Of a stretch of 64,000 nucleotides of DNA, positions 1 through 64,000 are shown in pieces. Source of the DNA: Gammaproteobacteria bacterium (GTDB lineage: Bacteria; Pseudomonadota; Gammaproteobacteria; Pseudomonadales; JADFDG01). The stretch lies in contig JBKHWN010000159.1 in NCBI GenBank assembly GCA_046566505.1, positions 4,618-68,617 on the forward strand, written 5' to 3'. Each line of letters starts with the position of its first letter. Position 1 is the stretch's first letter. The notes beneath the pieces are model-generated. The model was not told the DNA's origin, did no database searches, and saw only the letters and a program-made list of their open reading frames with translations. A program made the position numbers and the translations under genes.

Positions 1-315
1 GGCATTGCTGCCATCCGAGGTGCCCGCACCAGAAACGCCCCGGACATAGGAGACCAGGTCCCTGTCACTTTCGTGTCCCCCAGTGGATGCGAGGTTGTAC
101 TTTGGGTGCTCAGTCAGCAGCGTCATCAGTGCGTCGACAAGGGTGGTCTTCCCTGCGCCGGTCGGACCGATGATGGCAGTCCCGCGTTGATCGATGTCGA
201 CGCCATGGCGTCCTTCGAAGCCACCCCAGTTGTACAGATCCAGGCGTGTCAGCTTGTAGGTCTTGATGTCCGGCGGAGTCTCGTAGGCGAGATCAAGTGG
301 CGCGGTCGTGCTCAT
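1..315 (-). CDS. jetC: Wadjet JetC (SMC-like ATPase), first 105 codons only; gene runs off the left edge
   Basis: Not in the ORF track because it is truncated. Reverse-strand translation from the ATG at 315 gives MSTTAPLDLAYETPPDIKTYKLTRLDLYNWGGFEGRHGVDIDQRGTAIIGPTGAGKTTLVDALMTLL... Walker A is GPTGAGKTT. ATGA overlap with the jetB stop. Canonical jetA-jetB-jetC order. Confidence 0.8.
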   Translation of the reverse strand, partial: MSTTAPLDLAYETPPDIKTYKLTRLDLYNWGGFEGRHGVDIDQRGTAIIGPTGAGKTTLVDALMTLLTEHPKYNLASTGGHESDRDLVSYVRGVSGAGTSDGSNA

Positions 316-986
316 GCGTCAGTTTCCTCGCCAGCGTCGGCAGTACTTCGCTGGGCCACATCGCGGAAGGTCTGCAGCAGACTCTTGAGGCTGTCCGGGT
401 TCGCCAAGTGGGTGATGATCGGACGTACCTGCAACTTGTCGTTCTCTATGTCGGAAACGACTCCGTGCTCCTTGAGCGCCTCAAGCAAGTTTCTCAGGCG
501 TTTCTGTTCCATGGCGTCGCTACCGAGGGACCCAAGGTACAACTGGATCTGCGGCAACAGGTCATCAATGGCCAGCGAGGCATCAGACGCACCGATGCCG
601 GCCTGTTGTTCGTGGGCAACGTAGTGCTGGCGTAGGATGGCCAAAAGCAGAGACTGATCCAGCGTCAATCGACGTTTGCGAATCAGCGGGTGTGACCATT
701 CTTCGTCCGATGAGGTTGCGACATCAGGCCTAACCGCAAGAAACGCCAGCCCCCTGATCTCATCCAGCCTTGCCTCGAGATCCATAGGCTCCAGTGCCGC
801 GTTAACTTCAGCGAGCGATGTGGACGCAACCCGATAGAGATTGGGCTTCCGAGCGGACTCCAGCAGCCCGTGCTTCATCAGCTCCTTCAGGGTGTCCCGG
901 ATTTCTGTCCGAGTCGTTCGCCCGGCATCGGAATCGACAGGTGCCTGCGAGGGAAGATGGTCTTCTGTATCCATCAGTTCAGACAT
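312..986 (-). CDS. jetB: Wadjet JetB (DUF4194-like kleisin-partner subunit)
   Basis: 224-aa acidic protein. It sits between a DUF3375-like gene and a Walker-A SMC-like gene, with 3-nt and 4-nt junctions. Size and position match JetB/MksE. Confidence 0.75.
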   Translation of the reverse strand: MSELMDTEDHLPSQAPVDSDAGRTTRTEIRDTLKELMKHGLLESARKPNLYRVASTSLAEVNAALEPMDLEARLDEIRGLAFLAVRPDVATSSDEEWSHPLIRKRRLTLDQSLLLAILRQHYVAHEQQAGIGASDASLAIDDLLPQIQLYLGSLGSDAMEQKRLRNLLEALKEHGVVSDIENDKLQVRPIITHLANPDSLKSLLQTFRDVAQRSTADAGEETDA

Positions 987-989
987 TAC

Positions 990-2486
990 CTAGATATCCT
1001 CATCGAGTGCATCGATGGCAGCGGCGGACAGGTGAACCAGTGGCACCCTGAAACGCCAGCGAGAGCTGTCATCTGCCAGTACGTCGAGTAATTCCTGGTC
1101 CGTGCCGACAGGCAGACCTGCGGCCCTTGCCATGCCAAGCCAAGCTGCAATCGTTTCCAGGTCGTGGGTCGGGGGGAGTAGCTGGGCAATCTCGCCAAGA
1201 GACAGGGGCTTGCCGGCGGCCATCAGGGCATTCAGTGTCGATTGACGGAGTGCCTGACGGTCGAGGCCATTCAGTGCTTCCCAAAACTCAGCATCAACCG
1301 AAGCCAGGTCGGGCTGACGCATGTTCAGGTCGAGCTCTCTGTCTTCGCTGTCCTCTTTCGAATAGGCGCGTAGTCGTTCAATGACTGGCAGGTTATCTAC
1401 GCGAATCGCCAGGGCGGGGAGAGGGGATGGCAGTTGGCGTGTGCTCTGGGAGCTCCAGTCAATATCCAGGGCAGCTTGCAGCACATCGGTGAGCATGGAG
1501 CCAACGCGGTGGTGTTCTGCCGCCAGCCCGGTTTTCAGGAAACCCTTAACGTCCCGCTCGCTTCTTGCGCGCGTTCGGATAACGCTCTCTGACTCTTTGA
1601 CCAGCCGCATGACAAGCCACCGCAGGTCGGCTTGTTGTGTACTGGTAAGCGCGCGGGAGGATGCCGGGAATTTCAGGATATCCCGAATTCTCACTTTCAT
1701 TTCATCAAGCGCAGCGGGTTGGTGAAGTTGTTGGTGAAATCCGTAGAAGACTCGGCCCTCCTGCGTTTGAAGAAGGTCGTCCTGGCTCTTCAAAAGGCTG
1801 TCCAGAATTTCTCCACGGTCTTGCTGCTCGCTAATGATCCGCTGCCGAAGAATACGGTCTGCTTCTCGCCACGAGTCCTCGACACGACGGAAGTCGGCGC
1901 GCAGCCCCATGGCCAATGCGTATGCTTCCCGGACTCGCTCAATGACCTCGCTTTCAGAAGGGACCGCCATGTGGCCGGCCTCGATGTCTGCCAGCTCGCG
2001 CTCAAGCGCTGCAATCTGTCGCTTGATCCGGGATGTGCGTGCGGCAGCACTCGGGTTGATGCTCGATTCGAGCCTTTCAATGAAGTCCTGCACCACCATC
2101 AGGCGGGATGCCGACGATGTCATGATCCGGGCGTCAAGGGACTGCACAAACCGGAATGCGGACTCGAGTGCATCGGTCGGATAGAGGCGATCGTTGCGCT
2201 CTACCAGTAACTGCTTCTTGATCCACGCCCGGATTTCCTGCCGGGCAGCCCGCGGATAGTCGGCCTCGTCAACGGCATACTCAGGGTCGCTGGCGTGTTG
2301 CTCCAGCAGGCCTGCCAGGGCCTGTGCCGCATCGTCAACGGCGACGCCGTCCTGGACATCCTCAAACAGAGTCTGCAGGCAGCTGATGACGAGCGGTGCT
2401 CTCCGGGAGGCTAGCAACTGCCAGGCGGGGTGTTGCTGCCTGGCGACGATGTAGGCTTGAGTCCGTTGGCGTGGCGATATGTCCAT
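990..2486 (-). CDS. jetA: Wadjet JetA (DUF3375-like)
   Basis: 498 aa. The N-terminus (HPAWQLLASRRAPLVISCLQTLFED) and long coiled-coil middle are typical of DUF3375/MksB-like proteins. First gene of the jetABC order. Confidence 0.8.
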   Translation of the reverse strand: MDISPRQRTQAYIVARQQHPAWQLLASRRAPLVISCLQTLFEDVQDGVAVDDAAQALAGLLEQHASDPEYAVDEADYPRAARQEIRAWIKKQLLVERNDRLYPTDALESAFRFVQSLDARIMTSSASRLMVVQDFIERLESSINPSAAARTSRIKRQIAALERELADIEAGHMAVPSESEVIERVREAYALAMGLRADFRRVEDSWREADRILRQRIISEQQDRGEILDSLLKSQDDLLQTQEGRVFYGFHQQLHQPAALDEMKVRIRDILKFPASSRALTSTQQADLRWLVMRLVKESESVIRTRARSERDVKGFLKTGLAAEHHRVGSMLTDVLQAALDIDWSSQSTRQLPSPLPALAIRVDNLPVIERLRAYSKEDSEDRELDLNMRQPDLASVDAEFWEALNGLDRQALRQSTLNALMAAGKPLSLGEIAQLLPPTHDLETIAAWLGMARAAGLPVGTDQELLDVLADDSSRWRFRVPLVHLSAAAIDALDEDI

Positions 2487-2722
2487 TTGCTACATCAGCC
2501 TAGTTTTGTGGCCTGGGGGGCGCTCCCTCCGAGAGGCCCTTGTGTGGCGCGCTGTTGGCGCACCACACATCGCTTGCCCAATGGTCGGTTCGACGAGTTC
2601 AGGTTGTCTACTATCGTCGCCCGACAGTAGGGCGGGGGTGCGACAAGGGCTGTCGCTTCTCGGGTGCACGCTGGCCAGCAATCGGGCGCCTTGGATAGTG
2701 CCCACCCCTCACAGGAACAGAT

Positions 2723-3487
2723 ATGCCAACCGGACACAGCCCTGACCCTTGGTGCCGCTACATCCCCCACCTGCACCGCGCCTTGGCTGACCCCTCCCAG
2801 GCCGGCTACCTGCCCTACGTCGCCGAGGAACTGACCCTCGAGCAAGCCTGTAGCGCCTGGGAGCCGCTCCACTACCTGTTCACCGCACTGCTGGGGTGGC
2901 GTTCCCCCGGCCATGGATTGGCTTGGTGGTATGCCGCCGGGAAGCCGGTGGATGATCCGCGGCTGGCGCTGGTGCGGGAACTGTGGGACGCCCATTACCA
3001 GCTCGACTACTACGCGGCATGGGCCTGGGCTCAGGGGCAGGTGTGCCTGACTCCGGACGACCTTGATCCGGCTGCTATGGCCTGCGCGTCCCTGTGGCAA
3101 AACGAGGCCTGGTGGCGGGCATTCAAGCGGCGCGGCCTGGACCTGCAGAACGATCCCTTCTACGGCGGCAGCAACCCGTTGCACCTCGGGCACAGCGAGA
3201 CGTTTGGGCGTCAGGAAACGCCGGGCGCCCAATTGGACCTGGTGGTGGACAAGGCGAGCCGAAAGGCGGTTCTCATGGTGTGCGGGCTGCTGTCCTGGCG
3301 GGCAGATCTGGACGCAGCTTCCACAAGGTTGCCCAGCCTTGGGGATAGGTCTTGGCACGTCGAGGTTATCGACCGTCAGGTGGGCTGGCTGGGTGAGTAC
3401 CGGCTGAGCCGCGACACGGGACTGTGGTTCCTCGGCAAGCACAGCTTGCACATGAGGGGAAACAGTTCAAACGCATCCAATCAGTAA
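2723..3487 (+). CDS. Hypothetical Trp-rich protein, no recognisable family
   Basis: 254-aa ORF with a strong GC3 codon bias in this frame (read manually). About 20 Trp residues. The overlapping 318-aa minus-strand ORF looks like a GC-frame shadow. Convergent 7-nt 3' overlap with the M48 gene. Confidence 0.6.
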   Translation: MPTGHSPDPWCRYIPHLHRALADPSQAGYLPYVAEELTLEQACSAWEPLHYLFTALLGWRSPGHGLAWWYAAGKPVDDPRLALVRELWDAHYQLDYYAAWAWAQGQVCLTPDDLDPAAMACASLWQNEAWWRAFKRRGLDLQNDPFYGGSNPLHLGHSETFGRQETPGAQLDLVVDKASRKAVLMVCGLLSWRADLDAASTRLPSLGDRSWHVEVIDRQVGWLGEYRLSRDTGLWFLGKHSLHMRGNSSNASNQ

Positions 3488-4197
3488 AGTCTCTGGTCTA
3501 GATGTCGATTGAGTTTTTCGCGAAGCGCTTTCCAGTCCGGCAGAACTCGGTCCATTAGGCGGTTGAAGCCGATGCCGTGGTTCATCTCCCGCAGATGGCA
3601 CAGCTCATGCGTAATGACGTAGTCGATACAGTCCTTGGGGGCATATATCAACTCTGGATTCAGGCTAATGATCCTGCCCTTTGAACAACTTCCCCAGCGT
3701 GTTCGCATCCGGCGGATGCTGAGGGTTTTCGCTGCGGGAAGTTTGAGCCGGCCGAGTCGCTCTACACATGCCAGATAGCGCTCGCGAATAACCTCGCGGG
3801 CACGTCCATCCAACCAGGTGTTGACCAGTCGCCCGGTCTCCGCCGGCGTCAGTTTGTGCGGCCCGCTAACTTCGATGTATCCAGGCACGACCTTGATGCG
3901 GCTATCCGGTGAGGTCACGAGCCGAAGTCGGTACTGGCGGCCCAGGTAGCGGATAGTTGCCCCAGGCAAAAACTGCTTAACGGGCTGCGGCGGAGGCAGC
4001 GTCGCCATGGCGCGTTGTTGGCGCAGGATCCACGCCCCGCGCTTTCCCACGACGGCGGCGATGCGCTCAAGCGATGCGTCGACGGGTGCATCGACAACAA
4101 CTTTGCAATCCGGGTGAACATGAATGGCAAGCGTCTTTCGCTGCTTGCGCCTGACCCGGTAGGTGATGGTCGATGTACCGAACTGAATCGATGGCAT
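3481..4197 (-). CDS. M48/DUF45 (YgjP-like) zinc metallopeptidase, last gene of the type I R-M operon
   Basis: HEXXH motif in ITHELCHLREMNH near the C-terminus. 238 aa. Starts 1 nt after the hsdR stop. This family commonly follows hsdR. Confidence 0.8.
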   Translation of the reverse strand: MPSIQFGTSTITYRVRRKQRKTLAIHVHPDCKVVVDAPVDASLERIAAVVGKRGAWILRQQRAMATLPPPQPVKQFLPGATIRYLGRQYRLRLVTSPDSRIKVVPGYIEVSGPHKLTPAETGRLVNTWLDGRAREVIRERYLACVERLGRLKLPAAKTLSIRRMRTRWGSCSKGRIISLNPELIYAPKDCIDYVITHELCHLREMNHGIGFNRLMDRVLPDWKALREKLNRHLDQRLY

Positions 4198-4198
4198 G

Positions 4199-7100
4199 TC
4201 AGGCGTTGTCTCTGCGCTTGGCTACACGCAGAAGCTGGTCACCCAGCTCGTCGCGAATGGCATACGGCACGTCGAGGCCATACGTTTCCTTCAGGTCGTC
4301 GAAATAGTCGTCGAAGGCGTTGAGGATGGCCTTGCGAACCTCGTCATTGCCCTGCCAGTCACGGATCTTGTGCCCGTCGATGATGACCTGAACCTGAATC
4401 GCGATTTCTGCGGCCAAGTCGCTGGGTTCAATTCCGTGAATGTCGTAACTGGCCAACGGCTCCCGGATGACGCCGTAGTAAGCCTTGGCGTCGCTGTAGG
4501 GTTTCAGGGAAGCCGGCAGGTCGCTGCTGCTCTTGCCGCGCAATTCGTCCAACTGCTTGCGAACACGGGCAAGGTACTCCGCATCTGAAAGCCGGCGCGC
4601 GCGATGCTCGGCAATGGTCTCGTCGATCATCTCGGACAGCCGCTTGTAGAGCGCCGGGTCCTCATCCATGTTCTCGGTAATGGTCTTCTTGACCCGGTTG
4701 GCGATGGCGTCGGCCTTGGCGGCATCCCCCTCGATGGCCAGCAGTTCCTGTTCGAAGGCATCGATGGCGTAGATGTCGACCGGCGCAACGATCTGCCGCA
4801 CCGTGTCGGCGCCGATGTACTTGTTCACGAGGTTGCGGATCTGGGCCTCATAGGCCGAGTAATCCACAGACTCGCCATAGCGCTGCTTGACCGCCGCGCG
4901 CAGGTTGAGGAATTCGCGCAGGTCATCCCGATAGCGCCGCTTGATGTCCTCCTTTGTTTCGTCCTGCCAGCGGGCATTGCCGATAGCGAGTTGCAGGGTG
5001 CGTGCGAAAGCCGAAAGCACCTCGTAGAACCGCTGCCGGATATCCGCCGGTTCCAGGTGGCGCTGCATGGCTTCTATGTCGCGCTTTTGGGCGACAGGCT
5101 TGAACACATCACAGACGTGGGTGTGCCTCTCGGGTAGTTTGGCCAGCTCTGCCGAAACGTCTGTCAGCGTGTCCTCGACATCGGCCCGGTCGAAGCCCTG
5201 ATTCTCGAGTTCGGCGTAGGTGTCGATGGCATCGTTCAGCTCGCCGAAAATTCCCCGGTAATCGATGATCAGGCCGAAGTCCTTGCCATCGAATAGCCGA
5301 TTCACGCGGGCAATGGCCTGCAGGATGTTGTGATCCTTCAGGCGCTTGTCGATGTACAGCACGGCATTTCGTGGCGCATCAAAGCCGGTAAGAAGCTTGT
5401 CGACGACGATCAGTATTTCGGGCTCATCAGAGTAGTTGAATCCGCTGGTGACGTTCTTGACGTAGTCCTTCTCGTTGCCGTGACGGTCCATCATGTCCTT
5501 CCAGAACTTTTGGACCGCCGGTATGCTGGACTCGTCGGTATTCGTGTGCCCCTCGCGCGTATCTGGCGCGGAAATCACCACCGCAACCGATACGCCGCCG
5601 AACTCCTCGAAATACGCCTTGTAGCGCAACGCCATTTCCTTGCTGGTGCAGGCGAGTTGTCCTTTAAGACCCGTGCCCTTGTACTTGGCGGTGTAGTGCT
5701 GGATGACGTCGTAGGCGATCTCGGCGATTCGCTGGTCTGCCTTGGTCAGTTCCTCTTCTCTGCGGAACTTCTTCTTGAGGTCCGCCTTCTGCTCTTTGGT
5801 AAGGTCCTTGGTGATGCGTTCGAACCAGCGGTCGATCTGTTCACGGTCGCCGTGCAGCTCGGAGTATCTGCCCTCGTAAAGCAGAGGTGTCACGGCACCG
5901 TCCTTGATGGCCTGGCTCATGGTGTAGGAGTGGATGAAGCCGCCAAACTTGCGGGCAGTCTCCTTTTCGATCTTGAGCAGTGGCGTGCCGGTGAACCCGA
6001 TGTAGCAGGCGTTCGGAAAAACGTTGCGCATTCGGGCGCTCATCTCGCCGTACTGGGAGCGGTGGCTCTCGTCGATCAGAACAAAGATGTCCGGACTCGG
6101 GTCCTTGACGCCGCGCTTTCCACCAACCGTGCCGAACTTGTTGATGATGGTCGTGATGATCGGCGCCTTGCCGTTGACGATCAGATCGACAAGATCCTCG
6201 CCGGTCCTGGCCTGGGCGACCTGCTTCCCGCAGTTCTTGAACGTCTTGTAGATCTGGTCGTCTAGGTCAACGCGATCCGTGACCAGAATGACGCGCGGGT
6301 TGCGAATGGCGGGGGAGAGCGTCAGGGCTTTGGCCAACATCACCATGGTCAGCGACTTGCCGGAGCCGGTGGTGTGCCAGATGACGCCGCCCTGGCGGGC
6401 TTCGTCGCCCCGTGACTGTGTGACGCGATCCAGTGTCGACTGGATGGCGAAATACTGCTGGTAACGACAGACCTTCTTCACTTTCGCGTCGTAGACGATG
6501 TATCGGTAGACCAATTCCAGGAGGCGTTCCTTGCGCAGGAGGCTATGGATCAGCCGATCCTGTTCGGAGGGCAGGCGTGGCGCGATCAGTGTGGCCAGCT
6601 CCGCATCCTGTGCAGCAGGGCGCTCTTCCTTCCAAAAGGACCAGAACTTCTCCGGCGTATCCGTGGTCGCAAACAGCGCGCGGTTCTGCGACAGCGCCAG
6701 CAGCAACTGGCTGAAGGCATACAGTTCTGGAATCTCATCGTGACGCTGGTTTCGGAGGTGCTGGCTGACAGCCTCTTTGACGGCATCCTTCAGATCGGGT
6801 CGCTTGCACTCGATGACAACCAATGGGATTCCGTTAACGAACAGCACCAGGTCCGGGCGCCGGGTCAGTTTGCTGTGGTGGCGTTCCACTTCGAATTCGG
6901 AACAGACATGAAAGACGTTGTTTTCCGGATGTTCCCAGTCGATGTAGTGCAGCGAATAGCTGCGAGTGTAACCATCGATGGTTTGCTCCAGGCTCTTGCC
7001 CAGGGTGATCAGGTCGTAGATGTCTTCGCTGGTCTTGATCAGGCTGTCGAACGGCAGCTGTGTTAAGGCTTGCACGGCCTTCTGGATATTGCCGTCGGAG

Positions 7101-7306
7101 AAGGCGTGTTCCTGGCCGCGGAAATTGATGCGGTTGATGCGGCGAAGCTGGGTGGCCAGCACATCTTCCAGAATCATGCGGGAGGTCTTGCCCCCGCGAA
7201 GGGTCAGCGCGTCGTCCGGCGACAGGCGCTGGTAGCCGAGGGCGACCAGCAGGCCGAGCGCCGGGACTTGTGAAGCTTGATTTTCGCGGTAGTCGGAGGC
7301 AGTCAT
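4199..7306 (-). CDS. hsdR: Type I restriction enzyme R subunit
   Basis: 1035 aa. Walker A is HTTGSGKSLTM and the DEAH-type box is VLIDESHRSQYG. SF2 helicase motifs; typical size and C-terminal helical domain. Confidence 0.95.
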   Translation of the reverse strand: MTASDYRENQASQVPALGLLVALGYQRLSPDDALTLRGGKTSRMILEDVLATQLRRINRINFRGQEHAFSDGNIQKAVQALTQLPFDSLIKTSEDIYDLITLGKSLEQTIDGYTRSYSLHYIDWEHPENNVFHVCSEFEVERHHSKLTRRPDLVLFVNGIPLVVIECKRPDLKDAVKEAVSQHLRNQRHDEIPELYAFSQLLLALSQNRALFATTDTPEKFWSFWKEERPAAQDAELATLIAPRLPSEQDRLIHSLLRKERLLELVYRYIVYDAKVKKVCRYQQYFAIQSTLDRVTQSRGDEARQGGVIWHTTGSGKSLTMVMLAKALTLSPAIRNPRVILVTDRVDLDDQIYKTFKNCGKQVAQARTGEDLVDLIVNGKAPIITTIINKFGTVGGKRGVKDPSPDIFVLIDESHRSQYGEMSARMRNVFPNACYIGFTGTPLLKIEKETARKFGGFIHSYTMSQAIKDGAVTPLLYEGRYSELHGDREQIDRWFERITKDLTKEQKADLKKKFRREEELTKADQRIAEIAYDVIQHYTAKYKGTGLKGQLACTSKEMALRYKAYFEEFGGVSVAVVISAPDTREGHTNTDESSIPAVQKFWKDMMDRHGNEKDYVKNVTSGFNYSDEPEILIVVDKLLTGFDAPRNAVLYIDKRLKDHNILQAIARVNRLFDGKDFGLIIDYRGIFGELNDAIDTYAELENQGFDRADVEDTLTDVSAELAKLPERHTHVCDVFKPVAQKRDIEAMQRHLEPADIRQRFYEVLSAFARTLQLAIGNARWQDETKEDIKRRYRDDLREFLNLRAAVKQRYGESVDYSAYEAQIRNLVNKYIGADTVRQIVAPVDIYAIDAFEQELLAIEGDAAKADAIANRVKKTITENMDEDPALYKRLSEMIDETIAEHRARRLSDAEYLARVRKQLDELRGKSSSDLPASLKPYSDAKAYYGVIREPLASYDIHGIEPSDLAAEIAIQVQVIIDGHKIRDWQGNDEVRKAILNAFDDYFDDLKETYGLDVPYAIRDELGDQLLRVAKRRDNA

Positions 7307-7412
7307 GGCTCAAGCCACTCTGAAAACGAGGAGGTCGGCCTACGACAAAGGTCGTCGGATGTTTGCAAAGGGCTACAGGAAGGAAGGTCGCAATAGGAGG
7401 GGGCACGTCCAT

Positions 7413-8222
7413 TCATGGCGCCACCGTTTCCTTGGCGGGCAGCAACCTGGCCATGTTCATGGCAGCAACGAGGTCATGCTGCGAGTTCAGGTGACGGCGG
7501 ACTGTCTGCAATGCCTGTTTCAAGCTGGCTATCTTGTCCTTGCTCTTCTGGCTGGCATCCCAGGACACATTCAGCGTGTCCATAAACGAAAAGAAGTACG
7601 CTTCCAGCGTTTCTGGAACCCAGAGAAAGTTGTGGGCAACAATTTTCTGCTCAAGCCCGTAGGATTCAAAAACGTATCCGGAGCGCGCATTCCAATACTT
7701 TGCCAGCCGGACTAAAGGACGAATCAGCCCATTGCAGCGCCGGTCCTTGGCGTCGAGATCCTTGCTGAATGCGTCTGGGGTAGTTTCCATCCACTTGAAG
7801 ATGGCGCCTTTCGCTGGGATCTGCAGGCCTGTCCAGATCGTGGCGTCCTTTGCAGGGACCAGCTCGAAGCGAATGTGGTTAAGATCCAGCGCGATGGTGG
7901 GGTGATCTTGATAGCGGGTCGAATTGCTGTATCGCCTTTCGGCGAATCGTTTGAGACGGTCCAGGTAGGTCTGGGGCTCCTTGTTTGAATCAGCGAACAC
8001 AACCATGTAATCGACATCGGACTGTTCGTCCATCCAGCGGGGCAGCATCGTCTGCCTTGCATACGAGCCAAAAATAAGTCGTTTCGACACGATTGCGTTG
8101 TCAAACTCTTCAAAAAGACGCTTGTCGAGAGTAGCTATCGACGTTTCGATGCCGGCCTTTTCTTGCTGCGACATCAGGGCGCCATTGGCGACTCTCTGCA
8201 GGTATGCGTTCACCGCTGACAT
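7413..8222 (-). CDS. SMODS/CD-NTase-like (pol-beta fold) nucleotidyltransferase
   Basis: FGSYARQTMLPRWMDEQSDVDYMVVF gives a GS...DxD active-site pattern, with a downstream acidic strand IRFELVPA. 269 aa. GGAG Shine-Dalgarno inside the end of the upstream 2TM gene; 1-nt gap. Confidence 0.7.
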   Translation of the reverse strand: MSAVNAYLQRVANGALMSQQEKAGIETSIATLDKRLFEEFDNAIVSKRLIFGSYARQTMLPRWMDEQSDVDYMVVFADSNKEPQTYLDRLKRFAERRYSNSTRYQDHPTIALDLNHIRFELVPAKDATIWTGLQIPAKGAIFKWMETTPDAFSKDLDAKDRRCNGLIRPLVRLAKYWNARSGYVFESYGLEQKIVAHNFLWVPETLEAYFFSFMDTLNVSWDASQKSKDKIASLKQALQTVRRHLNSQHDLVAAMNMARLLPAKETVAP

Positions 8223-8223
8223 C

Positions 8224-8730
8224 TCAAGGCTCCTTGTCTACCCGATGGGTTGCGCGATCTTCATCATCAATGTGCTTCCGGGCCTGCTCGTAAGCGAAGC
8301 CGGGGATACCGGAACTTGATGTGTTCAGCTCGGTACGGCGCCGATTCAATTCGGACAGCTGTGCCGTTGCGTCCTGCGCAGCCGAGGTCTGAGGAAGATC
8401 CACCGTCCGGAATATTCTGGCGTCGTTGCGCAGTGCGCCAAAACAGTCTCCAGCCGCCTTGTGTTCCTGGGCTTTCTCGGACGGGTTGAAGAATGTCAGC
8501 GCCGCGGCCGACAAACTGGAAAGAACGCCGGCGATGGCGGTCAGCCAAGTGCAATCCGAAAACGCGGACCCGCCAGCGATGGCACCGAAGAGCGCTGCGA
8601 TACCACCAATCACGTAATGGGTCGTCTTCCAGCGGGATTCAGCGTTGTAGTGTCCTTTTGACGAGAAGGTCGAATCCTCCTCGATGCGAGATGCCTCGTC
8701 GCCGATGGCTTTTCGGATTGTTTCGTCCAT
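8224..8730 (-). CDS. SLATT-like 2-TM effector protein
   Basis: 168 aa. Two adjacent hydrophobic helices (HYVIGGIAALFGAIAGGSAF and WLTAIAGVLSSLSAAALTFF) are followed by a charged helical tail. Sits immediately upstream of the NTase. Architecture matches SMODS-associated 2TM (SLATT) proteins. Confidence 0.6.
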   Translation of the reverse strand: MDETIRKAIGDEASRIEEDSTFSSKGHYNAESRWKTTHYVIGGIAALFGAIAGGSAFSDCTWLTAIAGVLSSLSAAALTFFNPSEKAQEHKAAGDCFGALRNDARIFRTVDLPQTSAAQDATAQLSELNRRRTELNTSSSGIPGFAYEQARKHIDDEDRATHRVDKEP

Positions 8731-8738
8731 ACGAGCCC

Positions 8739-9908
8739 CTATGCCTTGAGTCGCTTCTTGCCGGTCAGAAGAACGGCCATCAGGGCCTTCTTCTGACTTT
8801 CGAGCGCAGTTTTCTTTGCGATGAGCAAACGCAACTCCGTATCGGCCGCACCCAGAACCCTTGCAATCGCCGCCTGTTCCTTGGGGTCCGGCACAAGGAT
8901 GGATGCGTCCAAAAATTCGTCCACCTGAATTCTTCGGGCTTTTCGGCCGCCCTCCGCAGCGCCGGAGAATTGCGCGTAGAAGCTGGTTTGCCCAACGAAG
9001 CTCAGGAAGAATTCCGGGTTAATTCCGGGAGAGAAATCAAAGGCGGGAAGATCGAGCGTTGATTCGTATCCGTCCAGGCTGGGAGGAACGATGCCGAAAG
9101 CGCCATTTAGAAAATCAAGTTTTCCGTAAATAAATTGCCCGGCCTTACGACGGTAATACTTGGTGTTGTCGCTGCCGACCATGCGCTCTGAGCGCGGAAC
9201 CACGCCGTTCCCGTAGAGCTTAACAGTAAGCTTTCTTGCAGAGCTTCCGTCCGATCCGGGATTTCGGCTTTCAGTCAGGAAGGATCGGATTTGGGTCTGT
9301 GCCCACGGAGTCTTGAATCCTGGCAGGCGCATTTTACCAGTGAGCAGTTTCTGCATCAGCGCTTGCTTGCGTTGTTGTTTGGCGGCGATCAGGGATTCGG
9401 TGGTCGAAATTGCAACCTCCCATGAAACTACGGCCTTTGAGATGCGTGCTTGCTCCGCAGGCGTAGGAACGCCAACCTCTTGATCGAGGATGTCGTCACG
9501 GCGGACGTGCAGGAGGCTACTCTTAAACCCGTGGGCGTTTTCCTCGATCCTTTGAGTTACATCCATCAGCGCAAGGTAAAGCCATGATTTCTCGACCCCC
9601 GGCTTGGGGTGAACCTTGAATATGTGCTGGTTCAATACGCCGCGCGGGCCATTCCAGATTTTTGGCCCGAATGAAACCCCCTTTACTCCTGCCCAAGCGA
9701 ATAGGATTTGGCCTGGTTCAACCAGCCACCTTTTCTCTGGGTGGCCTTGGAAGTAGTTGAATTCCTTCGACCCGTTCAAATTCTGAATACGAATAATCGG
9801 AAGCCCGGACGATTTCCAGTCAGACGGTTTGAACCCGTTGCCACTTTCGAGGGTGCAAAGGTCGCGTACTAAGGCGACGCTCCATCCACTAGGAATCATT
9901 GCGACCAC
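8739..9908 (-). CDS. hsdS: Type I restriction enzyme S subunit (full length, two target-recognition domains)
   Basis: 389 aa. Has two conserved helical spacer regions (...AAKQQRKQALMQKLLTGKMRLPGF and ...ESQKKALMAVLLTGKKRLKA) that separate two variable domains. Confidence 0.9.
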   Translation of the reverse strand: MVAMIPSGWSVALVRDLCTLESGNGFKPSDWKSSGLPIIRIQNLNGSKEFNYFQGHPEKRWLVEPGQILFAWAGVKGVSFGPKIWNGPRGVLNQHIFKVHPKPGVEKSWLYLALMDVTQRIEENAHGFKSSLLHVRRDDILDQEVGVPTPAEQARISKAVVSWEVAISTTESLIAAKQQRKQALMQKLLTGKMRLPGFKTPWAQTQIRSFLTESRNPGSDGSSARKLTVKLYGNGVVPRSERMVGSDNTKYYRRKAGQFIYGKLDFLNGAFGIVPPSLDGYESTLDLPAFDFSPGINPEFFLSFVGQTSFYAQFSGAAEGGRKARRIQVDEFLDASILVPDPKEQAAIARVLGAADTELRLLIAKKTALESQKKALMAVLLTGKKRLKA

Positions 9909-10953
9909 CTTTTTTCGTCTTGCCTGCCTTCTCTAGCTTCTTGCTCTTGGTAATGGCCTCGACGAAATGCTTTTCCACCGGGCTTATTTCTGCCAACTGT
10001 GCCTGGCGGAATTTCTCGAACTCGATATGCGCTTTCTTCAGCGCCGTATCGTTGCTGATCCTGCCGGCATGGGTCAGGATGTCGCGCTCAGAAAGCCGCA
10101 GGAAGTCGTCGAGCTTTGAGACCCAGTCGGACATGCGCATCGCCCTTCGGCTTAGCGCCTGTAGTTCGGCGAACTCCAGGTAGAACGTGACGATCCGGTT
10201 CAGGGTGTCGAGCTCTTCGGTATTCAAGTAGTTCTTCGCCACCTCCGTATCGGCCTTGCGCGGCTTGTCGCCCTGCCAGCTCGTCAGGCCCATGTTGGGC
10301 TGCGTGGCGTCGGCGCGGCGCGCAATGACTTCGGCGGCAGTGTGACCGTGGGCAGCCCAGTGCATCTTGTTTTGCACCGTTGCGAAGAATAGCTGCGAGG
10401 TGTCCGTTTTCGGGTCGTAGTCGATGCTGGTGGCGTAGATCTCCAGCACCTTTTTCCAGAAGACTTTCTCCGAGCTGCGGATGTCGCGAATCCGCGCCAG
10501 CAACTCGTCGAAGTAATGGGTCTGCCCGGCCGCCTTGAGGCGGTCGTCGTCCATGGCGAAGCCCTTGATCAGGTATTCGCGCAGGCGCTGGGTCGCCCAG
10601 ATACGGAACTGGGTGCCGCGCCGGGACTTCACGCGGTAGCCGACCGAGATAATGACGTCCAGGTTGTAGAACTCGATGACCCGCTCGACCTGGCGCCCCC
10701 CCTCCGGCTGAACCGTTGCAAAATCTGCAACAGTTGCCTCCCGGAGCAGTTCCCCCTCCTCGAACACATTGCGAATGTGGCGGGAAATCACGGACTTATC
10801 GCGGCCGAACAGGTCCGCCATCTGCTGCAGGCTCAGCCAGACGGTCTCGCCGGCCATGCGCACCTCGATGCGCGACTGGCCGTCCTCGGTCTGGTAGAGC
10901 AGGAACTCGGAGCCGGACGGTGCGCCGGGCACGCCGATGGGGTTCTCAGACAT
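9889..10953 (-). CDS. rhuM: RhuM-family protein inserted between hsdM and hsdS
   Basis: FLLYQTEDGQSRIEVRMAGETVWLSLQQMADLFGRDKSVISRHIRNVF... is the typical RhuM N-terminus. I place the start at the ATG at 10953 (MSENPIG), an 8-nt overlap with the hsdM stop, rather than the track start at 11022. Confidence 0.8.
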   Translation of the reverse strand: MSENPIGVPGAPSGSEFLLYQTEDGQSRIEVRMAGETVWLSLQQMADLFGRDKSVISRHIRNVFEEGELLREATVADFATVQPEGGRQVERVIEFYNLDVIISVGYRVKSRRGTQFRIWATQRLREYLIKGFAMDDDRLKAAGQTHYFDELLARIRDIRSSEKVFWKKVLEIYATSIDYDPKTDTSQLFFATVQNKMHWAAHGHTAAEVIARRADATQPNMGLTSWQGDKPRKADTEVAKNYLNTEELDTLNRIVTFYLEFAELQALSRRAMRMSDWVSKLDDFLRLSERDILTHAGRISNDTALKKAHIEFEKFRQAQLAEISPVEKHFVEAITKSKKLEKAGKTKKGGRNDS

Positions 10954-12466
10954 AGCCGAGCTCCTTGAGGTAGCCGGCCATTTCCTTCTGTACGTCCTTG
11001 AGTTGCGCCTCCAGGGTGGCAATCTCCTTCTGTACCTTGGCCATGTCGATCTCGACTTCTTCCTCGAAGGTATCGACGTAACGCGGAATATTCAGGTTGT
11101 AGTCGTTCTCCTTGATCTCGGCGAGCGTGGCCTTGTGTGCATACTTCTCGACGTTCTTGCGCGCTTGTACGGTCTTGACGATTTTGGCGATGTCGTCCGG
11201 CCGCAGACGGTTCTGGTTCTTGCCGTCCTGGAAATCCCGGCTGGCGTCCACGAATATGACGCTCTTGTCTTTCTTGTTGCGGCGGAAGACGAGGATGGCT
11301 GCCGGGATGCCGGTGCCGTAGAAGAGGTTGGTTGGCAGGCCGATGACGGCGTCCAGCAGGTTCTCGTCGATCAACTGCTGGCGAATGCGGCCTTCGGCGC
11401 CGCCCCGGAACAAGACGCCGTGCGGTACCACGACACCAACGCGTCCGCTGGTGGCGGTTGTTGTTTCGATCATGTGGCTTATGAAGGCGTAGTCCGCCTT
11501 GGACTTCGGCGGTAGGCCACGATGAAAGCGCTGGAAGCTGTCTGTCTGGGCTTCTTCAATGCCCCACTTGTCCAACGAGAAGGGCGGGTTGGCGACGACC
11601 ACCTCGAACTTCATCAGACGGTGTTCTTCGGTCAGCTTCGGGCTGCGCAACGTGTCTCCCCATTCGATGCGGGCGCTGTCCACCCCGTGCAGGAAGAGGT
11701 TCATCTTCGCGAGCGCCCAGGTTTCGCTGTTGTTTTCCTGGCCGAATAGCGAGTAGTCCTTGATGCCCTTCCGGGTCAGTTGGTTTGCGCAGCGCAGCAG
11801 CAGCGAGCCCGAGCCGCAGGTCGGGTCGCAGATGCGTTCGCCAGGTTGCGGGTTAACCAATTCGGCCAACAGTTCGGAGACTTCTGCCGGGGTGTAGAAT
11901 TCCCCGGCCTTCTTACCGGCACCTGCGGCAAAGCGAGCGATCAGGTATTCGTAGGCGTTGCCGATCACGTCCAGATTGCCAATGCGGGACGGGCGCAGAT
12001 TCAGCCGGGCATCGTTGAAGTCCTCAAGCAGCATCTTCAGGCGTGCATTGCGGTCCTTGGTCTGGCCGAGGTTGGCTTCCGAGTTGAAGTCGATGTTGCG
12101 GAAAACGCCAGCCAACTTCTTCTTGTTGGCATCCTCTATGGCTTCCAGGGCGATGTTGATCAGCTCGCCAATGTTGGGCTTGTTGCGCTGCTCGTAGAGG
12201 TCGCGAAAGCTGGCCCCTTTGGGAAGCACGAAGCGGTCGCGCTCGAGGCGCCGGCGGATCGCGGCATCGTCACCCTTGTGCTTGGCGCTGAGTTCTTCGT
12301 AGTGCTCATCCCAGACGTCGCTGATGTATTTCACGAAGAGCGTAACGAGGATGTACGCCTTGTACTGCGAGGCGTCTATCACGCCCCGAAAGGTGTCGCA
12401 TGCCTTCCAGACGATGTTGTTGATTTCGTCCTGGTTGATCGGCGGGGTCTTTGCGCTCTTGCTCAT
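10946..12466 (-). CDS. hsdM: Type I restriction enzyme M subunit (N6-adenine methyltransferase)
   Basis: 506 aa. Catalytic motif VVANPPFS; AdoMet motif DPTCGSGSLL; HsdM N-terminal domain. Confidence 0.95.
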   Translation of the reverse strand: MSKSAKTPPINQDEINNIVWKACDTFRGVIDASQYKAYILVTLFVKYISDVWDEHYEELSAKHKGDDAAIRRRLERDRFVLPKGASFRDLYEQRNKPNIGELINIALEAIEDANKKKLAGVFRNIDFNSEANLGQTKDRNARLKMLLEDFNDARLNLRPSRIGNLDVIGNAYEYLIARFAAGAGKKAGEFYTPAEVSELLAELVNPQPGERICDPTCGSGSLLLRCANQLTRKGIKDYSLFGQENNSETWALAKMNLFLHGVDSARIEWGDTLRSPKLTEEHRLMKFEVVVANPPFSLDKWGIEEAQTDSFQRFHRGLPPKSKADYAFISHMIETTTATSGRVGVVVPHGVLFRGGAEGRIRQQLIDENLLDAVIGLPTNLFYGTGIPAAILVFRRNKKDKSVIFVDASRDFQDGKNQNRLRPDDIAKIVKTVQARKNVEKYAHKATLAEIKENDYNLNIPRYVDTFEEEVEIDMAKVQKEIATLEAQLKDVQKEMAGYLKELGYV

Positions 12467-13080
12467 GGTTGCTTTCCTTCGGCGAGTCGGGCGAGCGCGG
12501 CATTCAGCCAGCGCCCCTTGAGGGTGGTGAGTTGTTCGGTCAGTTCCTTTTCCCGTCGCCAGGCAGCCGCCACCGTGGCGATACGCTGCTGGATCTCCAT
12601 GGGGGGGAGTGGAACTGCAAGTTGCGACAGCGAGTGTCGCGGGACGTATTGGACGACGGCTCCGGTAGCAGAGCCCTTCAGATAGGCTTGGGCCGTTTCT
12701 TCATTGATGACCCAGGCGAGGTATTCGGGGGCCAGGAGGGATCGGTCCTTGATGCGTAGGATCGCAAGGTGCGGGCTGGCGACCGTTTGCCGGGGGGCGT
12801 CCCCCAGCGCTACGGCAAAGAAGCGGCTTCCCTTGCCAGAGAACAGCACATCTCCGGCCTGAAGCCAGGCCTCGTCTCTCACGTCCGCCAGGTCGGTAGG
12901 TGTCAGGGTGGCGATATTCAGCCCTCGCTCCGGGTCCAGGTCGCGCATCTGAATGATGCGCACGGCGCCCCCGGGGCGGTAGACAACCCGCTCCCGCAAT
13001 GGGATGCCGTTATGGATGGAGGCCAAAGCCTCCAGGGGTCTGGTCGGCAATTTTTGAGGCTCCTTCGCCTTTGATGACAA
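12463..13080 (-). CDS. Half-size type I S subunit (single target-recognition domain plus one conserved helix)
   Basis: 205 aa. One TRD-like region, then PPMEIQQRIATVAAAWRREKELTEQLTTLKGRWLNAAL, the conserved coiled-coil of HsdS. 4-nt overlap with the hsdM start. Confidence 0.7.
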   Translation of the reverse strand: MSSKAKEPQKLPTRPLEALASIHNGIPLRERVVYRPGGAVRIIQMRDLDPERGLNIATLTPTDLADVRDEAWLQAGDVLFSGKGSRFFAVALGDAPRQTVASPHLAILRIKDRSLLAPEYLAWVINEETAQAYLKGSATGAVVQYVPRHSLSQLAVPLPPMEIQQRIATVAAAWRREKELTEQLTTLKGRWLNAALARLAEGKQP

Positions 13081-13150
13081 CGCAGCCTAAGGGGTGCTAG
13101 AGTCTGGTGCAAGATATTTTGCATCAATGGCGATGATGGCGGGGGCGGGG

Positions 13151-13756
13151 ATGAAGAAGGATTTGTTTCTCAAGGAGCTGGCCCAGTCGGGCTACAACAT
13201 CGGGTATGCCGCCAAGAAGCACCTAGCGACCTTCGACATCGTCGAAAAAGCGCCGGGCTGGATCACCCTGGCGACCTTGGCCATCGGCATCTTTGCACTG
13301 GTCCTGCCGTCCCTTGAGCATCACCTGATTGCCGCATTGGTCATCGTGGTCGGCGTTGCCTCGATGTACTTCGGTTTTTATCAGGATTCCCGTGGCGGTT
13401 ACGAAAGGACGGGCAGTCGGCTGACGACGCTGTTCACCGAACTCCGCATGCTCTACGCCGAGGCGCAAAGCCTTGATGACAATGCGGACCTTGAAGGATT
13501 GAAGACCCGGTATAGGGCAATCCTCGAGGAATCGCAGCGTATCGGCATCAGCAAGCAGATTTTTCTCAGCGACTGGTACGCGCACTACAAATTCTTCTGG
13601 CAGGCGCAAACAGGCTGGCTGGACGAGCAACTGCATTTCGAATTCTGGCGAGACAAAGTCCCACTGTCGGCAACCGTTGTTGCCTGCGTGATGGTTATTG
13701 TTGGCCTCTTTGCAGCAGTTTCTGCCCTGGTCATTCACTTCGGTGCATGCCCATGA
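13151..13756 (+). CDS. SLATT-like (family-5-like) membrane effector protein
   Basis: The track ORF starts at a GTG at 13094. I prefer the ATG at 13151 (MKKDLFLKELAQSGYNIGYAAKKHLATFDIVEKAPGW), which follows a G-rich Shine-Dalgarno. Two central TM helices plus one C-terminal TM. Its stop overlaps the start of the downstream NTase (ATGA). Confidence 0.6.
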   Translation: MKKDLFLKELAQSGYNIGYAAKKHLATFDIVEKAPGWITLATLAIGIFALVLPSLEHHLIAALVIVVGVASMYFGFYQDSRGGYERTGSRLTTLFTELRMLYAEAQSLDDNADLEGLKTRYRAILEESQRIGISKQIFLSDWYAHYKFFWQAQTGWLDEQLHFEFWRDKVPLSATVVACVMVIVGLFAAVSALVIHFGACP

Positions 13757-15039
13757 GCGATTCCGAGCTGTTCGAGCAGTTCCGAAAGAATCTCTCGGTG
13801 AGCAATCGCGGAGACATCTCCACCAAATACTGCAACATCACCACCCGGCTAAACGCGGACTTCTGGGATCTGGAGTCCGACACTCGGCACAGCCTTCAGA
13901 TCGGTTCTTACGGCCGCGCCACCGCCATTGACGGCGTCAGCGATCTCGACATGGTGTTCGAGTTGCCCCCGGCAAACCTGGCGCGCTACAAGAGTCTGCA
14001 GGGGAACGGGCCGTCCGCGATGCTGCAGGAGGTGAAGGCTTCCCTTGAGAAGCGCTATCCAAAAACCGATGTTTCGGCGGACGGGCAAATTGTCGGTGTC
14101 AACTTCACAGGCTATCGAGTCGAGGTTCTGCCGGCGTTCCTTGATGAGAACGGGGACTATATTCACGGCGATACCAATGACGGAGGGTCGTGGAAGACGA
14201 CAAAGCCGCGACCAGAGATTCAGGCAATCAACGACCTGAACAAGAAGACGAATGGGAACCTCAAGGATTTGTGCATGATGCTGCGCGCCTGGAAGAACCG
14301 GGCAGGAGTAGGCATTGGCGGGCTGCTCATCGATACATTGACCTACAATTTCTGCAGTCAGCATGCTGGTATCGAGAATTTGACGTACCGCGACTACCCG
14401 ACTCTTATGGTTTCGCTGTTCACCCATCTGGGTGGCTTGCCGGATCAGGATTACTGGCTGGCTCCGGGAAGCAATCAGCGGGTACGGTGCAAGGCAAAGT
14501 TTCAAGCTAAGGCAAGGAAGGCGGCTGCCCGTTGTCAGGAGGCTGTCGACGCGACATCGGAAAATGCGCGGTCACGTCTTTGGAAAAAGGTTTTTGGACG
14601 CCCATTCCCGCAGCCGGAGGTTCAGCGGTTGGTGGAGTCGGCTTCAATCCCGAAAACGGAAGCGTTTATTGAAGATAAGTTCCCTGTCGATATTCGATAT
14701 AGCCTGGAGCTGGATTGTGAGGTGACTGAAAAGGGAAATCTCCGCGAGATGCTCCGTGGGCTTATCAGCAGTAAGCGAAGGGTCCCAACTGGCAGAGGAC
14801 TTCGCTTCTATGTCTCGGCGTGCGATGTACCCGGCGAATACGCGATATTTTGGAAGGTACGCAATAGAGGAGAAGAGGCCGAACGGAGTGGCAGGCTTCG
14901 GGGTGAAATTTCGTTCGACGAGGGCGGTCGTAAGGAGAAGCGAGAGACCGCAGACTTCCCGGGCGATCATTACGTCGAAGCATATGCAGTCAAAAATGGT
15001 GTCTGCGTTGCGCGGTGCAGAATTGCAGTGCCGATTTAA
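13747..15039 (+). CDS. SMODS-type nucleotidyltransferase with a C-terminal AGS-C-like sensor domain
   Basis: LQIGSYGRATAIDGVSDLDMVFELP gives GS-x11-DxD, and YRVEVLPAF gives the third acidic residue. A ~140-aa C-terminal extension follows (...LRFYVSACDVPGEYAIFWKVRNRGEEAE...). 430 aa. An alternative ATG at 13753 forms an ATGA overlap. Confidence 0.7.
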   Translation: MPMSDSELFEQFRKNLSVSNRGDISTKYCNITTRLNADFWDLESDTRHSLQIGSYGRATAIDGVSDLDMVFELPPANLARYKSLQGNGPSAMLQEVKASLEKRYPKTDVSADGQIVGVNFTGYRVEVLPAFLDENGDYIHGDTNDGGSWKTTKPRPEIQAINDLNKKTNGNLKDLCMMLRAWKNRAGVGIGGLLIDTLTYNFCSQHAGIENLTYRDYPTLMVSLFTHLGGLPDQDYWLAPGSNQRVRCKAKFQAKARKAAARCQEAVDATSENARSRLWKKVFGRPFPQPEVQRLVESASIPKTEAFIEDKFPVDIRYSLELDCEVTEKGNLREMLRGLISSKRRVPTGRGLRFYVSACDVPGEYAIFWKVRNRGEEAERSGRLRGEISFDEGGRKEKRETADFPGDHYVEAYAVKNGVCVARCRIAVPI

Positions 15040-15052
15040 TCTCGTAGGAACC

Positions 15053-15091
15053 AAAAAAAGAGGGTCAGCCAGCCGCCGGCGGAGCTGACCC
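15053..15091 (-). terminator. Rho-independent terminator between convergent genes
   Basis: GGGTCAGC (15062-15069) pairs with GCTGACCC (15084-15091). The loop contains a CCGCCGGCGG palindrome. The A7 run at 15053-15059 gives a U-tract on the minus strand. Confidence 0.6.
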
Positions 15092-15119
15092 TCACGCCCA
15101 AGGGGTCTGGTGACCCCGC

Positions 15120-16031
15120 TCAGGCCTGGTTTTGCGCCGGGGCAGGGGTGGAGCGTTGCTCCAGTCGCTGGCGCAGGCCCCCGGAGGGGACGGCGGTCAC
15201 GCCGGCCGGCGCAGGGGTGTCCGTGTCGGTCGGCGGGTAGAACTCCTCCAGGATCTCCGGCCCTTCCTCCTCGCTGAACTCGAAGGCCGCGTTACCGAAG
15301 CCCGCCTGAGCAGCGGCATCCAGTGCCGGCTGGTCCAATCCCGCTTCCAGGCGCCTGGCCGCCAAGGCTTTTGCCTCCGTGATGGCTTCCTCCAGCGACA
15401 TACCCTCCCGCACCCCCAGATCCACGTAGTAGATCGCCCCCCGATGGCTCTGGGTAGTGCTCTTGCCCCGCAGCCGTAGTTCCAGCGGCAGGCAAGCGAG
15501 CAGGTTCCCTGACACCGCCTTGTAGTAGCTCAACCGTGCCGCCAGCGTGCGAATCGAGTTGAACCCCGTGGTACGGAAGATGAACGTCCCGACCTCGTCG
15601 TCGTCTCCGATCCGGACGTTGAGGCGGCCATACGGCTTGCACATCCCGCCCTTGGCCAACTCGCAGACATCAGGAGACGGGCACGGAAGTGTCTGGACGC
15701 CAGCGGACGTTACGCGTCGGCACGTTTCCCCGTTGCCCACGCAGACCGGTCGCCCCGTCTGCCGGTCGAACATCGAATATTCCGCCCGCAGGTTCAGGTC
15801 GGGGTCGTTGAACAGCATGCGCACCGGGATGCTGCGCAGCTTCCCGTTCGGCGCGTTCTTGCGCAGCTCCTCGTCGTAGGGGTGCGGCACCCAGGCGCCG
15901 GCCACCTGGACCTGGGTGGTGATGGTGAACTGGTCGTCCTTCTCGGGCAGTCGCTTGCCATTCTTCTCGACGACACGCCCGATGCTGATTCGCCCGAGCA
16001 CGGGCGGGGTGATCGCAAGGCCTTTGATCAT
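15120..16031 (-). CDS. Conserved island protein with a Cys cluster (possible metal-binding); putative partner of the YqaJ exonuclease
   Basis: 303 aa. Cys cluster in CVGNGETC...LPCPSPDVCELAKGGMC. Acidic, Pro-rich tail. Lies directly downstream of yqaJ in the same orientation. Function not assignable from sequence alone. Confidence 0.5.
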   Translation of the reverse strand: MIKGLAITPPVLGRISIGRVVEKNGKRLPEKDDQFTITTQVQVAGAWVPHPYDEELRKNAPNGKLRSIPVRMLFNDPDLNLRAEYSMFDRQTGRPVCVGNGETCRRVTSAGVQTLPCPSPDVCELAKGGMCKPYGRLNVRIGDDDEVGTFIFRTTGFNSIRTLAARLSYYKAVSGNLLACLPLELRLRGKSTTQSHRGAIYYVDLGVREGMSLEEAITEAKALAARRLEAGLDQPALDAAAQAGFGNAAFEFSEEEGPEILEEFYPPTDTDTPAPAGVTAVPSGGLRQRLEQRSTPAPAQNQA

Positions 16032-16091
16032 GGTCGTTCTCCCAAATGGGGTATGCGCAGGCCGGCATAGCCGGCACCGCGCGTCGAGGGT

Positions 16092-17009
16092 TCAGGGGTT
16101 GATGACGAACCGGCGGCTGCCGGCTTTGTTGCGTTTCCAGCTCACGGCGCCGGTGGCGAACCGGGCGTAACTGGCTTCGCCCATCCGTTCCTGGATGCGC
16201 TGCTTGAGTTGGGCTTCCAGCTCCTTGCGGGCTTCGATCTCGGCGCGAACCGAAACCAGGTCAGCAAACGACTCGGTGAACGTCGGGTCCTCGCTGAGGT
16301 CCAGCATCTGGCCGCGATCAAACGGGTAGAGGGCCTGCAGCGCCTTGCCCGCGGAATCCGAGCCATCCGCCGGCGGTGGGGTATCGGTGATGACGTACTG
16401 CCAGAAGCGCCGTTCCAGCTCGATCAGCCGGTCGATGACTTCCTCGTCCCGCTCGATCCGGTGGATCTCGATCTTCTGGCCGTGCAGCAGCACGCACACA
16501 TCCGCCGCCTGCCGGCCGGTGACCGCCAACTGATGCTGGACCTGCACCTGCACGTATTCCGGCGGCCCGTCCCGCCACAGGCGCGAGCCGAACTCACCGG
16601 CCGTCTTGCACTCGAGGATCTGCACGTCCTTGCTGCCGACAATCGAGTAATCGATGTTGGCGAGCATCCAGCCCTTGTCCTCGTCCGGGTGCTGGAGGAT
16701 GGCGTTGGTTTTCCGGACCTTCAGGCCGGTGTGCTTGGTGTAGTGCGCCGCGACGATGGGCTCGAGGATGTTGCCCCAGTAGGTGGGGTGGCTCTCGTCG
16801 TTCGGGTCGATCTTCGGCAGGAGCTCGTCGCGCCCCGTCTTGATCATCCAGAGCTCGAGCGGCGACTGGTACGGGTTCAGGCCAACCGCAGTGGCCGCAT
16901 CGCTGCTGCCGATACCTTGCTTTCGCATGATCAGCCACTCGTCACGGCTCATGCCTTTCGTGGACGCCAGGCGCAGGGCGCGCTGGGGTGTAGGCAGTGC
17001 TTGGTTCAT
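16092..17009 (-). CDS. YqaJ-like (lambda-exonuclease fold) viral recombinase-family exonuclease
   Basis: GIGSSDAATAVGLNPYQSPLELWMIKTGR is the N-terminal YqaJ signature. A downstream D...ECK catalytic pattern is present (VQILECKTAG). GGAGA Shine-Dalgarno. Confidence 0.85.
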   Translation of the reverse strand: MNQALPTPQRALRLASTKGMSRDEWLIMRKQGIGSSDAATAVGLNPYQSPLELWMIKTGRDELLPKIDPNDESHPTYWGNILEPIVAAHYTKHTGLKVRKTNAILQHPDEDKGWMLANIDYSIVGSKDVQILECKTAGEFGSRLWRDGPPEYVQVQVQHQLAVTGRQAADVCVLLHGQKIEIHRIERDEEVIDRLIELERRFWQYVITDTPPPADGSDSAGKALQALYPFDRGQMLDLSEDPTFTESFADLVSVRAEIEARKELEAQLKQRIQERMGEASYARFATGAVSWKRNKAGSRRFVINP

Positions 17010-17020
17010 GGGTTTCTCCA

Positions 17021-17060
17021 GACAACAAAAAACCCGGCGGGGCGTGAGCCCGGCCGGGTT
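17021..17060 (-). terminator. Intrinsic terminator-like hairpin abutting the yqaJ ribosome-binding site
   Basis: AACCCGGCGGGGC / GCCCGGCCGGGTT forms a 13-bp stem with one mismatch and a GTGA loop. On the minus strand it is followed by TTTTGTTGTC. A second perfect 10-bp hairpin (GAAGCCGGGC-ATGC-GCCCGGCTTC) lies at 17107-17130. Confidence 0.55.
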
Positions 17061-17185
17061 GAGGGGGTAGGTGGTCAGGTGTTCGTTACGGTGCGCAAGA
17101 AACGACGAAGCCGGGCATGCGCCCGGCTTCCAGAGTTGACCCTAGCCCTGATGGGCTCGGGCCTGCCTGAACCCGATGGGGCCTA

Positions 17186-17338
17186 TTAGCAGAGGCACCG
17201 GCACGGCGGCATGCCGCAGGTTCCGCAGACACTACGGTGAACGTCACCGCAGTATTCGCAGGTGTACGGGGAGCGTGGCTCCATGGTGAAGAGCTTGCCG
17301 CGGAGCGGGGTCTTGCCTTTGGCGAGGCGGATGAACAT
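17186..17338 (-). CDS. Small Cys-rich protein (50 aa), below the ORF-track cutoff
   Basis: Manual translation gives MFIRLAKGKTPLRGKLFTMEPRSPYTCEYCGDVHRSVCGTCGMPPCRCLC, with 8 Cys. GC3 bias is strong across all 50 codons. Divergent from the XRE gene. Confidence 0.45.
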   Translation of the reverse strand: MFIRLAKGKTPLRGKLFTMEPRSPYTCEYCGDVHRSVCGTCGMPPCRCLC

Positions 17339-17374
17339 GGCGTTTTCTTCCCTGGTGGATGTGGATGCGACTAA

Positions 17375-17407
17375 TGACCTCTATAAAGGTCACAATGTGC
17401 TTTATAG
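17375..17407. promoter_or_regulatory. Nested palindromes in the divergent promoter region (candidate XRE operator)
   Basis: TGACCT-ctataa-AGGTCA lies at 17375-17392. CTATAAAG (17381-17388) pairs with CTTTATAG (17400-17407). Located between the small Cys-rich ORF and the XRE gene. Confidence 0.35.
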
Positions 17408-17475
17408 GGCGTTTAGCGTACCCTCGCAAGACCTAACACTTTTCCAGACCCCAGTCCGGGGTCTGGGGGAGTGCC

Positions 17476-17724
17476 GTGGACATAACAGAGGCCTTTGGGC
17501 GTGCCGTCAAAGCGCGTCGTGCCGAGGTGGGGATCACCCAGGAAGACCTGGCTGACAAGGCCGAGGTAGCCCGGTCTTTCGTATCAGCCATGGAGCGGGG
17601 CGAGAAGGCCCCGACCATTCGGACGGTCTGGCGACTGGCATCAGCACTTCACTGCAAGCCCTCCGACCTCTGGCTCACCACTGAGCGCTTGGTCGACGAA
17701 GGCGCCCAGAAAAAGCGACGCTGA
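17476..17724 (+). CDS. XRE-family helix-turn-helix transcriptional regulator
   Basis: 82 aa. ITQEDLADKAEVARSFVSAMERGEKAPTIRTVWRLASAL is a classic Cro/C1 HTH. Confidence 0.85.
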   Translation: MDITEAFGRAVKARRAEVGITQEDLADKAEVARSFVSAMERGEKAPTIRTVWRLASALHCKPSDLWLTTERLVDEGAQKKRR

Positions 17725-17745
17725 CCGAGGGCCTGCCCGGCGCAG

Positions 17746-18135
17746 TCAGGCCTCCTCCTTGAAGAAGTCCGTCAGCAATGTGCGGATTATCGTTCTCGCC
17801 TTGTCGACCTCGGGCAATTGCCCGTCATTCAGAATCACGTGGTCCCCCAACAGGGCACCGAGTTCCGAGATGACCTCGTACTCGAATACCCCGGGGAAGC
17901 CCTGCGACGCATCTCGCCAGCGTGCCTCGACCTGCCGCCAGACTTCCGGCAGGTAGCTGCAGCACTGCCAGAGCAGTTCCAGGCAGCCCTGGTTCCACGC
18001 ATCCAGCACGCGCTGGGCGCGATCGGGCTGTCGGCTGGACACCATGACCCCCTCGAACAGGAACGCGCCCCAGACGGCTGCCAGGTCGGCGGGAATGGGT
18101 GTGTCGGCACTGGCCGGTACGGGAGCCCGGTTCAT
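17746..18135 (-). CDS. Hypothetical protein (third gene of an overlapping three-gene operon)
   Basis: I place the start at the ATG at 18135 (MNRAPVPASADT...), 8 nt downstream of a GGAGG. ATGA overlap with the upstream stop. The track's 197-aa N-terminal extension is Arg/Gly-rich and implausible. Confidence 0.5.
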   Translation of the reverse strand: MNRAPVPASADTPIPADLAAVWGAFLFEGVMVSSRQPDRAQRVLDAWNQGCLELLWQCCSYLPEVWRQVEARWRDASQGFPGVFEYEVISELGALLGDHVILNDGQLPEVDKARTIIRTLLTDFFKEEA

Positions 18136-18917
18136 GCCGCCACCTCCAGTGCTTTGCGCACCGACTGACGCCCCTCCGAGAACACCGTGGCGTTCGGATG
18201 GACGTAAGCCAGCAGCTGGAACCACCACGGTTCTTCCGTGAGCTGGCGATGCTGGTCGGCATGCCCGTTGTTGCCGCTGACGTGCACCTCCAAGCAGCGC
18301 TCGCAGGCGAGCATCTCGCACACCAGGTTCCGTTCCCACCGGTTGGTGTGGATGGTCAGGATGTGCAGGTGCGAGAGATCAAGCGCGTAGCGGACACCGG
18401 ATTCCAGCAAGGCCCGGTACTCGCCCCAGGACGACAGCGCCCAGTAGTCCCCGTGGGTCGGGTAGTGACCCTCGATTCCCACGGGAACGCCGAACAGGTC
18501 TTCCAGTTCGCGCGTGTAGCGGAAGATCTCCTGCAGGCTGGCCTCGTGCCGGCGTCCCGCGTGCGCCGTGTAGGCGGTCGCTTCCAGGGCCTGCGACACG
18601 CGCGCCAGTTCGCGGAAGTAGTCCTGCTCCTGTGGCCAGTCGCAGATGTCGGCCCATCGATGCATCCCGCGCACGCGCACGTTGGCGTGCAGGCGCCAGT
18701 GGATGTGCGGGAAGGCCTCGCGTACCTGTTGCGCCGTCTCGACCGTGAACAGGCCATGGTTCTGGGGGCAGATCTGCACGTGCTCCGTCGAGAGTCGGCC
18801 CCAAAGGGGTTCCTCCGGCGGGGTCACGAGCATCTCGGCGATGGCGATCAGGTGCGGGGTGCGACCGTAGGCCCCGAGCGATACGTGGATGGGTGGCCGA
18901 CTACAGGGAGTGCTCAT
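18132..18917 (-). CDS. Xylose-isomerase-like / DUF692-like TIM-barrel protein (putative metal-dependent enzyme)
   Basis: The ATG at 18917 follows a GGAGA Shine-Dalgarno. An ordered pattern of His/Glu/Asp-containing strands parallels the DUF692 protein at 57438-58292. Pairs: RLHANVRV vs LLHGLSLS; AYTAHAG vs TYSEHLS; VGIEGHY vs IAMENVSY; ALDLSHLHI vs LLDVNNVYV; LEVHVSGNNGHADQH vs [18 protein letters not shown]. Confidence 0.5.
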   Translation of the reverse strand: MSTPCSRPPIHVSLGAYGRTPHLIAIAEMLVTPPEEPLWGRLSTEHVQICPQNHGLFTVETAQQVREAFPHIHWRLHANVRVRGMHRWADICDWPQEQDYFRELARVSQALEATAYTAHAGRRHEASLQEIFRYTRELEDLFGVPVGIEGHYPTHGDYWALSSWGEYRALLESGVRYALDLSHLHILTIHTNRWERNLVCEMLACERCLEVHVSGNNGHADQHRQLTEEPWWFQLLAYVHPNATVFSEGRQSVRKALEVAA

Positions 18918-19338
18918 AGCTGGTGCTCTCCGTGTAGTAGGCCGTGTGCTCAAGGTGGATTGCGTCGTCGGGGACGTTGATGGTCACCGTGCCGCAGGCG
19001 CCGTCATCGTTCTCCCAGCCGCCATACAGCGCATCGACCCAGCGCATGGCGAAGTCGCGCACCGCTTCGTCCAGCGCCAATTCGGTCTCGCGCATGGAGC
19101 AGGCGCGCTGGCCGTAGCCGAGGTACTGCACATCGACCACGTGTTGCTTGACCTTGATCGCGCTGAGCCCGTCCAGAACCTCGGGCGGCTGAACTGCCAG
19201 ATCGCAGGTGTCGCCGGAATCACCGGCGCCGGCGTAATCGACCTTGGCCGTGATGACGCCCTGTTCCGTCAGGGCCTGGATCAGAAGAGCGCGGTTCTTC
19301 TCTTGCGCCTGCGTGGCAAGCGCCTGGTAATCGGACAT
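18901..19338 (-). CDS. Conserved ICE-associated hypothetical protein (possibly DUF6878-like)
   Basis: Start at the ATG at 19338 (MSDYQALATQAQEKNRALLIQALTEQGV...). 145 aa, acidic. Lies next to a DUF932 gene, as in many integrative elements. Family assignment is from memory only. Confidence 0.45.
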   Translation of the reverse strand: MSDYQALATQAQEKNRALLIQALTEQGVITAKVDYAGAGDSGDTCDLAVQPPEVLDGLSAIKVKQHVVDVQYLGYGQRACSMRETELALDEAVRDFAMRWVDALYGGWENDDGACGTVTINVPDDAIHLEHTAYYTESTSYEHSL

Positions 19339-19437
19339 GGGAATCTCTTGCGCCAGTGAGGGCGAATCAGGTATCGGGGCCACAACGCAAAAGCCCGGCG
19401 CGAGGCCGGGCTTCTGTGCCGTGGGGTGGTGGTGTGC

Positions 19438-20397
19438 TCAGGAGACCAGCGCGAGCGCCTGGTCGAGCGCCTTCTGCTTCAGCGCGGCGCCGTTGCCGAA
19501 CCAGGCCGAGTCCAGCCGGTAGTCGGTGTTGCGCGCCCGGCGCTCGTGGTCGACGAACTCCGTCACGGCGTTGAGCAGGCCGTAGGCCGTGTTCTTCGAT
19601 GACGCCAGCTCCGAGCCGCGGCCCTGCCCGTTGTAGAGCTCCAGCGTGCGCTTCATCAGCCGCTCGCTGGTCTGCACCGGACCAGGCTTGTTCTCGTCGG
19701 CAAACAGCTTCCAGAAAAAGTGTTCGGCCTCGGTCGACTGGACCTTCCGCTGGCTGAGTGCCTTCAACTGGTACATGAACCGGTCCCAACTCGAGACGCA
19801 GATCCCCAGCTGCCGTTTCACCGCCTGCGGATCGAACGTGGTGGAGTGGGGGACCTTCACCGCGCTGGGGCTGCCGTCCAGGGCGACGGTCAGGGTGTTG
19901 TTGCAGACCACCCGGATCATCGTGAATTGCGCCGTGGTGGCCAGCGTGCCATCGCAGGCCGTGGCCAGCAGCACATAGCCGTTGCTGACGTCATTGCCCT
20001 TGAACACGGTGGACTGCCCGGTGCGGGCCAGCGCCCACACCTTGCGGCCACCCTTGAGCACACCGGCGGTCTCCAGCTCGAAGCCGGAGATCTCGGTGAG
20101 GTCGCGATAGAACTCCAGCACCTCGCGCGGCTGTACGACGCGGAAGCGCTGGCTGACGACTGAGAGCGGGGCCTCGGTGTCCGAGCGATAGAGAACCTTG
20201 TGGTCCTCGAAGGTCTTGATACTGCGCAGGTGCTGGGCGCCGCCGGTCATGAAGCTGACCGGGGCTTCCTTGATGGTCCAGTCCATCCCGGCCTGTTTGG
20301 CCCAGGTCTCGATGGACTGGCGCGGCGCGAGCGGGTTGCCCAGCCCGTGCCACGGGGTCTGGCCGACGTAGGCCATGGTTTCAACAAGATGAGCCAT
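19438..20397 (-). CDS. DUF932 (phage/plasmid-like) domain protein
   Basis: 319 aa. MAHLVETMAYVGQTPWHGLGNPL...WTIKEAPV is the characteristic DUF932/DUF945 N-terminus. Confidence 0.85.
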   Translation of the reverse strand: MAHLVETMAYVGQTPWHGLGNPLAPRQSIETWAKQAGMDWTIKEAPVSFMTGGAQHLRSIKTFEDHKVLYRSDTEAPLSVVSQRFRVVQPREVLEFYRDLTEISGFELETAGVLKGGRKVWALARTGQSTVFKGNDVSNGYVLLATACDGTLATTAQFTMIRVVCNNTLTVALDGSPSAVKVPHSTTFDPQAVKRQLGICVSSWDRFMYQLKALSQRKVQSTEAEHFFWKLFADENKPGPVQTSERLMKRTLELYNGQGRGSELASSKNTAYGLLNAVTEFVDHERRARNTDYRLDSAWFGNGAALKQKALDQALALVS

Positions 20398-20505
20398 GAG
20401 GGCTTCCTCCTGAAAAGGGCATAGCAGCCCGCACCCTTCGGGGTGGGGCCAGTGTGGGTGTGAAGTGCGACAGGGGTTGTCGTCCTTGCGACGACGGGGA
20501 GGGCG

Positions 20506-21000
20506 TCAGAGCAGGCCGCGTTCAGCGAAGCTCACGTAGCTGTTCCGGGACACGACGAAGTGGTCGAGGACCCGGACGTCGATGAGGGCGAGGGCATCGG
20601 TCAGCCGGCGGGTGATCTGCCGGTCAGCCATTGATGGCTCGCACTCGCCGCTGGGGTGGTTGTGGGCAAAGATCACGGCGCCGGCATTGAACTCCAGCGC
20701 CTTCTGGACGACGACGCGGGGATAGACCGAGGCGCCGTCCACCGTGCCAGTGAACAGGGTCTCGAAGCGGAGCAGGTGGTGTTGGGTCGACAGGAAGAGG
20801 GCGGCGAAGTGCTCGTTCTTCTCCTGAGCCAGAGCGAGCTGGACGAAGCGGGCGGCATTGGCCGGATTGGACATGACCTCCTTGCCGGCGAGGTCGTCGA
20901 GCAGGATGTCGGCTGCGACCCGGACCAGTTCCTCCGGCCGGAAGTAACCGCGCACCCGGTACAGGCCCTGCTCGTTCTTGATGAACTGTGGCTTGGACAT
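20506..21000 (-). CDS. radC: RadC-like JAB/MPN domain protein
   Basis: JAMM motif in VIFAHNHPSGECEPSMADRQIT. Start at the ATG at 21000 (MSKPQFIKNEQGLY); the track extension is unlikely. Confidence 0.9.
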   Translation of the reverse strand: MSKPQFIKNEQGLYRVRGYFRPEELVRVAADILLDDLAGKEVMSNPANAARFVQLALAQEKNEHFAALFLSTQHHLLRFETLFTGTVDGASVYPRVVVQKALEFNAGAVIFAHNHPSGECEPSMADRQITRRLTDALALIDVRVLDHFVVSRNSYVSFAERGLL

Positions 21001-21059
21001 GCTGGACTCCAGAAACGCGAAGGCCCGCACGCGGCGGGCCTGGATGCTTAGGTCAGGGG

Positions 21060-21392
21060 TCAACCGCGCCGGCGGTTGAAGGTGTGGCCGCACTCTTGGC
21101 ACTGGTAGTTGTCGAGGATGTTCTCGTCGACGAAATCGCCAAGTGCGGCACCGGCGGCACCGCCGGTGACACCGCCCACCAGACCGCCGAGGACGGCACC
21201 GGCAATCGAGCCGATGGCAATGCCCGCGGGACCGCCGACGACGCCGAGGGCGGCGCCCGCCTGGGCACCGCGACTGGCCGCCATGGCACCGCTGGCCGCA
21301 CCGGCCATGGTGCCGAGGCCAGAGCCGACGCGCCGGCCGTTATGGATCGTGCTGATGAGCCCGGATTCGCATCGCGGGCATTGAATGGACAT
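21060..21392 (-). CDS. Zinc-ribbon / glycine-zipper small protein
   Basis: CPRC near the N-terminus and CQEC near the C-terminus flank a long Gly/Ala zipper (GAAGAALG...). Confidence 0.55.
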   Translation of the reverse strand: MSIQCPRCESGLISTIHNGRRVGSGLGTMAGAASGAMAASRGAQAGAALGVVGGPAGIAIGSIAGAVLGGLVGGVTGGAAGAALGDFVDENILDNYQCQECGHTFNRRRG

Positions 21393-21429
21393 GGGAAGTC
21401 TCCTGGGAATGGGCTGCGGGATGGCAGAA

Positions 21430-21470
21430 CAAAAACGCCCCGGGGTCGCTGGCGCGAAACCCGGGGCGTT
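21430..21470 (-). terminator. Rho-independent terminator
   Basis: AACGCCCCGGG (21434-21444) pairs with CCCGGGGCGTT (21460-21470), an 11-bp stem. On the minus strand it is followed by TTTTTG. Confidence 0.6.
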
Positions 21471-21664
21471 GTCAGGAGGGTGATATGTATCTGAGAAAAA
21501 TTGGGCTCCACTTCGACGCGCTACACATTTCCCAGGCGCTACAGGCCAAAGTAGTAGCCCGCCCGACGCGTGAGTTCATCTTCGTCCCTGCCTTGCAGGT
21601 AATTCTCTGCGGTGGGGCCGAGAGCAACTCTCCAACGGCGTATCCCGATATGTAGGAATGCTCC

Positions 21665-21883
21665 TCAGCGGTTGAGGGATCTGGCATTGATCCGCAGCCC
21701 TTCGCTCATCAGTTCGGCCGCCGTCAGGGTTCCGTTGGCGTACAGGTCGAGCAATTGGCGGACCTCGGTTGGCACAACAAGACCCTCCATCGCGGCAGAT
21801 GCGATGGCTGCCTTGGCGTCCAGGCGGCGGAACTGTTCGTTGCGCGCTGGATCATTAGTCGGGAGGGTGAGGGCTTGGTACAT
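21665..21883 (-). CDS. VbhA-like antitoxin (Fic inhibitory-helix family), apparently orphan
   Basis: 72 aa. ASAAMEGL matches the (S/T)xxxE(G/N) inhibitory motif of VbhA/FicA-type antitoxins. Confidence 0.6.
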   Translation of the reverse strand: MYQALTLPTNDPARNEQFRRLDAKAAIASAAMEGLVVPTEVRQLLDLYANGTLTAAELMSEGLRINARSLNR

Positions 21884-21999
21884 ACCTCGTTGAATTCTAT
21901 AAAGATGACAGGGTTGGGCAAAGTCCTATCGATAGCGCATTGCGCTGGATGCCGCGAGACATGGATGGTTCTCTGTCGGACCGATGTCGCCGGCACTTT

Positions 22000-23349
22000 C
22001 TACCCAGACTCTCCATTCCGCGTGGTTGCACCTGACTGCTTCGCAGTCATCAGTGTGTACAGTAGCTCAAGCGCCTGCCGCTTTTCGGCAGCGTAGTCGT
22101 GCATGTTGTAGTGCTTGTGCTGTACCCCATGCAGCCCATGCGACTGCAGGTGGGCGCGGATCTCGCCGTTGATTCCCGCCGCGGCCAGGCGGGTTTCTAC
22201 GGTGCGCCTCAGATCGCCAGGCGTGAACGGCTCCCGCGCCTCCCCCGCGCCCACCATTTCCGCGACGACCGACTGGAGGGCATGACGGAACGTCGTGTGC
22301 GTGACAGGCTTTTCACCCATGGTCAGGGTTAGCAGGTAAGGCCCCGTGGCCGGCGCGCCCATCTGTTCAAGCGCTTCCTTTGCTTCCGGCAGCAGCGGGA
22401 CCAGGTGTCGCCGTGCCTCCGTGCGTCGCCCCTTGCTGTCGCTGATCACAGCAGCATCCCCGTCGAGATCGCGAACGGTCAAACGGACTAGTTGCTGAAT
22501 GCGCTGGCCTCCAGTCAGTAAATGGAAGCGGAGCAGGGCGCCCTCAGGTCCCTGCATGACCTGGATGCGACGCCAGTACGCCTGCAGTTCCGCAAGATCC
22601 AGAACGCGTGAGCGCGCCTTGCTGGCACCTTCAATCGTCGGCACATCCCGCAGGGGGTTGTGCCGGATACCAAACTTTCTCAGGCCGACTGCGGCGCCTG
22701 ACGATCGGGCTCGGATGGCAGCCGAGAATGCTGCCCGCAGGTAGGAGCGGACCTTGGCCGCTTCGCGCAGCTTGCCGGCTTCGGTAATCAGATCCAGCAC
22801 GGGGGCGATGCTGTCGTCATCAACCCGATCTGCCGGCAGCTTCCAGATTTTCGGGAAAGCATCCCGGATGTGGCGATGGATCGAAGTTTCCACCGCCCGC
22901 GCGCTCGGTTTCTGCAGGTGCTTGAGGTGGGCCACATAGGCCTCGAGGAGGGCGCCCAGCGTCTGCTCCTGGGCTCGCCGGGCGACTTCCGCCTCCTGCT
23001 CCTTTTTGCGCTGGCTCTCCCGGACGGCTTCTGCCTGCTGTTCCTTGCGCATCTGGATGGCCGCACGCAGGTCGGTTTCGCCGGCCTGGTAGCGGCTGCG
23101 CAGTTCGTTGGCCTTCTGGCGGGCGCCGGCCAGTGTCAATTGCAGTTCGCCGTCGTTGGTTTCGGACCACTCGCCGATGGGAAGCTGGACACGCTTGCCG
23201 TCGGAACCGGTGTAGCGGAAATAAAAGATGACCCGGCCGCTCTGGTTGCGACGGGCATAGAGCTGGCCGGCGCCTCGGGGGTCACCGTCAGAAAGCCACT
23301 TGAGCGGCTTGGCAGTTTCCAACTGCTTTACTCGGATAAGATTGCCCAC
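22000..23349 (-). CDS. int: Tyrosine-type site-specific integrase (P4-like, DUF4102-type N-terminus)
   Basis: 449 aa. N-terminus ...LSDGDPRGAGQLYARRNQSGRVIFYFRY. C-terminal catalytic region contains ...HDLRRT-like GDLRRTVETRL and HGLHGVQHKHY. Adjacent to a tRNA-like att site. Confidence 0.9.
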   Translation of the reverse strand: MGNLIRVKQLETAKPLKWLSDGDPRGAGQLYARRNQSGRVIFYFRYTGSDGKRVQLPIGEWSETNDGELQLTLAGARQKANELRSRYQAGETDLRAAIQMRKEQQAEAVRESQRKKEQEAEVARRAQEQTLGALLEAYVAHLKHLQKPSARAVETSIHRHIRDAFPKIWKLPADRVDDDSIAPVLDLITEAGKLREAAKVRSYLRAAFSAAIRARSSGAAVGLRKFGIRHNPLRDVPTIEGASKARSRVLDLAELQAYWRRIQVMQGPEGALLRFHLLTGGQRIQQLVRLTVRDLDGDAAVISDSKGRRTEARRHLVPLLPEAKEALEQMGAPATGPYLLTLTMGEKPVTHTTFRHALQSVVAEMVGAGEAREPFTPGDLRRTVETRLAAAGINGEIRAHLQSHGLHGVQHKHYNMHDYAAEKRQALELLYTLMTAKQSGATTRNGESG

Positions 23350-23372
23350 GAGCGCCCCTCAAGTCCCCCGCA

Positions 23373-23415
23373 ACGGAGACGGAGTCTACCATTTCCGTCT
23401 CCGTTCCGTCTCCGT
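23373..23415. repeat. Inverted plus tandem 11-mers upstream of int (candidate integrase/Xis arm sites)
   Basis: ACGGAGACGGA (23373-23383) is the reverse complement of TCCGTCTCCGT. That 11-mer occurs twice in tandem at 23394-23404 and 23405-23415. Confidence 0.6.
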
Positions 23416-23501
23416 TAGGCGCTGGTTTCAGGCGTGACGCGACGGAAGACTGCGGACAGTAAAATGAATAACCTATTGATAATGCTAGGACGCTATTTCC
23501 G

Positions 23502-23587
23502 TGGCGGACGGTGGCGGAAAGATTGCAAGGGACTTAAAATCCCTCGACCGCAAGGTCATGCCGGTTCGATTCCGGCTCCGGGCACCA
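23502..23587 (+). tRNA. tRNA-Leu(UAA)-like sequence with a defective 5' third; probable displaced 3' tRNA fragment or att site
   Basis: Canonical features run from the anticodon arm onward. They are AGGGA-CTTAAAA-TCCCT (anticodon TAA at 23535-23537), a long variable arm, T-arm GCCGG-TTCGATT-CCGGC, and 3' acceptor TCCGGGC-A-CCA. The 5' strand TGGCGGA pairs at only 4 of 7 positions. Positions 8 and 14 are C, not U and A. A direct repeat GTGGCGGA x2 (23501-23518) lies at the junction. Confidence 0.55.
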
Positions 23588-23834
23588 TCTCGCGCTCATC
23601 TTTTCATCTCTTTTGCGACCCCTCGTCGCGGAATCGGTCTTTTCCGTTGTCATACAGCGGCGCCGGGTCTTCGGGCGCGTGGCCTGCGTGTCGCCCGGAC
23701 CACATACGATTCTTTATACAGGACTTGTGCAAAGGGATGTAATTGCATAAGATTGATTCTCATGCTTGCCCTGCTGATCGCCTTGTGTCGGGCGGGGCAA
23801 GGCATGGCGCAGAGCACCCCGAAGGAGACGACCC

Positions 23835-24320
23835 ATGGTTCCGATCAGTGAAATCAGCAGCCCGTGCCGTGACGACGAGTCGCTCGCACAATTCCCGGCG
23901 AGCCCCGCTGTCGAGATGTTCCGTGCCAATGTGCAGGCGGTGCTGGGTGGGCGCGTGGTGGCGCGCAGTGAGCGAGGCGTCCGGTTGCTGCAGCGCGGCC
24001 GACTGCCGATGTTCTTCCTGCCGCCGTCGTCGCTGATCATGCGTCACGTCCGGGCATCCGACACCCTGCGACTCGACGACATAGGCCTCGCCGTGCACCT
24101 GAGCCTGTTCAGCGGCGCCCATGTCGCCCGGGACGGTGCCTGGTATTACCCGGGACCGGATCCGGACCTGGCAATCATCGCCGGCATGGTCTGTCTGGAT
24201 CCGTCGCGCTTTGACGCAGTCCTGCTCGACGGGCACCGGGTAAGCGGCGGCGAGCAGCCCGGAACCTGGGTAACGCCGAACCTGCGCGGATACGTCATGC
24301 ACAGCAAGGGCGTGGCCTGA
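23835..24320 (+). CDS. DUF427-like protein
   Basis: 161 aa, with GGAGA 6 nt upstream of the ATG. ...ARSERGVRLLQRGRLPMFFLPPSSL... and ...GAWYYPGPDP... resemble DUF427 repeats. Family assignment is from memory. Confidence 0.5.
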   Translation: MVPISEISSPCRDDESLAQFPASPAVEMFRANVQAVLGGRVVARSERGVRLLQRGRLPMFFLPPSSLIMRHVRASDTLRLDDIGLAVHLSLFSGAHVARDGAWYYPGPDPDLAIIAGMVCLDPSRFDAVLLDGHRVSGGEQPGTWVTPNLRGYVMHSKGVA

Positions 24321-24382
24321 TAACGGCGGATACCGCGCCGGACAACCCTGGTTCCCCGGAACATCAGGAAGGAAAGACCCTC

Positions 24383-24835
24383 TTGGAGAAGACGGCAGCG
24401 GCACTGGGCAACACCGGCGTGCTGCCGTTGCTGTTGGCGGCAGTCGGCATCTGGCTGTTCGATGCTTCCGCCGTCGAGTGGATGCTCCATTTTTTCCGTG
24501 TCTGGAGCGCCGTGCTCCTCACGTTCCTGGGCGCGCTGTGGTGGGGCATCTTGCTCGCGAACCCGGGGAACACCGCAGAACGGCGACAGGGCGGCATGTT
24601 GGTGATGGGCGCGATGCCGGCGGTGGCCGCCGCGATCTCCTTGTTGATGCCACCGCCGGGCGGACTGCTGGTCGCCGCTGGCGGGTTTGTCCTGTTCCGC
24701 TGGCTGGAAAAAATCCCCTCACATCGAGATCTTTACCCTTCCTGGTTCGATCCATTGCGCGCCCGGCTGTCCTGGATGGTGGTGGTGTGCCACGTCTCGA
24801 TGATCACCTGGGTCGTCAACGGCCAGCACGCGTGA
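24383..24835 (+). CDS. DUF3429-like integral membrane protein
   Basis: 150 aa, about four hydrophobic helices. TTG start preceded by AGGAAGGAAAG. Confidence 0.5.
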   Translation: MEKTAAALGNTGVLPLLLAAVGIWLFDASAVEWMLHFFRVWSAVLLTFLGALWWGILLANPGNTAERRQGGMLVMGAMPAVAAAISLLMPPPGGLLVAAGGFVLFRWLEKIPSHRDLYPSWFDPLRARLSWMVVVCHVSMITWVVNGQHA

Positions 24836-24883
24836 ATCAGGCAGCAAGTCCTTCCGCTGCCTGACGGCTTGTACAGGACGTGT

Positions 24884-25567
24884 TCAGCTGCCTCGATAGT
24901 CCGGGCCTTCCTTCATCAGTCCGTAGAAGTAGGTGGACAACCGCTGGTTTTCCTCAAGCGAGATGTCTCGGACGAGCTTGCGGATCGTCGAGTGCGCCAT
25001 GGACGACATCGCCGAATTTCCCACTTCCGCGCTCTTGCGGGCGATGAAGCCGAGCTTGATCAGGCCCAGCGGCTTCTTGAGCATGTAGTCCAGAGAAATG
25101 TCGACGAACTCGCACATCACCTCGACCTGTTCATCAGCGTTGTCGCGGCTGCCCGACATCGTCGCCTCGTGCAGCGCTTCGAAACGGGTGGTGAAGTGGG
25201 AGGAAAGCGGGAAACTGACGTGCGGCTTGCCGTCCAGGTACAGGCGACGTTCCTGCACGTAGTCTTCCAGCGCACTGAGCTCCTCGTTGGACAGCTTGGC
25301 GACCACCGAACGAATGAGGCCGTGCGAGGTTTTCTCGATCAGGCTGCCCAGCCCGTCGATCAGTTTCTTGCGGAATCCGGTGTGTTCGATCTGGCGCGTC
25401 GGGCCATGAAACAACGCCTCCAGCATGACGCCGACAAATTCAAACGCGATCTCGGTGAAAACGGCGTTCTGCGGCTCACGGCTGCGGCTGCGGATGGCGG
25501 CAAGGAACTTGTCGGTATTGGTTTCTAGTTTTTCCGAGCTTGGCACGGCGACATAAACAGCTGCCAT
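24884..25567 (-). CDS. Hypothetical protein
   Basis: 227-aa ORF with balanced amino-acid composition and normal codon bias. No family recognised. Confidence 0.55.
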   Translation of the reverse strand: MAAVYVAVPSSEKLETNTDKFLAAIRSRSREPQNAVFTEIAFEFVGVMLEALFHGPTRQIEHTGFRKKLIDGLGSLIEKTSHGLIRSVVAKLSNEELSALEDYVQERRLYLDGKPHVSFPLSSHFTTRFEALHEATMSGSRDNADEQVEVMCEFVDISLDYMLKKPLGLIKLGFIARKSAEVGNSAMSSMAHSTIRKLVRDISLEENQRLSTYFYGLMKEGPDYRGS

Positions 25568-25821
25568 CGGGGGCTCCCTGATTGCGTGAGGACTGGCGCT
25601 CCTGAGACTAAGGCGCGCGCGGAATGTTAAGGGGAAACCGGCCGGTCACGCACCTTGAATCGGCGACAGGATTGACCACGTTCAGGCGCGCGGCCTGTGG
25701 CACGGACAGCAACACGCCGCACGAACCGGAAGGTCCGGCAAGCGGCACGGCGATGAAGGAAATATCAATTGGCCGGAAAGCCGGATCGGGTCACGCATTG
25801 CGCGTGTCCGGCGGGGGCGAA

Positions 25822-25898
25822 TGGTCGGAGTGATAGGATTCGAACCTACGACCCCTACGTCCCGAACGTAGTGCTCTACCAGGCTGAGCTACACTCCG
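25822..25898 (-). tRNA. tRNA-Pro (anticodon CGG)
   Basis: Manually folded 77-nt cloverleaf. Segments: CGGAGTG-TA-GCTC-AGCCTGGTA-GAGC-A-CTACG-TTCGGGA-CGTAG-GGGTC-GTAGG-TTCGAAT-CCTAT-CACTCCG-A-CCA. All stems pair. Confidence 0.9.
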
Positions 25899-25964
25899 AC
25901 GCCCCGTCCGAGGCCGCGTATTCTACACATCGCGGTTCCCGGCGCAATGAAAATGAGGGGGCGT

Positions 25965-26666
25965 TCAGAGGCCGGAAAGCCCTTCGAGGTCGGCCGCCAA
26001 CCCTTCCCGGATCAAGCGCAGGGTCGCCGCGCGCGTACGGCGCTTGGTAGCGGCAAACGCGCGCGGATCCAGTGCCGCGAGCCGTTCGGCCTGCACGCAG
26101 GCGAAGTCGATCACCGACAGTTCATCGACCACCTCGTCGAGATAGCCGGCATCGACCGCGACCGACGGCGTGAATATTTCCGCGTTGAGCACGGCACGGC
26201 TGTAGTAGCGCGGGCTGAGTCGGTCGCGGGCGAGTTCGGCACCGAACTGCGGCATGATCATGCCGATCTGGACTTCGTTCATGCCGATCTTGAAGTCGCC
26301 ATCGGCTCCGGTCCGCCAGTCGGCGGTGAACAGCAGGATGGCGCCCATGGCCAGCGCGTGGCCGCTGCAGGCCATGACCACCGGTTTCGGGAACTCATGG
26401 ATCCGCAGGGCGAGGCAAGCGCCGGCGCCGACCAGGCCCCGGACGGCCTCCGGCCCGGCCTTCATCACGGACAGGTCGAAGCCGGCGGAAAAACGCCCTT
26501 CGCGCCCGGTGATCACCAATGCCCGGACAGACTCGTCTGCCTCGACCTCGTCCAGCAGGTTGTGCAAGCGTTCGATCATGGCGTGCGAAAACGCGTTGGC
26601 CTTGCCGTCATCAAGGGTCAGCAGGGCCAGTTGTTTGTCGCGTTGCAGGTGGGCAAGGGTGGTCAT
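25965..26666 (-). CDS. Enoyl-CoA hydratase/isomerase (crotonase) family protein
   Basis: 233 aa. ...GKANAFSHAM...ALVITGREGRFSAGFDL... is the crotonase oxyanion-hole pattern. Confidence 0.85.
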   Translation of the reverse strand: MTTLAHLQRDKQLALLTLDDGKANAFSHAMIERLHNLLDEVEADESVRALVITGREGRFSAGFDLSVMKAGPEAVRGLVGAGACLALRIHEFPKPVVMACSGHALAMGAILLFTADWRTGADGDFKIGMNEVQIGMIMPQFGAELARDRLSPRYYSRAVLNAEIFTPSVAVDAGYLDEVVDELSVIDFACVQAERLAALDPRAFAATKRRTRAATLRLIREGLAADLEGLSGL

Positions 26667-26740
26667 GGGGTTGTCTGCCGGCCGGGAAAGGGCCGGCAGA
26701 TCATAGCGCCGCGCAGGAGCCGCGTCCCCGGAAGGAATGA

Positions 26741-27670
26741 TCAGGCCACGGGTGCTGCGGCCCTGCTCCTGAGGCGCACAAGGTAATCCCCGATCCGGCG
26801 TGAAAGCGTGCGCCCGGTCTCGGTGTCGGAATCCTCCACACGGGCATCCACCGGCGCTGCCATCGCCGTTCTTGCGAGGGCGCCTCTACCAGTCAAAGCG
26901 GTCTCCAGTCCCTTGGCCAGAATCCCGGCCCGCGCCGGTTTCGGCAGGTAGCGGTAAACCTGTGCCTGATTGATCAGGCGAATCAGCCGGGACGTATCAC
27001 GCATGCCGGTCAGGACGATGCTGAGCACATGCGGCTGCTGGATTTTCAGCGTGCGCAGCAGGTGGGTCATGTCATCGCCATTGACCATCACCTCGGTAAC
27101 AACCACCGCGACCGGGCGGGTGCCTAGAATCTGCACGGCGGTGGTGAGGTTCGCGGCCGCGTGAATGACGGTTCCGGGTGGTGCGGCACTGCGCACGGTG
27201 GCGATGGTGTCCGGGTCGTCGTCAATGACCAGGATTTCGCGAGCGTGGGACGCATGCACTTCCGGCATTTCCGGCAGTGTACCCAGGCTCTCGGCGATGG
27301 CGACCGCATCACGCAACGTCCGCTGAATGCTCTCGACGGTCCACGGCTTGGCGAGGTAACGCCAGATGCCGCCATCATTGAGTGCAGCAACCGCAGCGTC
27401 GCTGTCGGAATAGCCCGTGAGCAGGATGCGAACCGTATCCGGGGCGATCTCGCGTACCTGGCGCAACAGTTCTGCACCCATCATCTGCGGCATGCGCTGG
27501 TCGCTCACGACAACCTTGACCGGCTCCTGGCGCACCAGCGCCAGGGCTTCGGCAGGATCCGTTGTGGTCAACACCCTGTAGTGCGGCCTGAACAGCACCT
27601 GCAACGAGCGGAGGATCCGCTCGTCGTCATCGACGAACAGCACGGCAGGCAGTTCCCGGACGGTGCTCAT
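26741..27670 (-). CDS. Response regulator with two receiver domains and no output domain
   Basis: REC1 has VLFVDDDE...VVVSDQRMP...KPW. REC2 has ILVIDDDP...VVVTEVMVNG...KPA, with Glu in the phospho-acceptor position. 4-nt overlap with the kinase gene. Confidence 0.85.
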   Translation of the reverse strand: MSTVRELPAVLFVDDDERILRSLQVLFRPHYRVLTTTDPAEALALVRQEPVKVVVSDQRMPQMMGAELLRQVREIAPDTVRILLTGYSDSDAAVAALNDGGIWRYLAKPWTVESIQRTLRDAVAIAESLGTLPEMPEVHASHAREILVIDDDPDTIATVRSAAPPGTVIHAAANLTTAVQILGTRPVAVVVTEVMVNGDDMTHLLRTLKIQQPHVLSIVLTGMRDTSRLIRLINQAQVYRYLPKPARAGILAKGLETALTGRGALARTAMAAPVDARVEDSDTETGRTLSRRIGDYLVRLRSRAAAPVA

Positions 27671-28983
27671 ATGAAATCCTCCTGAAAGTGTTGGGTGGAT
27701 GCAGGGGCAATGGTTGATACGAATGTGACCGGCAGTGAGACCAGGAACTCCGTTCCGATGCCGACCGTGGAACTGACGTTTATAGAGCCGCCATGCTCCT
27801 GGATGATGCGATAGCAGATGGCGAGCCCGAGTCCGGTTCCCTGGCCAACCGGCTTGGTGGTGAAAAACGGATCGAAGATGCGCTTGAGGTTTTCCGGCGG
27901 GATGCCCTTGCCGCTGTCACGTATGAGGACGGTGATGGCTTCGCCAACATGACGCGTCCTTATCTCGATGCGCCCGGCACCCTCTATCGCCTGCGCCGCG
28001 TTGGTTACCAGGTTCAGGAGCACCTGGTTGATCTGCGAGGGCATGCAGGAGATGGCCGGGAGGTCGCCGGTATCGCGCACGACATCGATGCGCTCCTTGA
28101 GCATGTTCCGGGCGATGAGCAGGGCGCCGTTGACGCAGTCATTGATGTTGATTTTTTCGCTGCTCTCCCGGTCCAGCCTGGAGAAGTCCTTCAGGCTGCA
28201 CACCAGTTCGCCGATCTGGTTGCATCCGTACAAGGTGTCATCGAGCAGTTGCCCGAGGTCGGCGATGATCAGGGATTCGGCATGCCTGTTGGTGTCGGAC
28301 AGGGCCGCCTCCACAAGCCCGGCCAGCATTTCCGGATCCGTATTGTCGTCTGCCAGCATGGCCAGCAGGCGCTGGTTGTCCTCGGTGGCCGATCGGACGC
28401 TGCCGACCAGCCCGCAGATCATTTCAACGTTGTTGCGGACATAGCCCAGCGGTGTGTTCAGCTCATGGGCCACACCGGCAACCATCTGGCCCAGCGATGC
28501 CATCTTTTCGGACTGCACCAGGTGCGCTTGTTGCTGCTGGAGCTGCTGGTACGCCTGCGCGATCTCTTCGTTGCGCCGGGAAATCCGCTGCTCCATCACC
28601 TTGAGCAGGTCGATCACCACGCCGACACCGGCATAGAGGCCGTTGTCGGTGATGACGAAGTCTTCCTGTATGGGCAGCCGGATGTTTTCAGTGATGACCT
28701 GGGAGGCAACTTCTACCGGCGATGTGCGTTCAACGGTTACTGCGCGGGTATTCATTACCACACTGACCGGTCGGCGCCCGTAAAGCTCTCGCCCGTAACG
28801 CGACATGAAGATGTGCTGCAGCTGGTGGCGGCTGAGCACGCCTACTGGCCGCCCCCTGTCAACAACCGGCAGGGAAAGAAAGGACGCACACTCCTGACTC
28901 AGGAACAGGTTGGCCGCTTCATCAACTGTGATGTCCGGCGCCAGGGCCGGACATGAACGGACCAGATCGGAAAGGGTTGCCAT
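27667..28983 (-). CDS. Sensor histidine kinase with an N-terminal CBS pair
   Basis: H-box [13 protein letters not shown]. HATPase N/G boxes ([23 protein letters not shown]). N-terminal CBS-like region. Confidence 0.9.
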
Positions 28984-29147
28984 GCGACGATGTACTCCGT
29001 CATCCGGAGTTCGCCGTCAGCGCCCTGCAGTCACGATGCAACTTCCGTTTGCCGACGAACTTTCGACGGCAAGGCTCAGCTTCTTGTATGACAGGGGTAT
29101 TAACGAGACATGAAAATTTCTGACGTTAAAGCGCGACGGGCTTTGCT

Positions 29148-30512
29148 TCAGAGGTACTTGCGCAGTATGGCGTCACCACGCACTTCGGCGCGGATGACGT
29201 GCAGGAAGGTGTAGGCCCCCAGCAGTTTCCTGGCCAGGAAGATGAACTCCTTGGGCGGGACGTCGAAGTGGGTCGTCAGTGCGGCGCGCGAGGCCTTGGC
29301 CATGACGCGGTCGGGCAGGTCGCTCTTGCCCCAGAGGTATTCCTTGCGCTCGTTGAGCACATAGGCGGGCATGGGGTGGACATCCGGATCGGCCAGGACT
29401 TCCACGGCCATGAAGCAGAGTTCGACAAACTGGTCGAGCACGTTGTCCGGCACGTTCTTGTTCAGGAAGTTCAGGTCGTTGAGCGCGCGCAGCAGGCGGT
29501 GGCGGTCGCGGTAATAGGAGGCGCGGATCATTTCCTTGCCGGGGCCGAGCACCTTCTCGTCGAAGTCGCGGAAGGCGCCGAAGTCGAGCAGGACGATCCG
29601 GTCGTGGTCACCCGGGTTCGCGGCAATCTGGATCAGGTAGTTGCCGAAATTCGGGTCGGTCTGCATCTTGCTCCAGACGAAGACCTCCTGGCAGCAGATA
29701 TCCATGATCGCGTGGCCAATCCGGTTGCGCCGATCCTGCGGCAACGCCAGCACTTTCGGGTCGCTGACGCCGACGCCGTGTTCGAAAGACGTGCACAGCA
29801 CGCTGCCCGTCGAGTACTCGGGGAACACGTCCGGTACGCGGAAGCGCGGATCATCGTGCAGGATCTCGCCGAAATGACGGGTGGTATCCAGTTCGAGGTG
29901 GTAGTTCACCTCGCGGCTGAGCATGGCGTGGACTTCGTCCAGCCAGCCATTGAACTCCTCGGTGATCGGCACCAGGCGGGTGAGCTTCAGCAACTGCACC
30001 AGCGCCTGCAGGTCGCTGTCGATGGCGGCGGCGACACCCGGATACTGGATCTTGAGCGCGAGCTCGCGGCCATCCGACTTGCGCCGCGCCTTGTGTACCT
30101 GGCCCAGGGAAGCGGCGCCGAGCGGCTCGGTCTCGATCTCGAGTTCGTCCATGCGCTCGCCGAGTTCCCGGCGCAGGTGGCGCGACATCGCCGGCCAGGC
30201 GAGCGCCGTGGTGTCCGACTCCAGCGTGTGCAGTGCCGCAGTGACTTCGGCCGGCAGGAAATGCTCGCCGAGCAGCGCCATCATCTGGCCGACCTTCACC
30301 ACGCTGCCCTTGAGCTTGCCCAGTTCCTTGACCAGGTACTGCGCCTGCTCGGACAGGATTTCCCGCTGCCGTTGCTCGCGGTCTTCCGCCGCCGTGAACA
30401 GGTTGCCGGCAGAATGCAGCGCAAACTTCGCCCCGGCCATGAAGCCGGCGCGGGCGAGGGTGAAGCGGCGCTCCAGCGCGCCGGTCTTGATGCGGCTGAC
30501 CTTGTCGGACAT
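29148..30512 (-). CDS. ABC1/UbiB-family atypical kinase
   Basis: AASLGQVHKARRKSDGRELALKIQYPGV is the ABC1 signature. Start at the ATG at 30512 (MSDKVSRIK) with GGAG upstream. Confidence 0.85.
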   Translation of the reverse strand: MSDKVSRIKTGALERRFTLARAGFMAGAKFALHSAGNLFTAAEDREQRQREILSEQAQYLVKELGKLKGSVVKVGQMMALLGEHFLPAEVTAALHTLESDTTALAWPAMSRHLRRELGERMDELEIETEPLGAASLGQVHKARRKSDGRELALKIQYPGVAAAIDSDLQALVQLLKLTRLVPITEEFNGWLDEVHAMLSREVNYHLELDTTRHFGEILHDDPRFRVPDVFPEYSTGSVLCTSFEHGVGVSDPKVLALPQDRRNRIGHAIMDICCQEVFVWSKMQTDPNFGNYLIQIAANPGDHDRIVLLDFGAFRDFDEKVLGPGKEMIRASYYRDRHRLLRALNDLNFLNKNVPDNVLDQFVELCFMAVEVLADPDVHPMPAYVLNERKEYLWGKSDLPDRVMAKASRAALTTHFDVPPKEFIFLARKLLGAYTFLHVIRAEVRGDAILRKYL

Positions 30513-30690
30513 CGGGACTCCACGGGGGACGGCGAAGGCGCGCGGATTGTACGCGAAGCATGCTGTGCCGCGACCCGATTGTCCCGCGGGAAAGGGTGAC
30601 ATCGGCAGGGTCTTCCCCCGATCATCGGCGCCGGCCTTTTACCGGATACGCCGGGATCCCGGATTCCGGCCACGCAGTCAGGAGCAGGGG

Positions 30691-31470
30691 ATGTACGAGT
30701 TCGATCGCCACGCGCAGTTGTCACCAGGTGCCGATGGCATTTGCACCGGCGACATGAGTGACCTGTGGAATGTCGGCCCGGTCCCCAACGGCGGGTACCT
30801 GATGGCGCTGGCGGCGATGAGCATGGCGACCCACTGCAGCCATCCCGATCCGTTGACGATCACCGGCCATTACTTGCGCCCGGCGCGTGCCGGGCACGCC
30901 GAGTGGCACGGGTCGTCGGTGAAGCGGGGAGGGTCCTTCGACAACGCCCAGGTCTCGCTGGTGCAGGACGGCACCGAGCGCTGCCGGTTCCTCGGCGCCT
31001 ACGGCACGCTGGACAACATCAAGGGGCCCAGCTGGCAGGAGGCGGCACCACCGGACATGCCACCGCCGGAAGCGTGCGAACGACTGACGGCACCGGTCAC
31101 CGTCAACGGTCGCTACGAGGCGCGATTCGACGCCGGGTGCCTGGGCTGGCTGCAGGGGGAAACCGGGCGGCCGGCAGAATTCCGGGCCTGGATCCGGCAT
31201 GTCGACGAGCGACCTTGTGACCTGTTGAGCCTGCTGTTGTTTGCCGACGCCTTGCCGCCGCCGGTGTTTGCGCGGCTCGGACCGCTGGGCTGGGTGCCGA
31301 CGGTCGAACTGACGGTTCACCTGCGCAGCAAACCGGCACCGGGTTTCGTGCAATGCCGTTTCCGCACCCGCTATGTGACCAACGGGTTGCTGGAAGCTGA
31401 CGGGGAACTCTGGGATGCAGAGGGCAAGCTGGTGGCCTTGTCGCGCCAGCTTGCCCTGTTGCGTCAGTGA
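30691..31470 (+). CDS. Acyl-CoA thioesterase-like (double hot-dog) protein
   Basis: ATG at 30691 after AGGAGCAGGGG. VPNGGYLMALAA is typical of this thioesterase family. The track ORF 29923-31470 is an artefactual upstream extension. Confidence 0.7.
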   Translation: MYEFDRHAQLSPGADGICTGDMSDLWNVGPVPNGGYLMALAAMSMATHCSHPDPLTITGHYLRPARAGHAEWHGSSVKRGGSFDNAQVSLVQDGTERCRFLGAYGTLDNIKGPSWQEAAPPDMPPPEACERLTAPVTVNGRYEARFDAGCLGWLQGETGRPAEFRAWIRHVDERPCDLLSLLLFADALPPPVFARLGPLGWVPTVELTVHLRSKPAPGFVQCRFRTRYVTNGLLEADGELWDAEGKLVALSRQLALLRQ

Positions 31471-31473
31471 CGG

Positions 31474-33720
31474 TCAGCGCGCGACGGCTTCCCGGCGAGC
31501 ACTGCTGCCGTTGGCTGCCGTGGCCGCGCGCTGGCGCATCTGGACAACCTTGTCGGCAAGAATCGTGCTGCCTTCGAGCAGCAGCGCCTGGTCGACTGGA
31601 TTCTTCACATTTTCGTCGATTGACGAGGCCAGTTCCTCGTTGATCTTCTCGAGTTCTTCGTATGTCTTGAGCGGGGGTTCGCCCTTGGCCTTGCGGCGCT
31701 TGTTCTCGATGTCGAGTGAGCGCTGGCGCATCTGGTCACGCTCCTTGCGACGAACCGTTTCGTTCAGCGACAGCCGCTTTTCCGCACGCGATTCGTTGAC
31801 GAGCACAAGTTGCTCGCGCAGGTACTGGAAATCCGGGTTGCCCGCTGCCCGCTGCTCGCTGCGGCGGCGCAGTTCCGGAAGCAGTTCGGCAATGTGACGG
31901 CCCTCAACGGAGCGCTGGAAGCGGGCCGGGCGGATGGTGTCCCAGGGCATGGCATCGTCAAGCGCACTTTCGCCGACCTGCGTCTTGTCCACCAGTCCCG
32001 GAAAAACGATGTCCGGCACCACGCCCTGCAACTGCGTGCTGTCACCGGATATCCGGTAGAACTTCGCCTGCGTCACCTTGATCTGGCCATGGTTCAGCGG
32101 ACGCACGGTTTGCACCGTGCCCTTGCCGAACGTCTGCTCGCCGATCACCAGGCCGCGACCGTAATCCTGGATGGCGCCGGCGAAAATCTCGGATGCGGAC
32201 GCTGACAACCGGTTGGTCATGACCGCCAGCGGTCCGTCATAGTGGACCGCCGGATCGTAATCGCCGTTCACCTCGGTGCGGTTGTTTGCCCAGCGTACCT
32301 GCACGACCGGGCCGGTGCGGATGAACAGGCCGACCAGCGACTGGGCCTCGTCCAGCGAGCCGCCACCGTTGTCGCGCAGGTCGAGCACCAGGCCGTCGAT
32401 ACGCTCCTTGCGCAACTCGGTGATGAGGTTGGCCACGTCGCGCGTGGTGCTGCGATAGTCGGGATCACCGCGGCTGCGCCCGTCAAAATCAATGTAGAAG
32501 GTGGGCAGCTGTATCACGCCGATACGCAGCTTCTGCCCGTTAACCGTGGTTTCGAGCACCTGCTTGCGTGCCGCCTGCTCCTCGAGTTTCACGGCATCGC
32601 GTACCAGCGACACCACGCGCGTGCTGGAATTGTCCGCAGCGCTGGCGGGGATGATCTCAAGGCGCACCTGGGTGCCCTTCGGGCCGCGAATCAACTCCAC
32701 GACTTCGTCCAGCCGCCAGCCGACGACGTCGACCAACTCCGCATTCCCTTGCGCGACGCTGACGATCCGGTCCGCCGGCTTCAGTTGCTGCGACCGCTCT
32801 GCCGGGCTGCCCGGCACCAGCTTCACGATCTTGGTGTACTCGTCCTCGGTCTGCAGCACCGCACCGATGCCCTGCAGTTCCAGGCTCATGTTGATGGCGA
32901 AGTTTTCACTGGTCTGCGGCGAGAGGTATTCCGTGTGCGGGTCGTAGAGCCCGCCCAAGGCGTTCATGTACGCGGAGAAGGCATCTTCCGAACGGATCTG
33001 CAGCGCACGGTTCAGCTGGTTGCGATAACGCTTTTCGAGCAGCGTCTGGATTTCGGCATCCTCCTTGCCGGACAGGCGCAAGTCGAGCATCGCTGCCTTC
33101 AGCCGGCGCCTCCAGATATCGTTCATCTCGGCACGGGTCGCCGGCCACCTGGCATCCTTGCGGTCGAGTTCGATGTATTCGTCCTTGCCGAAATCGAAGC
33201 GTGCGATGCCCTTGTCGTTTTCCGAGATCAGGTACTGCAGGCGTTCGACCAGGCGCTGCAGGTGACGGTTGTAAACCGCGAAGGCCGGCTCGAGATCCCC
33301 GGACTTGAGCGCCGGCTCGAAGCGGGGGCGCAGGCGCTCCAGCTCGGCAATGTCCGACGCCAGGAAATAGATGCGCTGCTCATCGAGCGACTTCAGGTAG
33401 TTGTCGAAAAGGCGGGAGGCCAACGCGCCGTTGACGGGCTGCTGGCGGTAATGGGACTGCTGCAGCTGGCGAACAACGTTCACCGCCGCCCGGACCTGCT
33501 CGCGTTCCGGGCTGACCGGGCGCACCTTGGCGGCCAGTGCGGCCGCGGTGTTCTCGACCAGGCTCGCGGCCATCAGCGGCGAAGGACCCGCGACCAGCAA
33601 GAGCGCGAGCAACAGAGGTGCGACGAGGGAAAACGGCTTCGAAACCGTCCTGGAACAGCGGGCAACAGCGGAAAGCATGGGGGGAACCAGGTGGCGCACG
33701 ATGGCAGAAACTTCAGGCAT
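31474..33720 (-). CDS. prc: Tail-specific (C-terminal processing) protease
   Basis: S41 family. PDZ region, then the catalytic GSLDEAQ... / SASASEIFAGAIQD block and a Prc C-terminal domain. Start chosen at the ATG at 33720 before a signal-like segment; an alternative ATG is at 33678. Confidence 0.85.
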   Translation of the reverse strand: MPEVSAIVRHLVPPMLSAVARCSRTVSKPFSLVAPLLLALLLVAGPSPLMAASLVENTAAALAAKVRPVSPEREQVRAAVNVVRQLQQSHYRQQPVNGALASRLFDNYLKSLDEQRIYFLASDIAELERLRPRFEPALKSGDLEPAFAVYNRHLQRLVERLQYLISENDKGIARFDFGKDEYIELDRKDARWPATRAEMNDIWRRRLKAAMLDLRLSGKEDAEIQTLLEKRYRNQLNRALQIRSEDAFSAYMNALGGLYDPHTEYLSPQTSENFAINMSLELQGIGAVLQTEDEYTKIVKLVPGSPAERSQQLKPADRIVSVAQGNAELVDVVGWRLDEVVELIRGPKGTQVRLEIIPASAADNSSTRVVSLVRDAVKLEEQAARKQVLETTVNGQKLRIGVIQLPTFYIDFDGRSRGDPDYRSTTRDVANLITELRKERIDGLVLDLRDNGGGSLDEAQSLVGLFIRTGPVVQVRWANNRTEVNGDYDPAVHYDGPLAVMTNRLSASASEIFAGAIQDYGRGLVIGEQTFGKGTVQTVRPLNHGQIKVTQAKFYRISGDSTQLQGVVPDIVFPGLVDKTQVGESALDDAMPWDTIRPARFQRSVEGRHIAELLPELRRRSEQRAAGNPDFQYLREQLVLVNESRAEKRLSLNETVRRKERDQMRQRSLDIENKRRKAKGEPPLKTYEELEKINEELASSIDENVKNPVDQALLLEGSTILADKVVQMRQRAATAANGSSARREAVAR

Positions 33721-33894
33721 GGTAGGTACGTCACCGGAGTGAAGCAACTCAATCAGGTTGCCGTGGTGGTACGACCCTGCACGCTTCCCGCCGGTTCCCA
33801 CGCGGCAGACCCGGCGTCGCAGGGCGGGTGGACAGCGCCGGCCCTCGGTGACCGGGGCGGCGCGCGCCCCGCATAATGCCGCGCCCGCTCCGGG

Positions 33895-35148
33895 ATGCCA
33901 GGCTTGGGAGAGTCCGTTGTGCTGCACCGCGTCTGGTTTTCGCTGTTCCTCGCCGGCTTCGCGGTTGCGCTCTGGCAACTGCTCGCCCACGGTAACGGTG
34001 AGGTGTTCGGCGACCTGGTCACCGCCATGTTCGCCATGGCAAGGCTTTCCGTGGAGATCGCCATCGGCCTGGTTGGCGCGCTGGCGCTCTGGCTGGGCCT
34101 GTTCCGTGTTGCCGAGCAGGCCGGCCTGGTCGATCGACTGTCGCGGCTGCTGGCTCCTGTTTTTGCCCTGTTGATGCCCGGGGTGCCGCAGGGCCATGCG
34201 GCCGTCGGCGCCGTGACGATGAATCTCTCGGCAAACATGCTCGGGCTGGACAACGCGGCAACCCCGCTCGGCCTGAAGGCCATGCGCGAACTCCAGTCAC
34301 TGAACCCTTCGCCGGACCGCGCCTCCGATGCGCAGATCCTGTTCCTGGTGCTGAACACCTCCAGCGTGACGCTGTTGCCGGTATCGATCTTTGTCTACCG
34401 GGCGCAACAGGGCGCCGCCGACCCGGCACTGGTCTTCCTGCCCATCCTGCTCGCCACCTGCGCCTCGACGCTCGCCGGCCTCATTGCCGTCGCCGCCCTG
34501 CAGCGCCTGCCGCTGTGGCGATTGCTGCGCCTGTGGCCGGTGATGGCCGGCATCGGCGCCATCGGCGCGCTCATTGCCACCCTGCTGATCCTGCCGCGCG
34601 AAGGCGTGGCCGGGGCGTCCGCCACCGCCGGCAACGTGCTGCTGTTCTCCATCGTGATGCTGTTCCTCGGTACCGGCCTGTGGCGCGGCAAGGACATCTA
34701 CGCAACCTTTGTCGACGGTGCGGAGGAGGGTTTCAGGACGGCGGTCGCGCTGATTCCCTACCTGGTGGCCATGCTGGTGGCCATCGGCGTGCTGCGCGCC
34801 AGCGGGGCGCTGGATCTGCTGCTCGACGGGCTGCGCCTGCTGGTGGCAGGTGCCGGTTTCGATACCCGCTGGGTGGAGGCCATGCCAACGGCGCTGGTCA
34901 AGCCGTTCAGCGGCAGCGGAGCGCGGGCGATGATGCTGGAAACCATGCAGACGCACGGTGTCGACTCGTTTGCCGCGCGACTGGCGACGGTTATCCAGGG
35001 CAGCACGGAAACGACGTTCTATGTACTGGCGGTCTACTTCGGCAGCGTGGGGATCCGCCACGTGCGCTATGCGCTCTGGTGCGGCCTGCTGGCCGACGCC
35101 GCCGGCGTCGCGGCGGCGATCATGGTCTGCTACGCGTTCTTTGGCTGA
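33895..35148 (+). CDS. Nucleoside-recognition (Gate) domain membrane protein (SpmA/SpmB-like fusion)
   Basis: 417 aa, polytopic. ...NMLGLDNAATPLGLKAM... is typical of Gate domains. Confidence 0.7.
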   Translation: MPGLGESVVLHRVWFSLFLAGFAVALWQLLAHGNGEVFGDLVTAMFAMARLSVEIAIGLVGALALWLGLFRVAEQAGLVDRLSRLLAPVFALLMPGVPQGHAAVGAVTMNLSANMLGLDNAATPLGLKAMRELQSLNPSPDRASDAQILFLVLNTSSVTLLPVSIFVYRAQQGAADPALVFLPILLATCASTLAGLIAVAALQRLPLWRLLRLWPVMAGIGAIGALIATLLILPREGVAGASATAGNVLLFSIVMLFLGTGLWRGKDIYATFVDGAEEGFRTAVALIPYLVAMLVAIGVLRASGALDLLLDGLRLLVAGAGFDTRWVEAMPTALVKPFSGSGARAMMLETMQTHGVDSFAARLATVIQGSTETTFYVLAVYFGSVGIRHVRYALWCGLLADAAGVAAAIMVCYAFFG

Positions 35149-35192
35149 GGCGGGCAGGGGCAGGACGCGGGTCCTGCCCCTGCCCGGCCGGC

Positions 35193-35648
35193 TTACATAT
35201 CGTTCAGCTGCATCGCCTGACGCACCATCCGCATCTTCTCCTGGCGCTCCTGTGACACGAGGTTGCTGAACGCTTCCTTCACCGCCGGCAACTCGCTCTG
35301 GGCGGCGATCATCTGGTACAGGTCGGTGATGCAGTCATCGAGCTGGATGGCAAGGTCTATCACTTCGTCGACGGACATCTGCTCCACAGGCTTGGCCGGC
35401 GGGATGCACTTGACGAACTCGAAGTCGAGTTCCTGGCTGAACCAGGCGTTGCGAATCGCATCCGGCGCCTCCTTGCTGTAGCGCTGGGCGGCGTCGGCCA
35501 GATGCTGTTCGTGCCGGGACAGGTAGTCCAGCAGCATGCGCACCTTCTCCTTGCTGTTGCCTTCGGAAAGCCGCTGGTAGTAACGGGCCAGGCCGTCATG
35601 CATCTGGCTGGCGAGTTCGAGCAGGTCACGGGATGTCTTGAAACGCAT
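35193..35648 (-). CDS. Hypothetical helical protein
   Basis: Start at the ATG at 35648 (MRFKTSRDLLELASQ), with GAGGA 11 nt upstream. 151 aa. Confidence 0.55.
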   Translation of the reverse strand: MRFKTSRDLLELASQMHDGLARYYQRLSEGNSKEKVRMLLDYLSRHEQHLADAAQRYSKEAPDAIRNAWFSQELDFEFVKCIPPAKPVEQMSVDEVIDLAIQLDDCITDLYQMIAAQSELPAVKEAFSNLVSQERQEKMRMVRQAMQLNDM

Positions 35649-35803
35649 GGAACAATCCTCTTCGTGATGACGTGTGGCAAATCCGTGTTCAACGCACGAA
35701 CAGAGCATCGACCTGACCCCCGAAGGGTGTCAACGTGTCAGGGGCACGGGGAGCCTGTGGTATCGTCCGCGCTTTCCGGAAGCCGCACGTCGAGAATCCC
35801 GCC

Positions 35804-38320
35804 ATGCCACTTCGGCCGCTGACCCTGCGCGAAGCCACCCGCCACTGCCGTCCCGCCGACCTTCCGTTCCGCAGCACCAATGATCTGGCCCCACTGACCG
35901 ATTTCCTCGGCCAGGAGCGGGCGCAGGCCGCAATCCGTTTTGCGGTATCCATGGGGCAGCGTGGCTACAACGTCTATGCCGTCGGTACCGACGGTCTTGG
36001 CAAGCGCACGCTGGTGCTCCGCGCACTCGAGGAAATGGCCCGGGCGCTGCCTGCCCCGGACGACTGGTGCTACGTCAACAACTTCGACAATGCCCGTGAG
36101 CCGCGCGTACTTCGCCTGCCCGCAGGTACCGGCACCCGGCTCAAACTGGACATGGAGAAGTTGCTGACCGAGCTGGGCGAGGCGATTCCCCAGGCGTTCG
36201 ACAACGAGAAGTACTTCCAGCGCGTCGAGGCGCTCAAGACCGAACTGGTGCACGAGCAGCAGGGCATCCTGTCGGCCGTGGCCAAGGAGGCCGAGGAACG
36301 CAGCCTCAAGATGGTGCTCAACACCCCCGGTGGCTACAGCTTCGTGCCGGTTGCGGACGAGGAGATCATCGATCCGGAACGTTTCAAGAAACTGGCCGAG
36401 GCCAAGCAGGTCAAGTACAAGCAGGACATGGACGCCATGGACAGCCACCTGCGCTCGGCGTTGCGCCAGGTGGCGCAGCGCGAACAGGTCCACCGGCGCA
36501 AGGGCCGCCAGCTGAACGAGGAAACCGCCGAACTGGTGGTGACGCATCTCATCGACGAGATGATCGAGAAATACAACCATCTCGAAGCAGTGACAGCCCA
36601 CCTGAAACGGGTTCGCCAGGACCTGATCGAGAACTTCAGCGTCTTCCTGCCCAACGGTGACGATTCCGCCGACGCCTCGGCGAGCATCCTCGGCAGCAAC
36701 ACGCCACCGCGTTACCAGATCAACGTGATGGCATCCTGTGATCCGGAGAAGGGCGCGCCGGTGGTGGTCGATGACCTGCCGGCCCACAACAACCTGGTCG
36801 GCCGCATCGAGCAGGTCACCTACATGGGCACGGTGGCAACGGACTTCACGCTGATCCGGCCGGGTTCGCTGCACAAGGCCAACGGCGGCTTCCTGGTCAT
36901 CGAGGTGGAGAAACTGCTGGAGCAGCCCTTCGTCTGGGAAAGCCTCAAGCGCACGCTGCGTGCCGGCAACATCCAGGTCGATGTGCTGGAAAAGATCCTG
37001 ACCCTCTCCGGCACGATTTCGCTGGAACCCGAACCGATTCCCGCGAACGTCAAGGTGGTTTTGCTCGGCGGGCATCGCATCCTGTACCTGCTGCGCGAAT
37101 ACGATCCGGACTTCGAGGAACTGTTCCGCGTCATCGCCGATTTCGAGGACGACCTGCCGCGCACGCCGGAAAACGAACTGCTCTACGCGCGCTTCATCGC
37201 CGACATGGTCCGCCAGCAGGACCTGCTGCCGCTGGACAAGTCGGCCGTCGCCCGCACGATCGAGCTCTCCGCACGCTGGACCGAGGACCAGAACAAGTTG
37301 TCGCTGCATGCCGCCTCGTTGCAGGAAATCCTCCGCGAGGCAACGTTCTGCGCCCGTGAGGCCGGGCGGAAGCGGGCAACGGCCGGCGACATCCGGCAGG
37401 CCCGTGAACGCCAGCAGCACCGCGCCGGACGCATCCGGGACCAGTACCTGGAGACGCTGCACAAGAACCTGCTGATGATCGATGTGAAGGGCAACGAGGT
37501 CGGCCAGATCAACGGCCTGACCGTCCTGATGCTGCCGGGCTTCGAGTTCGGCATGCCGTCGCGCATCACCGCCACCACGCGTTACGGCGACGGCGAGGTG
37601 ATCGACATCGAGCGCAGCGTGCAGCTCGGCGGCAAGATCCACTCCAAGGGCGTGATGATCATGTCGGCATTCATCAGCACGCTGTTTGCCCAGGAGCGGC
37701 CGATCCCGTTGTCGGCACAGATCGTCTTCGAGCAGTCCTATTACGGTGTCGAGGGCGACAGCGCGTCGCTGGCGGAACTCTGCGCCTTGCTGTCCTCGCT
37801 GTCGGGCATCCCGATCAGCCAGTCGTTCGCGATGACCGGCTCGGTGAACCAGTTCGGCGCGGTGCAGGCCATCGGCGGCGTGAACGAGAAGGTCGAGGGT
37901 TTCTTCGACGCCTGCAGCATCCTCGATACGCACAAGGGCAAGGCGGTGATCGTGCCGAAATCCAACGTGCAGAACCTGATGCTGCGCGACGACGTACTGG
38001 CGGCGGTCAAGGCCGGCGAGTTCCGTATCTACGGCGCCGAGCATGTCGACGAGGCGGTCGAACTGCTGACCGGTGTGCCGGCGGGCAAGCCGCTGAAGCA
38101 GGGCGGCTTCACGGCCGGTTCGGTTTACGCACGGGTACTGGAGCGCATCGAGCGCCTGCGCGAACTGCACCGCGAGGAAGCGCGCCTGCGCGGACAACCG
38201 CAGAAGGCAAAGCCGGGGCGGGAAACCGGCGTGCCGGACGAGGATGGCGAGGAAGAGGCACCGGGCAGGAAACCCGGCCGGGGTGCCTTCAGGCCTGCCA
38301 GCGCTCGCCGTCGCGGCTGA
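35804..38320 (+). CDS. Lon-like ATP-dependent serine protease (COG1067/LonC-like, with a long helical insertion)
   Basis: Walker A GTDGLGKRT near the N-terminus. A Walker-B-like GGFLVIEVEKL lies about 300 aa later. The S16 catalytic block is YGVEGDSASLAELCALLS with the Lys in GGVNEKVEGFF. Start at the ATG at 35804. Confidence 0.8.
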   Translation: MPLRPLTLREATRHCRPADLPFRSTNDLAPLTDFLGQERAQAAIRFAVSMGQRGYNVYAVGTDGLGKRTLVLRALEEMARALPAPDDWCYVNNFDNAREPRVLRLPAGTGTRLKLDMEKLLTELGEAIPQAFDNEKYFQRVEALKTELVHEQQGILSAVAKEAEERSLKMVLNTPGGYSFVPVADEEIIDPERFKKLAEAKQVKYKQDMDAMDSHLRSALRQVAQREQVHRRKGRQLNEETAELVVTHLIDEMIEKYNHLEAVTAHLKRVRQDLIENFSVFLPNGDDSADASASILGSNTPPRYQINVMASCDPEKGAPVVVDDLPAHNNLVGRIEQVTYMGTVATDFTLIRPGSLHKANGGFLVIEVEKLLEQPFVWESLKRTLRAGNIQVDVLEKILTLSGTISLEPEPIPANVKVVLLGGHRILYLLREYDPDFEELFRVIADFEDDLPRTPENELLYARFIADMVRQQDLLPLDKSAVARTIELSARWTEDQNKLSLHAASLQEILREATFCAREAGRKRATAGDIRQARERQQHRAGRIRDQYLETLHKNLLMIDVKGNEVGQINGLTVLMLPGFEFGMPSRITATTRYGDGEVIDIERSVQLGGKIHSKGVMIMSAFISTLFAQERPIPLSAQIVFEQSYYGVEGDSASLAELCALLSSLSGIPISQSFAMTGSVNQFGAVQAIGGVNEKVEGFFDACSILDTHKGKAVIVPKSNVQNLMLRDDVLAAVKAGEFRIYGAEHVDEAVELLTGVPAGKPLKQGGFTAGSVYARVLERIERLRELHREEARLRGQPQKAKPGRETGVPDEDGEEEAPGRKPGRGAFRPASARRRG

Positions 38321-39128
38321 TCGTCCCGTCTTCGAGCAACTTGATCAGGTGCGCCTCCAGTGAGAGGCGCGCGATCGCGTGCATGAACGGCGGCACATCG
38401 TCGTAGACGCGTGGCAACAACTCATTGATGGTCGCCGTGCCGCGCTCGCGCAGTGCGCGCAGCGTCTTGGCCTCGCGCGCCAGGCGGTGGCGCGTGGTGG
38501 CGGCGATGACCTGTGCCGGGTCGTCCATCAGCACGCCGTGGCCCGGCGCGATCACGGCCAGCGGCAAGCGCTCCAGCCGCGCCAGCGAGGCGAGGTAGTC
38601 ACGCATCGAGCCTTCGGGCGGCACGATCACCACGGTCGAGCCCTGCATCAGGTGATCGCCGGTGAACAGCATCCGTTCCTCTTCCAGCAGGAAGCACAGG
38701 TGGTTGGACACATGCCCCGGCGTGGCGACCACGCGCAGGCGGAGGCCGTCGAGCTCCAGCACGCTGTCGTCGTCGGGAATGAAGTCTGGCTTGAAGGAGG
38801 TGTCGTTGTAGCCGTCCTCGGGCGCCGGGTTGCCGATGATGCGCGCACCGGTGCGCTCGGCCAGCACGCGGGCGCCGGGCGAGTGGTCGTCGTGGGTGTG
38901 GGTGCAGACGATGTGGCGGATCCTCCCGCCAAGCGTTTCCGCGGCGCTCATCAGGGCCCGGATGTGGGCCTCGTCGGTCGGTCCCGGGTCGAGCACGGTG
39001 ACCGCATCGCCGGCCAACAGCAGGTAGCTGTTGGTCCCCGGGCCGGTAAAGACCGACGGGTTCGGCGCGAGCAGGCGCACCACGCGGTCGGACAGCCGCA
39101 CCGGCTTGCCGGCAACCAGTTCCGACAT
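38289..39128 (-). CDS. MBL-fold metallo-hydrolase
   Basis: HxHxDH motif in VCTHTHDDHSPG. 279 aa. 32-bp convergent 3' overlap with the Lon-like gene. Confidence 0.85.
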   Translation of the reverse strand: MSELVAGKPVRLSDRVVRLLAPNPSVFTGPGTNSYLLLAGDAVTVLDPGPTDEAHIRALMSAAETLGGRIRHIVCTHTHDDHSPGARVLAERTGARIIGNPAPEDGYNDTSFKPDFIPDDDSVLELDGLRLRVVATPGHVSNHLCFLLEEERMLFTGDHLMQGSTVVIVPPEGSMRDYLASLARLERLPLAVIAPGHGVLMDDPAQVIAATTRHRLAREAKTLRALRERGTATINELLPRVYDDVPPFMHAIARLSLEAHLIKLLEDGTISRDGERWQA

Positions 39129-39129
39129 C

Positions 39130-39870
39130 TCAGGCTTCCTCGTAGCCGGCGTCGCCCGGCAGCAGCATGCGCAGGCCGTTGGCGGTGTTCTGCATCTTCG
39201 GCAGGTTCGCCGGCACGGCGCGGGGCCGGTGCGTGAGGTTGAGCAAGGCGTCGGTGCTGTCGAAGGCGGACAGTGCTTCCAGGTTGCGGATGGTCGGGAA
39301 GATCAGCCGGATATCACCGCACCGGTGAGCCTCCAGGGCATCGACCGGCCGCAACCAGTCGGCGGCCACCGCTTCATGGCCATCGATCTGCACCGACTGC
39401 CCCTCGGGCATCCGGGCCACGAAAAACCGCGTGTCATAACGACGTGGTACGCCGAGCGGGGTGATCCAGTGGCTGAAGTAGCCGAGTTCGTCGGTCGCCA
39501 GCGACGGCAGATGTTCACGGGACAGGTCAGCCAGGCTGTGCTCGCGTGCGTTCAGCGCCAACTGCCACTGCCGCAGCAGGTCACCGTCGCCGTTTGCCAG
39601 GCCCGGCAGCACGCCCACCTCTTCCAGGCATTCGCGCAGCGCCGCGACAAACCAGGGCAGCGCATCGCCGGTCCCGAGCAGGGCCTCGGCCGAGGCCGCA
39701 TCGCGCCGGGAACGGGCGAGCAGGGCGGGATGGCTGTCGACGGCATCGACCAGCCCGCCGGGAAACACATGCAACCCGGGAAAGTCCCCGCTGCTGTTTC
39801 GTTTGACCAGCAGCACCTCGGGGCCGGTGGACCCGTCGCGAACCAGCAGCAGCGTGGCAGCGGCGCGCAT
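39130..39870 (-). CDS. NUDIX hydrolase
   Basis: Start at the ATG at 39870 (MRAAATLLLVRDG), an ATGA overlap with the upstream stop. Nudix-box-like PGGLVD...ALRECLEEVGVL. Confidence 0.7.
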   Translation of the reverse strand: MRAAATLLLVRDGSTGPEVLLVKRNSSGDFPGLHVFPGGLVDAVDSHPALLARSRRDAASAEALLGTGDALPWFVAALRECLEEVGVLPGLANGDGDLLRQWQLALNAREHSLADLSREHLPSLATDELGYFSHWITPLGVPRRYDTRFFVARMPEGQSVQIDGHEAVAADWLRPVDALEAHRCGDIRLIFPTIRNLEALSAFDSTDALLNLTHRPRAVPANLPKMQNTANGLRMLLPGDAGYEEA

Positions 39871-41003
39871 CAGGCGGTTTCGGCGAAACGGCGCAGGTGG
39901 AAGTCCTCGTTGCCGAACATCACGTCGATGGCGGTCAGGCGCTTGAACGCATGGCCGACCACGAACTCGTCGGTCATGCCCATGCCGCCGTGCAACTGCA
40001 CCGACTGCTGGCCAATGTAGCGCCCGGCCTTGCCGCAATAGGCCTTCAGGGCGCTGACGGCCCGGCGGGCGACGACCGGGTCGTCCTCGGCGAGGCGGAT
40101 CACCGCCATCAGCAGCAACGAACGTGCCTGCTCGTGCTGGATGAACATGTCGGCCATGCGGTGTTGCAGCACCTGGAAGGAGGCGATGGGCACGCCGAAC
40201 TGCTTGCGCGTCCGGGTGTACTCGACCGTGCCCTTGTACAGCGTCTCCATGATGCCGATCGCCTCGGCGCAGAGCGCGACCGTCGCTTCGTCGATCACCG
40301 TCTCCAGCACGGCAAGGCCGCCGCCGGCCTCGCCGAGCAGGGCGTCATCGGCGACATGAACATCGTTCAGCGCGAGTTCGGCGGCACGGAAGCCGTCGAA
40401 CGTCCGGAACGGTCGCCGGGAAAGGCCTTCTGCATGGCCGTCAACCACGAACAGGCTGATGCCGCCCGCATCGCGCGTACCACCGCCGGTACGGGCAACA
40501 ACCACGAAGGTGTCGGCGACGTCACCGTTCAGGACGAGGGCCTTCTCGCCGGCCAGCCGCCAGCCGCTGCCATCGCGTACGGCACGGGCCTCGACCGCGT
40601 TCAACGCAGCCCGGCTGCCCGGCTCGGTATGGGCCATGGCGAACTGGCGGGAGCCGTCGATCAGTCCCGGCAGCAAGGCTGCGCGCTGCGCCGGGCGGCC
40701 GGCACGCCGGATGATGTTCCCCGCCAGCATCACGTTGGCGAGGTAGGGCTCGACCACCAACCCGTGCCCGAACGACTCGGTCAGCAGCGTGACGTCCAGC
40801 AGCGAGCCGCCGAGCCCGCCGTCTTCCTCGGCAAAGGGCAGCGCCAGCCAGCCGAGTTCCGCCATCTGCGCCCAGTTCGCCGGGTCGAAACCGCCGTACT
40901 CCTTCAACTGGCGGCGACGGCGCTCGAAAACGTAGGTGTCCTGGACCCACTTGCGCACGCTGTCGCGCAGCAGGTTCTGCTCTTCGGTGTAGCTGAAATC
41001 CAT
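39870..41003 (-). CDS. Acyl-CoA dehydrogenase
   Basis: Start at the ATG at 41003 (MDFSYTEEQNLLRDSVRKW). 377 aa. C-terminal ...QLHGGMGMTDEF... is an ACAD signature. Confidence 0.9.
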   Translation of the reverse strand: MDFSYTEEQNLLRDSVRKWVQDTYVFERRRRQLKEYGGFDPANWAQMAELGWLALPFAEEDGGLGGSLLDVTLLTESFGHGLVVEPYLANVMLAGNIIRRAGRPAQRAALLPGLIDGSRQFAMAHTEPGSRAALNAVEARAVRDGSGWRLAGEKALVLNGDVADTFVVVARTGGGTRDAGGISLFVVDGHAEGLSRRPFRTFDGFRAAELALNDVHVADDALLGEAGGGLAVLETVIDEATVALCAEAIGIMETLYKGTVEYTRTRKQFGVPIASFQVLQHRMADMFIQHEQARSLLLMAVIRLAEDDPVVARRAVSALKAYCGKAGRYIGQQSVQLHGGMGMTDEFVVGHAFKRLTAIDVMFGNEDFHLRRFAETA

Positions 41004-41194
41004 GAGGGGTTCCCGGTTGAACCTGGTGTAGGAGCACGACTGCCGGGACGGGCTGCCCAGGCGGCGCACTGCGCAAGCCGTTTTGTAGCGCGTTGCGGCA
41101 ACGCCGGGCAATGACGCTTTCGATCAGCCGGCAGGCGTCGGCGGCAAGGTTGGCGTTTGCGACGCGATATTCAGCGGACAAGCCGCCGGCGATG

Positions 41195-41686
41195 TCAGCG
41201 GATGACCGCCTCGTAAACCTGCGGTGCGCCGGTCTCGACCCGCCACTTCAGCGCCGCACTGGCGGGGCGACGGGAGACAGGAAAAACCCGGACAAAATCC
41301 CGGGCCTCTCCGGGCGGAATCGACACCAGGAGGGTGTCCGCCAGGTCGTGCTGCAGGCGACAGTCGTCGCCACTGCAATCCTCCACCAGCAGGCGCAGCG
41401 GAACGGCGGTGATCGCCTGGGTGCTGCTGCGGTTGACGAGGCGGCCCGTCAGGCGGTAACTGCCAGCCACCTCTTCCAGTGCCGATGTCTCCAGGACAAC
41501 CAATGACGGGTCGCCCTGCTTGCTGCCACCTGCGCCCACCCACAGCACATAGCCGGCCACCGCGGCCGCGACGAGAACCGTCGCCAGCAGGGCCGGAACG
41601 AAGTAGCGGCGCTTCTCCCGGTAGACGACGACCAGTGTCCCGCCAACGATCAGGGCGGCGAGGGTGGCAACGAGAAAGGGGGTCAT
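41195..41686 (-). CDS. Hypothetical membrane-anchored protein
   Basis: 163 aa. Two N-terminal hydrophobic helices, then a soluble domain. Confidence 0.5.
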   Translation of the reverse strand: MTPFLVATLAALIVGGTLVVVYREKRRYFVPALLATVLVAAAVAGYVLWVGAGGSKQGDPSLVVLETSALEEVAGSYRLTGRLVNRSSTQAITAVPLRLLVEDCSGDDCRLQHDLADTLLVSIPPGEARDFVRVFPVSRRPASAALKWRVETGAPQVYEAVIR

Positions 41687-42008
41687 CAGGCGCTCCGGAC
41701 AGGCAGGGGCAGCACTTTAGGGAGCCAGGGGAAGTGCTGTCCAGCATTCATCCGGACAGCCCCCGGGGGTATCCCGGCGGCCTTTGCCATAACAAGAATT
41801 AACCTTAAATAATCTACTTATCTTAATGATATATATAACAATCTAAGATCGGGATGGTCGCAACCACAAGGCATCCTCACTTTTTGCTATCCTCCCGCAC
41901 CCGGCAGAACCGGCCGGTCACTGATCGCCGGCCACAGGCCGCCGGAAAACTTCCACCCCGGGGTGCCGGCCTGCAGGCACCCCGTCGTCCTTCTCCCCGG
42001 AGCCCACC

Positions 42009-42869
42009 ATGAACCTTGCGACCGTAAAGACCTGCGTCGCCGACGGCGTGATGACCGTCACCCTGAACCGCCCGGAAAAACTGAACGCCTTCACCGTGAC
42101 GATGTTCCAGGACCTGATGCAGGTCGCCGACCGGATCGACCAGGACGACGAGGTCAGGGTGGCCATCTTCACCGGCGAGGGCCGCGCGTTCTGCGCCGGT
42201 GCCGACCTCGCCTCTGGCGAGAACACCTTCAACTACGACGCGGGCGGCGGCGAGATCGACTGGAACCGGGTGCGCGACATCGGGGGCATCCTCAACCTGC
42301 GCCTGTTCCGCTCGCGCAAGCCGTTGATCGCCGCCATCAACGGGCCGGCAGTAGGCGTGGGTGCCACCATGACACTGCCGATGGACATCCGGCTGGCTGC
42401 CGACAACGCGAAGATGGGTTTTGTCTTCGTCCGCCGCGGCATCGTGCCGGACGGCGCTGCCAGCTGGCTACTTCCGAAAGTGGTCGGACTGCCGCAGGCT
42501 CTGGAGTGGACGCTCAGCGGCCGGGTCTTCGACGCCAATGAGGCGCTCAACGGTGGACTGGTGCGGTCGCTGCACAAGCCCGAAGACCTGATGCCGACGG
42601 CCATGTCGCTGGCCCGGGAAATCGCCGACAACACCTCCGCCATCTCGGTGGCGCTGGCCCGCCAGCTGCTGTGGAACACGTCAGGCAAGGATCACCCGGT
42701 CTACGCCAACATGTATGAATCGCGAGGGCTGTACCACGCGGGACGCTCGCCGGACGCCATGGAAGGCGTGATGTCGTTCCTGCAGAAGCGCGCACCGAAA
42801 TACCCCGGCAAGGTCAGCACCGACATGCCGCCAGGTTTCCCCTGGTGGGACGAGCCGGAGTACCGCTGA
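42009..42869 (+). CDS. Enoyl-CoA hydratase/crotonase family protein
   Basis: ...RPEKLNAFT...AIFTGEGRAFCAGADL... GGAG Shine-Dalgarno. Confidence 0.85.
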   Translation: MNLATVKTCVADGVMTVTLNRPEKLNAFTVTMFQDLMQVADRIDQDDEVRVAIFTGEGRAFCAGADLASGENTFNYDAGGGEIDWNRVRDIGGILNLRLFRSRKPLIAAINGPAVGVGATMTLPMDIRLAADNAKMGFVFVRRGIVPDGAASWLLPKVVGLPQALEWTLSGRVFDANEALNGGLVRSLHKPEDLMPTAMSLAREIADNTSAISVALARQLLWNTSGKDHPVYANMYESRGLYHAGRSPDAMEGVMSFLQKRAPKYPGKVSTDMPPGFPWWDEPEYR

Positions 42870-42972
42870 ATCCCTGCGCACCAACGGGCTCGGTGCCGTG
42901 CAGCGGACCTGTCGGCATCGCACGCCTTCGGCTAGCATGGCCGGGCTTTCCCTGTTGCCATGGAACCCGGTC

Positions 42973-44154
42973 ATGCTGCTGCGCCCCCTGATCTTTTCCG
43001 CATCCCTGTTGTTGCTCGCTGCCACGAACGCGGTCGCCGCCGAACCGGAGATGTCCCTGAATGAGGACATGACGGAAATCGGCGCCCTGATGTCCAACCT
43101 GCTCAACGAGAAGGTGCTGGCAGACCCGAAAGCAACCATCACGCGGCTGGACAAGCTGGGCGAGCGCTTCGTCAGCATGGCGCCGCATGCCGAGGGCAGG
43201 GGACCTGCGTTCCGGATCACCTGGCAGACCATGCTTGAACAGATCGACCGGACGCGGGAAGCCGTCGACCGCGGCACGGCCAGCAAGGACTCCCTGCGCA
43301 ACCTGGTGCACGGCATCGCCACCGCCTGCGCCGGCTGCCACACGCAAGACGACCGGGCCCAGGCCCTGAGTTTCGGCAAGCTGTCGGTGGCTACGGACGA
43401 TCCGCTGCAGCAGGCCCGTTTCCACTACATCACCCGTGACTACGCGGCAGCACTCAAGCTGTACGACGCCTTCCTCGACAGCCGTCCACGCCTGGCCTAT
43501 GACGGAGGCGTGCTGGACGCGCTGGAAGGCGAGTTGACGATCTTTGCCCAGATCTACCGCGACCCGGAGCGGGGCGTCCGCCATTTCCGCAAGCGCCTGG
43601 AGCAGGGCGGCGGTTCCATGTCCAAGCAGGTGCGCAAGGACATCGAGGCCTGGATCAGGGGCTTCGACGAGGTCCGCAGGGCAAAACTCAAGGCGTTCGA
43701 GCCATCCTGGGAACAACTCGAGAGTTATGCCGGGCGCTATGTGCTGCCGCACGAGGGCGTGCCCATTGTCAGCGAGGAGAAGGAAAAGGTTGCCTACCTC
43801 TGGATGCGCGGGCTGCTGCACGAGTACGTGCAGACGCACCCGGCAGACCCGAACATGCCGCAACTGCTGTACTGGCTGGCAATCGTCGATCGGATGCTCG
43901 ACTACAACCTGTACTACTCGCTGGCAGACCTCTACCTCAAGGAGTGCATCACCCGCTACCCGGCGACCGATACGGCAGAGCGCTGCTACACCGAGTACCG
44001 ACGCTATGTGGAGTTCGCCTACAGCGGATCCGGCGGGGAAAACGTGCCCGCAGATGTCGTCGATGAGTTGGCGCGGCTGTACAAGCTGATCGAGTCGGCA
44101 AGGGCGCCAGCGAGTGGCGAGGAAATACCGGACAACGCAGCGCCCACCCCATAA
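42973..44154 (+). CDS. Periplasmic protein with a single CxxCH haem-c motif
   Basis: Start at the ATG at 42973 gives a signal peptide (MLLRPLIFSASLLLLAATNAVAA). CAGCH motif. Helical, TPR-like remainder. Confidence 0.5.
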   Translation: MLLRPLIFSASLLLLAATNAVAAEPEMSLNEDMTEIGALMSNLLNEKVLADPKATITRLDKLGERFVSMAPHAEGRGPAFRITWQTMLEQIDRTREAVDRGTASKDSLRNLVHGIATACAGCHTQDDRAQALSFGKLSVATDDPLQQARFHYITRDYAAALKLYDAFLDSRPRLAYDGGVLDALEGELTIFAQIYRDPERGVRHFRKRLEQGGGSMSKQVRKDIEAWIRGFDEVRRAKLKAFEPSWEQLESYAGRYVLPHEGVPIVSEEKEKVAYLWMRGLLHEYVQTHPADPNMPQLLYWLAIVDRMLDYNLYYSLADLYLKECITRYPATDTAERCYTEYRRYVEFAYSGSGGENVPADVVDELARLYKLIESARAPASGEEIPDNAAPTP

Positions 44155-44208
44155 AAAGCGGCGGAAAACCGGGGCAGAAAGACCGGCAGCAATAGCCGGA
44201 AGTGGCAA

Positions 44209-45360
44209 CTAGAGGCGATCGAGAAACCGCTCGATCGCCTGCCCGCCGTTGGCAAGACCCTCCTCGAGCCTGCTGATCACCGGCAGGCGGCCGGCCCAGT
44301 CTTCCGGTTCGATGCGGACGCTGCACAGGATGTCCTTTTCCAGCATCGCGGCCACCTCGCGCGCAAAGACCGCATCCTGCACTTCCTGGTTGGCCTCAAG
44401 GTTCCAGCGCAGGTTCCAGCGATCGAAATTGCAGGAACCGATCGAACACCAGTCGTCGACGAGCAGCGTCTTGCTGTGAATGAAGCGCGGCTGGTACTCG
44501 TGGATATGTATGCCGTGGCGCAGCAGGCCTGCGTAGTAATGATGGCTCGCCATGCGCAGCAGCGGGTGGTCCGTATGCGAGCCCGGCAGTATCAGGCGCA
44601 CCTCGACGCCGCGCCGGGCCGCGCGGGCCAGTTCGCGACGCATGCGCATGGACGGCAGGAAGTAGGGCGTCGACAGCCAGACCCGCCGACGGGCAACCCG
44701 TATCGCGTCGAGCGCGTGATGCTGCACGTCCTGGACGTTGAGGCCGTGGGCGATGGCGACGCGCCCGGCCTGGGTGCCACCGGCAACAGCCTCCCGCGCG
44801 CTGGCCACCCTGAACGCAGGGTTCCCGCCGCCCGTCCACACCTGTGCGAACAGGCGCGCCCAGTCGCCGACGACGGGGCCGCGGATATCCAGCATTGTTT
44901 CCCGCCAGTAGCTGTCCGGGCTGGCTTCCGGGGAGAACTCATCGGTGATGCCGGTGCCGCCGACAAAGGCCCGCTTACCGTCGATGACCAGCAATTTGCG
45001 GTGATCACGCGCCAGGTTGCGCACCCGGTCACCGAGCACCTGCAGCGGGTTGTAGACGTGCAGTTTTACGCCAGCCCGGGACAGGGTTTCCCGGTCCGGC
45101 GAGGACAATGCCAGGGACCCGAACGCGTCGATGATGACGCGCACATCCACGCCCCGGGACGCCGCAGCGCCCAGCGCGGAAACAAACCGGTCCGCCACGC
45201 GGCCGCTTTCGAAGAGATAGAGTTCCAGGAGTATCTGGCGTCTGGCCGATGCAATGGCGCCCAGCATTTCCGGGAAGAACTGGTCACCGTTAGCCAGCAG
45301 CCGGAAATGGTTTTTTCTGCGCCAGTGAAGTTCAGGCAGGTTGGGGCGGCGGCGCGCCAT
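44209..45360 (-). CDS. Phospholipase D family protein (ClsB-like cardiolipin synthase)
   Basis: Two HKD motifs: HRKLLVIDGKRAFVGGTGITD and HSKTLLVDDWCSIGSCNFD. Confidence 0.85.
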   Translation of the reverse strand: MARRRPNLPELHWRRKNHFRLLANGDQFFPEMLGAIASARRQILLELYLFESGRVADRFVSALGAAASRGVDVRVIIDAFGSLALSSPDRETLSRAGVKLHVYNPLQVLGDRVRNLARDHRKLLVIDGKRAFVGGTGITDEFSPEASPDSYWRETMLDIRGPVVGDWARLFAQVWTGGGNPAFRVASAREAVAGGTQAGRVAIAHGLNVQDVQHHALDAIRVARRRVWLSTPYFLPSMRMRRELARAARRGVEVRLILPGSHTDHPLLRMASHHYYAGLLRHGIHIHEYQPRFIHSKTLLVDDWCSIGSCNFDRWNLRWNLEANQEVQDAVFAREVAAMLEKDILCSVRIEPEDWAGRLPVISRLEEGLANGGQAIERFLDRL

Positions 45361-45381
45361 TGTCCGCTGTCCGCTCCGGGA

Positions 45382-46146
45382 TCAGCCGGCCCGGATCTGC
45401 ACGGTCTGCGAATCCTGGACGTTGGCCATTTCGCACAAGACCTGTCTTTTGACGACCTCGATTTCCTTGCCGTTCACGGCAAGGACGCCGCTCTGTTGCA
45501 GGCGGGTGAAGATGCGGCTGACCGTCTCGACCGCCAGCCCCAGGTAATTACCGATGTCATTGCGGGACATCGGCAGGCGGAAGCAACTGGGTGACAGCCC
45601 CCGGCGCGAATAACGCGCCGAGAGATTCAGGATGAACGAGGCAACGCGCTCGTCCGCCGGTTTCTTGGTCAGCAGCAGCATCAGTTGCTGGTCGGACTGG
45701 ATTTCCCGGCTCATCAACTGGAAGAAGTGCCGCTGCAACGACGGTATCCGGGTCGAGAGCGACTCCAGTTTGTCGAAGGGGATCTCGCAGACCGCCGCGG
45801 ACTCCAGCGCCTTTGCGGCATTGCTGTGCACGTTGGTGCTCAGGCCGTCCATGCCGAGGATCTCGCCCGGCAGGTAGAACCCCGTGACCTGTTCTTCGCC
45901 TTCCTCGGTCAGGGTATAGGTCTTGAATGCCCCGCTGCGCACGGCATAGACCGACATGAAGGAATCGCCCGGCCCGAAGATGTGCTCGCCTTTGCGCAGG
46001 GGCCGCGAGCGCTTGATGATGTTGTCGAGTTCCTCGACCTCATCGGTACGAACAGCCAGCGGCAGGCAGACCGGATTGAGCGTGCAATCCGTGCAGGTGA
46101 CGTGGGGCATGCCCTGGGTGTGGTCGTTGCATCCCGAAAACGGCAT
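45382..46146 (-). CDS. fnr: FNR/Anr-type oxygen-sensing Crp-family regulator
   Basis: Start at the ATG at 46146 after AAGGGGG. N-terminal Cys cluster C-x11-C-x2-C-x5-C plus a mid-protein Cys. cNMP-binding fold. C-terminal HTH RNDIGNYLGLAVETVSRIF. Confidence 0.9.
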   Translation of the reverse strand: MPFSGCNDHTQGMPHVTCTDCTLNPVCLPLAVRTDEVEELDNIIKRSRPLRKGEHIFGPGDSFMSVYAVRSGAFKTYTLTEEGEEQVTGFYLPGEILGMDGLSTNVHSNAAKALESAAVCEIPFDKLESLSTRIPSLQRHFFQLMSREIQSDQQLMLLLTKKPADERVASFILNLSARYSRRGLSPSCFRLPMSRNDIGNYLGLAVETVSRIFTRLQQSGVLAVNGKEIEVVKRQVLCEMANVQDSQTVQIRAG

Positions 46147-46225
46147 CTCAGCCCCCTTTCTGCGCCTTGCAGTGGAGGGCAAGTCTACACGGGGGGAAAG
46201 ATCAGACCAAGGCCGGGCGGGGGAA

Positions 46226-47641
46226 TCAAATAACCCGGGAAAAAGTGGGGATCTTGCCGCCCTTGCGCAGATAGATGTCGAACACCATGCAGATACTGCG
46301 GAGCAGCAGGCGCCCGCGCGGCAGGACGGTGATCTTCTGGGGGGATATTTCCACCAACCCGTCCTCCTGCATCGACTGCAGGCGCTCCAGTTCGGCAGCG
46401 AAATAGCGCTCGAACCGTATCCCGTGCGCCCCTTCGACATCGGAGAAGAGCACGCGTCCGCGGCAGGCGATATCCATGATCACGTCACGGCGAACCTTGT
46501 CGTCCGCCGACAGGGTCAAGCCACGGTCGACTGACAGCCGCCCGCTGTTGATGGCCGCCGAGTATTCGGTAACCGCCTTGGCGTTCTGCGCGAAGGAATC
46601 CCCGATCTGGGAAATGGATGACAGTCCGATGCCGACAAGGTCCGCACCGCGCTGCGTCGAGTACCCCTGGAAGTTGCGCTGCAGGTCGCCGCGGCTGAGG
46701 GCAAGGGCCAGTTCGTCATCCGGCCGGGCGAAGTGATCCATGCCGATGTAGACATAACCTGCATCGAGCAGGTGACGGATGGTCTCCTCGAGGATGCGCA
46801 ACTTTTCCTGCGGCGGCGGCAGCGCCGCCTCGTCGATCTGCCGCTGCGTCTTGAAACGTGCCGGCAGGTGGGCGTAGCTGTAGACGCTGATGCGATCGGG
46901 CAGCAGATCCACGACCTTGTCCAGGGTCGCCCTGAACGTATCAACGGTCTGGTGCGGCAGACCATAGATCAGGTCGTAACTGATGGACTTGAAACCCAGG
47001 CCGCGCGCCACGTCGGTGACGTTGCGGACCTGCTCGCTGCTCTGGATGCGGTTGACCGCACGCTGCACCGTCGGGTCGAAATCCTGCACGCCGAGGCTTA
47101 GCCGGTTGAAGCCGAGCTTGCGCAGCAGCCCGACCATGCCGGTATCAACCGTACGCGGGTCTATCTCGATGGAATATTCGCCACGGTCGTCCCCCAGCAG
47201 GCGGAAATGCCGGGCGATATGGTGCATCAGCTCGGTCAGTTCGGCAGGCGTGAAGAAGGTCGGCGTGCCGCCACCCCAGTGCAGTTGCGTCACCGGCCGC
47301 GTCTCTGCAAACAATGCCGACTGCAGGCGGATTTCCTCTTTCATCACGTCGAGGTAATCACGCGAACGCGAACGATCCCCGGTGATGATCTTGTTGCAGG
47401 CGCAGTAGTAGCAGACGGTGTTGCAGAACGGCAGGTGGAAATAGAGCGAAAGCGGGCGGCGCTGGGTGTTGCTCTGCTCGCAGGCCGCCCGGTATTCAGC
47501 CTCGCCGAACTCCTCGTGGAAATGGTTTGCCGTCGGGTAGGAGGTATAGCGGGGCCCCGCCGTGTCGTAGCGACGAATCAGGTCTTCATCCCACTGGATG
47601 GAATGACGATTGCCGGACACGACTTTCAGATCCACTGACAC
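46226..47641 (-). CDS. hemN: Oxygen-independent coproporphyrinogen III oxidase (radical SAM)
   Basis: 471 aa. CxxxCxxC in FCNTVCYYCACN. The HemN C-terminal domain is present. Confidence 0.95.
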   Translation of the reverse strand: MSVDLKVVSGNRHSIQWDEDLIRRYDTAGPRYTSYPTANHFHEEFGEAEYRAACEQSNTQRRPLSLYFHLPFCNTVCYYCACNKIITGDRSRSRDYLDVMKEEIRLQSALFAETRPVTQLHWGGGTPTFFTPAELTELMHHIARHFRLLGDDRGEYSIEIDPRTVDTGMVGLLRKLGFNRLSLGVQDFDPTVQRAVNRIQSSEQVRNVTDVARGLGFKSISYDLIYGLPHQTVDTFRATLDKVVDLLPDRISVYSYAHLPARFKTQRQIDEAALPPPQEKLRILEETIRHLLDAGYVYIGMDHFARPDDELALALSRGDLQRNFQGYSTQRGADLVGIGLSSISQIGDSFAQNAKAVTEYSAAINSGRLSVDRGLTLSADDKVRRDVIMDIACRGRVLFSDVEGAHGIRFERYFAAELERLQSMQEDGLVEISPQKITVLPRGRLLLRSICMVFDIYLRKGGKIPTFSRVI

Positions 47642-47688
47642 TGCCCCCTCCGAGTTGAGGCAGCAGTCTATCGGCGTGCAGGGAAAAC

Positions 47689-48432
47689 CTAGTTGACGTG
47701 TGTCAAGACGTTAAGGACAACGCCGAGCACGTCACCCGGTGAGCGGCAGGTGCCGGCAAGAATCTCCGGCAGGGCAATCCAGGTCGAAACCAGCGTCCAG
47801 ACGGCGTAGGCCAGCATGAGCAGTCCCGACCAGTAGCGCAGGCGGCTGGCGTGGCTGGCCAGCCAGCGGCCGGCCAGCCCCAGCCCCAGCACGGCCGGCA
47901 GCGTGCCCGCGCCGAAGGCCAGCATCGTCAGCCCGCCGGCAACGGCGGAGCCGGACGTGGTCGCGTAAAGCAGCGCACCGTACACCAGTCCGCAGGGCAT
48001 CACGCCCCAGAGCATGCCCAGAGCCCAGGCACGCGGCAGGGTGTTCGCCGGCAACAGCCTGCGCAGAACCGGTGCGATCAGCCGCCAGGCGCCACTGCCG
48101 CCGGATTCCAGCACCTTGATCCAGAGGACCAGATCCAGCAGGTACAGCGCGACCAGCAGCAGCACCAGGCCCGCCAGCGTTCGCCCGATGGCCATCGCCA
48201 GCCCGACATCGGCCGGCGCGGCAAGCGCCGCCAACCCGCCGGCAATCACCCCGAACAGCGAGTAGGTGGTGAGGCGGCCGCCGCTGTAGGCGAGGGTACT
48301 CGGCAGGGGACGGGCACCGCCGCTGGCGTGCGCGAAGGCGCCGGCAATGCCGCCGCACATGCCGGCGCAATGGCCGGCACCGGCCAGCCCGGTCAGGGCG
48401 GCGGCAAGCAGGAAGACGGGATCCATGGTCAC
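47689..48432 (-). CDS. TauE/SafE- or DsbD_2-like membrane protein associated with cbb3 maturation genes
   Basis: 247 aa, polytopic. GAGHCAGMCGGIAGA motif. 4-nt overlap with the ccoS stop. Confidence 0.65.
   Translation of the reverse strand: MTMDPVFLLAAALTGLAGAGHCAGMCGGIAGAFAHASGGARPLPSTLAYSGGRLTTYSLFGVIAGGLAALAAPADVGLAMAIGRTLAGLVLLLVALYLLDLVLWIKVLESGGSGAWRLIAPVLRRLLPANTLPRAWALGMLWGVMPCGLVYGALLYATTSGSAVAGGLTMLAFGAGTLPAVLGLGLAGRWLASHASRLRYWSGLLMLAYAVWTLVSTWIALPEILAGTCRSPGDVLGVVLNVLTHVN
47693..47706. promoter_or_regulatory. FNR/Anr box TTGAC-GTGT-GTCAA upstream of hemN
   Basis: Perfect 5-4-5 palindrome centred about 58 nt upstream of the hemN ATG (47641). It lies within the last codons of the upstream TauE-like gene. 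Confidence 0.6.
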
Positions 48433-48614
48433 GGCTTGTCGTCGGCGTCGTTCTGGTCGAGACGGGCCCGTTCCTCGCGGTCATCGATGATCACGCGGTG
48501 CGCCGGGCTGTCCAGGTCCTCAAACTGGCCCTTGCGCAGCGACCAGATGAACATCCCGACGGCGCCAACCAGCAGGAGCAGGGACATCGGGATGAGGAAG
48601 TAGACGGAGTCCAT
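48429..48614 (-). CDS. ccoS: cbb3 oxidase maturation protein CcoS/FixS
   Basis: MDSVYFLIPMSLLLLVGAVGMFIWSLRKGQFEDLD is typical of CcoS. ATG at 48614 is preferred over the GTG at 48626. Confidence 0.85.
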   Translation of the reverse strand: MDSVYFLIPMSLLLLVGAVGMFIWSLRKGQFEDLDSPAHRVIIDDREERARLDQNDADDKP

Positions 48615-48622
48615 GGGGGGGG

Positions 48623-51094
48623 TCACGCGGCCGGGTGGCGCGCATTCTCTTCGTGGTTCGTAGTCGCGTAAAGCGAATCATCGCCGGCCCGGCGTTCCAG
48701 CAGCAGGGCATTGCCGACCACCAGCAGGGAACTGGCGGACATGCCCACCGACGCCAGCCAGGGCGGCACCAGCCCGACCACGGCCAGCGGGATCATGGCG
48801 ATGTTGTAGCCCAGCGCCCAGGCGAGGTTCTGGTGGACTGTGCGCCGGCTGGCGACTGCCGTCGTGAACGCCTGCGGAACCAGGCGCAGGTCGGAACGCA
48901 GCAACACGGCATCGGCCGCCGTGCGCGCAAGATCGGTGCCCTCACCGATGGCAAACGATACGTCCGCCGCAGCGAGCACCGGTGCGTCGTTCACGCCGTC
49001 ACCCACCATCAGGACCGGCCCGATACGCTCACGCAGGGAGGTGACGTAGGCGACCTTGTCTTCGGCCGTCGCACCGGCGCGCACCGAATGGATGCCCAAT
49101 GCGGTGCCCAGGCGCATCGCCTCGTCCGAGGCATCCCCCGACAGCAGGTGCACGTCCAGGCCTCGTTGTTGCAGTGCCTCGATCACGGTACGCGCCTCGG
49201 GGCGCACGGCATCGGCTATCCGGAAACCGGCAAGCAGGGCCGTCTGCGAGGCGAGCCAGACCCAGGTGCCGTCGTCTGTCGCCGGCGGTTGTTGTGCGAC
49301 GACTGCCGTGAAGTCCGGTGCCGTGACAAAGGCGAAGGAGCCGATCCGCAACCGTTCACCATCGACGGTTCCCTCGATGCCGCGACCCGGCATGGCTCGC
49401 ACGTCGTCGGCACGCGGCAACGTGTCGCCGAGGGCGAAGGCGCGCGCCAGGGGATGCTCGGAATCCCGTTCCAGCATGGCGGCGAGCCGCCTGGCCGCCC
49501 CTTCATCGGCCAGTGCGCACAACTCGGTCCGGGCGATCGCCGGCCTGCCCTGCGTCAGCGTGCCGGTCTTGTCGAACACCACGGCCTTCACTTCGGGCAA
49601 CGCGGACAACACATGCGCACGTGCCACCAGCAACCCGCGCGCAGTCAGCATGTTGGTGGCGACCGTGTAGGCAACGGGCGTTGCCAGCGACAGCGCGCAG
49701 GGACAACTCACCACCAGCACGGCCAGCGCAATCCAGAACGCGTTTGCCGGGTCGAGGAAATGCCAGACGAGCCAGGTTGCCGCCGTCAGCAGCAACAGGC
49801 CGACCACGAAGTGTGTGGCGATGCGGTCGGCCAGTTCCTGCAGGCGCGGCTTGCCGACCTGTGCGCGGGTGACAAGGTCGACGATACGCGACAGGCGTCC
49901 CTGTGCCGGCGATGCCGTGACCTCGATTTCCAGGATGCCGTCGACGTTCACGCAACCGCCGGTGACCGGATCGCCGTTACCGCGTCGTTCCGGCAGCGAT
50001 TCTCCGGTCAGCATCGCCTCATTGATGTGGCCTTCGCCGATCCGGATCACGCCGTCCGCCGGGATGGTTTCACCCGGGCGTACCCGCACACGGTCCCCAG
50101 GCTGCAGGCGTGAAGCGGGAACTACTTCATCGTTGCCGTCCAGGACGCGGGTGGCGGTGAGCGGCAATGCGGCAGACAGGTTGTCGATCACCCGCGTTGC
50201 CTTGCGGCGCGCCTCCAGTTCAAGGTGCCGGCCAACCGACAGGAAGAAAACGAACATCACCACCGAGTCAAACCAGACTTCGGGGCCGCTCACCATCACC
50301 GCCCACAGGCTCGCGAAGTAGGCGAGCACCAGTGCGACCGAGACCGGCACGTCCATGCCCGGCACGCCGCCGCGCAGGCTGAACCACGCATTGCGCAGGA
50401 ACGGCCAGCCCGAATAGAAAAGTACCGGCGTGGTGACGATGAAACTGATGACGCGCAGATAGTCGCGCTGCACGAGGCTCATGCTGCCGGCAGACTCACC
50501 GTAAAAGCCGACGGCAACGTGCATCACCTGCATCATGCCGAAGGCGGCGACCACCAGGCGCAGCAGTGAACTCCTGCGCTCGGCGTCCAGCCGGGAACCA
50601 TCGGTGGTCCCGCGGAACGGCAGCACGCGGTAACCCAGCTTGCGGATACGCAGCAGGAAATCGCGGACTTCCCGGGTTCCCGCCTGCCAGCGGATGCGTA
50701 CGCGCCCGGTGGTGATGTTCACGCTGGCCTGCGACACGCCGGGCATCGCGTTCAGCGATTTCTCGATCAGCCAGCCGCAGGCGGCGCAACGCAGGTCATC
50801 GACCACGAGCGTGCATTCGCGCTGGTTTTCGTCGTCTGCGACCACGAAGCCGCTGTCGGCCAGCGCGGCATCACCGAAATGCCGGAACAGGTCGTCGGGC
50901 ACCGGTGTTTCATCACCGTGCGGCGCGTACTGGTCGCGATGCTGGTAGTAGTTTTCGAGTCCCAGCTCGACGATGGTGTTGCAGGCCGCCTGGCAGCCGG
51001 GGCAGCAGGTGCGCTCCGCACGACCGGCAACCTGCACCGGCCAGTCACGCCTGCCGAGGGTCTCGCCGCAGTGGAAGCAGCGTCCTGCCGTCAT
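48623..51094 (-). CDS. ccoI: Copper-translocating P1B-type ATPase CcoI/FixI
   Basis: HMA site CAACGWLIEKSL. CPC motif in VSCPCAL. Phosphorylation site DKTGTLT. GDGVNDAP. Confidence 0.9.
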   Translation of the reverse strand: MTAGRCFHCGETLGRRDWPVQVAGRAERTCCPGCQAACNTIVELGLENYYQHRDQYAPHGDETPVPDDLFRHFGDAALADSGFVVADDENQRECTLVVDDLRCAACGWLIEKSLNAMPGVSQASVNITTGRVRIRWQAGTREVRDFLLRIRKLGYRVLPFRGTTDGSRLDAERRSSLLRLVVAAFGMMQVMHVAVGFYGESAGSMSLVQRDYLRVISFIVTTPVLFYSGWPFLRNAWFSLRGGVPGMDVPVSVALVLAYFASLWAVMVSGPEVWFDSVVMFVFFLSVGRHLELEARRKATRVIDNLSAALPLTATRVLDGNDEVVPASRLQPGDRVRVRPGETIPADGVIRIGEGHINEAMLTGESLPERRGNGDPVTGGCVNVDGILEIEVTASPAQGRLSRIVDLVTRAQVGKPRLQELADRIATHFVVGLLLLTAATWLVWHFLDPANAFWIALAVLVVSCPCALSLATPVAYTVATNMLTARGLLVARAHVLSALPEVKAVVFDKTGTLTQGRPAIARTELCALADEGAARRLAAMLERDSEHPLARAFALGDTLPRADDVRAMPGRGIEGTVDGERLRIGSFAFVTAPDFTAVVAQQPPATDDGTWVWLASQTALLAGFRIADAVRPEARTVIEALQQRGLDVHLLSGDASDEAMRLGTALGIHSVRAGATAEDKVAYVTSLRERIGPVLMVGDGVNDAPVLAAADVSFAIGEGTDLARTAADAVLLRSDLRLVPQAFTTAVASRRTVHQNLAWALGYNIAMIPLAVVGLVPPWLASVGMSASSLLVVGNALLLERRAGDDSLYATTNHEENARHPAA

Positions 51095-51096
51095 TG

Positions 51097-51621
51097 TCAG
51101 CCGCTGGGCAGAAGATCTACGGGTGCGCCCTGGAAAATGACGTCACCGGCACGCAGGCGCCAACGCGCCTCCTTCGGCATCGTGTCACCCGGTTCCAGCA
51201 TGAGGTGGCGCTTGCCCATGGGCAGTCTTGGCAGCGCCGCATACCACTCCCGCTCGCCGACGCGTTCCAGGATGACCGTCATGTCTTCCGCGGCGATCGT
51301 GCTGTGCACGAGTGACAGGCTGAGCCGGGCGGGCAGGGAAGTGCTGCCCGGCATCTCGATGCGTATCGCCGGCGTTGCCGGTTCGAGGATCAACCTGGCC
51401 GTCAGGCCCAGTTCGCGGGCGTGATGTTCAGCATGAAGATCCTGGTTGATGCCGCGGCCGGCCTTGTACCAGTCGTCACGGACCAGGTCGTCCTGGTTTT
51501 TGACGGCAATGGTCACCAGCGTCAGGCTGGCGATCACCGAGGCCAGGGGCAGGGCGATGATGAACCACACCCAGGGTTGTCGGTACCAGGGCACCGTGTC
51601 GCGTTCGTGATCCTGAATCAT
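51097..51621 (-). CDS. ccoH: FixH/CcoH family protein
   Basis: PWYRQPWVWFIIALPLASVI TM segment. 174 aa. Located between ccoG and ccoI. Confidence 0.8.
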   Translation of the reverse strand: MIQDHERDTVPWYRQPWVWFIIALPLASVIASLTLVTIAVKNQDDLVRDDWYKAGRGINQDLHAEHHARELGLTARLILEPATPAIRIEMPGSTSLPARLSLSLVHSTIAAEDMTVILERVGEREWYAALPRLPMGKRHLMLEPGDTMPKEARWRLRAGDVIFQGAPVDLLPSG

Positions 51622-51625
51622 GATG

Positions 51626-53050
51626 TCAGCGCACCGGCGTGATGAATCGGCTTTCGATCCTTACAGTGACATCCGCATCGTCGGCGGCGGTCACCACGAA
51701 ATGGATATTGCTGTTCCTCACCTGGCCTGCGGACGGATCCAGCAGCAGGCTGACCGGAACCGCCTCGGCCCCCGCGGCCTCGACCTTGACCTGGGCGGGA
51801 CCCTGGTAGCGGATTCCTTCGGGTACATCGACGGACAGGGCAAACGTGCGTGCCTCCGGCGACTTGTTGTAGAGCTTGAGCGTGTAGACGTTCTCGATGA
51901 GTCCGTCATCCGTCTCGTTGTACAGCGAGTTGCGGTCACGCAACACGTCGACATCGAGCGGCACGCGCAGAAACAGTCCGGTGAGGAACATGGTGAGCAG
52001 GGCGCCGACCACGATGCCGTAGCCAATCAGGCGCGGGCGCATGATCTTCGTCGACCTGCCTGCCAGTGCATGCTCTGTGGTGTAGCGCACCAGCCCGCGC
52101 GGCTTGCCGATGCTGTCCATCACTTCGTCGCAGGCATCAATGCAGGCGGCGCAGGTGATGCACTCGTACTGCAGGCCATCACGGATGTCGATGCCGGTCG
52201 GGCACACCTGCACGCAGAGCTCGCAGTCCACGCAGTCCCCGAGTTCCTTGTGCTCGTCGGAAGTATCACGCCGCTTCTTGCCACGGCCGCGCGGCTCGCC
52301 ACGCGATTCGTCGTAGCTGACGATCAGCGTGTCCTCGTCGAACATCGCGCTCTGGAAACGCGCATAGGGACACATGTAGAGGCAGACCTGCTCCCGCAGC
52401 CAGCCGGCATTGGTGTACGTCGCCGCCGTGAAGAAGAACAGCCACCAGGCTTCCCACACGCCGATGTCCAGGGTGAACAGGCGGACACTGAGGTCCCGGA
52501 TCGGCGAGAAGTAGCCGACGAAGGTCAACGCCGTCAGCAGGGCGAGGGCAAACCACAACAGGTGCTTGCTGCCGCGCCGCACCACCTTCTCCAGGCTCCA
52601 GGGTGCTTTGTCCAGCTTCAGCCGGGCATTGCGGTCTCCCTCCGTCAACCGCTCGATCCGCACGAAAAAACGCGTCCAGACCGTTTGCGGGCAGACGTAG
52701 CCGCAGAAAACGCGCCCGAGCAGGTTGGTGAAGAACAGCAGGCCGAATGCCGCAATCATCAGCAGCAGGGCCAGGAAGAAGAAGTCTTCCGGAAGAAAGG
52801 TCAGGCCGAAAAAATCGAAACGACGATTGGGCAGGTCGAACCTGACCACGGGATCGCCTTTCCATGTCAGCCAGGGCGTGACCAGATAGACACCCATGGT
52901 GGCGATGACAGTGAAGTCACGCAGTTTCTGGAATCGCCCTTCGATCCAGCGCGGCTGGATCTTTTCACGGCTCTTGTAGAAGGAGGCGGGCTTTTCGCCG
53001 CCGGCACCGGGCGTGACGTTCCTGACGGGAATCTGTTTCGACATGGTCAC
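51626..53050 (-). CDS. ccoG: cbb3 oxidase accessory 4Fe-4S protein CcoG/FixG
   Basis: Two ferredoxin clusters: CVDCELCVQVCP and CITCAACIDAC. Five TM segments. 474 aa. Confidence 0.9.
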   Translation of the reverse strand: MTMSKQIPVRNVTPGAGGEKPASFYKSREKIQPRWIEGRFQKLRDFTVIATMGVYLVTPWLTWKGDPVVRFDLPNRRFDFFGLTFLPEDFFFLALLLMIAAFGLLFFTNLLGRVFCGYVCPQTVWTRFFVRIERLTEGDRNARLKLDKAPWSLEKVVRRGSKHLLWFALALLTALTFVGYFSPIRDLSVRLFTLDIGVWEAWWLFFFTAATYTNAGWLREQVCLYMCPYARFQSAMFDEDTLIVSYDESRGEPRGRGKKRRDTSDEHKELGDCVDCELCVQVCPTGIDIRDGLQYECITCAACIDACDEVMDSIGKPRGLVRYTTEHALAGRSTKIMRPRLIGYGIVVGALLTMFLTGLFLRVPLDVDVLRDRNSLYNETDDGLIENVYTLKLYNKSPEARTFALSVDVPEGIRYQGPAQVKVEAAGAEAVPVSLLLDPSAGQVRNSNIHFVVTAADDADVTVRIESRFITPVR

Positions 53051-53093
53051 CTCGCTGGAGTCAAAACCGGCATGCCGGACTCAAGGCGACAAA

Positions 53094-53124
53094 GTGCCCG
53101 TGCAGTCAGGGACCACACGGGCAC
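53094..53124 (-). terminator. Hairpin downstream of ccoP (possible weak terminator)
   Basis: GTGCCCGTG (53094-53102) pairs with CACGGGCAC (53116-53124). On the minus strand only a short TTTG follows. Confidence 0.35.
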
Positions 53125-53173
53125 TCCGGGACAGCCGCTTGGGGCTGCGCTCTGCGGAGGCGATGCTACGCGA

Positions 53174-54073
53174 TTACTGCTTGTGCGACAGTCCGTAAAC
53201 GTACGCAGTCAGTACATGGATCTGCTCGGGCGAAAGCCGTCCTTCCTGTGCGGGCATCACGCCAAAACGGCCATGCGTGATGGTCTCGCGGATCTTCGCA
53301 ATGTTGCCGCCGTAGAGCCAGACGTTGTCCGTCAGGTTCGGCGCACCGAACAGGTGGTTGCCTTTGGCGTCGGCACCGTGACACATCGCGCAATTGGTCT
53401 GGAATTTCGGTCCGCCTGCGGCGACCAGTTCCGGGCGCTCGCCGGCAATCTCCGGACGCGACAGGCTGGCGACGTAGTGCGCAACCTCGTTCACACCTTC
53501 ATCGCCCAGCGTGCCGAGCCATGCCGGCATCGCGGCAACGCGACCGTTGGCGATGCTTGCCTTGATCGCTTCCGGCGTGCTGCCGTACAGCCAGTCACCG
53601 TCGGTGAGGTTCGGGAAGCCCACCGAGCCGGTGGCGTTCGAGCCGTGGCAGACCGCGCAGTTGGTCAGGAACAGGCGCTGGCCGACCTTGACCGCTTCCG
53701 GATCGTGGGCGAGTTCCTCGACCGAACGCGCGGCAAAGGCATCGAACAGCGGCTTGATGCGTGCCTCGGTGGCCTGCACTTCAGCTTCCCACTGGTTTTG
53801 CGAAGTCCAGCCCAGCAGGCCCTGCCACTTGCCGAAACCCGGGTACAGGACCAGGTAGACCACCGCGAAAACGATGGTTGCCCAGAACAGGCCGAGCCAC
53901 CAGCGTGGCATCGGGTTGTTGTACTCCTCGATCCCGTCGAAGGAGTGCCCCATGCTCTCGCCGGTCGGCGGTTCGCCCTTGATGGGCTTCGCCGTCCACC
54001 AGATCAGCCAGGCGCAACCGCCGAGGTTGATCGTGACGATCGCAATGATCCAGAAACTCCAGAAATCGCTCAT
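53174..54073 (-). CDS. ccoP: cbb3-type cytochrome c oxidase subunit III (dihaem c)
   Basis: Two CxxCH sites: CAVCHG and CAMCHG. N-terminal TM helix. Confidence 0.9.
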   Translation of the reverse strand: MSDFWSFWIIAIVTINLGGCAWLIWWTAKPIKGEPPTGESMGHSFDGIEEYNNPMPRWWLGLFWATIVFAVVYLVLYPGFGKWQGLLGWTSQNQWEAEVQATEARIKPLFDAFAARSVEELAHDPEAVKVGQRLFLTNCAVCHGSNATGSVGFPNLTDGDWLYGSTPEAIKASIANGRVAAMPAWLGTLGDEGVNEVAHYVASLSRPEIAGERPELVAAGGPKFQTNCAMCHGADAKGNHLFGAPNLTDNVWLYGGNIAKIRETITHGRFGVMPAQEGRLSPEQIHVLTAYVYGLSHKQ

Positions 54074-54088
54074 GAACGGCGCTCTCCC

Positions 54089-54274
54089 TTAATCCTGTCG
54101 ACGATTTTCCTGTTGCTTCTTCCCGCCGTCCTTTTCGTCATGGAACGGCAGTGAAGCGGCGTCGTCATAGGTCTTCTTGCGACGCGGCAGGTATACCCAA
54201 ATGGCCATGCCGATGAACGTGAACATGAACAACAGCGTGTAGATGCCGTGCAGCGTTCCCTTGTCCATCGTCAT
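54089..54274 (-). CDS. ccoQ: cbb3-type oxidase subunit CcoQ/FixQ
   Basis: 61 aa, single TM helix (IYTLLFMFTFIGMAIWVY). Located between ccoO and ccoP. Confidence 0.75.
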   Translation of the reverse strand: MTMDKGTLHGIYTLLFMFTFIGMAIWVYLPRRKKTYDDAASLPFHDEKDGGKKQQENRRQD

Positions 54275-54294
54275 GGCTCCTGTTTTTGCGGTGG

Positions 54295-54930
54295 TCAGTT
54301 GGCGGAGGCGGTTGCCGCGCCACCGCGGCCGAGTACCGTGCCCAACTGTTGCAGGTAGGCCACGACGGCGTCCTGCTCGGTCTTGCCGGCCACCAGCGCC
54401 TTGGCGCCTTCGATGTCCGCGTCCGTGTAGGGCACGCCGACCTTGCGCAGGGCGGCCATCTTGCGACCGGTCAACTCACCGTCCAGCGCCGTCGTGGCCA
54501 GCCACGGGAAGCCGGGCATGTTTGACTCGGGCACCACGTCGCGCGGGTTGTTCAGGTGCACGCGGTGCCAGTCATCGGAGTAACGGCCACCGACGCGGGC
54601 CAGATCCGGACCGGTACGCTTGGAACCCCACAGGAACGGGTGCTCGTAGACGTGTTCGCCGGCAACCGAGTAGTGGCCATAGCGCTCGGTTTCCGCGCGG
54701 AACGGACGGATCATCTGCGTGTGGCAAACATTGCAGCCTTCGCGGATGTAGATGTCGCGTCCTTCCAGCTCGAGCGCACCGACCGGCTTGAGGCCTTCGA
54801 CCGGCGTGGTCGTTTCCTTCTGGAACATCAGCGGGACGATTTCAGCCAGGCCACCGAAACTGCACGCGACCAGCGTGAGCACGATGAGCAGACCCACATT
54901 CTTTTCAACGACGGAATGTTGCTGTGCCAT
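54295..54930 (-). CDS. ccoO: cbb3-type cytochrome c oxidase subunit II (monohaem c)
   Basis: [11 protein letters not shown] haem site. 211 aa. Conserved FixO sequence throughout. Confidence 0.95.
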
Positions 54931-54953
54931 TTTTCAGTACTCCTCGTGCAGTC

Positions 54954-56387
54954 TCAGGCGTACTGGGCCTGTGCAGCGTTGGATTTTTCGCCGGACATCT
55001 GGATGGTCTTCCAGGTGTTCCATGCCATCAGCAGCATGCCGGTGAGGTAGATGATGCCGCCGACCATGCGCATCACGTAGTACGGCCAGTTGGCAGCGAG
55101 CGCCTCGACGAACGAGTAGGTCAGGGTGCCGTCCGGGTTGACCGCACGCCACATCAGGCCCTGCTGGATACCGGCCACCCACATGGCGGCGATATAAAGG
55201 ATGGTGCCGATGGTCGCGAGCCAGAAGTGCGCGTTGATCAGGCGGATGCTGTACATCTGCGTCAGGCCGAAGACCCGCGGCAGCAGCACATAGAGTGCGC
55301 CGAAGGAAATCATCGCCACCCAGCCCAGCGCACCGGAATGCACGTGGCCAACCGTCCAGTCGGTGTTGTGCGACAGCGCGTTCACCGTCTTGATCGACAT
55401 CATCGGGCCTTCGAAGGTCGACATGCCGTAGAAGGAAAGGGCAACGATCATGAAGCGCAGGATCGGATCGGTGCGCAGCTTATGCCAGGCACCCGACAGG
55501 GTCATGATGCCGTTGATCATGCCGCCCCAGCTCGGTGCCAGCAGTACCAGCGAGAACACCATGCCCACGCTCTGCGTCCAGTCCGGCAGCGCCGAGTAGT
55601 GCAGGTGGTGCGAACCGGCCCACATGTAGACGGAGATCAGCGCCCAGAAGTGCACGATCGACAGGCGGTAGGAGTAAACCGGGCGGCCGGCCTGGATCGG
55701 CACGAAGTAGTACATCATCCCGAGGAAGCCGGCGGTCAGGAAGAAACCCACGGCGTTGTGGCCGTACCACCACTGGACCATGGCATCGACGGCACCGGCG
55801 TACACGGAGTACGACTTGGTGAGCGTTACCGGGATGGCCAGGCTGTTGACGATGTGCAGCAGCGCGACCGCGATGATGAAGGCACCGTAGAACCAGTTGG
55901 CAACGTAGATGTGCTCGGTCTTGCGCTTGGCGATGGTCGCGAAGAAGACGATGGCGTAGGACACCCAGACGACCGCGATCAGCAGGTCGATCGGCCACTC
56001 CAGTTCCGCGTACTCCTTGGACGAGGTCATGCCCAGCGGCAGCGTGATCGCCGCCAGCACGATGACCAGTTGCCAGCCCCAGAAGGTGAATGACGCCAGC
56101 CATGGCAGCGCCAGCCGGGTGTGGCAGGTCCGCTGGACGACGTAGTAAGAGGTGGCAAACAGCGCGCAACCACCGAACGCGAAGATGACCGCGTTGGTGT
56201 GCAGCGGACGCAGGCGCCCGAAATGGGTCCAGGGCAGATCGAAGTTCAGGGCCGGGAAGGCCAACTGGGCCGCGATCCATACACCGACAAACATGCCGAC
56301 GACACCCCAGACGACCGCCATGACGGCAAAGCGCCGTACAGCTGTGTAGTCGTACTCGGATTCTGCAACGGGGGCTGCGTGACTCAT
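54954..56387 (-). CDS. ccoN: cbb3-type cytochrome c oxidase subunit I
   Basis: 477 aa, 12+ TM helices. Haem-copper oxidase His ligands (...WYGHNAVGF..., ...HHLHYSALP..., ...[10 protein letters not shown]...). Confidence 0.95.
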
Positions 56388-56652
56388 GGACTGGATCTTC
56401 CTGAAATATCAAGTCGGGAAGGCGATATCGAATTCGTCAAGAAAGGACGAATCCACATGGGGCGGCGTATCTTAATGGCGCGTATTCAGTGCGGCAACTG
56501 CAAATGTCGGGTCGCCAATCCGGGGTTTCGATGGTAAAAACCAAACCTCATTTATTTCGCATAATGTATATTATGTTAAATAATACGGTCGTATGCGCAA
56601 ACGGCTTGATTACCGTGTCTCGGCCCACCCGCCGGCCTGGATCAGGCACGAC

Positions 56653-57441
56653 TTATCGCCGGGACGTGCCCGACACCACCTGCTGCTCCAGCCAGGACGA
56701 CAACTGCTGCCGCCCACCCTCAAGAAGGTCGTCGCTGACCGCTTGCCCCAACGCCTCGGCGACCCGGGACAACACGCGTTCACCCGACAATACGGTTGCA
56801 CCCGTTGCGCCGGGGCCATTGCCGTTGTCACGCAGGCTCGCGAACAACAAGGCCGCAGCCTCGTTCAGCACCTGGAACCGGACTACATCCTCACCTGTCC
56901 GCCAGACCAGCAGCCAGGTAACAGCCGGAGCGACCTGTGCATTGGTAGCGGAAACCCGGTGCACCGGCCATTCATATCGGGCAAGGACACTGAGCGGGTT
57001 CACCACCGGCACGCCACGAAGCAGATCGCCCTGCCGGTCACATCCAATCGACGGGATCTCCTCGTCGGCGACATCCAGCACCAACTCCAGCCACTCGTAA
57101 TGCGCCAGATCCCGCAGGTATGGCGGATCGCAGGGACGCCGCTCGTACCCTGACTCCAGAAAGGCAACGAACTCCCCGGCTATTTCCAGGAAATAGGGTG
57201 TTTTGGCGCAATGCCCGGCGTAAAAGGCCCTGACCAGACCCTGCCAGTCTGCCGGGTCATAAAGGCTGCGCAGCACCGGAAAGAAGCCCGACAACAGCCC
57301 CTCCATGTTGGCGAAAAACAACTCGCGGTAGACGGACAGGCGCGCCGGATCAATACCCTGCGGGGGTTCAACACCCTCCGGGTCACGAAGATGCGCAGCC
57401 AGCGCCTGCTGCCGGATCGAGGCCAATGAAGGCTGGCTCAT
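56653..57441 (-). CDS. hvfC: DUF2063-family RiPP maturation partner (HvfC-like)
   Basis: ...[27 protein letters not shown]... is the DUF2063 N-terminal signature. 4-nt overlap with the DUF692 gene. Confidence 0.8.
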
Positions 57442-58292
57442 GCGATAACTCCCTGGGGCGGACGGCGCTCAAGTGCCGCCACGCCCTGAATCTCACGGAT
57501 ATCACTGACTTCCCGGAGCAGATCCGCAAATGCCGGCAGGTTGAAGTCGCGCTCAAGCAAGGTCGGACGGACACCGTGGCGCTCATAGGTTTTCGCCAGC
57601 AGGGCCCACACCGGCTCGATCACATCCGCACCATGCGTATCGACCTTGAGGTCCGGTGCTTCGTCGTAGTGCCCGGCAATATGCAGGTAGCGAATCCGGT
57701 TCGATGGCAAGGCGCTGATAAACGCCCCTGCATCGTAAGCATGGTTGATGCTGTTGACGTAGACGTTGTTCACGTCGAGCAACAGGTCGCAATCCGCCTC
57801 CTCCAGCACGGCACTCAGGAACTGCAATTCCGTGAGTTCGCCACCGAGTGGCGCGTAGTACGACACATTCTCCATGGCAATGCGCATGCCCAGCAGATCC
57901 TGCACCTGGCGTATGCGCGCCGCAACGTGGTGAACGGCCTCACTGGTGAACGGCAAGGGCATCAGGTCATAGAGATGGCCATCGTCACTGCAGTAACTGA
58001 GGTGCTCGCTGTAGGTGGTGATGCCGTGGGTCGCCATGAACTGCCCCACGGCTGCCACAAGTTCCAGATCCAGCGGATCACGGCTGCCGATGGACAAGGA
58101 AAGCCCGTGCAGCAGGAACGGATAGCGCTCGGTAAGCGCCCGGAACCGGCGGCCAAGGCGGCCGCCGACCCCGATCCAGTTTTCGGGCGCCACTTCAAGA
58201 AAATCCGGCGCGGTCAGTGGCGGGCGGACCTCAAGCAGGTCCTCCATCAATGCCCGCCGCAAGCCAAGACCCGCCCCTGATATTCTCGACAT
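57438..58292 (-). CDS. hvfB: DUF692 / MNIO-family iron enzyme (HvfB-like, MbnB relative)
   Basis: 284 aa. GLGLR..., ...YSEHLS..., ...AMENVSYY..., ...[15 protein letters not shown]..., ...YLHIAGH... and ...TLLERD... are the DUF692 TIM-barrel metal-ligand strands. Confidence 0.85.
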
Positions 58293-58322
58293 GACTGCCC
58301 CTCCAGACGCTAAGCGATGGTG

Positions 58323-58691
58323 TTATTTCTTGCCGCCACACGCACCCTCGGCAGCTTTGGCACCACCGCATTGGCCTTCCGCAGCCTTCCCTTGGGCAGC
58401 CTTGGCACCACCGCATTTGCCTTCACCGCATTTGCCCTCGCCTGCCTTGGCAGCCGCCTGGTCGGCACCGCACTTGCCTTCACCACATTTTCCTTCGGCA
58501 CGCTTGCCTGCCTTGGCGCCACCACATTTGCCTTCGCCGCACTTGCCTTCGGCCATTGCCGCACCAGCCAGTTGGTAGCCGGCAATCTCCTGAGACTGGA
58601 ACGGGTTGCCGGCAGCCTGGGCGGTCATCGGCAGGGCAAGAGCCAGGACAGACGCACTGGCGAAGGTGCTGAGTGTGGAAACCTTTTTCAT
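58323..58691 (-). CDS. hvfA: Secreted Cys-repeat precursor (HvfA-like oxazolone/thioamide copper-binding RiPP substrate)
   Basis: Start at the ATG at 58691 (MKKVSTLSTFASASVLALALPMTAQA signal peptide). 122 aa with 8 Cys, each in an EG(K/Q/A)CG unit (six EGKCG, one EGQCG, one EGACG). GGAG Shine-Dalgarno. Confidence 0.8.
   Translation of the reverse strand: MKKVSTLSTFASASVLALALPMTAQAAGNPFQSQEIAGYQLAGAAMAEGKCGEGKCGGAKAGKRAEGKCGEGKCGADQAAAKAGEGKCGEGKCGGAKAAQGKAAEGQCGGAKAAEGACGGKK
58338..58550 (-). repeat. Imperfect tandem coding repeats inside hvfA
   Basis: The unit AEGKCGEGKCGGAKA recurs three times, plus two degenerate single units. This generates repetitive ORFs on the opposite strand. Confidence 0.7.
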
Positions 58692-58842
58692 GATGTCGCT
58701 CCGTATGAAGGCCGCCACCCTGGCGACCGTGCTCATTCGACAGGGCGGAATCTGATTTCTTACACCGGATGATTCGGCTGCGTTTTGTAAGACCTGCCCG
58801 GGCGGCGCGTCGAACAATGACACCAACCCTGGAGATATCCCG

Positions 58843-59463
58843 ATGACCACATCAGCAGTCAGGACAACTGTTCGCCTTTACGATGGCCTGCTGACCCGTC
58901 TTTCGCATTTCGACGGGCTCGCGCCGCTGGCACTGAGGCTGTTTCTCGTACCCGTTTTCTGGATGGCCGGGATGCAGAAACTGGAGCATTTCGACAGCAC
59001 TGTGGACTGGTTCGGCAATCCTGACTACGGTCTCGGGCTGCCCCAGCCCTGGCTTATGGCTTTCCTCGCCACGGCCACGGAACTCGCCGGTGCTGTCTTG
59101 CTGACCCTGGGCCTCGCCACCCGCTGGATCGCAATTCCGTTGATGGTCACCATGGTTGTGGCGGCGGCAACCGTGCACTGGGACTTTGGCTGGCAGGCCA
59201 TTGCCGACGCCGGCGCGCCCTTCGCCAATGAGCGCGTGATCGAGGCCGCAGAGAAACTGGATCGGGCTCGCGCCATCCTGCAGGAAAACGGTAATTACGA
59301 ATGGCTCACCAGCAGTGGCTCCTTCGTCATCCTGAACAACGGTATTGAATTCGCCACGACCTATTTCATCATGCTGCTTGCACTTTTCTTCACCGGCGGC
59401 GGTCGTTACACGAGCATGGATTGGGTGATACACCGATATGCACACCGCAACTCATACCGGTAA
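58843..59463 (+). CDS. DoxX-family membrane protein (Hvf-cluster-associated)
   Basis: 206 aa. ...LALRLFLVPVFWMAGMQKL... and ...TELAGAVLLTLGLATRW... are DoxX helices. Divergent from hvfA. Confidence 0.7.
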   Translation: MTTSAVRTTVRLYDGLLTRLSHFDGLAPLALRLFLVPVFWMAGMQKLEHFDSTVDWFGNPDYGLGLPQPWLMAFLATATELAGAVLLTLGLATRWIAIPLMVTMVVAAATVHWDFGWQAIADAGAPFANERVIEAAEKLDRARAILQENGNYEWLTSSGSFVILNNGIEFATTYFIMLLALFFTGGGRYTSMDWVIHRYAHRNSYR

Positions 59464-59501
59464 TACACGACACCACGCTACCTGTAGCAATCCCGATACA
59501 A

Positions 59502-61445
59502 CTACCGCTGCCATACACGGTTGGCTGCCATCAGGTCGTCCGGGCTGCGCCCTCCCTGCCGTCGCAACAGCGGCTTGCCGAAAATCGGCATCGGACTGCG
59601 GCCGGCGCTGTCCCACCAGCCGTCGCCCGCCGCGGCGTCCCAGTCCAGGCCGCCGAGCTTGGCGATTGCAACGAACAAGGAGTCCACCGACGGGTCGACA
59701 GGCCCAGGTTGAAACTTGGGGGGTACCGGCGCGGTGAATCGGTCCGCGTCCGTCTGCTTGCCGGTGAGGAACTGCCACGCCTGGTACACCGGCTGCCGCA
59801 TGACTTCCGCGCGCACCTCGGTGCGCACCTCACGGCGCAAACCCGCCGCCTCCCGCTGCAACCGCTTCAGGTGCCGGGAGTGAGCGTTGTGCAACCAGCG
59901 CATGTCGCGCAGACCCTTGGCTTGCAGATCCTCGACGGCACCGGCCGTGGCGTCTGCGCCCAGCGCCTGGTAGTCAGCGAACTCTGCCGGGCTCATACCA
60001 CCCTGCTCCGGGTTGGCGAACAGCGGCAACATGCTGCGCGCCTGCTGGGCCAGTGCGATCTGTTCCTGTGACGCCAACATCCGGTCGAACACACCGCGCA
60101 CGGTATCGTCCAGTTGGCCGGCCTCGGGGTGCCGCGCGATGAAGGCTTTGACCGACTGGTAGACGCGCAACATCCAGGTGCTGAACCGCTGGAAGTACGG
60201 CTGCAGCGCAAGACTCGGCGCCCGGCCCTCGGCCAGGTAACGCTCGTACATCTCGGCCGTGCGCTCGTGGTGGCCCCGGCGCTCTTCAAAGTCCATCCGG
60301 TGCCAGTCGGTCAACTGCTGGAAAACGTCGCCTTCGATGCCGTGCTTGGTCAGCAGGGCCGACACGTCGGCCAGCAGTTGCTTCTCCCCGGCCGTCAGGG
60401 TGCCGTAACCACCCGGCCCGACGCGGGCCGTGATTTCCGACGCCAGCGCGATGTCGTTCTCGAAGAAGAAGTGCGCCGCCTCGTGCAGGACCGTGGACAG
60501 GTCCGCCCCTTCAAGCAAGGTGATGGTCAGGCTTTCCGGGGAGAACGAACCGCGGGCGCCTTGGAAGAACACCGCTGCCTGGCGCCCGCCGGTACTGGTG
60601 AATGCCTCACCGAACATGCCACCGGTGGCGCCGGTGCTGCGCGTCCAGTGAATGCCCACCTGGTCCCGCTTCTGCCACAGCGACAGTCGCGCGCGGGCAT
60701 CAGCCAGGAGTGGCGTCAACTGGGAGATGGGTAGCGGACGACTGGCGTCCTTCGGGTTGAGCAGGCGGGTCCAGCCGGGCGTCGTGTTGCCCTCGCCGTC
60801 CCGGGCGTAGTCCGCCCAGCCGCGTCGCTGGAACTCCTTGAAGGTATCGCTTTGGGGATCCGGCCCGTTGATGACCAGTTCGCCATCGGCCGCCAGCGTG
60901 ATGACCAGCGCCGGGCTGTCGGTCAACTCCGCTTCGAGTTGCTCCTTGCCGAACACCTCAATGCGCAGGTGCCCGTCCGGGTGGAGCGAATCCGGTTCAA
61001 CTACTTCGGCGTCGACTCGGTATCCACTGAACGCCCCAAGAGGAGTGCTGTCGCTTTCTCGCGACTCTTCCGCCTCTCCTCCGAGCTCATGGGCGGCGCT
61101 TTCGGAAGCTTTGCGTATGCTTCCAAGTAGCCGGGAACCGGTGTAACGCGCTGCCTCTTGGAAAGAGGATAGGAACCCACGTAGGTCTCGTCGAGTCGTA
61201 ACCTGTCTTCCAAGGTCATCTGTGCGAACACTGAACGTGTCATCGATCGTACCCCGCAGTAAATCCGCGTCCTCCTTGGAATACTCCCCCGCAGCCACGT
61301 CGGCGTCAATTTGCGCCATCAGCGCATCGTAGGTTTCTCGCGGGTTTTCCGACGAAGCGTCCTGATTCAGGGTTCGCTCGCCGGTGGGTAGCGTCGCCGC
61401 ACACGGCTGCCGGCTCCAAGCTGGCCCACGGCAACGTGCGCACAC
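59502..61445 (-). CDS. Large hypothetical protein with an HExxH motif (possible metallopeptidase; start uncertain)
   Basis: Long ORF with normal composition. VLHEAAHFFFEND contains HEAAH. Candidate starts are the GTG at 61445 (18-nt overlap with the anti-sigma stop) or the ATG at 61319. The track start at 61547 overlaps the anti-sigma gene by 86 nt. Confidence 0.5.
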   Translation of the reverse strand: MCARCRGPAWSRQPCAATLPTGERTLNQDASSENPRETYDALMAQIDADVAAGEYSKEDADLLRGTIDDTFSVRTDDLGRQVTTRRDLRGFLSSFQEAARYTGSRLLGSIRKASESAAHELGGEAEESRESDSTPLGAFSGYRVDAEVVEPDSLHPDGHLRIEVFGKEQLEAELTDSPALVITLAADGELVINGPDPQSDTFKEFQRRGWADYARDGEGNTTPGWTRLLNPKDASRPLPISQLTPLLADARARLSLWQKRDQVGIHWTRSTGATGGMFGEAFTSTGGRQAAVFFQGARGSFSPESLTITLLEGADLSTVLHEAAHFFFENDIALASEITARVGPGGYGTLTAGEKQLLADVSALLTKHGIEGDVFQQLTDWHRMDFEERRGHHERTAEMYERYLAEGRAPSLALQPYFQRFSTWMLRVYQSVKAFIARHPEAGQLDDTVRGVFDRMLASQEQIALAQQARSMLPLFANPEQGGMSPAEFADYQALGADATAGAVEDLQAKGLRDMRWLHNAHSRHLKRLQREAAGLRREVRTEVRAEVMRQPVYQAWQFLTGKQTDADRFTAPVPPKFQPGPVDPSVDSLFVAIAKLGGLDWDAAAGDGWWDSAGRSPMPIFGKPLLRRQGGRSPDDLMAANRVWQR

Positions 61446-61461
61446 GGCAACGGCAATCCCG

Positions 61462-61665
61462 CTATTCGATGGTCCCCCTGCCGGCATCCTCCGCACGCCT
61501 GGCATATTCGCGCGCAATGTGCCGAAGATCCTGCATGTGCTGGCCACAGTTCCGGCAACCCCTGCACATCATCAGGTGCATGTTGACGCCCATGCGCTCC
61601 CTCACGGTCAGGGGACGATCGAGTGATTCAGACAACAGTTTTGTCGCTTGTTCGCAATTCAGCAT
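61462..61665 (-). CDS. zf-HC2-type anti-sigma factor
   Basis: MLNCEQATKLLSESLDRPL...HLMMCRGCRNC gives an H-x3-C-x2-C zinc motif. 7-nt overlap with the sigma-factor stop. Confidence 0.75.
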   Translation of the reverse strand: MLNCEQATKLLSESLDRPLTVRERMGVNMHLMMCRGCRNCGQHMQDLRHIAREYARRAEDAGRGTIE

Positions 61666-62288
61666 GACACGCCACCTCCGGCAAACCATCTGTTTTCCAG
61701 GCACTCACGCAACCGCAGGCGCGCCCGGTGCAGCATCACGTGAAGATTGCTGGTCGATATGTCCAGCGCCGTGCAGATTTCCCCGGATTCCAGCTCGACG
61801 AATTCACGCATCATGAATACCCGCGCCTGCTTGGGCGGCAGGTTGTCCAGACAAGCCTCGAACACACGCCAGAAATGATCGTCATGAACAGCAGCCTCCG
61901 GTGCCCCCCACGTCACCGGACGCTCCTCGGGCTTCCAGAAACCCTTCTGGTCGAAGACATCGGGTAGTGCATCGCCCTCGTCGTCCATCCTGAGCAGGCT
62001 GCTCGCCGTCACCAGGCGGTTGCGCTGGCGGATCAGGTCGATGATGCGATTCTTGAGGATGGCAAAAACCCACGTCTTCAATGCCGACCGGCCGCCGAAG
62101 GAACCGGCATTGCGCAGTGCCAGTACCAGCGCGTCCTGCACGGCATCTTCCGCAAGGTCAGGGTCCCCGATCTGGATCGTGGCGAACTTGACCATCTGCA
62201 GCCGAAGTTCTTCCAGGAACGCCGGGTCCCGCAGCAACGCCGGGGCACCCTGTGTGTCATTCCGTGTTTGATCCTGTGTGTCAGTCAC
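61659..62288 (-). CDS. ECF (sigma-70 group 4) RNA polymerase sigma factor
   Basis: Region 2 is DAVQDALVLALRN...LKTWVFAILKNRIIDLIR. Region 4 is LPPKQARVFMMREFVELESGEICTALDISTSNLHVMLHRARLRL. GTG start at 62288, 9 nt after GGAGA. Confidence 0.85.
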   Translation of the reverse strand: MTDTQDQTRNDTQGAPALLRDPAFLEELRLQMVKFATIQIGDPDLAEDAVQDALVLALRNAGSFGGRSALKTWVFAILKNRIIDLIRQRNRLVTASSLLRMDDEGDALPDVFDQKGFWKPEERPVTWGAPEAAVHDDHFWRVFEACLDNLPPKQARVFMMREFVELESGEICTALDISTSNLHVMLHRARLRLRECLENRWFAGGGVSC

Positions 62289-62630
62289 CGGGATCGTTCT
62301 CCTTGAGTTCCAGCGGACGTCAACGGACGCTAGCCGGCTTCCGACAGAAACGTCGACATGTTTGCAACGATCGCCGGATGCGGGCGGGCCAGAAGGACAG
62401 TGGCGGGGTTCATGCGGCTGATGAAGTCCGTGACGATTCGGGTTGTTCAGTTTGGACGCGCCCCGCCCGGCTTTACTTACACCAGGTCCACGTCGAATCC
62501 ACAGCACGGGGGCCACCTGCCTGAGACTCCGGCGGCACTCCACCAGGCAATCCGGGCACTGTTGTACCGGTTAACGCACGTTTGGTGCTAGCTTTCCCTG
62601 CCCGACCCGCATTTCGGCAGGAATTCCCGC

Positions 62631-63347
62631 ATGAACAGGCAAGCTCGATTCACCGCCCGGCTGCAAGCCGCAGTCCTGTCACTGGCCATGATCCTGCTGA
62701 CGAGCGTTCCAGCCCACGCAGAGGACGGATGGATGCGCGTCGCATCCGCCCGTGCCGACAACGACGTTTCCCTCTGGACCCGCCACCTGTCGGGACAGCA
62801 GATGAAGCAGTTCCGCGGTGAAACCCACGCCCGGGCGTCGCTTGAGCAGGCGCTGTCGCTGTTTCTGGACATGGACGCCACACCCGGCTGGCTGTACCGG
62901 TGCCAGGAGGCAAAAATCCTCGAGAAGGTCAGCGCCAACGAATACATCGTGCACCTCAAGTTCAACGCCTTCTGGCCTCTGCAGGACCGGGATGCAGTGC
63001 TCAGGATCATGGGTACCCGCCATCCGGGAACCGGCGCCGTGCTCCTGACCGGAACGGCACTGCCGGATTACCTGCCCGCCAGGCCCGACGTCGTGCGGGT
63101 GCCGGCCATCGCCGCGTCGTTCATCCTGGAACCGGTGAAGGAACACAAGTTGCGCCTGGAGATGACCGGTCATTTCGACCCGGGCGGCGTGGTTCCGGTC
63201 TGGATGGCGAACATGGTGGTGACCATCCTGCCCAAGCATTCGCTGAGCATGATGAGCAGCATCCTGGGGGAGTCCTATTACACCGGCACCCGCGCGGAAA
63301 CGGGACGGAAGGCCCTGGCGGAAATCCCCGCCACGCCAACGCCCTGA
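62631..63347 (+). CDS. Secreted START/SRPBCC-like lipid-binding domain protein
   Basis: Signal peptide (...LAMILLTSVPAHA). The ...WPLQDRDAVL...GGVVPVWMANM... pattern is START-like. Confidence 0.55.
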   Translation: MNRQARFTARLQAAVLSLAMILLTSVPAHAEDGWMRVASARADNDVSLWTRHLSGQQMKQFRGETHARASLEQALSLFLDMDATPGWLYRCQEAKILEKVSANEYIVHLKFNAFWPLQDRDAVLRIMGTRHPGTGAVLLTGTALPDYLPARPDVVRVPAIAASFILEPVKEHKLRLEMTGHFDPGGVVPVWMANMVVTILPKHSLSMMSSILGESYYTGTRAETGRKALAEIPATPTP

Positions 63348-63354
63348 CGCCGGA

Positions 63355-64000
63355 CTACCGGCCGGCGTCCGCGACAAACACCGGCTGCAACTGCAGCAGC
63401 ACCCGCCCGGCATAGTCCAGCAGCCCGCGCCCCGCGCCGGGCACCGACGGGCAGTCCGCATCGAACAGTCCGTCCAGGGCCAGCGACGAAAACCCGTGCA
63501 CCACGCTCCATGCCAGCGCCGAGGCTTCGCGGACACGCGCCTCGTCAGGCGGCGCGGCCCGTTGTTCGGCGAGCACCGCGCGCACCGAATTTGTCAGGCG
63601 TCCGTGGCAATCTGCCGCTGCCTGCTGCAGCACGGCGTCACCGGTCCTGTTGGCTTCGATCCGGAACATGAGCCGGTACATGCCGGGGTGGCGCAGCGCG
63701 AAATCGATGTAGGCAACACCCATTGCCGGCAGCATGGCGCGCGGGTCCGGCGCGGCCTCCGCCGCATAGCGGTCCATGAACGCGGAGAGCCGCTCGAAGG
63801 CACGTACCGCGAGCACCGACGTCATCCCGGCGAGGTCCCCGAAATGGTGTGCCGGCGCCGCATGGGACACCCCCGCCTCCCGCGCGCAGGCCCGCAGGGT
63901 GAACTTCTCCAGCCCGTCACGCTCCAGCACGCGCTCGGCAGCCGCCAGCAGTGCCTCGCGCAGGTCGCCATGGTGATAGCGCTGGCGTGCGGCGGCGGCC
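63355..64000 (-). CDS. TetR-family transcriptional regulator (N-terminus beyond the right edge)
   Basis: The reading frame stays open to position 64000 (...RQRYHHGDLREALLAAAERVLERDGLEKFTLRACAREAGVSHAAPAHHF is a TetR HTH). The track's Met at 63930 is internal. Confidence 0.8.
   Translation of the reverse strand, partial: AAAARQRYHHGDLREALLAAAERVLERDGLEKFTLRACAREAGVSHAAPAHHFGDLAGMTSVLAVRAFERLSAFMDRYAAEAAPDPRAMLPAMGVAYIDFALRHPGMYRLMFRIEANRTGDAVLQQAAADCHGRLTNSVRAVLAEQRAAPPDEARVREASALAWSVVHGFSSLALDGLFDADCPSVPGAGRGLLDYAGRVLLQLQPVFVADAGR

Follow-up and report, generated by a model that had tools for sequence, protein, structure and literature searches.

The hvf cluster described here is real and belongs, as an ordinary example, to a family that is already well described; by analogy with homologues, its product would be a secreted copper-binding peptide. 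It lies in a 64-kb stretch of DNA (64,000 nucleotides, the whole of the sequence that was analysed, hereafter called the window) from an environmental metagenome-assembled genome (MAG) of an uncultured gammaproteobacterium. The reading that we favour, with a probability of roughly 0.85 for the explanation as a whole, is that the locus is a standard oxazolin/captophorin-type (Hvf-type, Buf_EGKCG) RiPP module, and that its adjacency to the cbb3 oxidase genes is a matter of position.

The membership of the four proteins in the Hvf families is clear. The gene hvfB (57438-58292, minus strand; 284 aa) encodes an MNIO (DUF692) maturase, hvfC (56653-57441, minus strand; 262 aa) encodes its DUF2063/NGO1945-type partner with a RiPP recognition element, the start of hvfC and the stop of hvfB sharing 4 nt (ATGA), and hvfX (58843-59463, plus strand; 206 aa) encodes a DoxX-family membrane protein and is divergent from the precursor gene hvfA (58323-58691, minus strand). 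The curated NCBIfam cut-offs for Hvf proteins are passed by all four products, HvfA through its repeat-domain model only. HvfB reaches 429.9 bits against NF003818 (cut-off 360) and matches PF05114 with E=2e-100; HvfC reaches 251.7 bits against NF050145 (cut-off 142) and also matches PF09836 and PF22106 (DUF2063, NGO1945_C); HvfX reaches 239.5 bits against NF050144 (cut-off 80), with a further match to PF07681. When compared with solved structures, HvfB is best matched by PDB 3BWW (E=6e-76) and HvfC by PDB 3DEE (E=6e-12), both of which are among the MNIO and partner proteins listed in PMC13097082, whose authors accepted the regions concerned as genuine loci of RiPP biosynthesis. Within HvfB, residues N176, D218 and H220 correspond to the site-3 ligands N175, D242 and H244 of the H. 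influenzae enzyme, and H62, H97, E141, D173, H208 and E247 are invariant in our alignment (A1). The first-pass annotation had recognized an HvfA/B/C-type MNIO RiPP cluster with a DoxX partner, and the NCBIfam, Pfam, 3BWW and 3DEE matches agree with it; the features on which it drew (the 122-aa protein, the eight motifs, the 4-nt overlap and the divergent DoxX gene) are all present, and the HMM searches of the Hvf families that it had proposed, run here, reach the curated thresholds, in the case of HvfA for NF050137 and not for NF050188. In related loci, HvfC is encoded beside hvfB in every case (80/80) and EGKCG-type precursors are found at 66 of 81 hvf loci, while HvfX is frequent but not universal (35/80); the divergent orientation of hvfX is seen only in the window, in its sister contig L090, and in the related loci L084 and L085.

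The precursor HvfA has 122 residues and eight cysteines, as an oxazolin/captophorin-type peptide precursor, and begins with a predicted Sec signal peptide (MKKVSTLSTFASASVLALALPMTAQA/AG), assigned by eye from its KK n-region, hydrophobic core and AQA/A cleavage motif. All eight cysteines lie inside EG.CG motifs (six EGKCG, one EGQCG and one EGACG), arranged as three canonical EGKCGEGKCG doublets plus the degenerate EGQCG and EGACG. The repeat domain reaches 61 bits against NF050137 (KCGExKCG_twice; cut-off 19.5). Against the model of H. influenzae HvfA, NF050188, the protein stays below the equivalog cut-off (78.2 versus 95 bits), and a Pfam search of the precursor gave no match; HvfA is thus a member of the family through the repeat-domain model, without an equivalog-level match. 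The number of EG.CG motifs among 64 relatives ranges from 2 to 14. The suggestion that an eight-site precursor would be special as a substrate does not hold, as eight is the commonest count among these relatives and the in vitro reconstitution of a seven-site homologue has been reported before (PMC13097082). A beta-helix model for the HvfA family has also been published (PMC12452194).

Two other families with MNIO enzymes were considered for the locus and rejected. In the case of methanobactin (mbnABC), an MNIO and a partner protein turn cysteines of a ribosomally made peptide into a ligand for Cu(I), as would happen in the window by analogy; however, the window HvfB scores 45.4 bits against the MbnB equivalog TIGR04159 (cut-off 325), the precursor carries a Sec signal in place of a leader peptide, and the oxazolone/thioamide groups of methanobactin differ from the 5-thiooxazole of Hvf-type products, which we would expect here. 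The bufferins (Buf1/DUF2282 and Buf2, from Caulobacter and others; PMC12452194) share the core architecture of a signal-peptide precursor, MNIO, DUF2063 and DoxX proteins. They contain thiooxazole, protect against copper stress and often have sigma/anti-sigma genes nearby, a likeness which, as regards chemistry and role, may extend to the window by analogy. Nevertheless, the window precursor is neither DUF2282 nor Buf2, its anti-sigma factor is of the ZAS type rather than NrsF, and HvfB scores 257.1 bits against the BufB equivalog NF050167, below the cut-off of 310.

The closest parallels are found among the EGKCG-type systems. The oxazolin cluster hvfXABC of NTHi (NTHI1440-1444; PMC11252979) encodes the same four protein families as the window, and its HvfA likewise has AEGKCGEGKCG repeats behind a Sec signal, the canonical doublets numbering three in both; this oxazolin-type comparison extends to the resemblance between the window HvfB and 3BWW, which is the Histophilus homologue, and control by an ECF sigma factor, paired with a ZAS anti-sigma factor of 67 aa, is implicated in NTHi and predicted for the window. 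The differences lie in hvfX, which is divergent in the window and the first gene of the operon in NTHi; in the sigma/anti-sigma pair, which is beside the cluster in the window and elsewhere in the NTHi genome; and in the precursor, which has 122 residues rather than 95, carries two extra degenerate motifs and scores under the equivalog cut-off. As the window comes from an environmental organism, it has no virulence context, unlike NTHi. Fontiphorin (fonABC) of Fontimonas thermophila (PMC13097082) also combines an EGKCG-repeat precursor, an MNIO and a partner protein in environmental Gammaproteobacteria, and a Fontimonas HvfB homologue (P0042) is 70% identical to that of the window. Fontiphorin binds copper and carries seven 5-thiooxazoles, a number close to the eight candidate sites of the window, whose precursor differs from that of fontiphorin in sequence and repeat spacing.

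A pair of regulatory genes lies 2 kb upstream of the hvf cluster. The first encodes an RpoE2/SigE-like ECF sigma factor (61659-62288, minus strand; 209 aa; gene call as in L081), which scores 306 bits against NF009196 (cut-off 287) and also matches TIGR02943, Sigma70_r2 and Sigma70_r4_2. Overlapping it by 7 nt is the gene for a ZAS-type anti-sigma factor (61462-61665, minus strand; 67 aa; C4-x25-H30-x3-C34-x2-C37), with matches to PF13490 (zf-HC2) and to NF052368 (antisigmaE; 72 bits, cut-off 50). In a relative whose HvfB is 88% identical, the same sigma factor (64% identity) directly adjoins hvfX. The motif TGTAAG-N17/18-GTCSAA has exactly three matches in the 64-kb window, where 0.02 are expected, and these three precede hvfA, hvfX and the ECF sigma gene. 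Purely in silico, we assign them as a predicted ECF-type promoter of hvfABC (58736-58764, minus strand; TGTAAG-N17-GTCGAA), ending 45 nt before the hvfA ATG, a predicted ECF-type promoter of hvfX (58786-58814, plus strand; TGTAAG-N17-GTCGAA), ending 29 nt before the hvfX ATG, and a predicted autoregulatory ECF promoter of the sigma gene (62452-62481, minus strand; TGTAAG-N18-GTCCAA). The hvfABC site is kept in L090, L084 and L085; all three sites are found in the relative with 88% HvfB identity, and two of them in a relative with 93%, whose contig stops short of the sigma gene. In 71 other species, the sequence upstream of hvf lacks the strict motif (0/71); a relaxed form occurs once (against 2/217 in the background) and the loosest form seven times (against 3/217), with no clear excess. 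We have therefore rejected the motif as a general hvf feature, and its absence from these species makes ECF control lineage-specific at best.

It has been reported that expression of the H. influenzae hvf/doxX operon is strictly RpoE2-dependent, that the RpoE2 anti-sigma factor is a 67-aa ZAS protein, and that the Neisseria SigE regulon includes a homologous cluster (PMC7907618). The window anti-sigma factor has the same length and motif as H. influenzae HrsE as described there. In the Neisseria SigE/Ecf cluster (NGO1944-1948; gonophorin), as in the window, an ECF sigma factor and a ZAS anti-sigma factor are linked to DoxX, precursor, MNIO and DUF2063 genes (PMC7907618), and the Neisseria HvfC homologue NGO1945 is the protein of PDB 3DEE, to which the window HvfC is matched. 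Unlike Neisseria, the window has two divergent transcription units and a mobile-element fragment between the anti-sigma gene and hvfX; msrAB was not seen in the flanks that were inspected, and no motif site of the three lies in front of such a gene. The predicted ECF control of hvf thus probably parallels that by RpoE2 in Haemophilus and SigE in Neisseria, and on sequence grounds the sigma/ZAS anti-sigma pair appears a better-supported partner of hvf than the cbb3 oxidase. The intervening fragment is an ORF of 605 aa (59502-61319, minus strand) with an HEAAH motif, and derives from a phage/mobile-element polyvalent protein: it matches phrog_9880 (E=1.3e-80) over profile positions 934-1244 of 2231, and its homologues bear LPD37, LPD3, ART-PolyVal and MuF_C domains, while Pfam and NCBIfam gave no match. 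As a polyvalent-protein fragment that is missing from L084, and likewise from L085, both otherwise syntenic, it was rejected as a new member of the regulon.

Regarding the chemistry, the oxazolone/thioamide groups that the first-pass annotation gave as established have been superseded, the product of HvfBC-type enzymes being now assigned as 5-thiooxazole (PMC13097082; bioRxiv 10.64898/2026.07.17.739211). Precursors with several EGKCG sites were reconstituted earlier in the case of fontiphorin, oxazolin and gonophorin, the "captophorins" (PMC11252979; PMC13097082; bioRxiv 10.64898/2026.07.17.739211). In homologues, each Cys loses about 4 Da on becoming a 5-thiooxazole, with absorbance at about 302-305 nm, and the change goes together with Cu(I) binding (PMC11252979, PMC13097082); in contrast with methanobactin, work on homologues suggests that they sequester copper and are induced by stress, and not that they acquire copper (PMC13097082). 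These studies allow us to propose a model in which the chemistry, export, copper binding and sigma control are carried over to the locus from published work on homologues. HvfA would be synthesized with its Sec signal peptide; the cytoplasmic iron enzyme HvfB, together with HvfC, would oxidize the EG(K)CG cysteines to 5-thiooxazoles; and the exported product would bind periplasmic Cu(I) and shield the envelope from copper or oxidative stress. HvfX would serve as a conserved membrane accessory protein of the DoxX type. Transcription of the module is probably directed by the adjoining ECF sigma factor, which the 67-aa zinc-binding ZAS anti-sigma factor would restrain, with hvfABC, hvfX and the sigma operon all placed behind one ECF-type class of predicted promoter.

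On its other side, the hvf operon faces ccoN (start at 56387, minus strand) across a spacer of 265 nt; the adjacency reported in the first-pass annotation stands, its figure of 266 bp does not. An AT-rich palindrome in this spacer is, from its sequence, the predicted chromosomal dif (XerC/XerD) site at the replication terminus (56554-56581, unstranded; ATTTCGCATAA-TGTATA-TTATGTTAAAT), and it separates hvfC from ccoN. Its 28 bp are built of an 11-bp XerC arm, a 6-bp centre and an 11-bp XerD arm, and 25 of the 28 positions match E. coli dif (sequence in PMC3025954). GC skew changes sign at this point (+0.022 to the left, -0.066 to the right), and KOPS counts follow weakly (7 versus 3 on the left, 0 versus 1 on the right). 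Exact copies of the 22-nt core number at least 120, on unrelated metagenome contigs, and clustering of the genes around them gave no conserved neighbour; neither hvf nor cco was found at other dif loci (0/80). The palindrome was also considered as the operator of a regulator and rejected, since none of the Fur, Zur, FNR/Anr, NsrR and NrdR consensus sequences, compared by eye, fits it; the operator reading is further undercut by the many unrelated copies without a conserved neighbour and by the match to dif. With dif in the spacer, hvf and cco seem to belong to opposite replichores.

The position of the block raises the alternative, which we consider improbable, that the sigma, anti-sigma, hvfX and hvfABC genes form a horizontally mobile module at the terminus, possibly integrated by Xer recombination at dif, whose neighbours would be arbitrary. 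The block directly adjoins dif, it contains the polyvalent-protein fragment, and in L084 it is found in another context, between ParE/ParD and MqsA-type toxin-antitoxin genes. Three independent Logan assemblies break at 56556/7, at the XerC-arm edge of dif, which fits population heterogeneity there, but these breaks may simply stem from a dif core common to species in the sample. Moreover, a 20-mer search of the window with up to three mismatches gave no second dif-like site bounding the block, no integrase or transposase was seen within it, and its GC content (0.60-0.63) shows no departure from the neighbouring sequence.

Less probable still is the idea that the Hvf peptide handles periplasmic copper for the cbb3 oxidase, either supplying CcoN or protecting the enzyme, and that the linkage reflects this function. 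Such a role in cbb3 assembly or protection had been proposed from the linkage itself, and some observations agree with it: hvfC and ccoN share a strand and are 265 nt apart, copper is common to both systems, and CcoI, whose gene (48623-51094) lies 5.56 kb from the hvfC stop in keeping with the 5.5 kb reported earlier, is a Cu-type P1B ATPase. No intrinsic terminator is predicted between hvfC and ccoN by pattern scan, nor by RNA folding (z = -0.92), and L090, about 90% identical in its DNA and with a CcoN 99% identical to that of the window, keeps the adjacency. It is, however, the only relative that does so. The first-pass annotation had itself named hvf-cco synteny as a test, and this is not conserved: at 80 hvf loci of other species, CcoN, CcoO, CcoQ, CcoP, CcoG and CcoH are all absent within 10 kb (0/80), which leaves the link to cbb3 assembly unsupported. 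In an unbiased clustering of the neighbouring genes at hvf loci, nth and rnf recur, and no cco or copper gene does. The relatives with 88% and 80% HvfB identity and L092 (about 65%) have different neighbours, with no cco beside hvf, and cco is absent from L084, L085, L091 and L092. In addition, dif stands between the two clusters, the region upstream of ccoN has no TGTAAG-N17/18-GTCSAA site in the scan of the 64-kb window, and the 165 nt next to ccoN are separately conserved, as expected of a promoter or 5' UTR of its own. An exact-sequence look-up of CcoN for other upstream contexts returned nothing on record. As for the literature, two surveys were searched: PMC12452194 mentions neither cytochrome nor cbb3, and PMC13097082 neither cytochrome nor oxidase. 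The adjacency of hvf to ccoNOQP-ccoGHIS therefore looks accidental, positional rather than functional, the two clusters meeting across dif at the terminus.

A version restricted to this lineage, in which ECF-driven hvfABC transcription would cross dif into ccoNOQP, or the copper-loaded peptide would be a periplasmic reservoir for the metallation of CcoN, seems to us just as implausible; the lack of a detectable terminator makes read-through into ccoN conceivable and, if true, it would make expression of the cbb3 oxidase respond to a signal of oxidative or copper stress in the envelope.

All together, an ordinary Hvf-type module whose neighbour across the terminus seems a matter of position matters little beyond its correct annotation, since NCBI curated models already name all four proteins, reconstitution has been achieved with close homologues, whose chemistry has been revised, and precursors of this type of cluster number about 2,000-3,000 in published surveys. 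We advise against retaining the linkage of a copper peptide to cbb3 as a hypothesis about function, as it is a terminus-spanning adjacency limited to near-identical genomes. From a methodological point of view, the spacer illustrates that a conserved AT-rich intergenic palindrome can be dif instead of an operator. For the biology of the module, the regulatory partner of interest is the adjoining ECF sigma/ZAS anti-sigma pair.

The hvf cluster of the window consists of hvfA (58323-58691, minus strand), encoding a 122-aa RiPP precursor with eight Cys residues and a signal peptide; hvfB (57438-58292, minus strand), the MNIO (DUF692) maturase gene; hvfC (56653-57441, minus strand), whose product is the DUF2063 partner and which overlaps hvfB by 4 nt (ATGA); and the DoxX gene hvfX (58843-59463, plus strand), divergently transcribed from hvfA with 151 nt between the two. 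The N-terminus of HvfA (MKKVSTLSTFASASVLALALPMTAQA|AGNPF) is predicted to be a Sec signal of typical form, and all eight Cys lie within EG.CG motifs, six EGKCG in the form of three EGKCGEGKCG doublets being followed by EGQCG and EGACG. Past hvfC, whose stop is 265 nt from the ccoN start (56387), come a canonical ccoNOQP, ccoG, a 174-aa ORF at the ccoH position (for which the family search gave no match), the Cu-type P1B ATPase gene ccoI (48623-51094), hemN and fnr. The structural statements of the first-pass annotation on the cluster were each borne out by the ORF list and the sequence, and its assignment as an HvfA/B/C-type MNIO RiPP cluster with DoxX is correct by NCBIfam and Pfam, in the case of HvfA via the repeat-domain model only.

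With curated NCBIfam cut-offs, HvfB scored 429.9 bits against NF003818 (cut-off 360), HvfC 251.7 bits against NF050145 (cut-off 142), HvfX 239.5 bits against NF050144 (cut-off 80) and the HvfA repeat domain 61 bits against NF050137 (cut-off 19.5), while the strict Haemophilus HvfA equivalog gave 78 bits for the window HvfA, under its cut-off of 95. Pfam assigned MbnB_TglH_ChrH to HvfB, DUF2063 and NGO1945_C to HvfC, and DoxX to HvfX. The best solved structures were the Histophilus somni DUF692 protein 3BWW for HvfB (E=6e-76) and Neisseria NGO1945, 3DEE, for HvfC (E=6e-12), both among the MNIO/partner proteins of regions judged bona fide RiPP biosynthesis loci (PMC13097082). In the alignment to 3BWW, N176, D218 and H220 of the window HvfB correspond to N175, D242 and H244 of H. 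influenzae HvfB, mutation of which abolishes activity (bioRxiv 10.64898/2026.07.17.739211); these three and other His, Asp and Glu columns are invariant among 17 aligned homologues. A bufferin or methanobactin identity was rejected, the BufB equivalog giving 257 bits (cut-off 310) and the MbnB equivalog 45 bits (cut-off 325). A database record identical to the window HvfB is named 'MAG: Gammaproteobacteria bacterium'.

The cluster is a further member of an already described family, Buf_EGKCG/oxazolin, for which a survey counted about 2,000 precursors of 31-506 aa with up to 58 Cys and a core cluster of precursor, MNIO, DUF2063 and DoxX (PMC12452194). Oxazolin was described in 2024 as carrying six oxazolone/thioamide pairs (PMC11252979), a modification later reassigned to 5-thiooxazole by two groups, whose studies, including in vitro reconstitution and substrate scanning, united oxazolin, gonophorin, bufferins and the 7-site fontiphorin of Fontimonas as captophorins (PMC13097082; bioRxiv 10.64898/2026.07.17.739211). 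Because of this reassignment, the oxazolone/thioamide chemistry initially taken as established is outdated. The eight-site precursor, which had been put forward as a good substrate for processivity studies, is ordinary: the number of G.CG motifs per precursor ranges from 2 to 14 in 64 related loci, with eight the commonest value. The HvfA repeat array grows and shrinks among close strains. In two closer relatives with identical HvfB, L084 and L085, HvfA differs by one repeat unit (L084 9668-9973, 101 aa, 5 Cys; L085 9611-9973, 120 aa, 6 Cys), and the placement of doublet and singlet motifs differs between the window and L090, another close relative.

Two kb upstream of hvf and on the same strand lie the overlapping genes of an ECF sigma factor (61659-62288, minus strand; NF009196, 306 bits vs 287) and of a 67-aa zinc-binding (ZAS) anti-sigma factor (61462-61665, minus strand; NF052368) with the pattern C4-x25-H30-x3-C34-x2-C37. 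In L084 and L085 this pair directly adjoins hvfX. Alignment of the hvfX-hvfA spacers and the sequence upstream of the sigma gene yielded the motif TGTAAG-N17/18-GTCSAA, which has exactly three matches in the 64-kb window, vs 0.02 expected. These predicted ECF-like sites are located at 58736-58764 (minus strand), ending 45 nt before hvfA, at 58786-58814 (plus strand), ending 29 nt before hvfX, and at 62452-62481 (minus strand), upstream of the sigma gene; within the window the motif was not found before ccoN. The sites are kept in L084, L085 and L090. In a further 71 species the sequence upstream of hvf lacks the motif, so any ECF wiring of this form would be lineage-specific. The combination of a sigma factor, a ZAS anti-sigma factor and doxX-hvf genes resembles the H. 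influenzae RpoE2/HrsE and Neisseria SigE systems: expression of the four doxX-hvf genes of H. influenzae after HOCl treatment depends strictly on RpoE2, which is held by HrsE, a 67-aa ZAS protein, and the SigE regulon of Neisseria includes the homologous cluster (PMC7907618). Judged from sequence, the link of hvf to the sigma/anti-sigma pair thus appears better supported than that to the cbb3 oxidase.

Between the anti-sigma gene and hvfX there is a 605-aa ORF (59502-61319, minus strand) with a HEAAH motif. It has only nine relatives in a large protein database, some with LPD37, LPD3, ART-PolyVal or MuF_C domains, and matches positions 934-1244 of the 2,231 of phrog_9880 (E=1e-80); we assign it as a predicted piece of a polyvalent protein from a phage or mobile element. 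Given this match and its absence from the otherwise syntenic L084, the ORF was read as an insertion and rejected as a component of the hvf system; the ECF promoter may drive its transcription. The ORFs that lie 5' of the sigma gene, at 62631-63347 (plus strand), at 63355-63930 (minus strand) and beyond (708-1763 of L081, an assembly with the identical locus), encode a secreted START-domain protein, a TetR_C_33 regulator and an RND efflux membrane-fusion protein.

The first-pass annotation had proposed, from physical linkage, a role of the copper peptide for the cbb3 oxidase. We searched with the proteins of the window (tblastn) 80 hvfB loci from different species (HvfB identity 60-69%; Methylococcales, Microbulbifer, Neptuniibacter, Marinobacterium, Nevskiaceae, Rhodanobacteraceae and others), with flanks of up to 10 kb on each side where the contig reached. 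HvfC matched in 80/80 loci, HvfX in 35 and a P-type ATPase in two, and none of CcoN, O, Q, P, G and H was found in any of the 80. Unbiased clustering of all adjoining ORFs gave only nth (30/81) and rnf genes (7-13/81) as recurrent neighbours besides hvf. Among closer relatives, the sequence 3' of hvfC holds dif and then ccoN (CcoN 99%) in L090 (HvfB 93%, DNA about 90%), a CsoR-like gene, DedA and HupE in L084 and L085 (HvfB 88%), EgtD/EgtB-like genes in L091 (HvfB 80%) and RNase T in L092 (HvfB about 65%, two aligned segments). Beyond the window, the hvf-cco adjacency is therefore found only in L090 and is not conserved in the 80 loci or the other four relatives, an outcome that the first-pass annotation had itself named as speaking against its proposal; with synteny absent and dif between the clusters, the proposed role is not supported, and the adjacency looks accidental. 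Since no terminator was detectable 3' of hvfC, some transcription past dif into ccoN is conceivable; this is the sole opening left for the cbb3 link, which seems to us very improbable.

The commonest conserved hvf neighbourhood in the Gammaproteobacteria sampled is nth/rnf, about 1.7-6 kb upstream of hvfB: nth (endonuclease III) lies directly upstream of hvf in 30 of 81 loci, with rnfABCDGE genes upstream in 7-13 of these. Copper- or thiol-related neighbours also occur, none widely recurrent: the P-type ATPase after hvfX in L055 (10785 onward) and L063 (3235 onward), a CsoR/RcnR-family repressor in L084 (11689-11970) and the EgtD/EgtB-like genes of ergothioneine/ovothiol type in L091 (2173-4345). 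Gammaproteobacterial-type hvfB, hvfC and hvfX, with 64-66% identity to the window, were seen on L028 (labelled Halobacteria archaeon MAG) and L052 (labelled Patescibacteria MAG), probably through binning contamination of these public MAGs.

The hvfC-ccoN spacer contains an AT-rich palindrome that L090 shares and that was, unexpectedly, conserved in the distant locus L001 as well. The 22-nt core of the palindrome recurs without mismatch at least 120 times on unrelated metagenome contigs, with unrelated flanks and no conserved neighbour gene. This element is a dif (XerC/XerD) site (56554-56581; ATTTCGCATAA-TGTATA-TTATGTTAAAT), identical at 25 of 28 positions to E. coli dif (GGTGCGCATAATGTATATTATGTTAAAT; PMC3025954). 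The GC skew changes from +0.022 on the left side of the site to -0.066 on the right side; the cumulative maximum is on a plateau starting near 39 kb, a shift that fits dif and is not sharp, and KOPS counts agree weakly with the assignment. From the dif match and the sign change, the replication terminus of the chromosome, a region in which synteny is generally poorly conserved, appears to lie within the window, and hvf and cco appear to meet there as the last genes of opposite replichores. Neither hvf nor cco was found on 80 other dif-bearing contigs. Three independent Logan assemblies with the identical locus (L081, L082 and L083) all end at window position 56556/56557, on the outer border of the XerC arm. 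These breaks may stem from sequence that varies among strains at dif (a Xer-integrated element, for example) or from k-mers of dif that several species have in common. In L001, where hvfB is about 9.7 kb from dif (20507-20534), a gene for a protein of about 438 aa (19114-20431, minus strand) adjoins the site; its product weakly matches an Xre/MbcA/ParS antitoxin C-terminal domain (E=0.004).

From work on homologues, we infer a mechanism in which an oxidative or thiol-reactive signal would cause the ZAS anti-sigma factor to let go of the ECF sigma factor, and the freed sigma factor would drive transcription of its own operon, hvfX and hvfABC. HvfB, with a mixed-valent diiron cofactor, and HvfC would then convert the Cys of the cytoplasmic precursor to 5-thiooxazoles, and the product would leave via Sec with cleavage of the signal peptide, so that the mature peptide would sequester Cu(I) in the periplasm.
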